DNA of 62,911 nucleotides, filler included, from Intoshia linei (lineage: Eukaryota; Animalia; Orthonectida): the NCBI GenBank assembly GCA_001642005.1. It is 5 parts of 5 records of this genome, joined end to end, with 100 filler letters (N's around TTAATTAATTAA, not from the genome) between each part and the next. Parts side by side here need not be neighbours in the genome. Positions count along the whole stretch, not along the records: positions 27,801 to 41,123 come from LWCA01001017.1; 4 more parts are not named here. One strand, 5' to 3'. Of the stretch, positions 1 to 62,911 are shown one piece after another. Numbering within the stretch: position 1 is the first letter of the stretch; each line of letters starts with the position of its first letter. A program made the translations under genes and the position numbers. The notes beneath the pieces were generated by a model. That model saw only the letters and a list, made by a program, of their open reading frames with translations. It made no database searches and was not told the DNA's origin.

Positions 1-1545
1 TGATATTTTAATCTATGGTAAGTCAACTGAAGAACACGATAACTCATTGAAATTAGTGTTAGATAAGATCAAATCACATAATGTTATTTTAAACCCAAAA
101 AAATGTAGCTTACGCCAGAAAGAATAGGTCGTACTATGTATGGTTTTAAATAAGGACGAATATTGTGCTGACGATGAAAAAATTAAAGCATTGAGAGAAT
201 TATCTGTTCCAACAAATATATCTAAGCTGTGAAGCTTAGCTATGTGGATGCTATGAATAGCCATTCATAGCACATACTCATACATACATACATATATAGC
301 ATATACTCATTACTCAAAATTTTTGATCAATTTGTATTTCTTTATATGATCTTACTCATAAAAATGAGATGTTTGAATGGACTACGAAACATTAAAAAGT
401 ATTTGATGAAGTAAAAGATAAAATCTCACAAGTTATACTCTTTACATTTGATCCCGACGCTGAAACAATTGTACAAGTTGATGATTCCAATGAGGGTATT
501 GGAGCAGTTTTAATACAAAAACAGAAGGGAAATGAAGTAACATTAGCATTTTATTCCTCACGTTTATCCCAAACTGAAGTAAATTATTCCACTGGGGAAA
601 AAGAGACATTGGCTTGTGTTATGGCAATTAAGAAATGTCATAGATATGTATATGGCCGTAGGATAACCCTTAGAATGGATCATTTACCATTGATATTCTT
701 ATTAAAAAATGTGACGAAAGAGCATGCAGCTGCAAGAATAAAGAGATGGGCTGTATTTTTACGTGAATATACATATAAACTTGAGCACGTGAAAGGCAAA
801 CATAACGAAATTGCAGATTGTCTATCACGGCTGCCAGGAAATATGGAAACAGAAAGAATTGATATTAAGTATGTTCACATGATTTCTAATCCACCATAAT
901 TAAGTATAAATGAAATTAATGAAGCAAGGGAAACTAATAAATTGTTAAATTAAATTATAAAATACATTTTAACACGGTGGCCATCAAAAGAACAGTTGTC
1001 ATTAAAAGAAATGAAATTCTATCATATCCGCAATGAATTATGGACACAAAATAATAGATTGATGAGGGGTGAAAATTGAATTGTATTACCTGAAATATTA
1101 TATGAGAAATGCATAAGCTTGGCTCATTTTTATCATATGGGTAAAACCAAAACTAAACGTTGTTTGAGAAAATATTTGTGGTTTCCATCTATGAATAAAT
1201 TAATAGACAAAGAAATTGATAAATGTTGGCCATGTGCAACAAGTGATAAGATTATAAAAACTCAAATTCCCTGAAGGCCCTTGGGAACTATTAGGTATAG
1301 ATATTGTAGGCCCAAGGTCGTTTACTCAGGAAGAAAAAAAATTTAATATAACTCTCATTGACCATTATTCAAAATGGACGGAATTTATGTTGGTTGAAGA
1401 AGTCACTACGAACAATATTATACAATTTTTAGAAACTGTTTTCTCCCGTGAAGGTTTACCCGACAGTATTATATCGGATAACGAATCACAATTTAAGTCT
1501 GAACAATGGAAATCGTTTTTAAATTACAATGGAATTAAACCAAGG
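1..1545 (+). mobile_element. Degenerate Ty3/Gypsy LTR retrotransposon pol (RT C-term, RNase H, integrase)
   Basis: The RNase H region reads 'DDSNEGIGAVL..YSTGEKETLACV..RMDHLPL..ADCLSRLP'. The integrase has a zinc finger 'H..HMG..LWFPSM..CWPC' and core 'GPWELLGIDIVGP..IDHYSKW..FSREGLPDSIISDNESQF'. There are multiple stops and frameshifts. Confidence 0.92.
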
Positions 1546-2161
1546 ATGTAATGTCCTAGTTACATTTTGTATATAATTTAATATAGTTAATTATTAAAAT
1601 AAAGTTTCATCAAAGTCTTGCATTTGATAAATTAAGGATATTGCAAATAGTATTGATAATTATTATTTAAAAACGGTTACTAAATATAAAGTTCAGTTGC
1701 TATAGTCAAATTAAATTCAAAAATTTTATAATAGCAAAACTAACAATTGTATTGGTTCAATACATCAAAGTTTAATTGAACTAAAAAATACAAAATTATT
1801 AATACAGAAAATAACTATAGTTATTACATAAATATTTGTTTATTTATATTTTCATAGTTCTGCGCGTTGTTATTTAGTTACACTGCCGTTGTTATAATGA
1901 TATCTATAGATATAGTTCAGCGTGTTCAACATAATATTTTAGGCAGCACCATTGTTGAATTTAAATTTTATTTCATTTACGTAAATTTGAACAAATCTTA
2001 AAAGGTATATTTTATTTAATGTATGCGTGAACAAAATGAGATTTTTCATTGAATTAATTACAGTCTTCGACTATAATTAATCATTACTATCTAAAAATGT
2101 TATGTACGCGTGTAATAGTGTTAACTGAAATTGAAATGTGATTTGATGATGATGATTGTAG

Positions 2162-2997
2162 ATGAGCTGCTATCATTGTGGACAGACAGGACATTATGCT
2201 AGAAATTGTGATTCCGGTGAATCGAAAGATTATCGGTCTAATGGAAGGGGTAACCGTGGAAATGATCGTGATGGTAGTTTTAATGATGAATTTTATGAGT
2301 CATTAAACTTTGAGTTACGTTATGTTGCGCAACTAAGTGATATGGCTTTTTTTGACTATGACTAAATTTATTCTTTAGATCGAAATGTTTGTTACAATTG
2401 CCAAGGTACCGGTCATATGGCAAGAGATTGTACTGAAGACCCAAAATGTCGAAAATGCGGAGAAGGACACCAGTCCAAAGAATGTACCAATAAACATAGT
2501 CGAGGAGGTCGAGATGGCGGATATTCAAGTAATTATTATTTACTACAGATATTATATTAAATAGGAGAACCCAGAGGAAATGTAGAATGTTACAGATGCC
2601 ACAAACAAGGTCACATTTCACGTGATTGCACTGAGGCAGATGGTATAATATATTATAATATTAGTTAAGTTTTAATTTAGGTGGCCGTGGTGGAGATCGC
2701 GGTGGTCGTAGTGGCGGTTATGAACGAAGAGATAGAGATAGGAGCGATGTAGTGTGCTATAGATGCAACGAATCTGGACACATTTCACGTGACTGTTCTA
2801 ACGGACAAAATGGATGCTTTAAGTAAATTTTTATTATTATTAATAATATATTTATTAGATGCGGAGAGGAAGGACACAAATCTTACGAATGCCCATCAAG
2901 AAATAGAGATAGAGACAGAACTAGTAGAGATCGAGATAGTGTACAATGTTATAAGTGTCAGGGCTTTGGGCATTATCAGAGAGAATGCACAGCCTAA
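2162..2997 (+). CDS. CNBP: CNBP/Gis2-like protein with seven CCHC zinc knuckles and RGG-rich linkers, 5 exons
   Basis: Spliced by hand over 4 GT-AG introns: MSCYHCGQTGHYARNC..CYNCQGTGHMARDC..CRKCGEGHQSKEC..CYRCHKQGHISRDC..GRGGDRGGRSGG..CYRCNESGHISRDC..CFRCGEEGHKSYEC..CYKCQGFGHYQRECTA*. Confidence 0.85.
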
Positions 2998-3899
2998 ATT
3001 AGAAAAATATATGTTTAACTCCATAGATAATTACAACATGTATTATAAATTCGACTATAAACTTTATTTTTCAAAACAAGGCATTCATTCTATCATCGCC
3101 TTGTCATTCCGACAACTGTTTTCCTTATTCCATATCAATTTGTTTCATCGATTTAAAATCTTTTATATATTTTTCAATGAAATAAAAAATTTTTATTTTA
3201 CACTTCGATATATATAGATCAATATCTTTTTTTTTCACTGAATTATTTTTCATTCTAAAAATTATGTAGGCCACCATAAACCTACGTTTCCTAAATGCAG
3301 GTTAGCGAAAAGAATTATGTATAAACGAATATCCTTTAGTATCAATATTTATAGTAAAAAAACTGAATTTATATTTTTTGGTCTGTTATTCGTTGTTATG
3401 CATTATTTTTTGTTTAAAATACGAGTCTTCAGTTTAAGCTAGTAAAATGAACTTTATAAAATGGCACTTTTGGTCAAATTTTAAGAAGTCGTGACATGTC
3501 TTAGTTAATAACAGTAATTTACACTACAAATTATGAATTTCAAAAATCTAATTTAACCTTAAGGTAAATTCCACAGTAAATCTTAAAAAATTTAAGTGAA
3601 TTTAGTTGTAAACAGTGAATCCCGAAGTAACACTGTCCGACAAAATTAACGTTTTTTTTTGACTTGGATATAATTATAATGGTATTATAGATAATTTCAG
3701 GGTAAACAAAATAATATAACTCTTATATGAATCGCTCAACTATTTGAAATAATCAGGTAATAGCTTTGTTGCTATAGGCAAACTAATAATTTAATTATTT
3801 TTATAAGTAGCTTAATTACACTAATTTTAAAATATAAAGAATCGTTTAGGATACAATTAATCGAAAAATAGAAGACGTCTTAAATTATTTATTATTATT

Positions 3900-4450
3900 T
3901 TAACTTATATAAAAGGCAACGCGATTTTTGTTTGTGTGTGTGTTAAGCTTTATTTATACTATATTAAATTTCAATTTCTTAATTTCACATCTTACGGATC
4001 AAAAACACCAATTCTCCCTCTTTTTGAAAATCAAACAAGTTGGAGAATTTAAATTAATATATACGCTGATGCGGCTTTTAAAATCATAAACATTATCATA
4101 AATTTAAATTTAAAAAAATTATATCTTCAAAGCCAAAACCACAAATTCCCCGTTTTTTTTTTTTGAAAACTTTTGAAAAAGTTTTATTCTGATAGAGCTT
4201 ATTCCAGTTAATATACATACAAAATTTCAACATCAGAAATCTACGCATTCCCGGTGAAAAATAATTATCAACAATATATTATCAACCAATATTTTTTAAA
4301 TATTGCGAAATTTTAAATAATCAAAAATTGAAAATATAAATATTGATTTAACGATTTAAAAAAAAATTTGGATTGTACGTTTACACATTTCCAATAAAGA
4401 CATATGGGTGAAAATCAATATAATTCATTTGTTCGGAATTTTTTTTTTGC
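3900..4450 (+). repeat. Dispersed non-autonomous repeat family, copy A (possibly Helentron/HINE-like)
   Basis: The core 'ctgatagagcttattccagtt..aaatctacgcattcccggtgaaaa' recurs at about 20710-20785 and inverted at about 5785-5900. There is a (GT)n stretch near the end. Confidence 0.75.
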
Positions 4451-5609
4451 TTTAATTTAACAATAATATTAGTTTACGCAGTAACTGCTAGTTTAAGAAA
4501 TTATAGTGTCAATTTAATAAAGTTATAGCTAAAAATCGACATAACTACTGCTTAAAGTGTTACTGCTCATTTAAGTAAAATGTTACTGCTAGTTTAAATG
4601 TATCCCTTTTTTAAACTTTGTAAAATAATTATGGTCTCAAAGCGTTGTTTTTTTTTAAATGAGTATTTTTACTTTATACTTTAAACTTTAAAAACGCCAT
4701 CAAAGCTTCTCATAAAATTACCTGCCTTATTCGAATATTACCCTTGAAAATCCAAGTTACCTCGTTATGAAATAGAAAGATTTTTACATGTAAATTCATC
4801 ATCACAAAGTATATTATAGTCTCATAATATAACAGTAATAATAGTATTAATTTTTTAATAAAATTTTTTAATAGATTTATTTTAAATAATATATTAAAGT
4901 TCTATTATAGGACCAAAAAATTGTTATGTGGACCACGTTGAGAATAACTGATATAGAATCTTTATTATACATGAATAAAAATGTTGCCAAAATTTTAGTA
5001 AGTGCATTTTTTCTGTATACTCGGTAAATTGAATTTTATTTAAATTAAGAATATTTAAGTAAAGCGACCAGCAGTACATTATTTAACAACATCTAAAAAT
5101 TTACCAAACTTTAGTAAACACGTACTATTACTAGCAAAATAATTTTAATATTAACATTTAATACACATTTTTACATACCAAACTTTAAGTACAAAACTGA
5201 TTTTTATTTACTTTTTCGTCTAAAATAAAATTTTACGTAAAGATAGAGAAGCTTAGAGAGACCGTACGTAAAGAAAGTGTATTGTAGTGACAAATTGTTC
5301 TACCTTTCGATTTTTATGCAATGCATTATATGTATACAATTTATATAAATATTGAAATACATTATCGTCAAAATTATGAATTATTATCTTAAACTATTCT
5401 CTAATATTAAATAATTATATTTAGATAATAAGAAAAAAATTGGAGAATCAAATATAAATATAAATGACGGTAAAATAATTCATTCAAATTTATACAACAC
5501 ACTAATTTAATGTACAATATACTCAAATATAATACTGTATACAGTGAATTGTGTCATAATATTCCAATAATAATTATGTATTGGAAATTACGTTAATCTT
5601 TTTTGAAAA

Positions 5610-6405
5610 TTTAGCAATTTTTGGTGCCTCCTTATTGATTTTTTCTTTATTGAAAATGTATAGGCGTTTAATGCACATTTTTTTTAAAATTCTAGGATCA
5701 ATATTTACATTTTCAATTTTTATTTTACAAATCTGTAATCGAAATATTTGAAAAATATTGGTTCATAATATATTAAAAATTATTTTTCATTGGAAATGCG
5801 TAGATTTCTGGGATTGAAATTTTGTATTTATATCAACTGGAATAAGCTCTACAGAATAATTTTTTTTAAAGGTTAAACTTTTGTATTTATATCAACTGGA
5901 ATAAGCTCTATCAGAATAATTTTTTTTTTTAAATTTCTGACCATTAATTATTTCATTTTTTTTGTATAAAATATTTCGGAAAAAAATATGAATACTAAAA
6001 TGCTTTTTTGACCGTGAAGTCGTCACTTATTTAGATTGAAATTTTTTATGTGTGTTAACATGATACAACTCTACCACCTGTAAATTTTAAAAAAGGAGAA
6101 GGGAATTTGTGGTTTTGGCCCTGAAGATATTTTTTTAAATTTATGATAATGTTTATGATTTAAAATCCGTATCATCATATATATTTTTTTATATTCTCCA
6201 AGTCGTTTGATTTTCAAAAAAAATGCAATTTGGGTTTTTGACCCGTAAGGTGTGAGTTTGGGAGGTTGAAATGTATCTTATTATCACCCCGGAAAAAACT
6301 GTAATTGAAATGTGACTTTATAAAATTCTAAGACTGGTAGTTATTGAAATAAAGTGGATTACACACACACTTAAACAAATATTGCGTAGCATATTATATA
6401 TGTAA
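5610..6405 (-). repeat. Same dispersed repeat family, inverted copy with internal tandem duplication
   Basis: It is the reverse complement of 3900-4450 ('gaaatgcgtagatttctg', 'atcaactggaataagctct' twice at about 5832 and about 5892). 'ccccggaaaaaactgtaattgaaatgtg..aaattctaagactggtagttatt' is shared with 22861-22920. Confidence 0.8.
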
Positions 6406-7013
6406 GGATGTATGTTATAAAACCATGCTAAAATATTTAGAATTTAATTTATAAATATTAAATATAAATATTAATAATAGATGAATTATATTATTACTTT
6501 ATAACATATTAATGAATATATAAATTAGGGTGTCCATTTTTTTTATTATTAAAATCTATTTTGCATGTGGGTGCCTTTTTTGATTTTTACCCTTTATTAC
6601 TCAAAAGAATTAAATCGGTTAATATTTACCCCCTCAAATGTAATTATTGAAATTCATACAAAAATGTAAGGATACATTTAAAATATAACTTTATTTTATA
6701 TATAATTAGATTTGATTTTGTTTTTATGGATATTTATGTTAGTAATTCCAGTGATTTATCATGCTTTGTGCACCATTTTGTTTTTTTAAATTCATTTCTA
6801 GCCTATTTATTTTGGTTTTCAAAGATGCTTGAATTTCCCATAATTAACCTCTAAAACTATATATAAAGTTTATTATTAACTCAAAATTAATTTCATAATT
6901 GTGACCCAAAAATGTTTTTCGGTTGTGTGATTTTGTTTATAGCTTATAGTATAAGCTATAAGCCTTATACATTATACATTATATACATTATGTATGTATT
7001 ATATAATATTTAG

Positions 7014-9369
7014 TGATCGATGTAATCAAAAATTCCACAAATAAGAATATTTTAAATATAACTTCAATAAAAAATGTTGTCAGTATAATAAACAACACAA
7101 ATGTGAAAACCGAAAAGGATATTATTATTTGGTATTTAAAAAAAAATTATTTCCCTTCAAATATCCAGAAAAATGATACTATTGTCATTAAGCCATCCAA
7201 ACATACAAATAACGAAACTACAAACAAAAAAAATGTTCAACAGACTAATAATAAGATTAATACCAATATTTATATGATTACTAAAATAAAAAACCATATT
7301 GAAGATTTCCGATTAGGTATGTTTACTTTTAGAGTTTAACTAACCATTTTATTTGATTATATTTATGATTATTTATTGATATTGAACTATTATTAGATTT
7401 TATTTGATTTTTTTCAATTCATATGGTATCATAGTTACAATAAATAGAAATTATTATGTATTAATTATTTTTTTTAGTTTAAGGGGTACCAACTGCGAAG
7501 TATGTTGAGAACCGCTGGTTTAGGGCATACGAACATTTGAAATACTTGACTAATAATGACAAGTAATGCTGCAGCCCAAATAAAAATCAACTTTTAACCA
7601 TTTGAGGAATATTCGTTATTTTAAATTGAGATTTGATATAAAATTTAAAGCAAGCTATGTGTAATTGCATTGTATTTATTACACCCCACGTCATTTTTGC
7701 ACTAATGTATGCTTTGTGGGTACTTTAATGTATTAAAGCTAAATTACAGAAGAAATGCGAAGCCAATAAATTTGATATTTTTTACTTAAATAATTATTTA
7801 AATAATAAGTTAATTATAATTAACTATCGCACAGTATTTTGTGATATTCAAATTTGTCGATATTATCTATAGCACAGGCTTTTGCGATTTCATAATTTAT
7901 TGATATTATTCATCGCACGAGTATGTGGGATGGATCCTCAAAGAGTTAATAACATTTTTCAAAAATATTTTTTTCACGTTTTTGGGTTGCAATTTATGAT
8001 CGTGCTTATGATTTTAAAAACGATCATAGAGTTTATGTTTTATAAAGTGTTAGGACCTTTTTAATATATAAAAAAAGGGTGGTTTGGGGTTATGACTATG
8101 AAGTTGTAAATTTCTAAGGATGAGATTTAAAACTATGGTAATTACTTTCAAACGCGTTCCACAATATATGTTTTTTTAAATTTTATGGTTGATTTTATTT
8201 TTAAAAAAAGATAAAATTGGGTTTTTGACCCTGAAGGTCACAATTTTGGAAAATCAATTTATGATAGTGCACCACTCTTGGAAAATTGTATTAGCAATTG
8301 GGATTTTTAAAAAATAGTAATTTGTGGTTTTGGCCCAGAAGATATACCGTTTTGAAATTAAAATGTATGATAATGTTCATGATTTTAAAATCTATCAGAG
8401 TCTACGTTATTTTAATTTCTAGGATTTGTTTGATTTTTAAAAAAATGGATAATGGTGGTTTTTTACCTTGAAGGACTCAATTTCTGAAATTGAAATATGC
8501 CCTAAAACCTCACCCTCGAAAAACTTAGTTTTAATTTGTATTTGTTGAAATTCTAGGACTCTTTATAAGTTAGGATTGGAGCAAATTCTCGAAAAATAAT
8601 TAAATAGGTGAGATGTGATGTTTATTAGACATGATATCTCCTTTTATGTATTGAATTGAAGTTGTATCATTTCTAAAAGATACACAGTTTTTTGGTGTTA
8701 TCTCATACATGTAGTTGATTGAAAATTTATCTTACAGCCATCATAGCGACAGTATATTGTGACTTCTGTCTTTTGGCAAGGTATTTGTCATTGCATAGTA
8801 ATGTTTCTGTTATTAGACATCTTTTATATATTTAAATTTTAAATTAATATAAATACTCCATTGATAGATACTGTTCAGTTTTAACGGGGTTATGTTACCA
8901 TATTCTACTGTACAATTGATCGAGGTCACAAATAACCATCAAAAAAATATTTTTTAATCGTCTAATATGAAAATTTTTTGTTTTCTGAAAAAAAATTAAT
9001 TAATAACTATTAATTATATACATGTATATAATATATTTTAATATAATTTTTTTATTATTGAACCAATTTCAGAAACATTATACATACAACATGCTGTATG
9101 GGTCTGTGTATTTGAAAGAATATTATCCACTAATCTTTAATATCAAATTAAAATACAATAATATAGGTTCCATTTTATCAATTATTATGGTTTCAATTTT
9201 TCTGATAATTGTAGCAGTTGGCACATGTATAATGCTAAAAAAGAGCCATACTTTGAATGGAATGGCATTACGCATAAATGAAAACGAAACTGCGTATTCT
9301 CCACTAATCGATATTAGCAGTGATAATCAAAATGATAATATGTATAAAAAGTTTAATACCCTGTTATAA
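7014..9369 (+). CDS. 3' exons of an orphan single-pass membrane protein (N/T-rich ectodomain, TM, tail with YSPL)
   Basis: An exon at about 7014-7317 follows an acceptor 'tttag' and ends in a GT donor. The last exon reads 'SILSIIMVSIFLIIVAVGTCIMLKK..ETAYSPLIDIS..*'. The 5' end and exon linkage are unresolved. Confidence 0.45.
8060..8570 (-). repeat. Dispersed repeat family copy with subrepeats 'ggtttttgaccctgaag'
   Basis: The same subrepeat motifs occur at 6100-6340, 57880-58070 and 59900-60080. Confidence 0.65.
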
Positions 9370-9401
9370 TTATACATTTTAATTAGTGGTTTTTTCTTTT
9401 G

Positions 9402-12400
9402 TCATCTTTTAAGAAAACTTATAATTTGTTCTATAGAAAGACGTTGTGAGGGAGTGTATTGAAAGCACCCATCTAATACTTGATGTATCCCATTTATGGA
9501 TACTTTTGGATTGTCTAGTCGATAATTTCTGTCAGTGGTAATTGATTTTATAAATTGTTCGTCATTTAGAGGCCAATAAGGCAATCTATACTTTTCGGTA
9601 AAAACTTCGTAAACAAATACTCCAAATGTCCAAATTTCTGATTCTATTGACATATTTGCTATTGAGGAATTATTATGAGATAATTCTACGTCATCTTTGT
9701 TTTTAACATCTCTGAAGCAGTTGTTAAGCGAATATGTATCACTGGCATCAATATTATTTGAATATTCTACTGTGAAACCTGACAATGCTGTTTTCATACC
9801 ATCTGCATTTTCAATTTTTTTAATAAAAAGAATGAGACGTTCAGGACTCCACCATCTAAAGGCGGATGGAAATTCATTTGCGTATTGAGAATTAATAGTA
9901 CTGGCAGTTGTGTTGCATCCAATAAATGACAATTTTGCTAAACCTTGAGAAGATATAATAATATTTCTAGCAGCTATATCCCCGTGAAAATATCCCATTT
10001 GATGAAGATATGCCACAGCAAGTGATATTTGCAGACAAATTTTTAATTTAGTATCCACAGTAAAAGGTATCTCTATTTCGGTATTGGTGTAACTTTTTAG
10101 TAATGCTTCATCAGATAATAGATTATCTAGTACCCCCTAAAATAAGATATAATTGTATAATCAATAAATACCAAATTGCTATATTCTATTAATAAAACAA
10201 ATGGAACAGATTCTGAACAGCATCCTATGACTTTAACAATATTTTCATGATTACAGGAACATAACACCTTCATTTCATTAATGAAACATTCGGCAATGAT
10301 ATTATTATGAGATAAAAGTGATTTTGCCATACATGTCAAATTGTTGAACGAATAGTGGATATTATTATTTGCGTTGAATTGAGACAAGAATATATCCCCA
10401 TATTTTCCACTTCCTAATAAAAATATATATACTAAAACGTTTCATTTTAATATTGTCTAGAATCTAGACCAGGAGTGTCAATTAGGCGGTCCGCGTTATA
10501 ATATGAGCCATTCTTTGTCATAAATTAAAGACAATAAATTTAAATTATATGCTACGATATTTCTTTTTATTTTGTTTGTTAGTTTAATTTGTATATTTTC
10601 CGGATATTACAAAATTATTATAGAAAATTTAATATTAAGGATCTATTAAAAAATTATGGCATAAAAAATAGAATATACTATATTTTAAAATACATTATCA
10701 AAATAAATGCATCATAACTACGCCAATTTTAACTAAAAAAGTAATTACAGTACATGGTAATGTTCAGAAAATTAAATTCTATCGAATGTGCGTAAAAATA
10801 ATGCAGTTAGCATATAAAAACATGAGTTAATTATTAAAATATATAATTATTTGTGTTAATTAAAATTATAAAATTATACCTATATTAATTTTAATTAAAG
10901 TGTTAATTTATCAGAACTTAGAGCAGTGTTTTCCAACTGTGGGGCCTACGACTTTTTGGTGGGACCTGGGAAATATTAAAAATTTAAAAGATTATGATAA
11001 CTAGATTAATTTATTGTTACTTTATTTATTTATTATTTTATTTTACATTATTTTCATTATACAGGTTAATTAATTAATTTTTAATTTTTTTGCTTGTATT
11101 TTAGAGACATCAATTTATAATACTATAATGAGTACACCGATAAAAAAAGGGTTCACCAATATTCAGATAAATTTTTGAACTATGGTTTTATAGCTTGTAT
11201 TATTGATAAACGCTTACCTTTTCCCTTTATCCAATAAGTCAATGAAACCGGGTCGTCTTCTTTGTCATTTTGAAATGAAACATTCTAACAATGAAAATTA
11301 AATAAACTATTTTAAATCGTTGAAAGTAAAATTTGAAAATCGAAATAAACTTACATCTGCATTCGAAACTCAATCTACACAAATTAATCGCATGCTTAAA
11401 TCTAGTTATGAAATTGCTCCTTTGATATCAAAAAATGGAAAGAGTCATACAATAGCTGAAAAATTAATAAAGCTAGCAATTTCATTATTTTTTAAAACTG
11501 TTTGTTAAATTAATTAAAACTTTTAGTTTTATCATAAGTTTTGTGCGGCCGCGTAATAATTTTTTTTACATTTGGACCGCCAAACAAATTGAATCTGACA
11601 CCCCTGATCTAGACTGAAAGTATCATAATGTCGAGTATTATCCTGTACCTTCAAATCCTTTTTTTTATTAATGAAAGAGTAGAGTTACTGTGTATTTGTT
11701 TCAGAAGAGCTTATAATGGTTATATAATATACCACAGTGCGACACAATGAAAATTGTTTCGAGATAACGGGATAATTTTAATTTATTATTGATTTCTTAC
11801 TACTAAGATTATAAATTATAATTTATAATGTTATATATGATATTACATTTTTACAGATCGTTAAACTCATATTATGCATACGTGAAAAGTGTATAGTTTG
11901 ATCAAAAAACTGTTCTATGGAACTATCAATTAATATAAATATATGTAAAATGTGATTTAAAAAATTATTGTTGTTAATTTATTAGGCTATTTTGCGTTGG
12001 CGTTTCGATTCTGTATTTTAATTGGCATAACACAATACAATTAAAATATTGAAGAGGATTATAATTAGTAATGCGACCATTGCTAAATTTTCAACGATGC
12101 CGATTCCGATGCGATTCCAAATACTTTTGAATCATACTATTTGTGTGATTTTTATTTGTTTTAATTAGAAAAATAACCAAGAATAAACGAATTTATACAA
12201 CTACGAAATAAACGACTAAGAAACATAATAAAAATGTTTAAAATTAATTAATTAATATTAAATTAATGTCAGAACCAAATAATTTTAAATTATAATGTTA
12301 AAATATTAGCTTTTCACCAGTTTCAGAAATAAGTTTTAGCAATCCTCAAAATTATTAAACTTTAAATTGAAGAAGGTTGCGAAGATAAATATTGTTTTAC

Positions 12401-15400
12401 AAATAAACCAACGTTCTGAAATTTAATTGAGTTATTGTATTCAACGATAATCCATATTTAATTCATTATATTTTAAAAAAACTGGTGTTTTTTTGTAACT
12501 AATTTTTATTATTTTTTAAAAAAGTAGTAAAGAATCGGAATCGTCGCATCACTAATTATAATGATATATTTTAACATGTTAAATTTTTCAAAGTCGCACC
12601 GAGTACAAATATCTTAAAATTTTGTGGTATGAAAAAACGGATGTGACTTAAAATATGAAATTATTGCATGCATAAATATTCAATAAAACACAAAATGTGT
12701 TTTTAATTGAAAAAATTATATTTCACTCGAAGCATGCTGGGAATTGAATTATAACCTAAAAAAATTTTAAAAATTATGAGATAATTTAAATTTAAATGGC
12801 CCTAAAAATGAAAAATTTTTAAAAAAAAATATTTTAAGATTATAATGTAATTAAGTAAATATTTACCCAAAATTTGTACGGTTTCCAAATTTTTTCTGTC
12901 TATTTTGTCAATATTGAATTCTATTAAATTTTCAACATTAATTGTTGGTATCCCTAAAAATGATGCATTAGAATTGCTACTATTCAAAATGAGAGCTTCA
13001 TTATTCATATATTTAGGGAAACCTAAAAATACATGACATTAGTCATACAAATAACCTTTATTTTGTGGGATATTAATAGATCCATTAATATTTTCATTGA
13101 TTTTTGTGTATGCAGAAACAAAATTGCTATTTTTAATTATTGGAAGAGGTCTCTTATTAACAGGAACAGCTTCAGATGAATGCGACGATTGATTTGTATT
13201 TGAAGGAAAAAGTAGTTCCTTTTCAGTTGATTCTAAATTCCTGGAAAACATTTCTTGTGCAGTATTCCTAATAGTATGATATAATGTACAAGTTAAAATT
13301 ATTTACTTTTTTATAAATTCGGAAGGATTTGATTTATTTCTCAAATTACGATTTATATTTGCTAATAGAAGGTTGTTTGAATTTTCACGGAAATAATCAT
13401 CCGAACCTAAAAAATATATGTTTTAAGTATAAATATGTTTTACGACTAGAATCGACCATTAATAATTTTCTTTTAGTTTTTGCTTTTGAAATTCGAACGC
13501 TGCAAAAAACAGCAAAAAATATTAAAATAATAATGTATATTATAGATCCAACCACAGAAAGTATTATTATGTGTGATTTAGACAATCGAAGAGGAGATTG
13601 TGATTTTATGACATCTTTTTTATTTTCTATGGTGAATTTTAATATTACACAACAATATTTAAATCACCTGTTTCAAACTTCATTATGACTTTTATTTCGT
13701 ATTGTTTCATTATTATTTTGGTTTTTTTACCCATGTTAATCTCACAAGTGTATACTCCTTCTGTCAAAGCAGAAAACTGACGAATTTTCAATTTTCCATA
13801 AGAGTAAATCTGAATAAATATAAGAATGGACTGTTACAAAAACCTCAAAGATTTCGCTATTGTACATGTTGAGGTTATTTGGAACATGCCAGGTAACAAC
13901 TGGCTTACTAGATATGTAGTTAGTCAACATGCACTCCAAAATAACTTCTGAATTCATTTTTGAATGCCTTTCTATTTTTTTCAGTTCAGCGTAGCGATTA
14001 TCTACGTTAATTGTAAAAAGCAAATTATTCCATTACCGATAATTATTAAATTTATATTTTTGTATATTGTTTCAGAAGAATCAGATGCTTGACATGTGTA
14101 CATTCCACCGTCGGTAAATTTAATCGGATCAAACACTAACTCTGATTTTGACCTTTGACGACCAGTTAATAAAGCTTTTTCTGCGTTCGTGTCTAGCGTT
14201 TCTGCTGACTTATTGAGAGCATCAAAATTTGTATTTTTTATAGAAACATGTTTTTGCAGCCCTAACAATCCTGCATCTAGTTTCACTCGTTTCGAAATAT
14301 TGTGTTCTTTTAGAGGAAATTTATTATTTAATTGATCAAAGTTTTGCGAGCCTGAAATATTTGCTTCTCTAAACCACCTAGTTGTTAACTGAAATTCTGA
14401 TTGTGCGTAACATTCTAAGCTGGATTTATCACCAACATTCAATACTTGATCTTCAAATGACGACAAAAATTTAATACTCTCTAAAAATAAATATAATCTT
14501 TGAATAAATATACTATTACGAATAACATATAGAGTTGCGTCTTTAGAGTATACAGTTTTATACACAGATGAATGAACTAAGCATCGATATCTACCTTCGT
14601 GATCTGACGTCACAGAAGATATTTCCAAGATCCCCTTTTTTCGATTTACAAATGTGTTGGGTATATTCTATAATTTAATGTATAACACAGATTATTTCAA
14701 ACCTGCATATCTTTTTGATCCTTTTGCCATGTTATATAGGTTGAAGTGTGATTGTCTGAATCTACTAAACATTTAAATCGGGTATTCAAATGTTCGTGGA
14801 TTTTAACATTGTTGGGGTTTCTCAATATTCGAGGCTTTTCTAAATGCCAATAAATGGGGAAATGAATATATTACTAGTTATGGAAATCGTCACTGATTGA
14901 CTATATGAACCAGCAATGTTTTCAATTGTACACACATAAACCCCGCTGTCAGATAACGACAATTTTCGTATCATCATTACTTGTTTGTTTACTATTAAAT
15001 TAGTTTTGTTTTCAGAGTTTATTTGATGCCATCTATTTTTAATATAATATATTAAATTCATATTTACTTGTATTTGACGAATGGCAATCCATATTCAGAA
15101 ACACATTTTAAATTTAATGGAGCACCAATTGGCATTATTTGTTGCATATTATTCAAATCTTCAAATGGTTCTATTCTAGAGATTTTATCAATATCTAAAT
15201 GAAATTTAGTATTTTTGATTTTAAGATGTACGATGGTTTAATTCAAAATAAATGGCACGCAATTAGCAGTAAAAGTACTACTTTTAGGGTACATTTATAT
15301 TATATTACAGTAGTCGCTCTATACAGTAACTACTTTGGGAAATTTTTCTATTCATCAGATTACTAGTATATCAGATCGACTATGACCAAGATTAATTATT

Positions 15401-18400
15401 TATGATAAATGAACTGATCATGAGAAATTAACTTGAAAGTACATTAATTTTTATGTATGCATCTTATAATGATACATAATTTTAAATATTTTAAAAATTT
15501 TTGACTAATAGACTATTTAAAATTCATTGATACATTTCGACAATATAATAAAAAATAATATTGTCAATTTATGATTATTGATATTACATAATTAATTTGT
15601 CCTAAAGTACAAATTAAAATTTTTAAATATTTAATTTGACATTTAAAGTAGACTTTCGTAACATTCTAGTTTCCAGTTCGCTTAAATTAATAAAAAATAT
15701 ATTGATTTGAAATTAATTTTCCACGTTCCTCCTTTATCTATTTTATCCTTCTCTATGATTTGAGATAATATTATTATATTTATTAATTTATGTTAATAAG
15801 AAATCAAAATTACCAAAACTACTTATTTTTCACTTTTGAGACCGAACATTTTATATAATAAATGATACAACGTTATCAATGTATCTCAAAAGATTTTTAA
15901 ATTTTATTTCACGTCCAACCAGATCAATCCCATTTTATTGTGTTTTAAGAAAATTAAATTTTATGTGAATATTACATTGTAAACCTAACCCAGTGATGGC
16001 AAAAATATGACACTCTTGTCACGCACAGGAATTCTTCCTGACACGCTGGTATTAAGCTTATTTGAAATGTTTAATAATGGCGTGGAAAAATAAACTCTAA
16101 AGTGTATTGTAAATGCACAAAAAAAATCTTTACTCAAAACATTGTAATAAAACTAATAGTTTTAATTAATTTAGAATAATTTTAATTCATAAAATTAAGT
16201 AAGAAACAATAATAATAGAATAAGTGTACAAATAATGTTAAAATTGTAATCATAAATAAATAAATCATGCAAATATATGAAAAATCTATAAAAAAAAAAA
16301 TTTGTAAAAAATTGTTATAAAAATAAAAATATATATTATAACGCTGGCACCTTCCACAATTGGGCCCACATAATTGACACTTTGATCATTATGCCATATT
16401 AATTGATTATGTCACCCTTGTTGTGTAATAATTAATGATGCGACGATTCCGATGCGATTCCAAATACTTTTGAATCATACTATTTAGTGAGTTTTATTTG
16501 TTTTAATTAGAATTAGTCTAAATGAATAAACATAGTAAAACAAACTGGCCTATAAATAAAATTGTGCAGAAAAATTTTCGCTTGAATCTTATAAAATCCT
16601 ATCCATTATAAATTAGTATTATAAAACAAATTTGTTCCGATTTTGTCACCTTCAACGTGAATAGACGAGCCTACATTGTTAAGTGTTTTAATTTTTTTTA
16701 CAAATAAAAAAATTGCCATTAATTTGAAAACCATAAATTACTGAATATATTACAAGACATAATTAAGGATACTGTGTATTCTACCGTATCTGCTATATTT
16801 CCTGCATTATAACGTGCCCTGCATGTGTAAATACCAGAATTTGATCCTTTGGTTGAACTGATTAGCAAATTATCAATATTAACCCTAATTAATATTTTAA
16901 TTGATATGCTTATAATATTTTAATTAACATCAAGTTGAATTTTGGGGGAATATATCGTGTAAATGCTGACATAATTAAAGTTTAATTATAATTAATACAT
17001 TCCATATTTATATATAATTTGATTTAATTTAATATTATTAAAACTTAAAAAAGTTTTTAAATCAATATTCGACCCTAATTATTTGAGTAACTACACCATG
17101 ATAGTCTCCAAATTTTTCAGTCTCATCATCGTCTTACGAAAATTAATCAGATCGTTTTAAAAATGCGAAAATGTTGTTCCTTGGTAATAGTAAGTATACC
17201 TGTTATTTTCTTGAGATGTATCTATTTTTTCAAATTGATGGTACCACTCAATATTTATTTTACTGGACAGTGTTTTAAATGAACATTTAATGGTAGTAGG
17301 CTCATTTCTTTTGGCATATATTAAAGGTTCAAAATTTTCTATATCAAGCATAGGATACTTTTCATCTACAAATATTATTAAATGAAATACTAAACATTAA
17401 AAAAGAAAATAGGATATTTTTATAGGAAAATTTCTTTATAAAATTTTACAAGTATATGAATTATTTTTTATATAAAACTTTTTTAGTTTTAAAATTTGAA
17501 TTAACTTGCCCTCTTTTGCGAAAACTATTGAATTACTATTTTTAATTTTTGGTCACCGATAAAAATCGATAAATTTAATATTTTTAATTGCTCAGGGATG
17601 ACAAAAAAATCATTCTGATACTTTCGAACAGTAATTGATGACATGATTTGGAATATATGATAAAGATTAGACTTATAAGTACACATTTTTAAACTTAATG
17701 AAGTATTCGAGGTCAATGAATCATAAACAAATTTTAAAGCAGTCGAACAAATAAAATAACAGCCATCTGTTTATATTATTGTAATAATTTGATATGCATT
17801 AGTGAATAATTAGTAATTTCATTTAATATATATATGCAAATTTGAATTAGGAATTATATTTGAATACACTGTTACAATTCATGATGTCATGTCAAACAAA
17901 TGGATGAATCGAAATTGATATTAATTATTTGGTTTTAATTTTGAAAAAGGGTGCTAATGAAAGTACATTGAAACGTTTTGCTGTCTGTGAAATATCAGTA
18001 CATCAATCTTATTTATCAATGTCAGTGTTACATTCCATATCCAAACTGCAATACGAGAACCTATCTGTAAATAAGAAAATTTTAATGAATTCAGAATGAG
18101 AAAATTGCGAAATTAGATATTACCGTTGACCGAAACTAATTAAAGTACCTTTAAATGCAATAGTGTAGTAACCAGATATTTTGGTGAATCCCATAACATT
18201 TACTCCTCTACATTCATAAACTCCTGAAACTTCATTATTGTATTTTCCGTTTTTTTGATAAATAATTAACTTCTCTTTATTTAATCGGGGTTTCCTAATT
18301 AAATTATATAATCATTCATTTAAATTTACTTTTTTCCATTAAAAAACCACATAATTTTGGGCTTTGGGTTCCCCCCGATAATGCACTGAAGAATAATGTC

Positions 18401-19022
18401 ATTGTTTCCATGAAGTGAAAACAATGCATAGCTAGTGTTTCTCTGGTCCATATATATACTATCTTTAACATCGTTTAAATTCAATGTGGCTTTAGTTGAA
18501 ATCCCTATATATAATATTAATTTTTTAAAATTAAATCTCTTACACAAAATATTTAGTTTTACACCTCTACTCATAATTGGTCCTGATGATGAAGCAGACA
18601 TGTTGTGTGCCATGCATCTAAAAATACCAGCATCTTTATTTCGATCGACGTGAGATATATGTAAATTAGATTCTAAGCAATATCTTCTGCTGTTGATTTT
18701 GTCTTTTTTTTTTAATATTGATGCGTTAATTTGTTTTCCGTTCATTGTCCACCAAAATCGAATATTTATAGGACTAGACGCCCGACAATGTAAGGTTACT
18801 GATTGACCCTCGTGGATTGTTTGAGGAGATGGCGTTTCCACAAAATACAATGAGTGTTGTTGTGCATTGATGGGGGTGGCTCGTTGAATTACAGAACCTA
18901 TATAATTAGTTATATATAGTAAAATATGAACCGTTATTTTCATTAATAATAGCAAATAAACATAAAATCAACCAATTAACACTGTAATTAGCAATAAAAA
19001 TATAATATAGAATATATTTCAT
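9402..19022 (-). CDS. PTK7: PTK7/off-track-like receptor tyrosine pseudokinase (multiple Ig domains, TM, kinase), many exons
   Basis: ATG at 19022 with a hydrophobic leader. Ig domains read 'LYFVETPSPQTIHEGQSVTLHC..DAGIFRCMAHN', 'DSGVYVCTIENIAG', 'HEGRYRC' and 'DGGMYTCQAS'. The TM reads 'HIIILSVVGSIIYIIILIFFAVFC'. The kinase has GSGKYG, HENIVKVIGCC and HGDIAARN, DFG is replaced by 'SFI' (AKLSFIG), and FRWWSPE follows. This architecture and DFG loss are typical of PTK7. Confidence 0.88.
10470..11606 (+). mobile_element. hAT (Buster/Charlie-type) element in a PTK7 intron with a transposase remnant
   Basis: TIRs CAGGAGTGTCA / TGACACCCCTG with a perfect 8-bp TSD ATCTAGAC (10462-10469, 11607-11614). 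The internal ZBED5/SCAND3-like remnant reads 'QYSDKFLNYGF..MKPGRL..SYEIAPLISKNGKSHTIAEKLIK'. A second CAGTG.. end at about 10924 suggests nesting. Confidence 0.85.
12066..12554. mobile_element. hAT-type MITE
   Basis: TIRs TAGTAATGCGAC / GTCGCATCACTA with an 8-bp TSD ATTATAAT (12058-12065, 12555-12562). A partial second copy lies at about 16433-16512. Confidence 0.8.
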
Positions 19023-20559
19023 GTTTATAGTCCAGTTGTTGAGGTTAAAATAACGACATTCTAAAATTTATCACAAAAATGCTTTTCATCGTATATCAAT
19101 TGCATCACTAATCGTTCTCTAGTTGCTATAATTCATATTTAGTTTCGCGGTGACTGCTAAAGTCGACACTCATTTTCTCAAGTCAATTTCCTTCATGTAG
19201 TTAACTGTAAGCATCCACAAATGGAGTTTTAGAATGGGTTATAAATCAATAAAACAATATTCATAGACGGAAAAAAATAAATAAATCATGCCTTGCAATC
19301 ATCAAGTCTGGCGGTGAAATTTACAAATTTTCAATTAAAGTATAATAAGGTAAAAAATATTACATATCATCCATGACAAAAATACTGAATGGCAAAAAGA
19401 AATCAAACGTAAAGTGGTAAATGTAGCAGAAATGTGTTTGCTTGACCTATTATATTTACATTGTGTCTCTAAATTTTTATATCCTGAAAAACAATCAAAT
19501 TTACTTGCACATGTTCTTGAATAAATTATTGCGTACATAATTAACCCTGTATAATTTATGTTCCTATTAAGCCTTTCATCTTGATTACTGTTATTTCGAT
19601 AAATTGCAATAAATAATGATAATGGCGATAACTTGGTTTCTTGCACCATCTTGCCAATAAATTTCACAACAAAACAATAGACGTCTCGAGTAAAATAGAC
19701 TATAAATGCTCTTAGCTTACTTTGTTGGCGAGTAATGAAACACATCATTCATAATTGTAGCCGAAATAATTTATTTTCTTAAAGTCAAAATGTCATTATC
19801 TAAAAATGGAATAAAGATGTAAATCCTCATTTTGCAGACTGTAGCAAATATTGTATAATTTTGCCTGCAGAGACGAACAATGGGCACTAATGAAATTTAA
19901 ATTATAAGCTCCAACAGTCTTTGTCAAGTCTTAAATATACAACTGGTTCTCCAATTTAGCATAAATCATTGTCAATATGAGGCATATACCAGTATTTACG
20001 AGTTTGGACCAATGTAACATACACAATAACTATTAAAAATAATTAAATAGTGACAATGTGATATGAATTCTACCAGATCGCAGAGTGCAACTCCAACTCA
20101 ATGAAACATTATTGGTATACCTCATTTTAATTATATACATTTGGGTTAATGTTGGGCCAACATTGTTGCCATTTATCGAAATATTTTTATGGATTGCCAA
20201 CACTAATTAAAATTTCTCTTTTCCGATTAGGCTAAAAATTCTTTTTTATCTGTCCAACATTGAAACTGTCTTTATTAATAATTTTCTAATAATAATAATT
20301 ATGGATGAGATTCTGGAGTATATTTGTCATTACTTTCTTCGAAATCCATAATTCTTCACTGTATTCAAATTCATTCATGACTTGTATCATACAAGTTGTA
20401 TGATCATGTATTTATTCTTTCGAATATAAACAGAAACTGCTTATATTCAAATTTTATTTAGTTAAAAATTTCACTGAAAAAATGTATTTCAGGAGTCTGC
20501 TTATAATCGAGAAAAGACAGTAAAGTTTAAAAAAATTTACAGGTGGTACAGTTGTATCC

Positions 20560-20950
20560 TGTGAACACACACAAAACATTTCAATCTAAATAAGTGACGC
20601 ATTCACGGTCAAAAAAACACTTTAGTATTAATATATTTTTTTTACGAAATATTTTATTAACACAAAAAATGTGAAACAATTAACGGGTTTGAAAATTAAA
20701 AAAAAAGATTATTCTGATAGAGCTTATACCAGTTGATATAAAGACAAAATTTAAACCCCACAAATCTACGCATTCCCGGTGAAAAAGAAATTTTTAATAT
20801 GTATTATTAACCAATATTTTTCAAATGATTCGATTAAAATCAAAAATAAAAATGTCAATATTAGTGCTACAATTTCAAAAAAAGTGTGCATTGAACATCT
20901 AGACATTTCCAATAAAGAAATATCGGTGAAAATCTATATAATTTATTCCT
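20560..20950 (+). repeat. Dispersed repeat family copy
   Basis: It matches 4180-4420 and 61850-61925 ('aaaatttcaatct..aagtgacgc..tcacggtcaaaaaa'). Confidence 0.8.
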
Positions 20951-21502
20951 TGATCTCTATAATATCGTATGTATGCGTCAATATAACGCTTCACTATGTT
21001 AATTAATTACAAATAACAATTTTAAAATTAAAATTTTTTTAATATTAACACTATTTGTGTGCTAACATTTGAAATTTGTTAGCATTTTTATATTTTCCAA
21101 CTACTGCATATGAAGTATATAACAAGCATAGTATTAACAATATTATTAAAATAAATTGAAAAAAAAATAGTTAAATTAATAAAAATTTTAAAAAAATTCA
21201 TAAATATTAGTTACGATGAGCGACAAATTGTTCGAAAATTTAAAGCCATTATCCGACCCTTTTTTAAAGAACTGTGAAGTGTCATTGTGTGTAAATTGAA
21301 GATATCCAAAATTGCTCATTGGGTATGGGTATATTTTTGATATAAAAATTTGCTCATACCCCTAATACATATACATATGTATGTCACAGTATATTAATAT
21401 ACAGTATTATCGTTAATATATATAGATGGTAAAAGCGTAAGTAAAAACGGATAATAATTAAAATTTAATGTCAAGAGTAATTTATATTATTATAATATGT
21501 AT

Positions 21503-24145
21503 TTATTCAGTTTCAGAAGCAGTTTCATTAGAATCTATATCGATGTATCCAGATCTTTTTCTTTTTCGCATTATTTTAACGACGATAACGGCCAATATAA
21601 TGATAATTGCTAGACCATATAATGATACCACAGTAGAAACTAAATATATATATAAAATATAAAAATTCGAAAAATTCAAGTATAAGATCAATGTATAATG
21701 AAAATGTTGATATGACACTTAAGATTACATGGGTTTTTTAATTGTCACCGTAATACATTAATTATTATTAATAATTTATTAATTATTCTATTAGTATTAT
21801 TATTTATGTTAATTTTAGTATATTAATGTATAGTGTTCAATGAACACTGTTCATAGAAATTACATCCCAATATATGCATAAACCCCGCGTTTGTTATAAA
21901 TAGTTAAATAAATGTTATACATTAAATTAAATAAATTATAAATCATTATTGCATTCAATTTATTAATTATATCAAACGTATTATACCATCGCTTTTATAT
22001 ACTACAAAATAGATTAGTATAGAGCGGTTAACTTTGGTTCAAAAATAAAATCGAAAATATGAACCATTTTAGCTATAACGATAATTTAGGACTCAACTTA
22101 AAAATATAATTATATCGGTGTATTTAATTACAAGCAAAACTAAAAACGATATGTTTTCTGATGTGGAAACATTTATATCATTTTAAATTCATCCTAGGTA
22201 TAATATGATTCCAAAATACACAAGGATATTGATCAATGATCATTGATCAGTGAACAAGCCCTATTCTGATTTGATTATATATTGGAATAAATTTAATCAT
22301 ATAATAAATTACTCAATCCAACAGATACCCTGAATCTCTTTGTTTCCAGTGATTTGGTTGATTCATTTGTTTGCTGGATAGTTGGAATTGGTTTTTCAAT
22401 TTTTTTAGACTTTTTCATTTTTAAAAATTGCAATATTTCTCTTTTTTTAAATTCAATGTATAATTTGTTCATCTTTAACATAATATGAATAAATTTGAAT
22501 ACCATTGCTATACATAATTTAAAAATGTTTATTTTAAAATACCTAATTGGATCAACTTTTTTAGAAGGTTTTTTTGTATCAAAATATTGTAACCATCTAA
22601 AAATTAAAAAATTACTTTTAATTAACATTTATGTTTTATGTATCGGTGAAAATGTACTTTGCATTATTATTATTGTTTATTGCTATTATTATTGTTAATA
22701 ATGTTGTTAAAATGCACAAATAATGTAAAGTAAAAATTGTTAAACGTATGCGAAAAGTTCTATTTGGAAAACCTGTTACATCTATTAGAGTAGATTCCAT
22801 ATTAGTGTTAATAAAGTTTAAAATAAATTTAATGGTTTTTTCGTAACTTTTTTTTGAAATCCCCGGAAAAAACTGTAATTGAAATGTGGACTTTATAAAA
22901 TTCTAAGACTGGTAGTTATTTCACTAAACTATAACACACACATACAGACAAACAAATCATATTATCTAAGTGGAGATATCAACAATGTTAGCTGAATATT
23001 TTAGCTTTATTTTCTGGCAATGTTGTACGTACGTGATACTAACAATGTAAATACTATATTTCACTGGAAATTGAAAACATTCCTACATTTTTTGTTGAGT
23101 TATAAAATATGTCAATATAATTGCATTTTATAATTATATTGAAAATTTTTTGGAATGTGGCCCACGAGTTAATTAAGCTGGCCAGTGGCCACCACTCTTA
23201 TAGATAAATAAATATATTAATAAACATAATATAAAAATTCAAATTTAAATACATTATGAGTTTAGCATTTAATAATTATTTTGCCCCCCTGGCTGAAAAT
23301 TCTAGATCCGCTACTGGTTCATGGTGAAACAAAGTTGGGAATCACTCCTTTAAATAATTGATAATTATGAATAGTGAAATGTAGCATTTTGTTATTAAAT
23401 TATTTTTTTGGTATAATTAAAACAGTACCCCTCGGCAGATTTAAGTACTGTTTGTACTGTATATAAAAATTTTTAAAATTACAGGTCATTAAATTCCATG
23501 TTTGATTGAACTTTTTATGCATAATATTTGAAATATTATGTAAAACTGTAGTGTTTTTAGCTACTAGTGTATTTTTATTTTTGCTCTCATTGACTTTTTC
23601 TATATTATTCTCGTTTTTCAATTCACCTTCAACCGAATTAACAACTTTTTCGTCATTTTTCATTGAAACACCTATTTCCATATGTTCATTATGTGTTCTG
23701 TTTTGATTCTCATTTGCCTTTTGCAATTCTACTTCAAATCCATGAACACTTTGTTCCTCATTTTTATTTAAACTAACCGTTTCCACGGGTTCATTATTTG
23801 TTCCATTTTCATTTATTTTTTCTAATTCCATTTCAATTACCGCTGCAACTTCTTCTATCTGTTTTTTTATATCTATTGAATCCACTTTTATATTATATTA
23901 AATCAATGTATTAGTTGAAATTACCTTTTATTTTATAATTTTTCTCGTTGACAATTTCTTTTGCAGTTTCTTTACCTTTATTTGGAAGTACATACTTGTT
24001 GAAAAAATAACTGACGTTATTTTTAAGTACTTGATAATTGCTTTCAGCTAAAGTTTACATATTTAAATGCGAGTTTGGTCATACCGGAAAAAGCGCTAAA
24101 CAATATAAATAAGGATACTATCACAAATGTACTTCGAAAATTCAT
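21503..24145 (-). CDS. Orphan secreted or type I membrane protein (signal peptide, E/N-rich region, probable C-terminal TM exon)
   Basis: ATG at 24145 reads 'MNFRSTFVIVSLFILFSAFS|AESNYQ..' across a tiny intron, followed by the acidic exon 23400-23885. The putative last exon reads 'VSTVVSLYGLAIIIILAVIVVKIMRKRKRSGYIDI..*'. Joining these into one gene is inferred. Confidence 0.5.
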
Positions 24146-24266
24146 TTAGAAATGTAGAATATTTTAAAATGGAATGCAATATAAATACATTTAATAGTAA
24201 CACCTGTATAAATATTCCAAGCAAATAATATATGCGTAGTACGCATTGCGAATATATTAAAAATAT

Positions 24267-24736
24267 TCAAAACTGATAATTTGATTGCTTTGGAATTATG
24301 AGGTGGTGAATAACATAATGATCGTTGTAGGCTTTGTGTAATCGGCTTTTATAATAATTGATAAATTTTATTAAATTGAGTATTTTTAATCGGTGATTAT
24401 TTTCAGTGTTTAAATGGACGTTATAGTCATCGTAAACATTATTCTCGACGGAATAAATTTCGAACCAGGTTTGATCACTTGGTAGTTGGTGGAAAACATT
24501 TTGTTGTTTGTTATATGTACCAATTGAAAAATTGTTATCCAAGGCATATGAATATCTTTGTCTTTTCCCATATAGATTTTCTCCCGATATCATTCGATTA
24601 TATGGATTGAATAAGTTACCTAAAATTTAATAAATTCAACAACAAAATTATTACCGTTATTGGCTTCTACGTAATTTACATGAGAAAGGATAGTCAAAAT
24701 AAAAATAAATATTTTAATTTGTCTATTTGTATACAT
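24267..24736 (-). CDS. Small secreted protein or candidate amidated peptide precursor (about 145 aa, 2 exons)
   Basis: MYTNRQIKIFIFILTILSHVNYVEANN|GNLFNPYNRMISGENLY-GKR-QRYS.. with a 35-nt GT-AG intron at 24620-24654 that preserves frame. Confidence 0.6.
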
Positions 24737-26351
24737 GTCAAAAGAAATAATAAAAATTTAATAAACAAGGTCACGATAACACGAATATATCAAATCAACG
24801 CTTTGCCCCAAATCTTGCCCGTCAGTTTTATATATTTTTGGATTAACATCCTTTAACTAAATAAATGATTGTCTTAAATACGATTTATTTTCGTGTCTTA
24901 GTTTCATGTCATAAATTACAAAATTTATGGTAACATCATAATCACATTATGAATTTGAATATGACACATTAAGTGGATCAATAAGAATCGTATTGAAATT
25001 TTTATATAGACTAAACGACGTTTAGTAAACGTATACTAATTAATTTTTCACTCAATGTCACGAAATTTTTTGTGTATTTTCTCCTATGGTTCCCGAAAGT
25101 TTCCCGTAAACCCCTCAGAGGACAAATACACCTTGAGAACGACTTTTATATATTATCATTCAATAATCAATTTATTAAGTTTTTTATCAAAATTTTTTTA
25201 ATGTTATCCTACTAGCCAATGGCTAGTCATTTCGTTCTTATCGTCTATGATTCAATCTAGCGACTGAATAAATTATGTTAATTTATAATCGTACAATAGT
25301 AATTCGATTATGCACAGTGTGTATTGCACACTGTGCACTACACTATACGCTAACATATAAATAAATAACTATTATAAACATAAAAAGCCGAAATTGATCT
25401 ATTTTTATTCTATAAATAAATATTAATGTACAATACTATATGTAATAGTTATTTACATGCCTAGCGCAGAATTTTCATCTTAAATACGAGTTCGTTCGAA
25501 TGCATGAATATGAAGGGAGAGTTATTTCCAACTTTGAGTTATGTAAACATATTGAAAATTCGGAGCGGATATTTTAATTTTTTTATATATTTGTGTATTA
25601 ATTTGATGTTATTTCACTTTAATAAATAAAAATTTATTTAATATTAGGAATAATTTCAATTCTTATTTACTTGTATCTATTAGTTACTGATTAGAATTAG
25701 GCTAATTCATACCAATTGTATTACTACATAAATTATTACACGTAAATGTGTAAATAAAACATTTAAATATCTATTGAAGACGGCACTTTTCCTAGATTCT
25801 AATACTAGTAACGCGTATCTAGTAGGGCAATGTAAACAAAGAATATATATTATATTAATATAATAATTTATAAATTAGATATGTCGCTTTATATTTAATC
25901 TGAAAAAACAAATTTTTATTTTACATACATAAAACGTCTATAATTACTTTTAATTATCGTAAAATATAGAATTCAGCTCAACCTTAAACTAAAAAAATTA
26001 ATCTAATTTATCTTTTTAAATTTTACTATTTGCATATTTTGTGTAGAGAATGGGCCTGTATCATATTTTTTAAAATCGCCCCCAATCGCCCCAGCTGAGA
26101 ATTGCCCCTAACTGAATTTATCGTACTTGGGCGATATCTTCCACTTTGAAAATCCCTGAAATAGAGCCTAATATGTAATATCAAAAATGTTTTGTTTTTT
26201 GAACTTGTGATAGCGAATGGATCATAAACAGTTTTGCACTTAACCAGTTATTATATAAAATACATTGAAATTTATGAAGCGTGAAAATTTTAACTATCAA
26301 AGTTTTGGTCTTAAACGAGTTGCATTGTAATTATTAAAATGAATATTATAT

Positions 26352-27189
26352 TTAATCCAATAGTAAAACATCCGTTTCATCGTATTCATCTCCTGTATCT
26401 ACTACTTTATAGAATTTGGCTCGCTTGTTGTGGATGTGTTTAACAACTGCAATAGATATAATTAACAAAACGAGCAAAGATATTGATATAATCACTACTC
26501 CCACAACTAAAATATATATATATATAAATATGCATTCCAATGAATATATGACAAGACGGTCATATTATTTCAAAACCAGAGAACAAATCAACGTTTTCAA
26601 TACTGATGACGTATAATTAAGTTTGAAAAAAAGTACCAAAATTTAAAAAAAATTTGTGTCAGATTTTTCTAAAAATATACCAAAATAAGGGTTTTATATA
26701 TATTTCCCTTTACTGAGGGGTCATTCTTAGAATTTAAATGGATTACTTGGTGACTCGAGTTTTGCATTCTAAATGCATAGATATATAATATTACTCCACG
26801 CAGTAGTAGGTTTATTATCCATATTTTCGCTTTTTTTTTCATTTAATTCATTCTGATCTTTCTTCTGTTCTTGACGAGTTACTGTTTCATTTTTTGCAAT
26901 AATTTTTATCACTGGTTCGCTACTCTCACTCATAGTTTTGTTATTATCAGTTTTAGTCGGTTCGCTATCTATAATCAAGGTTTCATCTTTATCATCACCT
27001 CCATTCTTTGAAGGTTCAGATTTTTTTTGGGCATCGACACTATCGTGGTTTTTTATTTGACTTGCCTCTAAGTCTGAATCTCCCACGGTCTTCTCACTGC
27101 AACATAAAGTAAAATCTAGTATATTGTGTTAAAGTTTATATAAATACATTTTTACATGCAACAAATAATAGAACAAGTGATATATTCAT
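26352..27189 (-). CDS. Orphan type I membrane protein (signal peptide, D/E/K/S/T-rich ectodomain, TM, acidic tail)
   Basis: It starts 'MNISLVLLFVA..', followed by the low-complexity exon 26769-27100. The last exon reads 'VVGVVIISISLLVLLIISIAVVKHIHNKRAKFYKVVDTGDEYDETDVLLLD*'. Confidence 0.6.
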
Positions 27190-27700
27190 TATATTAATTT
27201 TTTTAAGTATCTGAATTTGTATATCAATATCAATAAAGTACTTAAAAACATAAATTTATCTCACCTGTGTCCACATTTAAATATGTTAGATATCAGTTAT
27301 TTAAGGTAGTCATTAGGTAGGAAGAATAAAAATATAGACTATAAAATACCAGATTCGTATAATGAAATAATTTTCACATTAATATAATAATGTTATTAAC
27401 AGCATTGTCCAAACTTTGAAGTGTTCAGGCGCTCATTTTATGTATGATATTATCATATGATTTATCATATAAGTCATCATACAAATTGAGATTTTCGGAA
27501 CTCTAAAATTTTCATTTCAGATAGTGGTATAAGTAGGAACGTGTGAAAAATGACTTTTCCTAACCTTTTAGGATATTTTAGAAAGATTAAAAGAGATAAA
27601 TATAATTAACCCTTTAGTGCTCGATCTTTTTTAAAACGTAAATAGTGCAAAGGACAAAAATGACCCATATTAATGAATGAATAATATATAAAAAACAATA

Positions 27701-27800
27701 NNNNNNNNNNNNNNNNNNNNNNNNNNNNNNNNNNNNNNNNNNNNTTAATTAATTAANNNNNNNNNNNNNNNNNNNNNNNNNNNNNNNNNNNNNNNNNNNN
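27701..27800. other. Assembly gap linker (N44-TTAATTAATTAA-N44)
   Basis: An identical 100-nt linker occurs four times and carries stops in all six frames. Confidence 0.97.
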
Positions 27801-27804
27801 AATG

Positions 27805-28098
27805 TAAGAACCATATTTAATTATAGATAATATTTAATGTTATAATTATTTAGCAATGTGGAGCTTGTTGAATATGAAGCATATACCTACCGATGAAGAT
27901 ATTGTCAGAATCGTTAACAACAATGAATCAGTTGATGATGAAAAACTTTTTGAGGAAGATAATACCGTGGAAGTAATTAATGTAAATGAAGCCTTTGAAG
28001 GATTATCAAAATATATAGACTTTGCAGAGCTGAATAATTCTAGCATGGAAGATGTAGTAATGCTAAGGAGATTTAGAGAAAAATTGTTTAAGAAATAA
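27805..28098 (+). mobile_element. Tigger/pogo transposase C-terminal remnant
   Basis: 'PTDEDIVRIV..DDE..INVNEAFEGLSKYIDF..' is typical of Tigger/CENP-B-like C-termini. Confidence 0.6.
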
Positions 28099-28598
28099 AT
28101 ATTTTATCTCGATTTCAGTTAATAATTGTTTGTTTTACATCAGGCTTCCGCAACTGTTTGCTATCGAACACTCTTATTTAATTTTAATTTACCGTTTTAA
28201 CATAAAAATCATAAAATAAATCATGAGAATTGTAAAAAAATTTGTTATAAAAATAAAAATGTTACTTAAATCAATATTTAAAAAAATTCAAATCTAAATG
28301 TATTTTTCGCTATATAAATATTATATATAATTTTTGCTATTAGTTATTCACGATATTTAGAACACTTTTTGCAATTATTTTTGTCAAAATATCGAGAATA
28401 ACCTGTATATATATTTATTTATTGGAGAATGTGAATACTAAATATAAATACATGTGAATGTATATAATGAATTATAATAGTTATTCAAATAAGTGGGGTA
28501 GAGAGAAGCTATTTTTATATTTTTTTAATATCGCTCAATAACATAAAATTTATAAAATGTTAATTCTAGTTACCTGAAATTTAAAAAATTATTTACAC

Positions 28599-28919
28599 TT
28601 AATATTTTTTATTTATAAATTTATCAGATTTTTGAAAATATTGGAATATTTTGGTTTGATTTTTTTTATTTGAGATAATCCTGTAACATTTTGTTTCAAG
28701 GGTATAAATATCAATTAGAGCCGATAGAGAGATCCTTGAGGTCATGACTTTTATTTTTTCAATTAAACTTAGATATTCTGATAACTCGGGATATGTTATA
28801 TCTTCACATACTATATTATCTAACTTGGGCTCTTCCTTGATTTCTTCTACTGTTAATTCTTCTAATTCTATACAATCATAATTATTCTGCTCTCCAATTT
28901 TTAATTCAGATAATTCCAA
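28599..28919 (-). mobile_element. Tigger/pogo transposase C-terminal remnant
   Basis: An acidic segment 'EELTVEEI' and the terminal 'KKNQTKIFQYF' motif. Confidence 0.55.
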
Positions 28920-29379
28920 AACGTTATAAAATAAGAAAACTAACTGTGTGTATTATTAAAATTGAAACTCTATAACATAATCAAAAACCACTAACGATAT
29001 ATATTCGCTGTGCGTTTAACATTTTAAATAAACCATTACAAATCTTATAGTAAAATTAAAATATAACTTTATTTTTTAAAAACAGTGTTATAGTGAATTG
29101 TCATGATTTACAGAGTATTATGTTAATCACCGTTTATAACTAAACATGTTAGTTTTTAAATTTTCATTCTAGCTGTCTTAGTTTGATTTTTATCAACGAT
29201 GCAATCTCTTAAATTTAGAGTATAAATGTAAAGTGAAAAAAAATGTATTTGTATTGAAGTGACTTAAGTTTGACTCAGGACGATCATCTCTAATACGATA
29301 TGGATAAGTATGGCTTCGTAGCCATAAGAATTATCAAGAAATTTAGTAGAATATATAAGCATAGAGTAACAACAGTGTT

Positions 29380-29896
29380 TATACAAATTTCGACGTCGTT
29401 AAGCCTGAAAGTAGACATATGCGAGACATTTTGTCATATAAAATCCAGTAGCCATAATTATAAAAATATGCTAAAGCTATAAAAAACGATCGAAAAAACG
29501 AAAAAATCCATCAATCGACACTAGAGATTATATGCTCGTTTGACAATTTCATGTTTAACAAGAACACACTTGCATCCTTTTTCATTAAAATACAACCTCA
29601 CGTCATTCAAAAAACATGAGACATTCACTTTAATAAATTCTAAACTTGTTTCATTCAATCAAAATATCAACACAATATACACAAATTTGAATTGCATATT
29701 AACAGAAATTGCGTTCAAGTTCATGGAAAAGATAAACGTTTTATTACGTGATGATGAAATCCCCGAATTATTGGATGAAACAAAAAATAAAAGTAAAACC
29801 TTTTTTGGTTTTTCTAAAAAGCCCCATTTTTCTCACAATATTATCAACGTTATACATCTAATAGAACTACTATCCAAAATATGCACTGGTTTTTAG
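29380..29896 (+). pseudogene. Tentative endogenous viral element: alpha/virga-like RdRp (RdRP_2) fingers to motif A fragment
   Basis: With one frameshift near 29612 it reads 'NTLASFFIKIQPHVIQK/HETFTLINSKLVSFNQNINTIYTNLNCILTEIAFKFMEKINVLLRDDEIPELLD..FFGFSK..'. This parallels the virga/nege 'F.IKxQPK..QTIVxH.K.INAIF..D...E.D.SK.D.SQ' order, but key residues have decayed. Confidence 0.35.
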
Positions 29897-30424
29897 AGAA
29901 TGAAAGCAGCTTTTACTTGAATGCCATTTCGTTGACGAGGCTTATTGAATATGCGTCGCATAGCAGTTTTAAATAAAAAATAGAAAGTCAATTATATCAA
30001 TTCTCTGCAGTTTATCTGAGAAAAAAATTTTATGTGCCACTTTACAAAGTAATGAAAGAGTTAGCTATGATAGATTTTGAGATGAATTAAAGGTAATATT
30101 TATTTGTTTTTCAAATAAATGTTTATATTATTTTTATAGAAGGAATTGAATACCTTTGACAACAAATGATTTTTCAATCAATGAAGCCAGTATAATTAAA
30201 CTGGCTGTAGATACTGAATGTCTTATTCTATGTGAAAAAATTTTGTAACATTTGTAATGCATATACTTTTGAGTGAATTATTGAACCATTCTACAGTTTT
30301 ACTAATCAAAGTTTTTTGAACTTGAAAAAAATTCACAAAGAACCAGATGGTATGAACAGGGGCGTCAACAAAAAGAAAAGGCGAATTTACGTTAAACGGA
30401 TAATGCATTACATTTTTCCACGCA

Positions 30425-30750
30425 ATGATTATTAAGGTAACTTTATTGGACGGTATCGTCAGAATTCTAGTCGATACTGGGTCACAAAAAAGTTTTTGCA
30501 GTATCAAATTTTGCAATCAATTACAGGCTAAACTAGTCACTAAACGATCTTTCGGTGGTGAATTTGGTGGTCCCATGTATTCTGACTCATGTTTGATTTT
30601 ATCCTTAAATTATAGCAATGTCTCATTGGAATTGAAATTTTATGTTTTGCCTCAATGGCGTTATGATTTTGATATCATTTGTGGCATGGAGTTTTTATTT
30701 AATTATAGAGCAGTATTAAATGTTGCAGAAAATTGTCTATTTTCAATCTT
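30425..30750 (+). mobile_element. Retroelement (Ty3/Gypsy-type) aspartic protease fragment
   Basis: 'RILVDTGSQKSF..FYVLPQWRYDFDIICGMEFL'. Confidence 0.85.
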
Positions 30751-30759
30751 ACTTACAGT

Positions 30760-31700
30760 CAAACGAGCAGTCCGTAATACTATATAATAGTAATGGGCTA
30801 CAAAACGAGGCTGATTGTATTTCTGCAATCTGTAACGTCCTACCAAAATTTAAACGCAGGTTGCAGTGATTGGAAGATAGGGCTAGTAATATGTCAACCT
30901 TAGCATTGAATAATCTAACAACGCCTATTTGTGATCTAATTGCTATGATTAACGATAACAACGACAACATGGGGGCCATTGATACGACAGCTATATTACA
31001 AGAATGTACAAGAGCAACACATAAGGTGTGGGTGCTAGAACACGTCGCGTATGATCTAAATGTCGATACTTTCTTACACTCAATGGACGTCAATGACGTA
31101 GTAGTTGCATATCTGACTTACAATTATATGCCGGATATACTTCTTGCATCAAAAGCCTTCGCTGAAGGCACTAACATGTCAGCAAAAATAATTGCTGAGA
31201 AAAACTGTATTGAATTTAACTTCTCGGACGGATTGGAGAAAGGATATGTATCCAAATTTGACGACTATAAGAGCTGGTTGACATTCTTACCAGTTATGAC
31301 AACAAAGTTATATCAATATAATATTGAAATAAAACGGATGTGTGGTTCAGAGATCATGTTAGAAATAACAAAGGTGATGCTCCACACGCCGATCAGCAAT
31401 CCAACAATAACACGACCACTTTATGCACGCGACGAGTACATAATCCTTACGATCAAAATAGATTTGCAGGGTAACAATATGCAGTCTGTAGTAATTAGAT
31501 GCGGCTTAACAGAATACAGAAGGTATTATAGTGCTGTCGAAGCACATTACCTGGCTAACAAAAGCGATGACGATAACAAACTAGTATCCACTGCTATGCG
31601 TTTAGAAAGAACAGCGAACACGAGATTTTTGATCGCGAGACAGAGTTTTTCATTGTCTACGTGAGTTCAATCGCATAACACAATTCGTCAAGAAGTTGAC
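30760..31700 (+). pseudogene. Endogenous viral element: alpha-like (Martellivirales; virga/nege/endorna-like) replicase methyltransferase region
   Basis: Intronless 264-aa ORF 30870-31664, visibly GC-richer than its flanks. 'LQEC....VWVLEHVAYDLNVDTFLHSMD...VVAYLTYNYMPDILL..IEFNFSDGLEKGYVSKFDDYKSWL..YNIEI...IMLEITK' matches the Vmethyltransf pattern 'QxC..A..HS.YD......M.......F.P.LL..I.F.F.D....Y.H....' in order. The frame continues upstream of an in-frame TGA at 30867. Confidence 0.75.
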
Positions 31701-31949
31701 ACATTCTGTTGATGGAAGATAGATTAAATTGTTACAGGTTAATGGTAACTATATTAAACATTAGGAATAAATTTCAATGTTATATTCCTTTTCATTTATC
31801 AATATTTGTTAGATTTGCCTAACAAATTGACATACTAATTTAAGAAAATAAAGGATATGTGAATAAAAAGTTTTTTTAATGAATAATATTAACATCAATC
31901 AAGCAGTATGTGATCAATTAGTATTTGGTTGTGGCATTTATATGATTAC

Positions 31950-33783
31950 AACAAAATGATTATCTGTTGAAAGCGACCTAACGCTAAAATTATGCCGTAA
32001 AGTATGTTACCAATATGAAATAGTGACCGATGCAAAATGTCATCTTGTAGAAAAATAACCGGTAGTTTGTAATATTCAACAAAAAGTATGACCTGGTTTG
32101 TTATCATTGTGGAAAATCTTATGATAACACACATTATAAAATATGCAAAGCAACAAATGCGTAGTGCATGAATTGTGGTAAAAAAGGTCACTTTAAAAAT
32201 TTTTGCAAAAATCCTATTAGTAAAAATCTCAAGTATAAAAGGATCAGTGCTATATATGATGAAGGTTCTTCTAAATTTATTACTATTTATGTAAATAAAC
32301 AACCAATTAAATTTTTAATTGATACAGGTAGTTGTGTTTCCATTATTCCCCATACCACTATAAGGGAAGATTTCAATAGGGATCATAATCATATAACTCT
32401 AACATCTTTTAGTGGACACCGGATCAAACCAATGTTCTGTTTCACCGGACTTGTCGAATATAACGAATTACAATGCTCACATGAATTCTAAATAGTACAG
32501 AATATTTCTTTAGCAATTCTTGGATTAGATTTGATATATAAATTAAGGTTAAATTTAAATAAAATTTTGAAATTATGTGCATCCAATGAACAAGAATTAA
32601 ATCAGGTTAACAATATAAATTCTAAAACGTTTCCTACTAGTTTCGTAGAATTACCCAAAATCAATAATTTTAAATTATATATTAAATTAAAAGATAATTT
32701 TATTCCAACAATTCCTCGAGTAAGTCGTACACCTTCCATTCTATATACAGTAGTAAGGTGAAAGATAAATTACATGAGTTAGTCAAAGTGGCATAATATA
32801 ACCAATAGATCGTAGTGATTGGACCAGTTCCATTGTAGTAGCTTCAAAGAAAAATGATGATATAAGAGTATGTGAGAAATTTAAATAAAAACATTGAAAT
32901 TGATACTTATCCCTTACCGTTAATAGAGAACTTCTCTACTATATTATATTATAAATAATAATATATATTACTCTTTATACTCCAAATGCTCTGCAGTTAA
33001 AATGCTTACTAATCCTACCACACCTTTAACTATAAAATTTTTAAAAAAAGTGCTTTCAAGAGAAGGTATCCCTTTCAAAATTATATCAGATAATGGACCA
33101 CAATTTGCATCAACATAATTTAAACAATTTTTACAATCTATGGATATTCAAAATTGTTTTACTGCTAATTATCATCCACAAAGTAACGGGCAAGTGAAAA
33201 ATTTTAATAAAACTTTAAAGCAAAGATTGAAATTGCTGTTCAAGAGGGTATGAGCATTAGTGAAGCAGTTACAAAAATTCTAGGCAATTATCGAATGTCA
33301 CCACATACTATTACTGGGTACCCACCTATAGAACTACTACATGGAACAGCTATTAACATTAATTTAAGTGTAGGTAATGTCCCAATCAATAAAACCAATA
33401 AAATGAAGAAATTCGACGTAATGTGAAAAAAATCATAACAGAATGATAGGCAATGATAAAACCTGGAGAAAGAAAACTCTTAAAATCGGGGATCGGGTAA
33501 GGATTGCGATTGAAAGTGTTTAAAAGGTTATCTGATGTCTGAACCACATAAAGTAATTGAAATTGTAGCAGAAAATACTTACAGATTAGATGATAATCTT
33601 ATATGGAATGAATCAAACTTGACTAGATCAAATCTGTGTACAGATGAAAAACAAGATGATTATCCCTATATGGTACAAGAGCATTTATTAGCTGATGAAC
33701 ATATTGATGCTGAAACAACTGGTCGACCAAAAAGATTGATTCAACTTTCTAGCAAATACAAGGATTTCGTGATATCGAACTAA
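31950..33783 (+). mobile_element. Degenerate, internally deleted Ty3/Gypsy element (gag CCHC, protease, RT start, integrase)
   Basis: CYHCGK..H..C, CMNCGKKGHFKNFC, FLIDTGS, WTSSIVV..DIRVC, 'SREGIPFKIISDNGPQF', 'TANYHPQSNGQV', and the tail 'GRPKRLIQLSSKYKDF'. Confidence 0.92.
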
Positions 33784-34268
33784 ATAAAGTGTTACTAAAA
33801 TAACGTAGAATAACGATAATAGAAATAAACATTTTATACTTAATTGTACACATGGAATATCATAGTTCCTCGCACAAATATTCAAAAAGATGTAAAAATT
33901 CCAAAACATTTAAAAGATTACATAATAAATTAACGAAGGATGTGTAGTAACATGGTTACTCATTAAACTTGTTTTATTTATCAAATTGCTATAATATTAC
34001 AAAAAAAATAACAAATTTAAATAGTTATTGTAGATATTTTGTAAATACATACTTAAACATATATCCCATACACTTTTAATTAACATAGATAAATAGTTTG
34101 AATTTAATAATTGTATTAACCTCAAATAATATTTGTCTTTTATAACTTGACGATAGCAGTGTTTAATTTTATCATTATTCTTCATTTTGAAATTATCTAG
34201 TTGACATGGATAGATTAAATTAAGTTTAAAATAAATATATAAACTATGGAAATTTAAATTTTGTAAAA

Positions 34269-36699
34269 ATGTCACTATATGAAGAAATTGACCAAGATTC
34301 GTGTATATATTGAATTTTTTAATAAAAATTTATAAGCTTTAATTAATATAAATCGTTTCAATTTAGCTTTATGGAAAAAAAGAGCTTCTTTACAAAGAAA
34401 AAGTACATTAAAGAAAAATGTCTCCAAACCTAAAGTTATTTTTTTGTAATTTCCCGTTGTATTTTAAAGTATTCGATCAACTTAATGTGATCTATTTTAA
34501 ATTACAATTGTAATTAAAATGAACTGAGAAAGATATATAAAATTTGGTAGATCAATAATCGGGACTCGATTCGCCAACTGAAATTTTAAATTGTTTATTT
34601 CTAAATGATTACTTTTCTTCTATAAATATATCTAATGTGTTTACACGTGGAAACATTTTACGTACAGTCTATTTGATTGTCTTATTATTATAATTTAGAA
34701 AGTTTGTATGAGTGCTGTGCCGCCCACACTTTCAAATGTAACTGATAGAGAAACCGGAGCTTTTAGATTTAATCAATTTGGACAGGTAGAATATATAATG
34801 TACATTGTACATTTTATATGATTAACTTTTAGATTGAAGCATACGCAAAAGTGTCAAATTACGTTCCACGTGAACCTTCTTTTGTGGTGGGAGTGACTGA
34901 TGAATATGACCCTTTATATCCAAATGAATTTGAACAAATTGTAAAACAATTGGAAATTGCTAACGCTGAGCAATTGCCTTCTCTTGATAACACACCTAAT
35001 TCTTTTCAGTAATTTTTGATTATTGACTAGTAAAAACGATTAATATTAGAACAACACAGTTAAATTCTGGAAAACCTTTATTGACTCAATATGACTCCGA
35101 TTCTGAATCGGATGATGAAAAACCACATTCCAAAGGTTTGCATGTTTAATTGTTTTTATTTTTTTTTAGGTAAAGCTGCAATTCCACCACCCTACTCTTT
35201 AACAGGTAAAGTAATCATTAATACGTCATGTATTGTTCAGTTGTTTCAAAATAATATATAGTAATGTATTGATGTAGTAAATGCATCCACTCCTATGCCT
35301 CACTATTCTACAGATGCCAGAGGTGTCGCTAATAATATTATGAGAAAGTATGGCTATAAGGAAGGAGGTGGATTAGGGAAAAGAGAAACTGGGATAAGCA
35401 AACCTCTAGAAGTTGTAAAAACAAGCTCGCATGCTGGATATATTGTTGAAGAAAAAACTAATTTGCAATGTACTTATTTCATTTTTATTTTATAATTACT
35501 CAATTCTAGGCAAACCCAAATTAACCGAGTTGCTTAAAAACCAAACTAAAATTTTGGTTTTATATGTAAGTATTTCATGGATTTTTTAATTAATATTTTT
35601 TAGAATACAGCAGACTCAAATAATATTGATAATTTAAAAAATGATATTATTTCAGAATGTAGTAAATATGGGAAAATTGATAAATGTATTATTCATTTGG
35701 TAAGTTTACATGTTATTTTTAAAAGGTATTGGTTTATGTCAGACGTATTAGAAGGTGCACTAACGTTTATATTTAATGTATAATTTAACATAAATAACGA
35801 CAACTTCATTATAGAGTAGTATCATCTACAAATTTGAGTAAATCTGTATCTATCGTTCCTAGACCCCTACTCTGAGGGCTCAACGAAATTTTTATAAAAA
35901 ACTTTATTTTCCCAAATTTAAAGTTAATGAATTCTATTTTTAACAACTGTAAATAACAATTATTATAATTATGTATGTCAAATTGATATTGTCAATACGA
36001 GATCATGGAGGGTGGCTATGGATATATGACATTACGCATCGTTTTCTTAATTTTTTTAAGCTTTTATTTTTTATTTATTTTGAGCCATGAGCATGGTAGG
36101 TCGGCCCTACAAAGGTCTCAATTTTTGAAAATATATATGAAAATACATGTAATAAAGTTTATGATTTTATTTAGACTGACGAGGACGAAGTTTGGGTATA
36201 CTTAAAATTCGAACGCAAAGAATCTGCGATTAAAGGTTATTTTTTACATTTTATACTACAATTGACTCATAGTTATTTTAATACTGAATTTTCAAATCGC
36301 CCTAGATTTTATTTTGTTGAATATACTACACCGTTTCTTTTTAATTAAAATTAAAATTTATCATGTATAAATTTTCAAAAATGGGCCCGTATAATTTTTG
36401 ATTTAAAAAAGTGGCCCACGAGATACAATATGTTGCCGACTACTGTATTCTCTCTACATGACCATAAATTTTATGGAAAAGTTTATCATATTAACCAAGC
36501 AATGTATCACAAAATTTTTAATATAATAACGGCTTCATCCTCGTACCTACGGCACGGTGAAATTGAAGTTTTTAATCTTAATTGTCAAAAATATATATTT
36601 TTTTTAGCTTTAATTTCATTGAACGACCGATATTTCAATGAAAGATTGATTGCAACTAGATTTGTAAGTGAAGAACAATTCGATAATATCGATTTGTAA
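34269..36699 (+). CDS. RBM17: Splicing factor 45 (G-patch + UHM), multi-exon
   Basis: It starts MSLYEE.., has the SF45 motif 'DEYDPLYPNEFE' and the G-patch 'VANNIMRKYGYKEGGGLGKRETGISKPL'. The UHM reads 'SECSKYGKIDKCII..VYLKFERKESAIKALISLNDRYFNERLI'. Confidence 0.93.
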
Positions 36700-37242
36700 A
36701 TTAATTGTTTTATTAAATTTTATTTTCTTTATAGTGAGTTTCTGTATTTGAAATATGTATACGGTCAATTTCAACATTTTTTGAAATTGTTGGATCAATA
36801 TTAATTTTAATTTAAAAATTTGAAAATATTGGTCGAAATATATTAAGTTATTTTTTACTGAGAATTTGTGGATATGACCATGCAGATGTAAATTTCTCAG
36901 GTTCAGATTTACAACAATGTTAATGGTTTTTAAACGTCATCATCAGTAATAATTACTGATGAAATTTTGAATATAAAATAGAGAAAAAAATATTTTTTTG
37001 TCATTAATTAGATCCTTTTTAATTATTTTCGCGTGCAGGTAAGATTGTTGTCAATAGAAATGACGATTTGAATAAATAATATAAAGATAATGCCAAGGTT
37101 ACATAGTGTTATCATTCTTATTTATGAAAACTATTTCCTTTGATCAGGCCGATGTTTTTTAAAATTTAGGCTTAACGAATGGTACCATCTGTAGTATCTA
37201 AGACGAATATATTATAACATTGTACTTTATTAATTAAACGAT

Positions 37243-38348
37243 AATGGTAAACTCGGGAATGTCAGATACAACATTGGTGGCAGAAGTGCTTGGTAAACCC
37301 AACATATTGTTATCAAGTGATGGTGAATTATTGATGAACGTGAAAGATTGGATTGATAAATTTGAAAATTTTCACTTTTGCATTATGAGGATATAAAAGA
37401 GAATTGAAAAGTAGTTTTATTGAAAATATGCATCGGTGACGAGGCGGAAAGACGCTTAAAACGATTTAAAAAATATGATGCAATAATATCAGAGATTAGT
37501 CATGGCAGATCAAAAATGTATTGAGAAAAAGATATGAATTTTTATCCGTGAACCAAGAACCAAATGAAAGATGTGTACTTTCGTTACTCGACTAATCAAG
37601 GCTTATAATGAAACTGAATATACAGATGATTCTATAAGGTTAGATGTATTTATTAAAGGATATTATTGTAATACACTAAAATCCAAATTGTTAATTGAAG
37701 AAAAGCTGACCTGGGATCGTGCAAGAAAAATTTGTTTAAATTATGAAACAATTAACAAATTGCAAGTGAATTATATATCTAAAAATAAATTTGTAGAAAA
37801 ACTATGTTTTCGTTGTAAATCTAAATCTCATTTGGCATCATTTACTAAATGTCCTGCTAGAAATATTAAATGTTTTAAATGTAGCAGAATTGGTCATTTT
37901 AGCAAATGTTGCAACCCTGATCTACAGAAAAAGAAATCAATTGGTACATTTAATTTCATAAAATTTATAGATATAAAAATAAAACAATTGTAATTAACAT
38001 TGACGGTAGAGATATTGAAATAATCGTAGATACGAAAAGCGAAGTGAGTTTACTACCAATAAGTTTTTTAAATTCTCAGCCTATTATTAATAGTAATTGT
38101 AAATCGATATCTTTTAGCGGTCATACAATATGCCAACGAGGAGCATGGACTGCAAAATGTAACTACCGAAATCGAACAGTGACACAACGATTTGAAATTG
38201 TAGATGGTTGCAAACCCATCATGGGATTAAAATTAATAAATCATTTAAAAATTGAATTGAATTCCTTATTTTGTAGAAATATCAATAGTATCTCAAAAAT
38301 TTCCACATTTTCAATGCAAATTAAATTAAATCAAAAATTGACAAAAAA
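37243..38348 (+). mobile_element. Degenerate Ty3/Gypsy gag-protease
   Basis: 'VKDWIDKFENF', CFRCKSKSH..C, CFKCSRIGHFSKCC, 'IIVDTKSEVSLL..KPIMGL'. Confidence 0.88.
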
Positions 38349-39062
38349 ATGATTAAAGGAAACAGAAAAATACTGCTTGTGCTAGATAATACATCCGTGC
38401 ATTACGTAGATAACAATTATAATAACATAGAGCTTCATTATTTTCCACCAAATTGAACATCAAAAATCCAACCTATAGACCAAAGAATTATTCATTCTTT
38501 TAAATCTAATTATAGAAAATTTTTTTTAAGAAATCTGAGTATGATGAATGGAAGTGATGAAATATTTTTTATGGACCAAATAAAGAAATTCAAATTGTTA
38601 AATGTTCTTCCACTTATAATTGAATCATGGAAGACTGTATCAGTTGATACAATAATCAATTGTTTTAGTCATGCATATACAAACTGGGAATGTTAAAATG
38701 CGAATATATCGATGAAAAATGCAATTGTAGATAAAAATTTGACTGAAGTCAATGATGACACAGCATTCTATGATATTCTACCTATATGTGATGACAATTG
38801 TTGTCAAGATGACATATTTTTGGAAAATATTTTTATCAACAACGATTCTGATAACATAGAGGAATTGGAAAATGAAACAAATAAAACTGAATTAATTGGT
38901 TTTTCGGATGCTCTTTACCATCTTAAAAAAGTAGAACTCTTTTTTCTTCAATCAAATGGTAAAGATGTTGAACAAGTCAGTACCTTAAGAAAAAATCTAT
39001 TTGAAATAAAAAAGAAGTCAGTTAAAATCACTGATTATTTCATGAAAAATATTAACAATTAA
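38349..39062 (+). mobile_element. Tigger/pogo DDE transposase remnant abutting the Gypsy copy
   Basis: 'RKILLVLDNTSVH..IELHYFPPN*TSKIQPIDQRIIHSFKSNYR..ESWKTVSVDTIINCF..KITDYF'. Confidence 0.93.
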
Positions 39063-39549
39063 AATGTAAATCAATGAATTAACATTATTTGATTTTAGCA
39101 ATAGTTTATATATTATTTAACAGAAAAATTATGTGCGTCATTATAATTACAATGTCAATAACATTCCAGTGATTCTAAAACTTTTTGAGTAACATCCCAT
39201 AAACAAGGTTTTTAATTCTCTCAAAAGTTATATCATTTTATTTTTTTGTATATACACCCATATCTTCCAGTCAGTATATCGTTCTTGAGAGTTTTCATAT
39301 TATGTTCTTTTTTAAACGAAAATCAAAATAAAAATTTTGTTAAAAGTAGGGTTAAAAAAAATTACTAATTCACAAATATGTTGAATCTAAAAATGTGCAT
39401 TGTAAAGTACAAATGTCGAAAAATTTGTAAACTCTGTTAATATTATGGGTCCATATAAATAAATTGATCGTAATATATGGTTATTTTTATATTTCTAATA
39501 TTTTCGTTAAATGAGATTTTGACTGTACCTGAAAAAAATCAATAAACGA

Positions 39550-40950
39550 AATATTGCCACTAAAATCAAAGACCTCAATCTCATGAGTATTTATTTTCCT
39601 ATTTACGAAATCAAACTTCTATTACTCATTCAGCAAAGATCTGTTAAATATAACGATGATATCATAAACGGTAAACCCTTGATGTTCAATAACGATATCT
39701 TGTCCAATCTTCAACTCAATTACACCAAGATAATTAAAACCATTATCAGCATCACCAAATTTAGGACCAATGAACCATTTTTTAATAATTTGTCAACAAT
39801 TAATAAGGTCAACGAACAACCTGAAATGTTCATATAACTCTTATCCTGCTTTTACTGTTCTGATGTTATTCAAATTTTCGATGAGCCTCTTGATAAATTA
39901 AATTCCAACCAACTAACCTCGAAAAAGGTTACGTTTGATATGGAGGAAACAACCAAAAAAGTGGGTTAAGATTCCTGAATCGCAAATAAATGTAATATCA
40001 TAACTTACAACCAGAATAATTGGGTAGACTGACAAAAACCATAAGTTCACTAAAGAAATTTTCTATACAGATTCAAACCTCAACAAAATCCTTACAACTG
40101 ATGATACCGTACTCGCGTCAAGTGGTTGGGTTCTAGTTAAGTATCGCGGGAAAAAGGGTGAACTTATCACGTAGACAATCAAGCAAGGTAAGGATTTTAG
40201 TAAATTGTTGTGTGGACCTATCCCCATTATGGACTGGACCCCAAAAGAATTTGACCCTAAGTTCCGGATATTCATTCGTCAAAACATCGATTTAAGGGCA
40301 CATCAATCTGTCTTAACTGATCTTTCACAAAGGTTATTGAAATCAATCAACAAAATTAGGATTGAATGTTCAGAACTACAACAACAGGATACCAACGAAA
40401 GGAAAACTTCGAGATTAAAAACCATTCAAGGGACATTTGATATCTCAAATTTTTATGGAAGTATAAACCTAGGTATTACCAATATGCTTAATAAAATAGT
40501 CGGTTCAATGACAGGTGTTAACAATGCTTTTCTTTGGTTGTCAAAAATTCTTAAGATGGGCTCTCTTCAGTTCGTCTCACCTACTGTCTCTAATACTATC
40601 ATCTCAAATCTCCCTAATTTAATTCCTTTTACCATATGCGCACTTGGGGCACAGGAAGGGATGAACCAAGCTTTTTGGTCTCTCTTGACTAGGGGATTTT
40701 CATTATGGCCACATTATTTCTATTTATCATTTCTACGGTTTACTGGTAAACGTCCGAGTAAAGGGGGGGGGGATAACATGGTAACGACAACCTGCTTTGA
40801 TTATAGGATAAATTTTACATTAGTCAATATGGTACTTTATGAAATGAAAGACATTGGCACTAAAATTGGGTTGGAATTTCACTAAAAGAATCGGTTTTTT
40901 CAATTTTATCAAACAACGACTGCCAGTCCACAACTATTGAAGGTTTCCAA
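39550..40950 (+). pseudogene. Endogenous viral element: negative-strand RNA virus (Mononegavirales-like) L-protein RdRp core
   Basis: One frame carries ordered motifs: pre-A/F 'KKGELIT*TIKQGKDFSK' (40151-40204; cf. KEKELK..GRxF), A 'TFDISNF', B 'LGAQEGMNQAFWSL' (cf. GGIEGxxQKxW), C 'GGDNM' (cf. GDNQ) and D 'IGLEFH/KES' (frameshift), then 'PQLLKVS'. Stop-interrupted frames extend upstream to about 39550. Confidence 0.82.
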
Positions 40951-40989
40951 TTAACCATGATGACCAAAGGACTTGCGCTTAATTTTCAA

Positions 40990-41121
40990 GACACTCTCGA
41001 TACCCAACATTTTTTCATAGATACAGAGCCAGAGACTGAAATATTAATGGACACTCCAGTGACTAAAATAATTTCTAAAAAGCCTAAATACCTATCTGAT
41101 TATATTCTCGATACACCCTGA
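40990..41121 (+). mobile_element. Probable Gypsy integrase C-terminal tail adjoining the L fragment
   Basis: '..TPVTKIISKKPKYLSDYIL' resembles the 'R..K.P.YL.DY' pol terminus. Confidence 0.5.
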
Positions 41122-41123
41122 TA

Positions 41124-41223
41124 NNNNNNNNNNNNNNNNNNNNNNNNNNNNNNNNNNNNNNNNNNNNTTAATTAATTAANNNNNNNNNNNNNNNNNNNNN
41201 NNNNNNNNNNNNNNNNNNNNNNN
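41124..41223. other. Assembly gap linker
   Basis: N run with TTAATTAATTAA. Confidence 0.97.
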
Positions 41224-41533
41224 TTTAACATTTTATAAAAAACATGATTAGTTTTTGTACTATCAAACAAAATGTATAATTTTGTTGGGGGGGGGGGGGT
41301 CCAAGACTTTTGACCGGCACTGTATAGAAAATATAATTTCGACGTTCGTTAAATGAAATATCCGTTAAATGAGATTTTGCTGTAGTACGTATTTTTCTGG
41401 CCACTTTATTTTTTGGCAACATTTTTAAGATAACGAAAATTGTTAACTTTTGTACAATAAAACTTGTTATAACAACTCAATTCTACGTTCCACTGTAGAC
41501 AAGTTTCACTGTCTTATGTAAAAAAATGCATAC

Positions 41534-43739
41534 GTGTAATAGTTCATCAGCTTCAACCGACATTTTAGCACATTGATAATTTGATTTGTGTGCAATTCTT
41601 TCACCTTCAATTTGAGCCAATATTTTTTTTTTTTTTTCACCAGTTTTCTGAACGACCATGGTTTCAGCAATTACCTCGGCTAAAAGTTTGTTTTGTTTTT
41701 CTAATTCTATTAAACTGTCAATTTTTTCCATTTCCAATTTTACATTGGATTCTTCTTCAACTAATTCGGCTGCATGTCTATATTTTTAATTATATTTTTA
41801 TTGTTTTAATTTACTTTGCATTTTCTTCTTGCGATTTAGTCGAAATTGCAATTGCTAACTGAATAGACTTTTGTAAAGCTTCTTTAGTGTGCTCTTCAAC
41901 TGGTAATATAGATCTGACATCAACTCCTGTAATGACCAAGTTGTTTTTTCCAAAAAATAAGGTTTTATTCTTAATTCCATTCTTGTCTACTCCAAACACT
42001 GAGTTTTTTATTATATTTATAGAGTTCTAAATAAAAATTAAGTACATTTTCTAAATAGTGAAGGACAATTAAAATAATATTTAAAATGGGTTATGGACAG
42101 TGTCCAGTGGACACATTCAAAATTATCATAATTTATAATTAATCTCGTATTGATGATTACTTTATGAAAATCTTCAAATTTGATGGATGCAATGGCTGAT
42201 CTAATCAAAGATGCCAATTTGTTGCAAGAATCACCAATAAAGTCTGGTACAGCAAATAGTTTTTTAATTTCACTTTCTGGACTATTTCTGGTAACCTGAA
42301 AATGCCTATAAAACATTTGTAATTTAAAATTTTATACTTTTATCTTATTAAAAGTAAAACCATTTGTATGCTGTAGAAACAGCAAGTCTTGCATGGTCAG
42401 AAGTTTCGACTATTATTTTATCTCTAAAAAAGTCTGGCCCAAGTTTCAGTGATATATAAAAATTTTTCTTGACAACTTTTGGTATACCTCCAGATAAACA
42501 AATCAATGTAAACTCTTCTTGTGGACACAATTTTACTAAATTTAAATTATATACATTTGTATGTTTTGTAAATTTGAATTTATACATTTATATAGAAATG
42601 TTAAAAATTTATTTATTTATATAAATCATTACCCAAATTTGGTCCAAATACAATTCTAAATACTAATTAAAAATTATAGACATTTTATAATAATTGTATT
42701 CTAAATTATAAATATTAATGATTTTATTAAAAATATTTAAAATAACATTTTGGAGTAGTACCTAGATTTTGCTGAAGTTTTTTCAAAGATTTGAACCACA
42801 TGCCCTTGCAAAACTTGATATGTTATCATTTCATGTTGTTTACTAAATGATTTCTTTAGAATAAATTCATTGGGACACTCCATTTCCACATCACTGACAG
42901 AATCAATAAAGTCTTTCTGAGAACCAATATCTAACGCATCCTAATCGGTGTATATGACTCATAAATAATAATTTTGATGGGATTTTATTATTTTTTAGTA
43001 TTTATTTTTTTAGTATTTTATTTTTCAGTATTTAATTACCGACACTGTCAGTATTTTAATAAAAAATTTTCAGTAATTAAATTATTTGTATTCAATTATA
43101 CGTTGTAATAATTGTATGTCAGTATATACTGCATATTCAAGGATATACTGACAGTTTATTTAAAGTACTGAAAAAATAATTTCTTTATTGCCCTTTTAAT
43201 TTAAATACCGACAATCAATTATTTCATAATTATTAAGTAATTAAATACTGACACATATAATACGTCCCGATAAATTATTCATAATTATAATTATACAATT
43301 TTTAAATTTAAAAATAAAAATCTGAGTGTGTAACCATTTATTGAGAATTATTCTAAAATATTAATTCTAACTCAGTTTTTTCCGGTGCAGATTTTAATTT
43401 TGAATTTTTCAAGCAGGTTTTAAAATTTAAAAATTTTCTTAGAATAACTTTAGGGTTTAATTATAATTGCATTTTTTTTACTTCATTTTTAAGAGTATAA
43501 AAATACATAATGTATATACATAAATATAAGTATACAATTATGCAATTCTACATTTATGTCTATAATTTATAAAAAATAGGTCTTAAAATAAAAAAATCCA
43601 TTCTCTGCAGAAAAATCTGCTGATGTACGAAGTTCATAACATTAATCTAGTAATTCTATAAGTTCAAAACTGATACTAGATCCATTAAGGTTTTTGTTCG
43701 TCCTGTATTTCTTTTTGGAGGGTCGTTCGAGAAACCTGC
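41534..43739 (-). CDS. MVP: Major vault protein, partial (R8-R9 loop, R9, shoulder, start of cap helix)
   Basis: 'ITYQVLQGHVVQIF..SRIVFGPNL', 'EEFTLICLSGGIPK..LGPDFFRDKIIVETSDHARL', 'LFAVPDFIGDSCNKLASLIRSAIASIKFEDFHK', 'NNLVITGVDVRSILPVEEHTKEALQKSIQLAIAISTKSQE'. Confidence 0.93.
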
Positions 43740-44894
43740 CTAAATGAAATAAATTAAATTTATTAATACATTATTATTATATTATTAATATGCATTATTT
43801 ATTGAGCACTGTGTTTATATTTGAATGTTAATCATGATACATTTTCAATTTGAGAAAATAATAAATAATAAAGATTTTAAATTTTGTATCAAGTTAGCTG
43901 TCGCTGATTGTAAAATATATACAATAAAATCTCTTAAATTTAAAGCCAATTTCATTGAAATACTTTTTATTTTAAATATTCACATGTTCATTTTTATATG
44001 AATTTTGTAATTGATTTTGAAAAATTCTGAATTATTTTATTTACATTTCATATTATTTGTTAATTTCATGATTACGAAATTTTTTCATTTAAAATTTAGT
44101 GTTTCATAGAATAAATATTACTTATGATTTATTTAGTTAATCTTATATATAGAGAATAAAATCGTATCGGTGTCGATATTCCATATATAATGATTTAGCT
44201 GCTGTTAAAAGTTATTTGGAATAAATGTATATTTATTTATCTTTATTATTTATAAAAACGTCAAATTAAAAATTGTAAATAATCACTGTAGTTGAAGAAT
44301 TCCTTGTATTGAATCAAAATGGTACTTCAGATTAAGGAGATCCTACAGTATCTTAACAATTATCATGCTTAAGAAACGTGAGTATAACACTGAAGATTGC
44401 GTAAATGGTTCGGTTGTTGAAAACGTTTAAATAGGAATTACAGAATTGTATATAATTTTTAATAGTTTATAATGTGATGTTTTATGTCATAATAAATATT
44501 TTAAGACTTAATGATTCAAAATTGATAAAATTATGATATCGAAATTGGGCTACGTAATTTTCGAATAGGGAATAAAAATTTTGGAGAGATACATACGAAA
44601 AGTAAGAGATTACTCAATACCATAATAACATAAAAACAGGTTATGGTTACCGAAACTGCAATCCGTGAACATCACAATATAGAAAAATAATAAGAAATAT
44701 AGTGGCGGTATTGAGAGGTGTGACTGTACTTAATATATTTAGCGTTATATTACTACTTAAAATTAATTAATGTTAATAATTAAAACTGTATTGCTTAAAC
44801 TGCGATAAGTAATTTAAACTAAATTGATCTAAAAAAAATGTTGTCTGAATCTACACTTAAGATTTCAAATTGATCACTTTTTGGTGGTCCTGAG

Positions 44895-45417
44895 CAGAGT
44901 TGCCAGATTAAAAAGTTTATATTGGGCAGAATAGTGTGTTGGAAAACTTTATTCGAAAAATTTAAAAACTTCAAATTGATTGACTAGTAATAATCATTAT
45001 TTACATTGTAAATATAAAATTGTTAATTTTAAATTTATTTTTTAAATTCAAAATTAATAATTTATTTCATTTGGGCTAAAAAATTTAAAAATACAATTTT
45101 ATTTAACTTTCCCGAAAGATAGATATGCAGAAAAATACATGCTCGGAAAAGCCTATGAGTCAATAGTGACTAACATAAGTGAGTTTTGATGATAATAAGA
45201 AAGTAAAAAAGTAAATATAAAAATAAAACAAACAATTGTGAACAAGTAATAATTAAAATAATACAACAAAAAACTAAAATTTTTATTTTAAAAATATAAT
45301 TAAGCTATAAAATTGCATGGTTAATAAAAATATATAAGCGGGGAAGTTTAAGAAGTGCATTGGAAAATGTACATAACCAATGGAAATGTACGATAAACGT
45401 AGTTTCTGGCAACTCTG
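44895..45417. mobile_element. MITE with 13-bp perfect TIRs and 8-bp TSD (P- or hAT-type)
   Basis: CAGAGTTGCCAGA / TCTGGCAACTCTG with TSD GTCCTGAG at 44887-44894 and 45418-45425. Confidence 0.9.
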
Positions 45418-45799
45418 GTCCTGAGTGCCTTTGGACCATAATCTTGAATTTTGAAGAATTATTTGGGAAAATAAAAAAATTGTTATGGAACCTATTAATG
45501 ACTGTTTAATTATGAAATTTTCTTTAAACGATAAATTAAAATTCAACGATTATTCATTTTTTAATCGTTTTTAATTAAGGTGTTCTGAATTATCTATTTT
45601 GCAAACGAGTCTTTCCCGTGTGGTGGCTTTTTTAATTTTCACTTTTTTGCAAAAATACAAAAGTGCCACCCCATACGTGAAAGATGGGGTTGAATGATAC
45701 ACAACTATCAAAAAATTATATAAAAAGAATTAATAAAAACTCTAAGGCAAAGCACTTCAAAATATGAATAATGAGCAAAATTTAATTTATTTTGTATAG

Positions 45800-45899
45800 N
45801 NNNNNNNNNNNNNNNNNNNNNNNNNNNNNNNNNNNNNNNNNNNTTAATTAATTAANNNNNNNNNNNNNNNNNNNNNNNNNNNNNNNNNNNNNNNNNNNN
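45800..45899. other. Assembly gap linker
   Basis: N run with TTAATTAATTAA. Confidence 0.97.
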
Positions 45900-46709
45900 T
45901 TATAGATCTTAATTCGTTTTCCGTAACAACATTATCTTTTTCTTTTCTTCCCTCTTTCCTATTAATAATATTTAAATTTATATAATTTTAAAATGTACAT
46001 GTATGTCACTGTATGAACAATTGGCAGAATTATCTTCTATTTTAACAATCGTTTTTCGAATGCAGTCGTTTGATAGATTGGTGAGTTCTGATAGTTCGTT
46101 AGTATTTTTCATTTTATATAATCTTTTAATTGTTTCAAATGTATTTTTATCTACCACTTTTCTAATATTTTCATGCATAATACCGATAACACAATTAACT
46201 TTATCAATTAAACTTAAACTTTCTTTTATGAATCATTGCAACATAAAAAATGAAATAATATTTGAAAAAGTATTGCTCAAAATAATGTACTTCAGTATTT
46301 TTTAAAAAAGTTTTATATTTATAAAAACAAAATTTATATTCATGACAAACTCTGTATATAAACAAATAAATCAATATGAACTTCTATAAAAATAATAATT
46401 TTTATAAATTTATATGAACTTTAAGCATCTCTAAAACAATAAGTAAATGATCTAGAATTGAATTTAAAAATATAAGATAAATAACAAAACATGGGGATGA
46501 ACACCATACCACACAAACCAATATTACGTTATCCTATGATAACATTCCACCAAATAAAGTTATGTTTTAATTTTTGTATGGGATCTTTAAAAATGCAAGC
46601 GTCTCCGCAAATTTATGTCTAAATTAATTATTTTTTTTACATTGTTATTTTTGACTAATTACTCCATTTTTGCCGATACAGGACTTAATTTATAAAATTT
46701 GGTCACACC

Positions 46710-48381
46710 CCTAGTGCAGCTATATCACTGAAACCGGCTATAAACTTCATATAAAAATTGTACATCCCAATGAATCGCCTAAGGCGTTTGATACTTTTAG
46801 GATACATCATTTCATTAATTGAATCTACTTTGGATGCATCAGGTCGAATACAATCACAATTAACTACATGTCCAAGAATTTTTAATTGTTTCTTAGCAAT
46901 AACACACTTTTTAGGTTTTACTGTTAACCACGTTTTTTTAGAAATTCAAGAACGTTAATTAAATCTTTCTCATGTTCAATTTCATTGTATGAGGCTATAA
47001 TAATATCGTCTAAGTATACAATTACATTCAAATGATCTTTCAAAAGACGATCCTTAATTCTTTGACACGTCGCCGGGGCATTCGATAATCCCTGTGGCAT
47101 TACAGTATATTGATATAATTTATTACCAAAACTTGTTCTAAATGCGGTTTTCCAGCGATCAGAGTGTGCTAAGGGTATCTGCCAATAACCGTTGGTGAGA
47201 TCTAAGTACGAAAATACCTTTCGACCTTCCATAAAGTTTAAACACGTCTTTAAATTTGGCGCAGAGTATCTATCCGGAATAGTTAATTGTTTAAATACTT
47301 CTCGTGTTTTGATTTAAGATTAATGGTATGTTTTCCCGTGTTACATCTACCAGGAATATCACATATTACATCAGAATAACTATTTAATATATTATAATCA
47401 CAATAATTGTCCAATATTCGACAAATTTTAATTTTTAGTACTGCACGGCATCCTAAAATATTATCGGTATTCGTTATATAACACGGTAATGTATATCCAT
47501 TAGTTAATTTTAATTGAACTACGCCATAATTTTTTAGATACGACCCGTCAGCGGAAAAAAGTACAGTATTACCGGTTTTAGAAATTAAAAATAGGCTATA
47601 AAATTTTTTATTAATACAATTGACCTGTGACCCAGTGTCAATTATAAATTTTAATGTTACCGTTTTTCCATCATTATCAAATGCATCAACATAATGATCT
47701 ATTTGACTTGTTTTGTTATCATATATTGCACGAATGTTAGGTTTGATATCTTTAGTTTTGCAGAACCTTGATATATTTCCAGACTTACCGCAATTATAAC
47801 AAGATACCATTCAATGTTCAGGCATAGAATGTTTTGACGATAAAAGTAAAATTACTTTAGATTGCTTGAAACGACTTACCACCTCTTGAATTTTGATAAT
47901 TGAAATTGATTCATCAAGAGTAGGGTTCCCATCATCAATGAGTAAACGTTGACAGACGTTGAGGACAGGTTAAAAAAATGTGATCTCTAATAGCTTCACA
48001 TGCACCTGTGAAATCACACCTGTTTGCTTGTAAGGTCAACCAATGGGCATACTCTTCAATTGATTGATTTGATTTCTGGCGCATTTGAAATAAAATGGCT
48101 CTCTCTTCCAAAATATTAACTGATCGCCAACTTAAAACTGTCTTTTTAATTTTTGCATATGTTGTCTTTGTATCAAATTCAAGTTTTTGACGAGCCTCTT
48201 TTCCGATTAAGATAATAATAGATTTGAATTCATCAATAGCTTCATCTGGATTAATAATTTTCTCCAATTTAATATAATCTTCGAATTCTGAAATCCACGT
48301 TTTAACATCCAAGGTATACTGCCCATTATTCATTAGCGGTAGAGGACATTCCTTCCTGTATAAATTTTTCAAATCGTCCAT
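46710..48381 (-). mobile_element. Degenerate Ty3/Gypsy gag-protease-RT
   Basis: 'VKTWISEFEDY', CYNCGKSGNISRFC, FIIDTGS, 'LDLTNGYWQIPL..KTAF..MPQGLSNAPAT..VYLDDII'. Confidence 0.95.
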
Positions 48382-48748
48382 AATTTAAAATTAAAATGTA
48401 ATGTTAGATATAAAGTATTGCTGTAATATAAGTTTTTTTTTTAAAATATTTCAATTTTAAGATGATTTACAATTTATTTACAACCAATATCAACTATAGT
48501 TTAATTTATTTAAACTTTACATAATTCTATGGATTATTACACTGATATTCCCAGTTTTGATTATATAACGTTGAAATGTACAAATTACGTTCCTCCATGA
48601 AAAAACAAAAATTTTTGATAAAAATTAATACTCAAATTTTCAAACAAATTAAAATTTAAGTGGTATCCATATACATAATATTCTGATGTTTATTATTATG
48701 TTAAAACTCAATTTTTTAATTTTATGTCAATTATTATTTTTTATCATA

Positions 48749-51700
48749 ATGAATACTGTCCCAATACAATTATGCAAGATAATTCAAATCTCATGGAAAT
48801 TTTGTGTCATGAAAATAAAATCAAAACTTTTAACGACCCTTGATCTATGAAATCAGAAACTAATTGTAATTATAATTATTAGATATTTTTAATTTAGGAT
48901 CAAAAAAAATTTTATCCTCATAATCACATTTGTTGTGATTCCGATCACAGTTTATTTATTGCTACCGTATTATTTCAATTCCTTTAAAAGTATACAAGAC
49001 ATTATAAATGCAAAGATATTATGGTATATGTATTGGGTTGGATTGGGAATTTTGTCATCAGTTGGATTTGGTTTTGGATTGCATACTTTTGTTCTTTACC
49101 TGGTATGTGTATTTTATTCTCTAAATTATGTGGTATAATTGTAATCGATAAAAATTGTCGATACCCTTTCAAATTTATCTTTGAATGAATATGATTTTGT
49201 TTAAGCCATATTTATTTATTCATTTGTTAATCAGTGGTCAATAAACTTTGACACGATGCCGCGCAAACTAGAAAATATTCTACGGGTCTGATGAAAATTT
49301 TATTCAAATAATATTAATGATTTTTTAACATTTTTAAAATCTTAAATACATTCCACGGACAAGTCGTAGAATGTGTAAAACTTTCATTTAATTAAGATTT
49401 TTTTTGAACCAAACTTTAAGGGCAAGTCGTAGAATGTGTAAGTCTCATTTATCCAGATTTACCAATATTTTTTCGAAAAATCCATTTTTACACCATCTTA
49501 TGAGAAAGAATCGTTGAATCCAACCATTTAACAAAAAATCCAATTTTATCAATCTTTAATCTTTAAATTCAATTATATCTTTCCCATGTGTACAAATGGT
49601 TGCCTATCTGAGCGACTTGATGTCATCCTTCATGTTGGAATGACCTAGAAACAGGTCATATACTGCTGTGAGTGACATAATTATCGGATTAGCTGCTATA
49701 ATCGAAAGTCATATATGTCCAGTATTTAAGGTTTCAATCTTGTCTAAGGGCAGTGTTACATTACGAACTCTTAAGCTATCCTTAACTCTTTCGATTGTAT
49801 CCCCCAATTGAGAACCCCTGTCTTAGATTATGCCAGTAGCAGTGAATTCCATCTAAGTTGAACTTCTTTTCATCGCTCCAAATAATTTTGGACCAATCCG
49901 TCGATTCTAATATTTTTTTCAGCGAAAAGAATTCTGCTTTGTTTGTGTTTTTTTAATAATCTAGGTATTTTTTTAATTCTGGAAAATAAAAATAAATCGG
50001 AATGTTGGAGTGTTCTTTGAATGGAGCGAATAGATATATCATTATCCATTTTAATAGATATCTGAGTTGCAGTACATTTTTCGCGTGTAGCAAGTCCTAA
50101 AAGCTTCCTTTCATCTCGTGGTGATATACATTTAGGCCTCCCACTTGATTTCTTTTTACCGTATCCTCAGCGTTTTTCAGCCTGAGTAAATGTTAAATAC
50201 TGCACATTACGGATCACCACAGATACATCCAATACGGACTTAATACTTATAGTGTATGCCGAGGAAATGTTCATACGTGAAGACAATGATCATTTATCGA
50301 TGTTGTACTTAGAATGAAAAGACACATATTTCTTTTGAATCCTATACACTATATCCAACGGACACTTATAAGATATTTCCAAAACACTTTTAACTGTCAC
50401 AGAATCGTTAAGGACACTATAGTTTATTTTAAAATTGGGATGACTTTTGACAAAAGGAATCTGTAATGCAACACCGACAAAGACCATAGACGAAATTTTT
50501 CCAATTAATGCACAGAAAAACAGAGCACCCGGATGTGACATCATAGCTTCAAAGAAATACATACCACCAGCAACTGCTCTTTTAGGATGCATCAGGAAAC
50601 TAGTAACATTACGTACATAATCTTTCGAGCCATAATAACAATACTAATAGTAGCTTCCACCCTGAAATACTAAATAAGCACCATAAATAATTTAAATATA
50701 CATTATAAATATGTCTTGTAGAAATGTTATTAACTATTATTTATATTTAGGGACCTTATATAATAAATGTGACATTAGCTGCCTATGAATGTAATTCTGT
50801 GAATTTTTTGGAACCTCCTTATCCGAACGAGTAATTTTTAATTATTTTTCAAATTATATAATTATTTAGAATTATATGCCCGTTTGTTGTGAATAAAGAT
50901 ATCTATATTACATTTTGGCAGATATTATGGAAAGTGAGCCTCGAGTCGTTATTTTGGGTAAATTAATTTGATATTAAATATTTATAATTGTAGGGTGTTG
51001 GGACTGCTATAGGAGAACTACCACCTTATTTCATGGCTCGCGCAGCCCGATTTGCTGGCGGTGAAAGTGAAGAATTAATTTTCAAAAAAAACATGGTAAT
51101 TAATTCTTAAAATAAATTCATTAATTTAAATTAACTTAGAAATGGATGGATAAAATGAAATATAATGTGCATTATTTTGTTAAAAATATGGGATTTCCTG
51201 CAATTTTTTTATGTGCCTCAGTAATTTTTAATAAATCTAAAAATGTACATTGTTTTAAATTGTATTTAGATTCCAAACCCTTTATTTGATTTAGCTGGTG
51301 TCACCTGTGGACATTTTTTGGTTTCATTTAAAACCTTCTTTGTTGCGACTTTATTAGGAAAAGCTATTGTTAAAACTTTTATTCAAGTAAATCAGTTTAT
51401 ATTTAATAATTATGAATTAGGAAACATTTGTTATTGTTTTATTTAGTGATAAACATTTAAACTCACTGGTTAATTTAATTAGGTAATTTTATTGATATTA
51501 TGTTTATTTGTTTTTTATTTTATTTATAGTAAAATACCTTTATATGGGGAAAGATTGAAAAAACCCGTTTTACACTATCTCAACATCCAGAAATTAAAAT
51601 TACATAACAAATCTAATGTGGTCGAGGTACTTATTTTATCTTTCAACTAATTTTTAAATTCCTATAGACTACGACAATATCTTTGATATTGAATATTGTG

Positions 51701-51790
51701 TTTGGAGCCATGATTCTTTATTTTATCGTGTCTATTGTCAATGCTTTGGCCACCAGAAATTTAAACAAAAAAAAAAAGAAAGATATGTAG
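48749..51790 (+). CDS. VMP1: Vacuole membrane protein 1 (TMEM49), multi-exon; true start uncertain
   Basis: '[24 protein letters not shown]|[19 protein letters not shown]', '[20 protein letters not shown]', '[21 protein letters not shown]'. Confidence 0.94.
49820..50175 (-). mobile_element. Tc1/Tc3-like transposase remnant in a VMP1 intron
   Basis: '[18 protein letters not shown]..' HTH region and '[19 protein letters not shown]'. Confidence 0.85.
50200..50650 (-). pseudogene. Endogenous viral element: virga/tobamo-like superfamily 1 RNA helicase fragment
   Basis: '[63 protein letters not shown]' is colinear with Viral_helicase1 'NVRTVDSFLM..FIDEALMxHxG..GDxxQIPFI.R..F..SYRCPxDV...Y'. The motif II and III aspartates are substituted. 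Confidence 0.85.
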
Positions 51791-52195
51791 CAATAATTAA
51801 TTTTTCAAATATAATTTTGAAATTTTTTTAATTAATTTATTAATAATTTATGAAGCGACTTGCTTATTTATCTTTTTCATTCATAAATAGTGTCGAATGC
51901 ACGGTTTACTTTATTAGATCAGTGTAAATAAACGTGTAATGTGGCGAAGTGATATTTGATATGTAATGATGCGAATTTGTCAAGCTTCATTAATTTGAAA
52001 TTTGACTACGATATCAATGTCGCCTCACATGGTTGCATAATTGTCATTTCAAAATGCATATGTGTAAAAAATTAATGTTTATTTGCGCTTGCTTAGTGAA
52101 CAAATAGACTTATTGCCATGTTACGAGTCGTGTTTTATTTATTAGTCCATATTTGAGATTCCGCTGAGATTTTATAAATATTTTAAAAAATTTTA

Positions 52196-55100
52196 ATGTC
52201 ACCGGTTTGCAAAGAAGACACTTATCGTGCATTGGAATTGCTGGAGTCGTACTATCGTCAATTGCACAACACAGATGATGCAGATTTGAAGGAAGCAATC
52301 GAAACAGTTATCCGCACCTTTAAAAGTGAGTTATTTAAAACTTTGTTGGAAATTCAAGAATATTATGAAAAAACGTTAATGAACAAGGATATGTCAAAGG
52401 AAGAAAAAACAATAGAATCCATGAAACTTTTGGATAAACATTGTACAAACAGTGAAACATATGAAACATGTCAAAAAGAAAATTCGTATGGCAGGGCTGG
52501 CGAACCTATAAACAATGTAAGTAATGGGGTTAATCGTGATACACACAGACAGGTAGATTACGAACAATGGAAAGTCGTTAACGTAACTTTACGACGCTCG
52601 GAAACGGGTTTTGGTTTTACAATTGCTGGCGGGGTGGATAGTATGCATATCCCGCATGATAGTGGAATATTTGTGGCTAGTCTCATTGAAGGAGGAGCTG
52701 CAATGCAAGATGGCCGATTACAAGTAAATGACGTTATTATGCATGTTAACAATACCAATTTGAATGAAATCACTCATGAAATTGCCGTTGAGGCTCTCAG
52801 AAATGCAGGAAATCAGATTAAATTAAAAGTTCGCCGTCGCATCGAATATCCTCAAACTGTTAAAATTTGCCTGTACAGAGGGAAAATGAATCTTGGATTC
52901 AGTATAGCCGGAGGAAGTGATCAAGAGCATTATCCCGGTGATCCATCTATATACATTACCAAAATAATCCCCAACGGCGTGGCTGAATTGGATAATAGAC
53001 TAGCTGTCAATGATTGTATAACTTCAGTCAATAATATAGATTTAACCAATGTTACTCACCGAGAATCCATTGAAGCTTTGCGGTCTTCCAATATTGATCC
53101 CATCATTTTATATGTTAAAAAATATTCTCAAGATGGATATAAAAATGTAGATGACGCTGATGACAATCATATCGAAAATAATGTTTTTTCTAATGAATCT
53201 CAAAATGTGTATTCTGGAAACGATTCACAAATTGCTTCAAAATATTCCTTTAATGATCAAAATGAATCGATTGAGCCCATGCAATTCAGTGATGCTAATT
53301 ATGATACCCAACAGGTTTTATCGACTAGATCTGAACAGTATTTTACCAAAGAAATTGAAAATAATGACAGTCCAGATAAAATCGCTAGATCTGATTCTAT
53401 TACAGTTAATATGGACAATGACATTTCAAGGTGATTTAATATTCAGTGTTTTTCAAAAAATTTACATTTATAATTTCCGTCAATTTTACACAAATAATCT
53501 TTCAAAACGAATTGAGCTTTAATTTTACGGAAACCCACAATAGGGTTTTAATGTTATCGGTGTATTTTTAACAATTCTTAACAATCTATACATATCTTAT
53601 TATTGGTTAAATTTCCGAACTGATTTTAGCATATACACTTTGATAACTTATTTTTTATTTATTTTTTGCAGTAATGTATCGTTTTGAAGGTGAATAAGTT
53701 AAATACAATGTATGTTCAAAATTTTAATGTTAGAAATTAAAATTCAAATCGATAAGCTTTTTATTTGTTATACATTTGATGTAGTAACTCCTAATCGACA
53801 TAATTTTAAGTGGTTTTAAATAATTCAAGTAATATTACTGCATCACTTCACAAAAATGTTTTTATAATTTAATACTTCCACAATGTTTAATATCCTTACT
53901 TATTGGGACATAAAACGGTTTGTTTGTGTGTTATCGTTTATTTCAATAACTACGAGTCTTAGAATTATATAAAGTCTACATTTCTATTACAGTTTTTTAC
54001 GGGTAAAAGTAAGATAAATTTCAACTTCCGAAAATCACATATTACTGGTCAAAAACCCCAATTATCCTTTTTTTTAATATCAAACGAGTTCGAGAATTTA
54101 AAAAAATATACACTGATACAGAATTTAAATTTAAATTTAAAAATTTAGTAATTTCTTGTTTAGACATTTTTAAAAAATTATAAAGTGTTAAACGATTCAT
54201 AAACTATAATTATATTTATAATCCGTGGTAACTATAAAATTATTTTTTTAACCCTGATACTCCCAGTGTAACCATATGGTCACACATTACAATTATAAAA
54301 ACACATATCAAATTGAAACAGAGTTAATTAGTATATTATATAATATTCGAGTTTATTAATTATGGTTTTCACCGATTAGCCTCCTGTGTCACTGAAAGTG
54401 GGCCAAAATGATTTTTCAAAGCAAAAAAAAATTCACTGAAAATTTTTTTTATATTTTTCTTGTTAAAGTTGTGATAACTGAATTTAATGAATATCATATG
54501 ATGAATTCATGTATTGGCTACAATTTGATGAAATAATTAGGTATATTGACATGCGGTTTTATATATACACGCTTTTATTTGCCTTATTCTCCCAATGTGA
54601 ACATATGGAATGTGAAATAACTCCATAACTACAATTGGTAATTACCTAAAATTATATATGGTGAAAAATAGGCAAGTATGTATTAACTTCCCAAATTTTT
54701 GGAACAATCGAAGCCAAAAAATTTGTCTGGGAGTTTTAGGGTAATAGTAGTAATAATAGCTCCAATAGTATCTTTAATTTGTTTACGTCTCTTTCTTGTA
54801 AGCTTAAATTGAAGGTAAGGTGAAATTTCTTATTGGATTTATTGAAATAAAAACTTTAATATGATGGGACAATTCAAAAAATCTTTGAAGTAGTTAACCA
54901 AATGACAACCAATTGATTACGAGAGTTTCTCATTTCTTTGCATAACATGAAAAATACGGGCATTTAATGAACGAGATTTAATCAAATTTACAATGCTTAC
55001 TACTTCTTCTAGTATGATTTTTAAATATCAAATATAATTATGCATTTAACTTATATTACAAAAAAAATAATTATATTTTTCATAAAATATTTCTCGCACT

Positions 55101-56206
55101 TCCAGGAAAATTCTACGGACCCAAGGGTCCGCAAACCCCAGTTTAAGAAACACTGCTATGTATAATTTTGATTGTTAAAAATTAGTAATATTCGTGATGA
55201 CTTTTAAATTGTATTAATTAAATTAAAGTGGACACCAGGGTCGATATGAACCAATTTGACAATTTATAGGATAATATTACTATTATTTTCATTTGTTTGT
55301 ATTATTATTTTGAAATATTGAATAAAGTGTAAATTTTAGATCACCAAGAAAAGTAGTATTGCACCGTAAGTCGGACGAGCCAAGTTTAGGGTTTAATATA
55401 GTTGGTGGTGACAATAATAGTGGAATTTTTATATCATATATCACTGTCGGTGGTCTAGCTGCACAAAATGGAGGAATTTACAAAGGAGACACAATTTTAT
55501 CCGTATATTAATGCTTAACCTTTTAAATAGTAATATATCATAGGTTAATGGAACAGATTTAACTGAGGTAAATCATGAGCAAGCAGTTCTGATCTTAAAA
55601 AATTGTGATGGTTCAAATATTGAATTTATACTTGAATATTCCCCTGAAGGTATAATTAATTTTTATTAATGTTACACAATACACCTAATCAATGTAATGT
55701 ATTGATTTAATTGTAAATCTTGGTGCACGTTGTATATAATTTAACTCTATTTGTAGAATTGAAACGATACAATACTTCCATTTTTGAAAACAATATTTTC
55801 ATTAACCAAAATATTCGTCTTCCCAGTACAACTGAATCTATTGTTTCTAGTAAAATGATTAAAAAGCAAATTTTATATGTTAGGTAGTTTTATCTTTGAC
55901 GTGTGTTAATTTCTTAAATTCAATAGAACTCAATTCGATTATGATCCTAGTAAAGATTCAGGATTGCCTGGCCGTGGTTTGCAGTTTTCGTATGGAAATA
56001 TTTTGAAAGTTATCAATTCGGGAGATGAAGAATGGTGGAAAGCTAAACTTTTATTTGTAGAAAACGAACAAATTGGTATCATACCTGGTATCAAAAGGTA
56101 CAAGGTAGATTTATAAACATTTTAATTTTGATTTAGAGTTATTAAACGCGAAAAACTACGTCTTAGAAATGTCAAATTCAACAATAGTACTCAATCTAAT
56201 ATTAAG
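52196..56206 (+). CDS. dlg1: Discs large MAGUK (L27-PDZ1-PDZ2-PDZ3-SH3); 3' HOOK/GUK part missing before the gap
   Basis: The L27 reads '[34 protein letters not shown]'. The PDZs read 'GFGFTIAGG', 'LGFSIAGG' and 'LGFNIVGG'. The SH3 reads '[34 protein letters not shown]'. Confidence 0.96.
53920..54125 (+). repeat. Dispersed repeat family copy in a Dlg intron
   Basis: It is the reverse complement of about 6180-6370 ('tttcaataactac.agtcttagaatt.tataaagtc..catt'). Confidence 0.7.
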
Positions 56207-57327
56207 GTTTATCATCATGAAATTATTTTAAAAATGTATTGTTTATGATACAATGTCTTTCAGGTCATATGACTGTTATTTATGGAAATTATAGTAATTA
56301 ATAACTCTTGTTTGTTTTTGGAAATTTTTATTTTGAAATACTCAATCAATATAAAAATATGAGTTTAGACAGGTACAGGGATTCCCAGTGGAAACTTCCC
56401 ACACTTTTTTCACGTCGGAGCAGTAAATGATTCTAAAAGTTACCGCGGACTATTACTAGGCAAAATTTAAAAAATTTTGATAAAAAAAGTAGTCCATTGA
56501 TTTTTAATTAGTAAAGGATTTTTTCGCGAACCGGCATTTGGGAAACGCTGGACAAGTAATTTTATTCTATTCCAAAATTTATCATAAATTTTGAAATGGA
56601 CTTATTTTAATGCATTATATTTTTTAGGTGATATGTTAAAGTACAAATGTATTTATTTAAATCGATATTATTTTAAAAAATGTGTTAATTAATTGATTCA
56701 ATACAAAATATTGTACATTTTAAATAATACAGACTACAGTACAGACATACAGTATGTATATTAGGGCTGTTCATTTTTTACAAAATTTTTGATTCGAAAA
56801 AAATCCACCTCCTACCTTGAAGAGGGTACTTTAAAACCCATAAAAATAAAATTTTAGAAAAAATGACCATATAAATGTGTATTTTGGAATTTTTAAGTTT
56901 TAGTGCACTTTTTCCCCTTTTTCTTAATCCCATGTTGAAATTCAGTTATTAACGTTTTAAACACATTTTAATGAAAAAAAGTAATATGAACTCTCTAGAA
57001 GCCGAGCTAAAAAATTGAACTGTGTTTGTTCTAATCGATTAATTTTTATAATTTTTGTATGACGATATGTAAAATGTTATGCAGATTCGAGGCAATTGAG
57101 TGTAGGTTTTTTTTTATTATTAGTTTCTTCGTTTTAATTAATTAAAATCAGGAAAAAAAACGAGAATACTTTATCTTGAAAAAATTACGATAAATCATGG
57201 AAACAATAGTTTTTAAAATTTTAAATATTTATTTTGTTTCAATGTCAACAATATTACGGTCGACAAATTTTTATACATATCCCAGAGATCTCTCACAAAT
57301 TTCATTTGTAACATCCACATTGATAGG

Positions 57328-57427
57328 NNNNNNNNNNNNNNNNNNNNNNNNNNNNNNNNNNNNNNNNNNNNTTAATTAATTAANNNNNNNNNNNNNNNNN
57401 NNNNNNNNNNNNNNNNNNNNNNNNNNN
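57328..57427. other. Assembly gap linker
   Basis: N run with TTAATTAATTAA. Confidence 0.97.
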
Positions 57428-58491
57428 GATTGTTCTTTTTTGTTTATATACATGTTATTGTCGCGTAAGGGTTAATAACTTTTAAATTTATGATAATTCA
57501 CAATTAATCCAAATTTCAAAAATATATTAATTAAATATCAAATAATAAATAAAATTAATGTTAACGATTCTAATTTAATTTTAAAATTTTTCTTAAATCT
57601 ATGGCTTCCCTCAGACTCTGTAGGGTTACCTGGTGGGGCCAACCCCCATCATTTGGGAAACACTAAACTAGAGTAAGCTGCATCAGAATTATCTCTGTTT
57701 TTAATTCTAGTATAAATACTTATTTTTTATTTTTTTATTTTATTTATGTCTATCAAATACTTTCTCAAAAAAAGAGTATATATTATATCGTAAAATACTT
57801 TTTTGACGGTGAAGGGTTCACTTGGTTCTGTTAAAAATTTTTATATGTGTTAACTAAAAAAAACTGTATTATATGTGCTTTTTTTAAAACTCCTAAAACT
57901 CACTTTTTTTTAAAAAAATGGGTAGTTTGAATTTTTGATTCTGAAAGACTTAATTTCAGTAAATTTAAATATCGATAAAACCTCACTCTCGAAAATTAGT
58001 ATTAAAAATTTGTATTTTTAAAACTTTTTACCTCTTACTTTCTTAAATAAACTGGAAGAAACAAAAAAGACACATTTGTGGTGATATTACTTTATGTAAG
58101 AAGATACAATGTATAAGACGTGGACCAGATATAAAAAAGGAAAATATGAAGATAACACTTCGATAGAACTCTAATTTTTCCTAATTAAGTTTTAAACAAT
58201 GTATTTATATTATCATAAATTATGAATCATAACTTATGAAACATAACAGTCAAGTCCAGACGCATGAAGAGGTAGCTAGGGCTGTATACCATGACCACTA
58301 CGTTGTCATTACAAAATTTAACAAAAATGATAATTAATGATATTTTTGTTGAAATACAGGTTTATGATGGTGTTTATTTAATTGAATTTTGGCTTATTTG
58401 GTCAATTATGATTATTAAACGTAAACGTAATAATATTGAAAAGTTTAATGCATATAATATTGTATAATGTAAATACAATTAATATAATCTT

Positions 58492-61400
58492 CTAATTTCC
58501 AACCGAAACATTACTTGAATCTACTCTATTTAAAATGGCAGATACTTCTGCTAAAGGTGAGGAACTATCTGGTTGAATCGGGCGCAACTTGTTTCCTTTG
58601 ATATAAGTTTCAAATACTTGACTATTTTTTGAATCAATCTAAAAATTTATAAATTTTTTATAGTCAAAACTACTATGTATATTTTACCGATTTGTAACAT
58701 TTTTTGACAAGGCCTCCTTGATATATAGTGACACCTTCATTTGGTTCCATTAATTCATTCTTAAAAATAAATTAATTAAAATAATATGCATTAATAATAT
58801 TGATATTTACATATGCAGTCATGCGTAAATGATTAAATTAACCAGCCCATGCAATAGTTTATTTTCCTATATTTTGATTTTATTTTATTCTGTGTAATTC
58901 GACGTTTATTTAATTGTAAAATTAAAATTTAATTTAAAATCCCCGAAAATACTTTAGTTGTTTATAACATTTTAGAAACTAAAATTTTAGTTATACCACC
59001 AACGACGTCATCGAAATAATGTACATAGAACGATGTAGTGAGATAATTTAAAATACTAAATTTCTAACAATAAGTTTATGCAAATATAATTATATTTATT
59101 AACATTAACATGGACTATGTAAATGAAATTTTGGTTCATGATATTTATTCTGTCTGAGACTTAGTGAAAATACGCTTTAACCAGGAAGATGCAAATTAAA
59201 TGATAAACCACTGCATAAAAAACTCACATAATTTTTTCTTATCTTTTCATTGTCTGAAATATTCATTTTACATTAATTTTACGTTAATTTAAACTTGATG
59301 ATAATGCAAATTATATTTTTATATTGCCACTACATAAATATACTAAATTGCAATGATTACAATTCATTGCCATCATATGGTGCTTTTTTGTCGGAACAAA
59401 ATATCTTTAGTCTAGAAAAACCTTTAATACCGTATGATTTTCTAAAGTCTCAATTTTTTGTAAATAAATGGTTACAAACACACTACATTGTCTTATCTAT
59501 AAGTAATAAACTAAGTTGATAAAATATTTTACCATTAACGATTTCTTGATTTCTCGTTCACTAAACGTTTGATATTCTATATAAATTAAATTAAATTAAA
59601 TTCGATATTAATTGTACTACTTGTGTGATCATCAATTTCTTCGTCACTGCTAATATTGTTATTTTTTGATTTATACAAAGATGTTTTTAATGGTGATTGA
59701 ATAACACGATGCCGCAATTTTATTCTAAACATTTTTTATTTTTTTATATTTTACTTGTATGTTATGTCAGTACGTTAATAATTATTTATATATATCAATT
59801 CTATTTATAATATATGGAGTGGTATATATTTTTATCTTAAAAATGCCATGGTGTTACAATGTAATGTTTATGTTACCGTAAATTTAGAGAACCATTATAT
59901 TATTATTTTTAAACAAAAGGGAAAATTGGTTTTTGACTTTGAAGGACTCAAATATAAAAATCTGAAACTAAAAAATAGATATAAACACGTCCTGAGAAAA
60001 CTGTATTATAAATTGGGTTTGTTTAAATTCTAAGACTGTTTATTTTATAACTAAACGGTAACAAACACACAGACAAACTTTCAATTTTATGAAAGTAAAG
60101 AGTACATTTGATTCCTACGAAACTATTACAATTTTAAAATGTTCTCATTAGTCAAAAAGGTGATGACCGGTTGTGTATATGATAAATTACAAATTGGTTG
60201 GAAGACGTTTTATATTGATTGGTTTAGTCCAAATTACACTGCCATAAGCATCATATTTAAATTTTTTGTTTTTGGTTTGCTTCAAAACATCTCTCTAAAA
60301 ATAATGTAATTTGTATTATTTGAATAATATAAAACAGTGTTTATCAAATGTCTGTGTATCGCATATTTATTTGGTTTTATTTTCTTTTGACCCAAGGTAA
60401 TAAAAAATATTTTTTCAAATATTGTGAATAAAGATCGACGGAAATTATCCACTAATTCAAATCATATCCATGGCGGTGATATTACAAAACGTGTTGTAAG
60501 GTCCGTAGAGAAGGGTATATAACTGGGCTATTATTCTAAATTAATAAGCCATGTTAGAAACTTTTTTTATTCCAACAGGGTAGAGCTCAAAGAAAAGTTT
60601 GCCAACCACTGGATTAAACAATAAATAGAAAAACAGAAAATGTCCACCGGGACCAGCCCGCAGTCGGTAGACTCTACAATGTTCTCCATAAGCAACAAAA
60701 CATTGATCCTCTATAAAACATTCCAAATAATTCAACTGATCAAATGTGACCCGCGGATTGCTAACAGATGCAATATAACATATTTGAAAATTTAAATTAC
60801 GCTTAATAAAGGTTTGACGGCTAAAGGTTGTTTTAATTCATTCGTGTCCATAGTCTTGTAAGAAATGATTGATTTTTCTTTCAGACAGAAAGGTTTAGGG
60901 TGAACAAGTTTTTTATATTGAATTGGTTTAATTTCTCCAATTATATCAGACTTTTTCCGTGATTCACGAGATGGAGTTTTGGTAGTAACTTTAATAGATT
61001 GTCTTTGATTTACTTTTTTTAAAAATGAATTGATTCTTTTAGCGTCAGCGTCTATATCTTCATAGCTTGGAATGTCTCTATCTAAAATAAATAAAAATTT
61101 AACATTTTATTACGCTATTTTTCTGTAGTTTACATTATTTTTATCCAGAGTAATTAATTCTAAATTCCCAGTTGCTAAATTGTCAATTTCACACGTATCA
61201 GGCTCTAGATTTTTACATTTTATACTTTATGGTAAAATTTACATCAAAATTAATAATTTAAGATTAATATTGATGGGCACCCTTATCCTATATATCAGTG
61301 ATTCCTAACCTGTGGGTATTTACCCACGAGTGGTTAATTTTATATTTTTCATGGATAATTGGGAAATTTGTTCTAAAAAATAGGATTTTTTTATTTTTTT

Positions 61401-62710
61401 TGCGTCGCCAGCACAGTAATTTATTATAAAATTAATATAATAATATTAAATAATAATAAAATGTAATCATGTGATAAATGAATGTTTTACTTATATAAAA
61501 TTGAATGTCTGTGTGTGTATGGTACTGTTTATTTTTTAAATAAACAGTCGTAGAATTTAATAAAACCAATTTGTAATACAGTTTTTCGTATATGATGTTT
61601 ATATCTAAGTTTTATTTACCGAAATTTGAGTACTTCAGCGTCAAAAACTATAGTTGCCTTTTTTAAAAAATAAAGTCAACCCAAAAATTTAAAAAAACAT
61701 AAATCTGGAATAGTTATTAAAATCATAACATTATCATGAATGGCAACCTCAAAAAAGTACATTTTCACGATAAAAACTCCAGATTGCCCTTTTTCTAAAA
61801 AATGAAAATAGTCCTAGAATTTTTAAAAAAATTACTGTTGATACAGCTATATTCAGTTAACACACATAAAAAATTTCAATCTGATAAAGTGACGCCTTCA
61901 CGGTCAAAAAAGCAGTTTAGTATTAATTTTTTTTTATTTGGAAACTATTTTATTATTATCAAAAAAGTAATATTTTGATTACACATGAAAAAATATAAAT
62001 GGTTTTTATCTCATTTTAAGCCGACACGTCGCGGGTCGCGACAGGTCCATAAAGTTAAAAACACAAATTCAAAGTCAGTTTTTTTATGTACAGCAAGTAA
62101 GATAGATTTCACTCTCAGAAATTTGCATCTTTACCGGCAAAAACAAAATTTACTCCCGTTTTTGAAAAATAAAAATTTAAATATTCTTGCTACCTTAATA
62201 TTTTGTAAAATTAGTTTTTTAAAAATTTTAATTAAATTATTAACAAATATAAAAAATCTATATGGCTATTATTCTAAAAACCTGACCTTCCAATATGCCG
62301 TTAAAAAAATATTGTGGGTAATATCAAAATAAGTACTATAAAATGGGTAATGTAGTAAAAAAGATTGGGAAACACTGATATGTATAATAACTGAGATAAT
62401 AATAACCAGTACGTAAAATGTTAGATTAATACAAATTTTTTAATCTAATAATTTTCCCTTTTTTATCACTTCTTTCAAAATTTACTACATTGTAAAATTT
62501 ACAGTGTAAATGAACCGGTGATAAACACTGATTTAAGTAATTATTGAATTTTAAAATTAAATACCAATTTCTTCTTTCCAAGTAACTCCGGTAGTATCTT
62601 CTCCTTCATCAATATTTATGAAGGAAAGCTAAATTCAAAAATCAACAGGCATTTTTTATACCGTTGCAATGCACTGCACTGGTTTTAAACTGACATTTTC
62701 ACGTATCCAT
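58492..62710 (-). CDS. C2orf81/DUF4639-like uncharacterised protein, multi-exon, 5' end outside the window or unresolved
   Basis: Spliced 'SFINIDEGEDTTGVTWKEEI|EPDTCEIDNLATGNL' resembles the family 'FL.RDEGE...W.EDEEP....D.WA.G' motif as I recall it. Late exons read 'MEPNEGVTIYQGGLVKK' and 'LRPIQ..*'. Confidence 0.55.
61296..62377. mobile_element. hAT-type non-autonomous element containing a nested copy of the dispersed repeat (about 61490-61930)
   Basis: Ends CAGTGATTCCTAACCT / AGATTGGGAAACACTG with an imperfect 8-bp flanking duplication (ctatatat/atatgtat). Confidence 0.6.
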
Positions 62711-62911
62711 TATTTTTTTTTTGAAAAAAAAAAATGTAATTTGTGGTAAGATTCGTGATTATGTTAGTGATTTTAAAACTGTCGTAGAATTTATTTTTTT
62801 TAAATTATAAAACTCTTTTCATTAAAAAAATATAAATAATATAAAATTGAATTATAAAAAATATGAAAAATATAATTTCAATAAAAAAAGTTAATTATGT
62901 TCAAAAAGTAT

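What the first reader, a model, noticed from the sequence alone, without database searches (positions are those of the whole stretch)
30760..31700. Positive-strand RNA virus capping methyltransferase fragment with a 264-codon open frame, embedded among Gypsy remnants
Seen: a GC-richer intronless ORF whose QEC..H.AYD..M..PDILL..IEFNF.D..GY..Y pattern follows the alpha-like methyltransferase-guanylyltransferase. It stays open for 795 nt while neighbouring TEs are riddled with stops. Inference: an EVE from a virga/nege/endorna-like virus that is either young or under constraint. The N-terminal catalytic part upstream of TGA 30867 is degraded, so an active enzyme is unlikely.
Basis: partly seen in the sequence, partly recalled or inferred. 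Interest (0 to 1): 0.82.

Follow-up and report, generated by a model that had tools for sequence, protein, structure and literature searches.

The report
Nege-like virus fossil in orthonectid genome
A 264-codon open frame in this AT-rich animal genome is the back half of the RNA-capping enzyme of a nege/kita-like RNA virus, wedged between retrotransposon remnants; it lacks the catalytic front half and is likely a fairly young, non-working viral fossil of a kind already well known in insects.

Summary
Window 30870-31664 (+) is a 264-codon stop-to-stop frame at 38% GC, against 26.7% for the window; 0 of 2000 shuffles stay open.

It derives from the methyltransferase-guanylyltransferase domain of an alpha-like (+)RNA virus replicase:
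- Pfam Vmethyltransf: E 7e-6, 25.7 bits, just under the cutoff of 27.
- Nearest virus among 1.84 billion proteins: a Vmethyltransf-FtsJ-helicase-RdRP_2 polyprotein (E 1.4e-4).
- hhalign against nine nege/kita-like replicases: E 1.5e-8; the best of 40 shuffles reached E 0.03.
- Predicted core superposes on chikungunya nsP1 residues 137-299 (Z 11.3).

The fragment is cut at its 5' end. The viruses' conserved motif-I histidine and GG loop are absent, so no capping activity is expected.

The closest relatives are two "hypothetical proteins" of the orthonectid Intoshia linei (about 50-73% identity), so the host is likely an orthonectid.

Third-codon-position GC is 0.40, against 0.20-0.29 in host exons, which favours a young insertion over long constraint. 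Contigs from runs that carry spliced forms cover the ORF; strand and level are unknown.

A second, decayed fragment (helicase, 50170-50628, minus strand) lies on another contig of the scaffold.

Verdict: a real EVE, a new member of a known kind, of moderate interest.

The parts
30404..30784 (+). Left flank: retroelement aspartyl-protease fragment, open for 127 codons, in a different frame from the viral piece
   Evidence: Pfam RVP_2 E 6.5e-6, 26.4 bits (cutoff 20.3), residues 19-110 = profile 33-126/136
30783..30866 (+). Virus-derived stretch upstream of the in-frame stop. It is homologous to Intoshia linei protein OAF68703.1 (P0004) residues 133-160, and homology may begin near 30756
   Evidence: BLASTP with the TGA read as X: 53% identity over 74 residues, E 1e-20. 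By a transitive alignment through P0004, the viral DxxR position reads N..G here; this step is weak because P0004's N-terminus is not significant against the viral profile
30867..30869 (+). In-frame TGA inside the virus-derived sequence
30870..31664 (+). 264-codon open frame (stop at 31662-31664; first ATG at 30891, giving 257 codons): a methyltransferase-guanylyltransferase domain fragment
30993..31394 (+). Confidently folded core (ORF residues 42-175), which superposes on chikungunya nsP1 residues 137-299
   Evidence: AF2 with 12-row alignment, pLDDT 66-84 over residues 51-172. VIA-align 6z0u_A Z 11.3, rmsd 2.7, 128 aligned. hhalign to viral profile, ORF 43-168
31118..31123 (+). 6-nt in-frame length difference: contigs of runs X1 and X2 lack 6 bases here (two Val codons of a GTAGTAGTT run)
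   Evidence: table 4
31686..32017 (.). Right boundary: sequence repeated elsewhere in the genome starts 22 nt after the ORF's stop. Other copies continue differently to the left of 31686
   Evidence: Loose ends 'before 31686' in X1-X4 and several variant contigs from 31686 on (tables 3, 7, 8)
32165..32488 (+). Right flank: retroelement zinc-knuckle (weak) plus protease fragment
   Evidence: Pfam RVP E 4.7e-4, 20.9 bits (cutoff 20.7); zf-CCHC only E 0.76
32927..33250 (+). Right flank: integrase-core fragments
   Evidence: Pfam rve E 4.4e-4 and rve_3 E 2.9e-3, both below cutoff
50170..50628 (-). Second virus-derived fragment: superfamily-1 viral helicase piece, with 3 in-frame stops in the 177 codons read (50700-50170). 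It lies on another contig of the scaffold, inside an intron of a VTT-domain host gene
   Evidence: tblastn hits from 9 of 9 nege/kita-like replicases. Pfam Viral_helicase1 24.8 bits, above cutoff 21. hhalign Prob 98.8, E 8.8e-17 to replicase positions 1523-1668. Intron placement

Best explanation
Window 30783-31664 is a 5'-truncated endogenous viral element that descends from the methyltransferase-guanylyltransferase (capping) domain of a nege/kita-like positive-strand RNA virus replicase; it was likely copied into DNA by a retrotransposon reverse transcriptase and is most likely a fairly young relic with no enzymatic function. SHOWN: the homology and fold; the absence of the N-terminal half, which in the viruses carries the conserved histidine, the GG loop and H-x-C-x-P; an in-frame stop within the viral sequence; physical continuity with the flanking DNA in contigs of two studies; direct abutment on both sides to retroelement-type sequence in the same orientation. 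INFERRED: (a) A viral RNA was reverse-transcribed and recombined with retroelement RNA or cDNA by template switching, and the chimera was then integrated in the germ line of an orthonectid-like host. (b) The frame is still open because too little time has passed, not because a protein is needed, since its third codon positions still have foreign composition. (c) Today it is probably carried passively and is likely transcribed as part of unspliced RNA that also covers the adjacent protease remnant. Whether that RNA feeds a small-RNA pathway is untested.
For: Family assignment:
- Pfam PF01660: E 7.3e-6, ORF residues 40-206 = profile 108-244/310.
- Exhaustive phmmer over 1.84e9 representatives gave 5 hits at E<=1e-3. 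Two are Intoshia linei hypothetical proteins (E 4e-27 and 2e-17). One is a 2318-aa Vmethyltransf/FtsJ/Viral_helicase1/RdRP_2 polyprotein (E 1.4e-4). Two are repeat-inflated false positives.
- BLASTP to that polyprotein: 30% identity over ORF 44-154 = residues 213-328, inside its Vmethyltransf domain at 67-487.
- hhalign of the ORF against a profile of 9 nege/kita-like replicases: Prob 95.5, E 1.5e-8. The three-member family against the same profile: Prob 97.3, E 2.1e-11 over 257 columns.
- Control: real score 71.0, best of 40 shuffles 26.6, reversed sequence 16.5.
- tblastn: 6 of the 9 viruses hit the ORF at E<=0.015.

Fold:
- All 18 listed Foldseek PDB rows with E<=1e-3 (20 counted) are chikungunya nsP1 entries.
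- VIA-align 6z0u_A: Z 11.3, model 42-175 = nsP1 137-299. Generic methyltransferases score about Z 5.
- BFVD: 305 hits at E<=1e-3. All 37 named rows among the 50 listed are RNA-virus replicase or polyprotein entries, for example negev-like, virga-like, toga-like and tobraviruses.

Truncation and inactivity:
- The viral columns conserved in at least 8 of 9 (H95, G138-G139, H153/C155/P157, D163, R166 in P0006 numbering) all lie N-terminal of the ORF.
- Within the fragment, 12 of 24 such columns are kept.

Integration:
- An X1 contig of 1963 nt spans 29800-31764 across both junctions, with 2 substitutions and one 6-nt gap.
- X2 contigs cover 30542-31737 with the same differences.

Youth:
- GC3 is 0.398. 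The four host exons have 0.20-0.29, the four retroelement pieces 0.23-0.29, and background GC is 0.258.

Transcription:
- X2-X4 carry GT..AG joints of 34-49 nt in the neighbouring VTT-domain gene, and X1 does not.
- The same runs have contigs over the ORF: X2 30542-31737, X3 31238-31505 and 31553-31749, X4 31379-31591.
Against: - 264 open codons in a genome where 7.6% of codons are stops is also what purifying selection would give.
- The only length difference seen between individuals is in frame.
- The helicase fragment, at a similar distance from the viruses (27-33% identity), has 3 stops in 177 codons against 1 in 293 here. My own binomial estimate, made from no call, gives P about 0.16 for so uneven a split of 4 stops, so this is not significant.
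- The GC3 argument assumes that mutation pressure in this genome pulls silent sites towards the host value, and that the donor virus was GC-richer than the host. Neither was measured.
- The Pfam score is below the gathering cutoff.
- The AF2 model used an alignment that already contained viral methyltransferases, so the fold match is not independent of the sequence match.
- Template switching is inferred from adjacency only. No LTR pair or target-site duplication was found, and the right flank begins with gag-side sequence rather than the 3' part of the same element.
- The kind of runs X2-X4 is not on record, and contigs give neither strand nor level.
Confidence: 0.7

Rival explanations
1. Co-opted gene: the ATG-initiated 257-codon frame is expressed as a truncated capping-domain protein kept by selection. 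For example, it could interfere with replicase assembly of related viruses, or serve some host role.
For: The frame is long and open. There is an in-frame 6-nt length difference between individuals and no substitution in 795 nt. Contigs of runs that carry spliced forms cover the ORF. Half (12 of 24) of the virus-conserved columns are kept. Two relatives are annotated as genes in Intoshia linei.
Against: GC3 of 0.40 has not moved towards the host's 0.20-0.29, as silent sites of an old host gene would have. An in-frame stop lies within the viral sequence just upstream. The domain is cut in the middle of its fold, covering only the equivalent of nsP1 137-299. The covering contigs also run over the adjacent protease remnant, with no splice and no defined ends. 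The exact protein, from either start, is not in a 15-billion-protein collection. The annotated relatives are differently truncated.
Confidence: 0.15
2. Retrotransposon cargo: the methyltransferase-like piece is an accessory domain captured by an LTR retrotransposon and spread with it. This would resemble the virus-derived helicase domains reported in insect retrotransposons.
For: It is directly preceded by a protease fragment and followed by zinc-knuckle/protease/integrase fragments, all on the same strand. At least three related copies exist. There is a precedent for viral helicase domains in insect retrotransposons (PMC5563155; only the abstract in the search listing was seen).
Against: In X1 a single unbranched contig carries the ORF, and no second contig at 85% identity or more was laid on it, while the sequence from 31686 on is visibly multi-copy. 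There is no other copy in the window. The two Intoshia relatives have no retroelement Pfam domain and are only 50-73% identical. The protease and the viral piece are in different frames, with stops between them.
Confidence: 0.06
3. Not viral: a chance open frame or a diverged cellular SAM-dependent methyltransferase.
For: The Pfam score of 25.7 is below the cutoff of 27. There is no PDB sequence hit. Class I methyltransferases appear in the fold lists at Foldseek E 2e-3 and Z about 5.
Against: The shuffle and reverse controls score far below the real match. The only non-repeat, non-Intoshia hit among 1.84e9 proteins is a viral replicase. nsP1 stands at Z 11.3 against about 5 for cellular enzymes. 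A viral helicase fragment of the same virus group lies in the same scaffold.
Confidence: 0.02
4. Assembly artefact: sequence of a free RNA virus, or a contaminant, wrongly joined to host DNA.
For: The window is a scaffold with artificial spacers, and no whole genome was available to check.
Against: Contigs assembled independently from runs of two studies (2016 and 2024) bridge both junctions with the same sequence. Only a truncated domain with an internal stop is present. The spacers lie far from the ORF, at 27701-27800 and 41124-41223.
Confidence: 0.02

Closest known systems
Virga/nege-like endogenous viral elements (non-retroviral integrated RNA virus sequences) of insect genomes (Kondo et al. 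2019, Virus Res 262:37, seen only as a citation; Bombus survey PMC12922265, passages read)
   Same: Fragments of alpha-like replicases, including methyltransferase and helicase domains, sit in animal DNA, often beside retroelements. The Bombus survey counts 20 methyltransferase-domain and 20 helicase-domain elements.
   Different: The host here appears to be an orthonectid-like spiralian parasite, not an insect. The sequences are very distant from all sampled viruses (at most 30% identity, stem length 5.5 in the tree). No paper in the searched library pairs Intoshia with endogenous viral elements.
Alphavirus nsP1 mRNA-capping enzyme (chikungunya virus, PDB 6z0u/7dop and others)
   Same: The predicted core (ORF 42-175) superposes on nsP1 137-299 at Z 11.3, rmsd 2.7 A, 128 residues. 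Both belong to Pfam PF01660.
   Different: Identity is about 16%. The part equivalent to nsP1 1-136 is missing; from memory, that part holds the guanylate-accepting histidine and the SAM-binding residues. There is no evidence of ring assembly or membrane binding.
Nege/kita-like replicases: P0006 (unnamed 10.6-kb contig) and its relatives, among them Zeugodacus tau and Bactrocera oleae negev-like viruses and Solanum violifolium ringspot virus
   Same: They are the nearest exogenous relatives of both the methyltransferase and the helicase fragments. The alignment is colinear through the whole domain.
   Different: These are complete polyproteins of 2071-2472 aa (Vmethyltransf, helicase, RdRP_2, some with FtsJ). 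The window holds only two separated, truncated pieces. Attachment next to P0006 is weak (56/89).
Intoshia linei hypothetical proteins OAF69571.1 (A3Q56_02648) and OAF68703.1 (A3Q56_03535)
   Same: They are the closest relatives of the ORF: 50% identity over 123 residues, and 53-73% over two blocks. The ORF and OAF69571.1 form a 100/100 clade.
   Different: They are different loci or alleles with different truncations. OAF69571.1 continues further into the C-terminal part of the domain. OAF68703.1 extends further N-terminally and lacks the middle. Neither is annotated as viral.
EVE plus LTR-retrotransposon mosaics in mosquito piRNA clusters (PMC6797480, PMC7161354; abstracts in the search listing only)
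   Same: The viral fragments are embedded among retroelement fragments and are likely transcribed.
   Different: No small-RNA data were available here. Cluster identity, strand bias and any antiviral role are untested.

Membership tests
Alpha-like viral methyltransferase-guanylyltransferase (Pfam PF01660 Vmethyltransf) | Score at or above Pfam's gathering threshold | tested here: not met
   25.7 bits against a cutoff of 27, E 7.3e-6. Only 137 of 310 profile positions are present.
Alpha-like viral methyltransferase-guanylyltransferase (Pfam PF01660 Vmethyltransf) | Significant homology to undoubted members | tested here: met
   hhalign against 9 replicases E 1.5e-8, with shuffles reaching at best E 0.033. 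phmmer E 1.4e-4 in 1.84e9 proteins. BLASTP 30% identity inside the member's Vmethyltransf domain.
Alpha-like viral methyltransferase-guanylyltransferase (Pfam PF01660 Vmethyltransf) | nsP1-type capping-domain fold | tested here: met
   Z 11.3 to 6z0u_A for residues 42-175, and 18 of 18 listed Foldseek rows at E<=1e-3 are nsP1 entries. Caveat: only half of the domain is present, and the model's alignment contained viral rows.
Alpha-like viral methyltransferase-guanylyltransferase (Pfam PF01660 Vmethyltransf) | Motif I histidine (covalent m7GMP acceptor; role recalled from memory) | tested here: not met
   The column invariant in 9 of 9 viruses (H95 of P0006) lies N-terminal of the fragment, and a retroelement protease fragment occupies that place.
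Alpha-like viral methyltransferase-guanylyltransferase (Pfam PF01660 Vmethyltransf) | SAM-binding GG loop and motif II D-x-x-R | tested here: not met
   G138-G139 are absent. The D163/R166 positions read N and G upstream of the in-frame TGA, by a transitive alignment through P0004. That alignment step is weak.
Alpha-like viral methyltransferase-guanylyltransferase (Pfam PF01660 Vmethyltransf) | Conserved aromatic/acidic residues of the C-terminal half (Y..Y, E) | tested here: met
   H58, Y61, D62, F118, Y126, Y133 and E153 are kept, within 12 of 24 columns conserved in at least 8 of 9 viruses.
Non-retroviral endogenous viral element (EVE) | Virus-derived sequence physically continuous with host chromosomal DNA | tested here: met
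   The X1 contig 29800-31764 and the X2 contigs 30542-31737 bridge both junctions. Retroelement and DNA-transposon remnants lie on the same contig of the scaffold. Clear host genes lie on neighbouring contigs of the scaffold.
Non-retroviral endogenous viral element (EVE) | Incomplete viral genome, not a free virus | tested here: met
   Only a truncated methyltransferase piece and, elsewhere, a truncated helicase piece were found. Neither Pfam on 105 ORFs of 40 aa or more (27.8-41.2 kb) nor tblastn with nine whole replicases over the full window found an RdRP_2 piece.
Non-retroviral endogenous viral element (EVE) | Germ-line fixation / vertical inheritance | not testable with these tools
   The locus is present with identical sequence in runs of two studies. 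No population or sister-species genomes were available.
Nege/kita-like virus lineage (Martellivirales; order name recalled from memory) | Phylogenetic placement inside the group | tested here: inconclusive
   The ORF is sister to P0006 with weak support (56/89) on a stem of 5.49 changes per column. The tree has 11 rows and 142 columns; P0004 was left out for having fewer than 100 residues in the region.

The most novel reading that the evidence does not exclude
An orthonectid, one of the most reduced animals known, keeps and expresses a truncated viral capping-domain protein (257 codons from ATG 30891). The protein retains the back half of the nsP1-like fold but no catalytic centre, and acts as a dominant-negative decoy that disturbs replicase assembly of related nege-like viruses. 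This would be protein-based EVE-derived immunity outside arthropods and vertebrates.
Probability: 0.06. Interest if true: 0.75.

Novelty: new member of a known kind. Interest (0 to 1): 0.4.

Why it matters
Replicase-derived fossils of virga/nege-like viruses are well documented in insects, so the kind is known. Three things are new here:
- The apparent host is new: an orthonectid-like, extremely simplified marine parasite. My full-text searches found no report of endogenous viral elements for this group.
- The donor lineage is very distant from every sampled nege/kita-like virus.
- There are several related fragments: three methyltransferase pieces and one helicase piece.

Together these would show that such viruses reached the germ line of orthonectids more than once, or were copied there. 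They also give a sequence handle for finding the living virus in orthonectid or host-worm transcriptomes. The unusually intact frame makes this copy the best candidate in the family for testing whether any of them is expressed as protein.

Tried and rejected
- Single-sequence AF2 gave pLDDT 33 and was unusable.
- phmmer of the ORF against PDB sequences gave 0 hits at E<=10.
- The word-indexed protein search found nothing, either with 'longer' or with 'near'. The 'near' miss is a limit of that index, because P0002 and P0004 are in that collection and within the length range.
- P0003 (14 fasciclin repeats) and P0005 (an internal-repeat protein) were dropped from the 5 hits as repeat-inflated. 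Their Pfam content is unrelated.
- Scans of the viral contig collection with the ORF and with the three-member family alignment gave no relative. The metagenome scan with the same alignment also gave none.
- No whole genome is held for this window. As a result, copy number, paralogue DNA and dN/dS could not be obtained.
- No RNA holder is listed for the stretch.
- X2 has no cover at 29800-29893, 32432-32600 and 49522-49817. I noted this but do not use it as evidence.
- Contig depth was not used to rank expression.
- The joints 31735->31811 and 31778->31813 lie in the multi-copy repeat with sides under 31 nt, so they were not assigned to this locus.
- No direct repeat or LTR pair was found around the element. 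blastn of 29000-34500 against the whole window gave no second copy.
- I suspected that P0004's 'PHSHAFSR' is the motif-I histidine. hhalign of P0004 against the viral profile is significant only for its last 34 residues (Prob 7%), so I dropped the idea.
- Tip lengths in the tree (P0001 0.18, P0002 1.13) were not interpreted. Retention of conserved columns is similar (12 of 24 against 9 of 19), and P0002 has gaps in the region.
- ORF 40175-40882 remains an unconfirmed lead. The language-model search lists only viral RdRp clusters. Pfam gave nothing at E<=10, PDB nothing relevant, the nege-like profile nothing and the viral contigs nothing.
- The exact ORF protein, from either start, is not in the 15-billion-protein collection.
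- Earlier notes of this scan held nothing for this genome or these sequences.
- PMC6338049 (passages) mentions only DNA methyltransferases as retrotransposon accessory domains, not viral capping enzymes.
Full report
THE OBSERVATION

Window 30870-31664 (+) is a stop-to-stop frame of 264 codons, preceded by TGA at 30867-30869. Its GC is 0.382, against 0.267 for the window and 0.28-0.29 for the immediate flanks. With the window's stop-codon frequency (0.0756), about 9e-6 frames this long are expected in the window, and 0 of 2000 shuffles of the ORF stay open. Of the 24 frames of 120 codons or more in the window, only a 415-codon host exon is longer.

WHAT IT IS

Several independent lines point to the same family.
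- Pfam gives one family, PF01660 Vmethyltransf, at E 7.3e-6. The score of 25.7 bits is just under the cutoff of 27, and ORF residues 40-206 match profile positions 108-244 of 310.
- An exhaustive phmmer search of 1.84 billion representative proteins returned 5 hits at E<=1e-3.
  - Two are repeat proteins (14 fasciclin domains; an internal-repeat protein) whose scores are sums over repeats. I discard them.
  - Two are 'hypothetical proteins' of the orthonectid Intoshia linei, OAF69571.1 and OAF68703.1.
  - The fifth, P0006, is a 2318-aa polyprotein with Vmethyltransf (67-487), FtsJ, Viral_helicase1 and RdRP_2. The ORF aligns inside its methyltransferase domain at 30% identity, ORF 44-154 to residues 213-328.
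- The relatives of P0006 include two negev-like viruses of fruit flies and a kitavirus.
- Against a profile of these nine replicases, the ORF alone scores Prob 95.5%, E 1.5e-8. The three-member family scores 97.3%, E 2.1e-11, colinear over 257 columns to the end of the domain.
- As a control in the script box, the real ORF scored 71.0, the best of 40 shuffles 26.6 and the reversed sequence 16.5.

FOLD

Alone, the ORF did not fold (pLDDT 33). With a 12-row alignment, residues 51-172 reach pLDDT 66-84, and the two ends stay below 50.
- Foldseek against the PDB counts 20 matches at E<=1e-3. All 18 that are listed are chikungunya nsP1 entries, and the next family (glycine-sarcosine methyltransferase) starts at 2e-3.
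- VIA-align gives 6z0u_A at Z 11.3, rmsd 2.7 A and 128 residues, with model 42-175 on nsP1 137-299. Nodavirus protein A scores Z 6.8 and generic or cap-N7 methyltransferases about 5.
- Against predicted viral structures there are 305 matches at E<=1e-3. All 37 named rows among the 50 listed are RNA-virus replicase or polyprotein entries.
- Caveat: the alignment given to AF2 already contained viral methyltransferases, so this is a consistency check rather than independent proof.

WHAT IS MISSING

The fragment is the back half of the domain.
- The viral columns conserved in at least 8 of 9 replicases N-terminal of it have no counterpart in the ORF. In P0006 numbering these are H95, G138-G139, H153/C155/P157, D163 and R166.
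- Inside the fragment, 12 of 24 such columns are kept.
- Homology continues about 28-35 codons upstream of the TGA, in the same frame. With the TGA read as X, this stretch is 53% identical to OAF68703.1.
- By transitive alignment, the D-x-x-R position there reads N..G. That step is weak, because the N-terminus of OAF68703.1 is not significant against the viral profile.
- Further left, in another frame, lies a retroelement protease fragment (RVP_2, above its cutoff).
- From memory, the missing part carries the guanylate-accepting histidine and the SAM site of nsP1-type enzymes, so capping activity is not expected.

SURROUNDINGS AND INTEGRATION

- The window is animal DNA. It carries Ig-domain and tyrosine-kinase exons, an L27-PDZ exon, and a VTT-domain gene with GT..AG introns of 34-49 nt.
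- These features fit an orthonectid of or near Intoshia (inferred): about 26% GC, mini-introns (the I. linei median intron is 57 bp; PMC6543705 passage), and the identity of the nearest relatives.
- The ORF is preceded by the protease fragment and followed, 22 nt after its stop, by sequence that is repeated in the genome. From 31686 on, several variant contigs and loose ends appear in all four runs.
- Beyond that lie zinc-knuckle/protease and integrase fragments on the same strand.
- A 1963-nt contig of run X1 spans 29800-31764, and X2 contigs span 30542-31737. Both differ from the window by the same two substitutions, which lie outside the ORF, and by one 6-nt in-frame gap at 31118. So the junctions are real and were seen in two studies.
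- No second contig at 85% identity or more lies on the ORF in X1, and there is no other copy in the window.
- No LTR pair or target duplication was found. The retroelement-mediated route is therefore inferred from adjacency only.

YOUNG OR CONSTRAINED

Third-position GC of the ORF is 0.398. The four host exons have 0.20-0.29, the four retroelement pieces 0.23-0.29, and background GC is 0.258. Silent sites of a gene long resident in this genome should have drifted to host values, and they have not. I therefore favour a recent insertion as the reason the frame is still open.

This is an inference. It depends on the donor's composition and on the host's mutation bias, neither of which was measured. 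No orthologue or paralogue DNA was available for dN/dS.

TRANSCRIPTION

- Runs X2-X4 have no recorded kind. They carry five GT..AG joints in the neighbouring VTT-domain gene, which translate into one open frame. X1 instead has an unspliced contig across the same introns. X2-X4 therefore behave as RNA-derived.
- The same runs have contigs over the ORF: X2 at 30542-31737, X3 at 31238-31505 and 31553-31749, and X4 at 31379-31591.
- In X2 these contigs also run over the protease remnant without any splice.
- I read this as likely transcription of the locus. Strand, ends and level are unknown, and this is not evidence of a protein.

A SECOND FRAGMENT

- tblastn with the nine replicases also hit window 50170-50625 on the minus strand with their helicase regions, 9 of 9.
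- Pfam Viral_helicase1 scores 24.8 bits, above its cutoff of 21. hhalign gives Prob 98.8%, E 8.8e-17 to replicase positions 1523-1668.
- The fragment has 3 in-frame stops in the 177 codons read, 'FEA' where the viruses have DEA, and 'GVALQIP' where they have GDxxQIP.
- It abuts a Tc1-like remnant, which has only weak Pfam support.
- It lies antisense in the 1.65-kb intron (49102-50750) of the VTT-domain gene. A joint 50602->50751 in X2 and X4 links it to that gene's next exon.
- The window is a scaffold. Four blocks of 44 N + TTAATTAATTAA + 44 N separate five contigs. The two viral fragments are on different contigs, so their distance and relative strand rest on scaffolding.

RELATIONSHIPS

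In a tree of the methyltransferase core (11 rows, 142 columns; P0004 left out for length), the ORF and OAF69571.1 form a 100/100 clade on a stem of 5.49 changes per column, weakly joined to P0006 (56/89). The donor was a lineage far from all sampled nege/kita-like viruses. One integration followed by duplication cannot be told from several integrations.

COMPARISON WITH WHAT IS KNOWN

- Virga/nege-like replicase fossils, including methyltransferase and helicase pieces, are well described in insects. Kondo et al. 2019 was seen only as a citation. The Bombus survey PMC12922265 counts 20 methyltransferase-domain elements (passages).
- I found no paper that pairs Intoshia with 'endogenous viral'.
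- Of 26 papers holding both 'orthonectid' and 'virus', 10 were listed, and none of those titles concerns such elements. I read passages of one.
- Supplements were not consulted.
- This is therefore a new member of a known kind: new host group and divergent donor, but ordinary architecture.

VERDICT

- The element is real, virus-derived, truncated and catalytically dead.
- It is most likely a fairly young relic (0.7). Co-option as a protein is the main rival (0.15).
- Interest is moderate (0.4).

Noticed in passing
window 50170-50628 (-): A second endogenous viral fragment: a nege/kita-like superfamily-1 helicase piece with 3 in-frame stops and altered motif II/III residues. It lies antisense in an intron of a host VTT-domain gene and abuts a Tc1-like remnant.
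   Followed up: yes
window 40175-40882 (+), perhaps continuing in another frame to 41118: A 236-codon open frame with foreign-looking composition (GC 0.36, GC3 0.35). A protein-language-model search returns only viral RdRp clusters (top 0.92, Bunya_RdRp). By eye it has 'EGMNQAFWSLLT' and 'GGGDNM', which from memory resemble polymerase motifs B and C of negative-strand viruses. No Pfam, PDB or nege-profile support was found. It is possibly a third viral fossil from a different virus group.
   Followed up: partly
window 27701-27800, 41124-41223, 45800-45899, 57328-57427: Each block is 44 N + TTAATTAATTAA + 44 N, which I read (from memory) as an artificial six-frame-stop spacer. On that reading the window is a scaffold of five contigs, and order and orientation across these points are not sequence-proven.
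   Followed up: yes
window 49072-49101 and 50751-51482 (+): A host VTT-domain (VMP1/TMEM41-type) gene with mini-introns of 34-49 nt, seen as spliced contigs in runs X2-X4. A minor form joins 50602 to 50751, so part of the helicase fossil is included, antisense, in an alternative upstream exon.
   Followed up: partly
window 31118-31123: A six-base in-frame length difference (two Val codons in a GTAGTAGTT run) between the window and contigs of runs X1 and X2. No substitution was seen in the 795-nt ORF, against two in the 1070 nt upstream of it.
   Followed up: partly
window 49600-50169 (-), 38325-38693 (+), 396-899 (+), 46924-47313 (-): Other mobile-element remnants: a Tc1-like HTH (weak), a pogo-type DDE_1 transposase, a retroelement RNase H and a reverse transcriptase.
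   Followed up: no
window 35265-35492 (+): A G-patch domain ORF (E 7e-13) on the same contig as the methyltransferase fossil. Whether it is a host exon or part of a retroelement was not determined.
   Followed up: no
window 9402-18967 (-) and 52187-53434 (+): Host genes: exons of an Ig-domain receptor tyrosine kinase, and a 415-codon exon with L27 and two PDZ domains (Dlg-like, from memory).
   Followed up: no
P0003 and P0005: A 14-fold fasciclin-repeat protein and another repeat protein reached E 5e-27 and 8e-5 against the ORF, purely by summing a weak similarity over repeats ('AYHFVPDALLTTEALPEGT' against 'TYNYMPDILLASKAFAEGT'). This is a reminder that multi-stretch hits need checking.
   Followed up: yes

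Follow-up and report, generated by a model that had tools for sequence, protein, structure and literature searches.

The window analysed here, 62,911 nucleotides of DNA from the orthonectid Intoshia linei with filler included, contains at 40028-41121 (+) the catalytic core of an L-type RdRp, from premotif A to motif E, in some 300 codons. We read this stretch, with a probability of roughly 0.85, as a truncated copy of such a core, broken by a stop codon and a frameshift and embedded in host DNA, with a contig depth like that of a host gene; it is likely a retrotransposon-enzyme copy of viral RNA that became integrated and is predicted to lack polymerase activity. The source would be a virus from a deep negative-strand RNA lineage that lies beyond the sampled Mononegavirales; this virus may have infected ancestors of the present AT-rich metazoan or otherwise reached its germ line. 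Viral RNA would then have been converted to DNA through reverse transcription by a retroelement and integrated, and the present copy would be a largely neutral relic.

Relatives, reading frame and catalytic motifs

An exhaustive phmmer search of 1.84 billion (1.84e9) representative proteins with the 236-residue ORF of the fossil returned three matches at the cut-off of E ≤ 0.001. The first, P0001, is an Intoshia linei protein with 70% identity to the window ORF (E 3.6e-22), annotated on a 13.7-kb orthonectid genome contig, and its window-like stretch is free of stops. The second, P0002 (2701 aa), aligns through its residues 1088-1241 to residues 22-175 of the query (E 1.1e-7, 30% identity), and tblastn with P0002 on the window gave E 1.5e-13 at 40244-40687. 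The third, P0003 (429 aa, internally repeated), was matched in six short stretches (E 9e-5) and was dropped as likely low-complexity. P0002 is the sole long ORF (189-8294) of L001, an 8402-nt metagenome contig from an environmental sample, and is the only full-length relative found; at about 30% identity it is too distant to be the donor species. It retains, in the same order as the window, KEGEAKCRPFAK, LDCQNFCGS, GSAQGMNQAIWS, KGDNII and LGITLSAKETV. P0002 has a 91%-identical variant, and L002 is a partial relative (45% identical); across all the collections searched, only three relatives were found. On L001 no second gene was seen, and terminal complementarity amounted to an uninformative 7-nt match. 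Searching PDB sequences by phmmer gave chance matches only, both for the fossil and for P0002. Word-indexed protein searches returned nothing for the fossil in the near and longer modes, and P0002 itself alone for P0002 residues 900-1500; neither P0002 nor alignment A3 recovered a relative from IMG/VR.

The fossil measures 1.1 kb, or about 11% of the length of P0002 (~300 of 2701 codons). Frame 2 is open from 40028 to 40885 save for one TAG at 40172-40174. The main open frame (40175-40882, +) spans 236 codons from premotif A to motif C and was recovered by phmmer, tblastn, hhalign and a custom HMM. Upstream, 48 codons in the same frame (40028-40174, +; GC 0.37-0.43) are closed by the TAG; they gave no significant alignment to P0002 by tblastn or by Smith-Waterman comparison against shuffles, and are likely a poorly conserved stretch 5' of premotif A. 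Downstream lies a frameshift zone (40850-40885, +), where frame 2 runs into TAA at 40883-40885 and the homology continues in frame 1: tblastn with P0002 places frame-2 matches up to 40687 and frame-1 matches from 40870. The 85-codon frame-1 piece (40864-41121, +) carries motif D and the motif E region and is closed by TGA at 41119-41121, with two bases left to the contig joint; on its own it gave a tblastn E of 0.057, and it is colinear with the main match. The joint itself occupies 41124-41223 (N44-TTAATTAATTAA-N44, recognised from the N runs and linkers), the fossil reaches 41121, and P0002 found no match beyond the joint by tblastn, so the continuation of the fossil is absent from the window. 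Read as a composite of frame 2 followed by frame 1, the fossil contains one internal stop against about 25 predicted by base composition, and the remaining five frames of the same stretch contain 18-32 stops each; the reading thus exceeds chance.

All the catalytic motifs, namely premotif A, motifs A, B, C (GDN), D and E, occur in the order and register of Mononegavirales L and at the usual spacing. Premotif A (motif F), PKEFDPKFRIFIRQNIDLR / KEFDPKFRIFIRQNIDLR at 40244-40297 (+), aligns to KEGEAKCRPFAKTPLDVR of P0002 and to KErElk..gRmFa of the L core. Motif A, FDISNFYGS at 40436-40462 (+), aligns to LDCQNFCGS of P0002 and, in the L core, to 'DlskWN', and motif B, GAQEGMNQAFWS at 40646-40681 (+), aligns to the GGiEGlrQKlWT stretch of both the L core and a paramyxovirus L chain. 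The GMNQA.WS columns of motif B are invariant in the window, P0002 and L002, all three of which carry the variant form G[AS].[EQ]G.NQA.WS together with GDN in motif C. Motif C, GGGDNMV at 40763-40783 (+), aligns to KGDNII of P0002 and L002. Its first ten bases are a G homopolymer (40763-40772) that encodes the G of GDN; contigs of sequencing run X1, assembled independently, end or start inside this run of ten and none bridges it, so the length of the G run is insecure. In frame 1, motif D, VGISLKESV at 40870-40896 (+), aligns to LGITLSAKETV of P0002, and the motif E region, NNDCQ..G.Q....KG at 40912-40971 (+), aligns to NNCQKITVFGNQMSSLVKG of P0002.

The original prediction had placed a polymerase fossil at 39550-40950, with five motifs in one frame and scattered stops. 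Every string that it quoted was located in a single + frame (KKGELIT at 40151-40171 and GLEFH at 40868-40882, besides motifs A, B and C as given above), but two of its assignments were displaced. Motif F had been put at KKGEL..GKDF, and homology puts premotif A further downstream at PKEFDPKFRIFIRQNIDLR; motif D had been put at GLEFH, a string within the frameshift zone, and the homologous motif D lies in the neighbouring frame. The frame is indeed disrupted, by one in-frame TAG, one frameshift and truncation rather than by scattered stops. Its extent also needed revision at both ends, since the fossil continues to 41121 and the stretch upstream of premotif A lacks polymerase similarity: 39528-40243 showed none to P0002 by tblastn or by Smith-Waterman against 200 shuffles (z -0.7 to 1.1). 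The observation that this DNA is less AT-rich than its surroundings was borne out, with a GC of 0.364 at 40001-41000, whereas most of the remaining 1-kb bins have 0.21-0.32.

A 236-codon open frame exceeds what long neutral decay leaves, and the copy should therefore be young or under some constraint. Such constraint is what would be seen in a domesticated host gene or exon, that is, a polymerase-core fragment selected and expressed, for instance as an antiviral decoy or as a source of regulatory or small RNA, rather than a neutral relic. The probability of the open frame from composition (P ~5e-8) fits that reading, as do the 70%-identical, stop-free stretch inside P0001 and the presence of identical pieces in two RNA-type assemblies. 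These assemblies, X2 and X3, come from another study; the 35- and 39-nt introns of a host gene are spliced out in them, and we take them to be RNA-derived on that ground. They contain 39612-39764, 39885-40089 and 40873-41079 with 0 differences. No RNA data set is on record as carrying the stretch, and the parts of the fossil that X2 and X3 leave uncovered carry no weight either way. The pieces are short (153-207 nt), however, and may be unspliced or genomic carry-over, a recent integration accounts equally well for the open frame, and a fragment that covers such a small part of the polymerase, with an upstream in-frame TAG and a frameshift at motif D, makes domestication unlikely.

Placement among negative-strand L polymerases

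Pfam searches with four translated pieces of the window gave no RdRp family at E ≤ 10, the only row being FapA (E 0.11), and P0002 matched no RdRp family at E ≤ 0.1. We built a reference profile from 46 Mononegavirales-type L cores, fetched by an exact motif B pattern; all ten sampled reference L proteins match PF00946 and PF14318, with PF00946 scores of 270-1376 bits. Against these cores, hhalign gave 91.8% for the 236-codon ORF of the window alone (E 7.3e-7, 210 columns), a value that may be somewhat flattered, as may the other scores of the window itself, because the window was picked by the motifs used to fetch the references. P0002 and L002 were selected independently of those motifs, and together they gave 96.8%; the four-row family of the window and three relatives reached 98.2% (E 5.2e-14, 385 columns). 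None of twenty column shuffles exceeded 0.6%, and reversing the alignment gave 0.1%. A custom HMM of the same 46 cores scored 22.2 bits for L002, 17.1 for the P0002 core and 8.2 for the window, against maxima of 3.6, 2.1 and 1.3 bits, respectively, over 500 shuffles each. The original prediction of a Mononegavirales-like L polymerase, for which it had proposed a PF00946 search as a check, is therefore supported for the polymerase core, by hhalign and by the custom HMM, with the limit that neither PF00946, which gave no match, nor the tree described below places the fossil within the order itself.

With the profile of alignment A3, the only polymerase listed among PDB sequences was a paramyxovirus L (7yot_A, E 0.039), whose motifs A, B and C line up; this match is marginal, and a spurious macro-domain match ranks higher. 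In a FastTree phylogeny of 619 columns, midpoint-rooted with no outgroup and with references limited to the exact motif B pattern, a single long-branched clade unites the window with P0002 and L002 and lies outside all 46 references. The fossil and P0002 share with Mononegavirales L (PF00946) the order and register of premotif A (KE.E.K..R.F), motif A (D..[KN][WF]), motif B (G..[EQ]G..Q..W[ST]), motif C (GDN), motif D (K.E[ST]) and motif E. They differ from it in lacking any PF00946 match, where the sampled references score at least 270 bits, and in layout: the core of P0002 lies about 500 residues later, with motif B at 1224 compared with 518-820 in 49 long reference ORFs. Mononegavirales L carries capping and methyltransferase regions downstream of the core. 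The fossil does not extend that far, and neither region is detectable in P0002. The capping (PRNTase, PF14318), connector and methyltransferase (PF14314) regions had no Pfam match there and gave 0.4%, 0.1% and 0.2% by hhalign, whereas a left-out reference L in the same test gave 99.7% for capping and 98.4% for methyltransferase; the P0002 domain query is close to a single sequence, from which a very diverged capping or methyltransferase domain could escape. The detected L-likeness of P0002 thus covers the polymerase core, and as a whole P0002 may not be a textbook L protein. An AlphaFold2 model of the P0002 core, made from three alignment rows, had a mean pLDDT of 32.8 and was unusable.

By sequence comparison, the fossil is homologous to P0002 and to Mononegavirales-type L cores, far closer than to bunyavirus-type L, and its likeness to L is confined to the polymerase core, since neither Pfam nor the tree puts it within Mononegavirales. 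The bunyavirus-type reference comprised 21 L cores with one phenuivirus-like motif only, and all five that were sampled match PF04196; against it hhalign gave 1.8%, 2.5% and 0.5% (1.8% for the family), and the two reference profiles gave 48.6% against each other.

These figures bear on the reading that the fossil derives from the segmented side of the negative-strand viruses (Polyploviricotina, bunyavirus-like) and is not Mononegavirales-like. The neighbours of the window ORF listed by a protein language model are all viral RdRps, and the top one is a Bunya_RdRp cluster (0.92); the neighbours shown for the P0002 core are all Negarnaviricota polymerase clusters (0.97), among which bunyavirus, influenza PB1 and Mononeg_RNA_pol-bearing clusters tie at 0.97. 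P0002 also resembles Bunyavirales L (PF04196) in being a single-ORF contig with the polymerase core in mid-protein, its motif B at residue 1224 lying in the region where most bunyavirus-type references carry theirs (1032-1182), and in having no detected capping or methyltransferase domain. We nevertheless regard a segmented origin as very unlikely. The 21 bunyavirus-type cores, representing one phenuivirus-like motif, gave 1.8-2.5% where the 46 Mononegavirales-type cores gave 96.8-98.2%, paramyxovirus L alone was listed among PDB sequences, and motif B fits the L-core pattern. Neither the fossil nor P0002 has a match to PF04196, L_protein_N or a PA-C-like domain. Motif C of Bunyavirales L is SDD, and that of the fossil is GDN.

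Position of the fossil in host DNA

To the left of the fossil, a pogo/Tigger-type transposase remnant with in-frame stops occupies 38325-38690 (+) and corresponds to the C-terminal half of DDE_1 (PF03184, E 1.5e-19, with X at the stops). The right end of a high-copy host repeat lies at 39440-39527, where the summed contig depth is 507 compared with 14 in the bins rightward; four X1 contigs diverge from the window sequence at 39527, and the sequence is unique from 39528. This repeat end is likely the terminus of a pogo-like element or of its deletion derivatives, and a 17-mer of it recurs at 41363-41379. A unique spacer (39528-40027, +; GC 0.29-0.33) separates it from the fossil, which thus begins 500 bases from the repeat end on the same contig. 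An X1 contig of 1278 nt covers 39499-40772 with 0 differences at a depth of 14.1, so spacer and fossil share one contig, and a second of 341 nt covers 40763-41099 with 0 differences at a depth of 12.7. The exon region of the same host gene, a receptor-kinase gene, is present in X1 as an unspliced 2273-nt contig at a depth of 12; because X1 keeps host-gene introns, it is a DNA-type run. X1 may be the assembly data of the window itself, and so its support for contiguity does not count as independent. The flanks of the fossil showed no target-site duplication, poly(A) tail or retroelement junction.

The possibility that the sequence is not integrated, and is a contaminant, a cDNA artefact or an assembly mis-join of an exogenous virus to host repeats, draws on this same status of X1, on the break of its contigs at the G run and on the position of the fossil at a contig end. 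We hold it to be highly improbable, since an RNA virus is not expected in an intron-retaining run, since the depth of the fossil equals that of a host gene, and since one contig links the fossil, 500 bases of AT-rich unique DNA and the repeat end. The broken reading frame and the second, diverged copy annotated on an orthonectid contig point the same way. Integration as DNA, as originally predicted, is thus upheld by host-gene depth in the intron-retaining run and by the single contig that includes the host repeat end.

The fossil combines homology to an RNA virus, DNA joined to host sequence and a broken frame, as non-retroviral EVEs do. Like EVEs from negative-strand RNA viruses in other invertebrates it consists of a partial polymerase with a disrupted frame among transposon remnants, and it differs in its host, a very AT-rich metazoan that is not an arthropod. 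According to the available part of Li et al. 2015 (PMC4384744), broken-frame fossils of negative-strand viruses inside transposons are common in arthropods; that part of the paper does not mention GDD, GDN or SDD. Our literature search returned no paper on negative-strand EVEs in orthonectids and nothing bearing on the motif variants of Mononegavirales or chuviruses.

The donor lineage

The least probable of the origins that we weighed is a positive-strand, alphavirus-like (Alsuviricetes) virus whose GDD decayed to GDN, for which speak an RdRP_2 match (PF00978, E 7.8e-10) directly before the window-like part of P0001, an ORF at 30870-31664 on the same contig as the fossil with a weak match to PF01660 (E 7.3e-6; 25.7 bits, cut-off 27) and the resemblance of DISNF to the D.SKFD form of motif A in Alsuviricetes, and against which stand the absence of an RdRP_2 match to the window ORF at E ≤ 10, the 210-385 columns spanned by the L-core profile match and the presence in intact P0002 and in L002 of GDN, which therefore did not arise by decay. 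The RdRP_2 match of P0001 covers residues 57-113 and ends about where the window similarity begins (from ~109-114), so this protein is a composite of two separate fossils. The possible alphavirus-type methyltransferase (30870-31664) was set aside after PDB, IMG/VR and a six-frame Pfam scan of the contig added no support to it; that scan of the whole contig gave no viral helicase and no RdRP_2.

The reading of the fossil as a relic of a negative-strand L-type polymerase leads to the question of its donor, which is likely an undescribed, very deep branch of negative-strand RNA viruses. An undescribed lineage had been predicted, and this agrees with the absence of a Pfam family, with the three relatives in the collections searched and with the position outside the 46 reference L proteins; the same collections contained no named member of the lineage. 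A further and more tentative reading, to which we give somewhat less than an even chance, is that the fossil, P0002 and L002 represent a new negative-strand lineage at the level of an order or class. Such a lineage would be marked by an L-type core in which motif B reads GMNQA.WS and motif C GDN, by some 1000 extra residues on the N-terminal side of that core and by the lack of the usual capping and methyltransferase modules. Its infections of orthonectid-like parasites might have lasted long enough for several diverged copies to remain in their genomes, including one fused with a polymerase fossil of alphavirus-like type.

As a kind of element, an EVE from a negative-strand polymerase is well known and ordinary; its donor lineage is unusual and apparently undescribed, with a polymerase that is invisible to Pfam and has one full-length relative among the 1.84 billion representative proteins. 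Viral-family RdRP genes have been noted in Intoshia linei through Pfam, in the available part of that report (PMC6396948). Detection of that type would miss the present fossil, to which Pfam is blind, and surveys based on Pfam RdRp families overlook fossils of this sort. From this locus, the living virus could be sought along with the rest of its genes and its range of hosts, and a comparison of orthologous copies, when these become available, would make the locus a marker of minimum age. The nearest annotated copy lies in an orthonectid, and the fossil therefore ties an environmental sequence that came with no host to an animal lineage.

Frame and extent of the polymerase fossil

Part of an RNA-virus polymerase gene is present in the window as a DNA copy at single depth, truncated and broken, among transposon remnants. 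All five motif strings of the original prediction, a Mononegavirales-like L protein fossil at 39550..40950, lie in one plus-strand frame that is interrupted between 40028 and 40885 only by a TAG at 40172-40174; the whole fossil spans 40028-41121. Of the 14 stop-to-stop frames in the window with 130 codons or more, the main ORF (236 codons, 40175-40882) ranks third in length; a stop is expected every 14.5 codons from the local base composition, so that 236 codons without one has P ~5e-8. The composite reading holds one internal stop against ~25 expected, and the other five frames hold 18-32. The fossil was also less AT-rich than its surroundings, as had been noted (GC 0.36 versus ~0.26).

A tblastn search of the whole window with P0002, an unnamed protein match of the ORF, gave only two matches: 40244-40687 in frame 2 (E 1.5e-13) and, colinear with it, 40870-40971 in frame 1 (E 0.057). 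The original observation holds overall, with the placing of motifs F and D corrected: KKGEL..GKDF (40151-40198) lies ~30 codons too far upstream for motif F by the P0002 alignment, and GLEFH, taken for motif D, is an out-of-frame reading of the frameshift zone at ~40850-40885. Window and P0002 align at premotif A (KEFDPKFRIFIRQNIDLR and KEGEAKCRPFAKTPLDVR), motif A (FDISNFYGS and LDCQNFCGS), motif B (GAQEGMNQAFWS and GSAQGMNQAIWS), motif C (GGDNMV and KGDNII), motif D after the frame change (VGISLKESV and LGITLSAKETV) and the motif E region (NNDCQ..G.Q....KG and NNCQK..G.Q....KG). Similarity to P0002 was not shown upstream of 40244 (z no higher than 1.1 relative to shuffles); the 72 codons starting at 40028 are likely part of the fossil, since they share its frame and raised GC. 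Its 3' end is a TGA two bases before a contig joint. About 300 of the 2701 P0002 codons are represented in total. With so little of the protein (~11%) and both a stop and a frameshift in its frame, the copy can be excluded on general grounds as an active polymerase. So long an open frame means either that integration was fairly recent or that some constraint acts on it.

Relatives and placement of the polymerase

None of four translated window pieces matched a Pfam RdRp family at E<=10, PF00946, the profile named in the original prediction, included, and neither PDB phmmer nor a word-indexed protein search with the fossil gave a match. Language-model features put the ORF near viral RdRps from several phyla, nearest to a bunyavirus cluster (0.92), which is only a lead. 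Exhaustive phmmer against 1.84 billion representative proteins yielded three matches at E<=0.001. P0001 (189 aa, E 3.6e-22) is 70% identical to ORF residues 109-184 and carries the annotation hypothetical protein, from the orthonectid Intoshia linei. Pfam RdRP_2, a family of alphavirus-like viruses, matches its residues 57-113 (E 7.8e-10) and the window-like part begins directly afterwards, at about residue 109-114; this protein model is therefore a join of two distinct viral fossils, either neighbours spliced together by the gene model or a true chimeric insertion. P0002 (2701 aa, E 1.1e-7, 30% identity, ORF 22-175 against residues 1088-1241) is the only long ORF (189-8294) of the 8402-nt metagenome contig L001. 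It has no Pfam match at E<=0.1 and no PDB match, and ~2200 of its residues (1-1000 and 1450-2701) show no Pfam, PDB or reference-L similarity. P0003 has internal repeats and aligned only over six short stretches; it was set aside.

Scanning metagenome contigs with the family alignment recovered L002 (2769 nt), in which a 519-codon open stretch (552-2111) is 45% identical to P0002 1184-1630. Motif A is missing from it, as is everything downstream, and stops are frequent in its flanks; it may be another endogenous or defective copy in some organism. No relative was found in IMG/VR, and a word search with the P0002 core returned only P0002 itself.

Reference polymerases were collected from IMG/VR using a degenerate DNA pattern modelled on motif B of Mononegavirales, which hit at least 120 stretches against one or two expected by chance on a rough estimate. 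From them came 49 ORFs of 1500 codons or longer, reduced to 46 by removing sequences >70% identical; 10 of 10 sampled references matched PF00946 and PF14318. An HMM built from their 660-residue cores gave 22.2 bits for L002, 17.1 for the P0002 core and 8.2 for the window ORF, with all catalytic motifs in register and 0 of 500 shuffles reaching each score. In profile-profile comparison with these L cores, the four-row family of the ORF and its relatives matched at 98.2% (E 5.2e-14, 385 columns), P0002 plus L002 at 96.8% and the ORF alone at 91.8% (E 7.3e-7, 210 columns), which supports the original interpretation; 20 column shuffles stayed at or below 0.6%, and reversing the alignment gave 0.1%. 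Against 21 bunyavirus-type cores obtained by the same route (5 of 5 sampled match PF04196) the family gave 1.8%, 2.5% and 0.5%, and the L-core and bunyavirus-type profiles matched each other at 48.6%. A PDB profile search found paramyxovirus L with motifs A, B and C in register, a marginal match (E 0.039) outranked by a spurious one. The language-model neighbours listed for the P0002 core were all negative-strand virus polymerase clusters (0.97); its predicted structure, from only three alignment rows, had a pLDDT of 32.8, too low to serve as structural evidence. Taken together, the HMM, profile-profile, PDB profile and language-model results place the fossil, at the level of sequence, with L-type polymerase cores on the Mononegavirales-like side.

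Several differences argue that this lineage is not itself a member of Mononegavirales. The weakest sampled reference scores 270 bits in the Pfam model for Mononegavirales L, whereas the fossil is unseen by it. The P0002 core lies ~500 residues further from the N-terminus than in reference L proteins, and the 1250 residues after it have no similarity to capping, connector or methyltransferase profiles (0.4%, 0.1% and 0.2%), whereas a left-out divergent reference L gave 99.7% for capping and 98.4% for methyltransferase. In a FastTree phylogeny (619 columns, midpoint root, no outgroup, references being only proteins that bear the exact motif pattern), window, P0002 and L002 formed one long-branched clade outside all 46 references. 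The donor lineage appears undescribed among the collections searched, as had been proposed; this is provisional because recent large RNA-virome catalogues lay outside the comparison.

Presence in host DNA and in probable RNA assemblies

A search for sequencing runs yielded five coded ones. Run X1 has a 1278-nt contig covering 39499-40772 (depth 14.1) and a 341-nt contig covering 40763-41099 (depth 12.7), each with 0 differences. An unspliced 2273-nt contig of the run contains exons of a host kinase at depth 12; X1 therefore behaves as a DNA run, with the fossil at host-gene depth. Summed depth was 507 in the bin 39440-39534 and four contigs diverge at 39527, so a high-copy repeat terminates at this point, 500 bases ahead of the fossil; the 17-mer at the repeat's end is seen again at 41363-41379. 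The proposed integration is supported by the X1 contig that spans this repeat end to 40772, from a run that may be the source of the window assembly itself. The two X1 contigs overlap only in the G10 run at 40763-40772, where independent contigs break, so it is the original assembly and the colinearity with P0002 that support an unbroken motif C region. G homopolymers, 10 bases here and ~13 at about 41287-41299, stand out in 26% GC DNA and may mark places where sequencing or assembly is weak, or be genuine expansions.

Runs X2 and X3, from a study other than that of X1, skip kinase introns of 35 and 39 nt (CT..AC ends on the plus strand, GT..AG for a minus-strand gene) and are therefore taken as RNA assemblies. 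They contain 39612-39764, 39885-40089 and 40873-41079 with 0 differences, so the locus is present in independent material. It is probably transcribed at some level, which has no bearing on strand, amount or function.

Proposed origin and genomic surroundings

The copy would have arisen by reverse transcription of viral RNA by a retroelement enzyme, followed by integration into host DNA. This is the accepted route for such fossils, which according to PMC4384744 are often located within transposons. No integration junction signature was found at the fossil. Endogenous RNA-virus polymerase fossils are already well known as a kind; no paper on orthonectid endogenous viral elements turned up in the searches made. 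According to PMC6396948, Pfam detects genes from RdRP families of viruses in Intoshia linei, and detection as described there would miss the window fossil.

The fossil lies at the right end of a 13.3-kb contig (27801-41123), along with LTR-retrotransposon protease and integrase remnants, a G-patch ORF and a gag-like CCHC ORF. The gag-like ORF, a weak Pfam match in which CCHC knuckles are present, and an ORF that follows it (together 37568-38352, plus strand) directly precede a pogo/Tigger DDE_1 remnant (38325-38690); as retrotransposon remnants the two have the same orientation as both virus-like ORFs. The second virus-like ORF, a 264-codon open frame at 30870-31664 (plus strand), has a weak match to PF01660, a viral methyltransferase of the alphavirus type (E 7.3e-6, 25.7 bits, cut-off 27), is flanked by retroviral-type protease remnants (30404-30784, 32165-32488) and may be another fossil, one derived from a positive-strand RNA virus.

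The window is very AT-rich metazoan DNA (GC 0.21-0.36 per kb) with receptor tyrosine kinase, Ig-domain and DLG-type L27/PDZ exons. Its contigs meet at N44-TTAATTAATTAA-N44 joints (27701-27800, 41124-41223, 45800-45899, 57328-57427), where the TTAATTAATTAA spacer puts stops in all six frames; adjoining contigs are maybe not genome neighbours. The two GT..AG introns of the minus-strand receptor-kinase gene lie at 14002-14036 and 14481-14519, and the RNA-type contigs of this gene show that host introns are extremely short.

Follow-up and report, generated by a model that had tools for sequence, protein, structure and literature searches.

A probably defunct nege-like RNA virus helicase fragment lies antisense within a VMP1-like gene intron in the orthonectid Intoshia linei

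The window analysed here is a stretch of 62,911 nucleotides, filler included, in which five parts of five records of the Intoshia linei genome (GCA_001642005.1) are joined end to end, and the locus described lies in the part that comes from LWCA01001190.1. Contigs from four runs bear on it. X1 is a DNA run, possibly the sample behind the assembly itself, and X2 to X4 are unlabelled runs from one 2024 study that we treat as RNA solely because spliced forms are present in them. On the plus strand, a host gene with a candidate VTT domain (VMP1-like) has an exon that takes in 48893-49102, where the X2-X4 contigs have no differences over 48900-49101, followed by an intron of 1648 nt at 49103-50750 with GT..AG ends. 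The joint from 49101 to 50750 (cut +1) is found in X2, X3, and X4 at depths of 154, 55, and 113, so the intron of about 1.65 kb proposed in the initial annotation at these coordinates is confirmed by spliced contigs in three of the four runs. The contigs place the next exon at 50751-50830, and their joints give a 39 nt intron at 50831-50869 (50830 to 50870, in X2-X4), an exon at 50870-50956, a 36 nt intron at 50957-50992 (50956 to 50993, in X2-X4), and an exon from 50993 to 51095 or beyond.

The exon ORF at 51270-51446 matches the Pfam VTT domain (PF09335) weakly, with 21.3 bits (cutoff 33.9) and an E-value of 4.1e-4. The other exon ORFs had no matches to the VTT domain, and Atlas and PDB had none that identified the gene as VMP1, a name that we presume from its motifs. 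Further along, a 415-aa ORF at 52187-53431 matches Disks large, partial, of Intoshia linei with 100% identity. PMC6543705 gives 57 bp for the median Intoshia intron. The host intron at 49103-50750, filled by debris from viruses and transposons, is about 29 times as long.

On the minus strand of this intron, at 50167-50643, is a viral helicase-domain fragment, delimited by its frame, tblastn, and HMMER, which we read as an endogenous viral element from a nege-like replicase. It is 477 nt long, with 158 codons in a single frame, an internal TGA at 50287-50289, and a closing TGA at 50167-50169. The ORF scan and the alignment give a stop-free ORF of 117 codons at 50290-50643 with degenerate motifs II, III, and IV; past the internal TGA, 40 further codons continue in frame to 50167, where the last residues are YLTFTQAEK, and after the closing TGA the viral frame runs in phase into the Tc1-like stretch. 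The initial annotation had set a virga/tobamo-like RNA helicase fragment at 50200-50650, which is the right locus, although the real span is slightly wider, and the four colinear SF1 helicase motifs that it had read on the minus strand (34 residues) all lie within the ORF at 50290-50643.

Against the Pfam family Viral_helicase1 (PF01443, gathering cutoff 21 bits), the 117-codon ORF alone scores 20.9 bits (E 3.6e-4), while the piece read through with X reaches 25.2 bits over profile positions 41-173 of 228 (E 1.7e-5). The check that had been proposed for the helicase call thus turned out positive for the read-through version. A full HMMER scan of 1.84 billion representative sequences found 145 proteins with E<=1e-3, of which 24 reach E<=1e-10, and the top match is Aphis glycines nege-like virus 1 (E 5.8e-29, 42% identity over 155 aa), so the homology is far beyond chance. 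The piece corresponds to about aa 1699-1853 of this 2667-aa polyprotein, whose helicase domain is at 1646-1911 (P0002 in our set). Homology is detectable over about 50170-50634, and the tblastn limits are 50625 and 50170. The open frame itself is weak evidence because 38 of 2000 shuffles of the intron also reach 117 aa. The GC content of the piece is 34.8%, compared with about 26.7-26.8% for the window. A word-limited search with the viral piece among proteins of near length had no match, which is a weak negative. One tblastn and BLASTP alignment, to P0064, an ordinary viral polyprotein, extended from the helicase into the Tc1 part, and we rejected the extension because of its low identity and because its GYGKKK start is common to other Tc1 copies. 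The piece descends from the Viral_helicase1 family without being a working member of it.

The five top matches that were tested are all polyproteins (2184-2667 aa) that combine Viral_helicase1 with RdRP_2, and one of them additionally has Vmethyltransf and FtsJ. The named relatives are Aphis glycines nege-like virus 1, Wuhan house centipede virus 1, Aphis gossypii nege-like virus, and Soybean thrips nege-like virus 1, and the remaining matches are mostly unnamed transcriptome contigs. The nearest sequences are therefore nege-like replicases of arthropod-associated viruses, at E-values of 1e-29 to 1e-16. The tomato mosaic virus replicase helicase (3vkw) is in the same Pfam family and matches colinearly over its residues 212-360, but it is far more distant (E 3.7e-5, compared with 5.8e-29). 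The earlier label of virga/tobamo-like consequently applies only at the level of the order, Martellivirales. Within that order the viral piece is, by these comparisons, nege-like, and its tobamovirus likeness is real but remote. Known hosts of Martellivirales-like viruses are chiefly arthropods and plants.

Nege-like replicases (UTQ79653.1 and YP_009342435.1) have the same colinear helicase core as the piece, at 36-42% identity, and share with it the blocks MSHPGA, LQIPFV, SY(R/K)CPLDI, and YLTFTQ(S/A)EK. In an alignment with seven relatives, four blocks can be followed on the minus strand: motif II (IDEALMSHPGA in the relatives, a 10-residue counterpart in the piece), motif III (LGDxLQIPFV, also with a 10-residue counterpart), motif IV (SYRCPLDI, here SYKCPLDI), and a terminal block (YLTFTQSEK, here YLTFTQAEK). 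Compared to the replicases, the piece is without motifs I, V, and VI and the catalytic Asp, has no methyltransferase or RdRp attached, and is interrupted by an internal stop. Motif I (Walker A, G-x-G-K-T/S, GPGTGKT in relatives) is absent, since homology begins at profile position 41, and motifs V and VI (TVHE.QG and VALTRH) are missing where the piece ends at the Tc1 junction directly after YLTFTQAEK. In motif II the DE is changed to FE, and in motif III the GD of GDxxQ is changed to GV, so both catalytic aspartates are gone. With a conserved column defined as one on which 85% or more of 70 related proteins agree, 16 of 22 survive in the piece, the two catalytic aspartates being among the losses, and 19 of 21 survive in another Intoshia helicase-like protein. 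Because motifs I, V, and VI and both aspartates are missing, the helicase piece is dead.

The decay is only partial, however. The 158 codons contain one internal stop and no frameshift, while base composition at equilibrium predicts about 0.08 stops per codon, which is more than the piece shows. The element is therefore either of no great age or constrained to some degree. The single stop and the conserved residues that were lost would put neutral divergence since insertion at very roughly 5-15%.

The viral piece adjoins a Tc1/mariner internal piece at 49819-50166, also on the minus strand, which comprises the helix-turn-helix DNA-binding region plus the first part of the catalytic region and was defined from 1u78, Pfam, and the contigs. 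It has the same orientation and frame as the viral piece, is cut at both ends, and measures 349 bp; the junction is at 50164-50168, where the Tc1 piece abuts the 3' end of the viral piece. The adjoining Tc1 remnant in the same orientation that the initial annotation had described is borne out by the match of 49870-50166 to residues 49-133 of the Tc3 transposase DNA-binding domain (1u78, E 1.3e-6) and by a Pfam HTH_Tnp_Tc3_2 match below the cutoff (E 4.4e-4), with HTH_32 likewise below the cutoff. The contigs include several variant copies of 49819-50167, with loose ends at 49819 and at 50164/50167, so other Tc1 copies continue differently, and the 349-bp stretch is an internal piece of a multi-copy transposon. 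Pfam gave no match on 49782-49952, and so no DDE/D catalytic domain there, and an inverted-repeat search found no credible terminal inverted repeat. A 20-nt inverted pair at 49715/50188 was considered as the transposon ends and rejected because one arm falls inside the conserved YLTFTQ coding block. Neither junction of the viral piece shows a retroelement.

Elsewhere in the intron, a high-copy short repeat at 49346-49491 (no strand assigned) was recognized from an X1 depth peak of 281, compared with 7.5-20 beside it, and from many loose ends, and it contains a 22-nt direct repeat at 49357 and 49420. Rfam and a tandem-repeat search of the intron gave nothing else of note. The window as a whole is rich in transposon pieces.

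The viral piece is truly integrated in host DNA, antisense to the host gene, in the intron at 49103-50750. An X1 DNA contig covering 50054-51088 links the Tc1 piece, the viral piece, and three host exons, and an X2 contig, from a second study, spans 50119-50710 with no differences. Depth in X1 is flat across the viral piece at 13.8, equal to the neighbouring exons, and there is no variant at 85% likeness, so the piece is single-copy. A run labelled organism B has an identical sequence at the locus, which gives no age. As expected of an nrEVE, the homology is to a protein from an RNA virus that has no DNA stage, and the piece is contiguous with host DNA in the DNA contig, in the contig of the second study, and between flanking spliced exons. 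The true integration that the initial annotation had argued for from the position between exons is thus supported by both contigs and by the splicing out of the intron.

In the RNA-like runs the cover of the intron is low, 2.9-11 compared to 154 on exons (X2), but three runs have low-depth contigs over it, and each of these runs holds spliced forms. A joint from 50602 to 50751, with GT..AG ends, defines a cryptic intron on the plus strand at 50603-50750, which pairs a donor inside the antisense viral piece (CTA/GTAACA, with the slash at the cut) with the normal acceptor. It was found in one contig each of X3 (depth 4.6) and X4 (depth 9.6), at about 8% of the depth of the main joint. Each of these joints has a side of 30 letters, one under our bridging rule of 31, which is what a k=31 unitig yields at a branch, and both runs are from one study. 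Taken with the intron contigs, the cryptic joints in X3 and X4 show that plus-strand RNA carries antisense viral sequence, in agreement with the earlier proposal that the host pre-mRNA would do so, which also holds by position. In X3 and X4 the depth is 0 over 50648-50723, where the viral piece has 4.6 and 9.6, and in X2-X4 it is 0 at 49128-49203; contigs cannot show whether transcripts start at the gene promoter or inside the intron, and holes in cover prove nothing. The plus frame that reaches the cryptic donor in phase (50444-50620) has no ATG and has a stop before it, so the minor spliced form would add no coding sequence.

When the 145 relatives were compared with the window by tblastn, only two loci were found, the helicase piece and a methyltransferase-like open frame of 264 codons on the plus strand at 30870-31661, which is supported by tblastn and Pfam. 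Its best tblastn matches (E 1.5e-7 and 1.9e-7) are to N-terminal parts of lower-ranked polyproteins rather than to the nege-like top matches, and it scores 25.7 bits against Vmethyltransf (cutoff 27, E 7.3e-6). It sits between two retroviral-type protease pieces, 19 kb from the helicase piece in stretch coordinates, and a word-limited search among longer proteins gave it no match, again a weak negative. Pfam found no RdRp among all 85 window ORFs of at least 70 aa.

Elsewhere in the Intoshia genome, two proteins, OAF63765.1 (258 aa) and OAF63809.1 (65 aa), are labelled in UniRef as '(+)RNA virus helicase C-terminal domain-containing protein', and they come from contigs of only 1419 and 1654 bp. 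OAF63765.1 is 44% identical to the piece over 94 aa (E 7e-26). It keeps motif I, DE, and GD on a 1.4-kb contig, whereas the piece in the window is dead and anchored in a host intron. Pinzon et al. 2019 (PMC6396948) also note viral-family RdRP genes in the Intoshia proteome. These genes and the two helicase-like proteins are from the same host and are of the same RNA-virus-derived kind as the piece.

Endogenous elements of the virga/nege-like kind that carry helicase, methyltransferase, or RdRp pieces are described from Bombus and are widespread among insects according to PMC12922265, which also cites Kondo et al. 2019, Virus Res 262:37. The insect elements are likewise Martellivirales replicase fragments integrated into animal DNA, most of them broken, and transposon pieces often lie close by. 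The piece in the window differs from those in PMC12922265 in being in an orthonectid (a spiralian), in its 477 nt length, and in its position in an intron of a conserved gene, and it abuts a DNA transposon where the insect elements rather adjoin an LTR element. A literature search found no report joining Intoshia and endogenous viral elements, with the 2016 Current Biology genome paper outside its scope, and by title and abstract the literature on Orthonectida with virus and transposable elements included none on orthonectid viruses. Neither an orthonectid virus nor this locus itself was found described. The kind of fossil is well known, its host is unusual, and its anatomy is intronic, antisense, Tc1-joined, and a source of a cryptic donor.

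We consider it very probable that the piece is a dead, truncated nege-like (Martellivirales) helicase fragment in a VMP1-like intron, likely without a function of its own. Its history would have begun when RNA-virus sequence was copied into DNA, with a retroelement reverse transcriptase as the presumed agent, and this copy was inserted in the germline into an intron that was probably short. A Tc1 copy may then have landed in or beside the viral insert, and a later deletion or end-joining event could have stripped the helicase of its 3' part and the transposon of its 5' part, which produced the sharp junction at 50164-50168. The viral piece would have decayed in a roughly neutral manner since, and its sole present effects would be the 29-fold enlarged intron and the minor aberrant transcript.

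The piece could be an assembly chimera or a contaminant from an exogenous virus, and the short contigs of the other Intoshia helicase-like proteins, at 1419 and 1654 bp, do indicate that some viral-like pieces of this genome are poorly anchored. Here, however, contigs of two studies connect it with the Tc1 remnant, intron, and exons, it is present in a DNA run (although possibly that of the assembly's own sample), and an internal stop interrupts it and essential motifs are missing. We give a chimera or contaminant next to no weight. The piece might instead be a decayed duplicate of the older Intoshia viral insert represented by OAF63765.1/OAF63809.1 and not a separate integration. In a quick tree of 43 rows, the piece and OAF63765.1 (P0274) are sisters with an SH-aLRT of 92, and their alignment at E 7e-26 points the same way. 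The branch is unstarred, though, and the tree includes 42 of 140 eligible relatives. Long-branch attraction is also possible because both rows are from an AT-rich genome and the branch of the window's piece is long (1.69). An identity of just 44% over 94 aa, if reached by neutral divergence, should moreover have brought many stops, and one is seen, so duplication seems unlikely to us. We regard it as decidedly unlikely that the viral and Tc1 pieces were exonised, with an intron-started transcript in which a viral 5' exon is spliced to 50751 as a regulated non-coding or N-terminally truncated isoform. The cryptic joint in two of the three RNA-like runs agrees with such an isoform, as do the gap in cover between the donor and the acceptor in X3 and X4 and the gap near the upstream exon in X2-X4, by which cover is not continuous from that exon. 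Against this, each joint is a single contig with a 30-letter side from one study, its depth is a small fraction of that of the main joint, the in-phase frame has no ATG and a stop ahead of it, and neither transcript starts nor the meaning of zero-depth gaps can be read from contigs.

The antisense intronic copy could also serve, as the initial annotation had suggested, as the template from which antiviral or regulatory small RNAs (piRNA or siRNA) are made, given that plus-strand host transcripts do contain antisense viral sequence, that the window is full of transposon pieces, and that small RNAs derived from endogenous viral elements are reported in insects in PMC12810003 and PMC13577284. A search of 48000-52000 found no long inverted repeat, however; the longest arms are 27-28 nt with 71-81% complementarity. 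Sense-antisense pairing with the other Intoshia helicase copy is ruled out because the protein identity is just 44%, and since protein identity to the closest known virus is only 42%, no known target would be matched at the nucleotide level. The literature on Piwi/Argonaute in Intoshia yielded no statement on the pathway. We hold the template to be very unlikely, and slightly less credence goes to the larger proposal that orthonectids had their own nege-like virus lineage, keep several of its fossils, and use this copy, which is transcribed antisense inside a host gene and spliced via a virus-derived donor, as a template for small RNAs or regulation directed at such viruses.

For the preferred reading, of a dead nege-like fragment left to decay, the significance is in what the locus records. 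Orthonectids are among the most reduced animals known, and the helicase fossil, the two annotated helicase-like proteins, and the methyltransferase-like ORF together show that viruses of the Martellivirales type entered the germline in this lineage. The locus is otherwise an ordinary relic with no new mechanism, but it illustrates how an intron can grow to 1.65 kb, compared with the 57-bp median, through viral and transposon debris, and how viral debris can supply a cryptic splice site.

Elsewhere in the window, Pfam and tblastn pointed to a stop-free frame of 264 codons at 30870-31661 (+), which is similar to the methyltransferase domain found in hepe-virga/kita-like replicases. The Pfam family Vmethyltransf scored 25.7 bits on this frame, under the cutoff of 27 (E 7.3e-6), and the top tblastn matches (E 1.5e-7 and 1.9e-7) were to polyproteins that differ from the top hits of the helicase piece, the dead nege-like replicase fragment lying antisense in the intron of the VMP1-like host gene. 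The frame is probably a second viral fossil, independent of the helicase piece. Retroviral-type protease pieces flank the frame on either side, at 30404-30784 (+) and 32165-32488 (+), both on the same strand as the frame, which was possibly captured together with an LTR element.

Between them, the intervals 46706-48384 (-), 396-1548 (+) and 37568-39059 (+) hold pieces of LTR retroelements (RVT_1, RT_RNaseH, rve) and one piece of a DDE_1 transposase. One retroelement or transposase piece lies upstream of the host exon at 48893, no more than 500 bp away. The Intoshia linei genome is known as compact, and the stretch studied here is rich in transposons.

Within the antisense helicase piece, we noted a cryptic GTAAC splice donor at 50603 (+). 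Contigs from two runs of one study contain a joint, 50602->50751, linking this donor to the normal acceptor, at a depth of about 8% of that of the main joint, the normal removal of 49103-50750. In contrast to this debris-bearing intron of 1648 nt, the same gene has introns of only 39 nt (50831-50869, +) and 36 nt (50957-50992, +), as spliced contigs confirm. A short high-copy repeat at 49346-49491, with a DNA-run depth of 281 compared to 7.5-20 alongside, includes a 22-nt direct repeat whose copies are 63 nt apart, and may be a miniature transposon.

Two annotated helicase-like Intoshia linei proteins, P0274 (OAF63765.1) and P0052 (OAF63809.1), lie outside the window on contigs 1.4-1.7 kb long, and may be either integrated copies or viral contigs. 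P0274, the longer protein, has 44% identity to the helicase piece and retains motif I, DE and GD. P0032, a 722-aa protein from another source outside the window, has 11 matches to residues 8-41 of the helicase piece with a period of 55 residues, and has the appearance of a helicase fragment repeated in tandem; Pfam gave only spurious matches on this protein.

Host genes around the locus include an Ig-domain receptor tyrosine kinase (9405-18967, -), major vault protein (41814-42587, -), and Discs-large, with L27 and PDZ domains (52187-53431, +).
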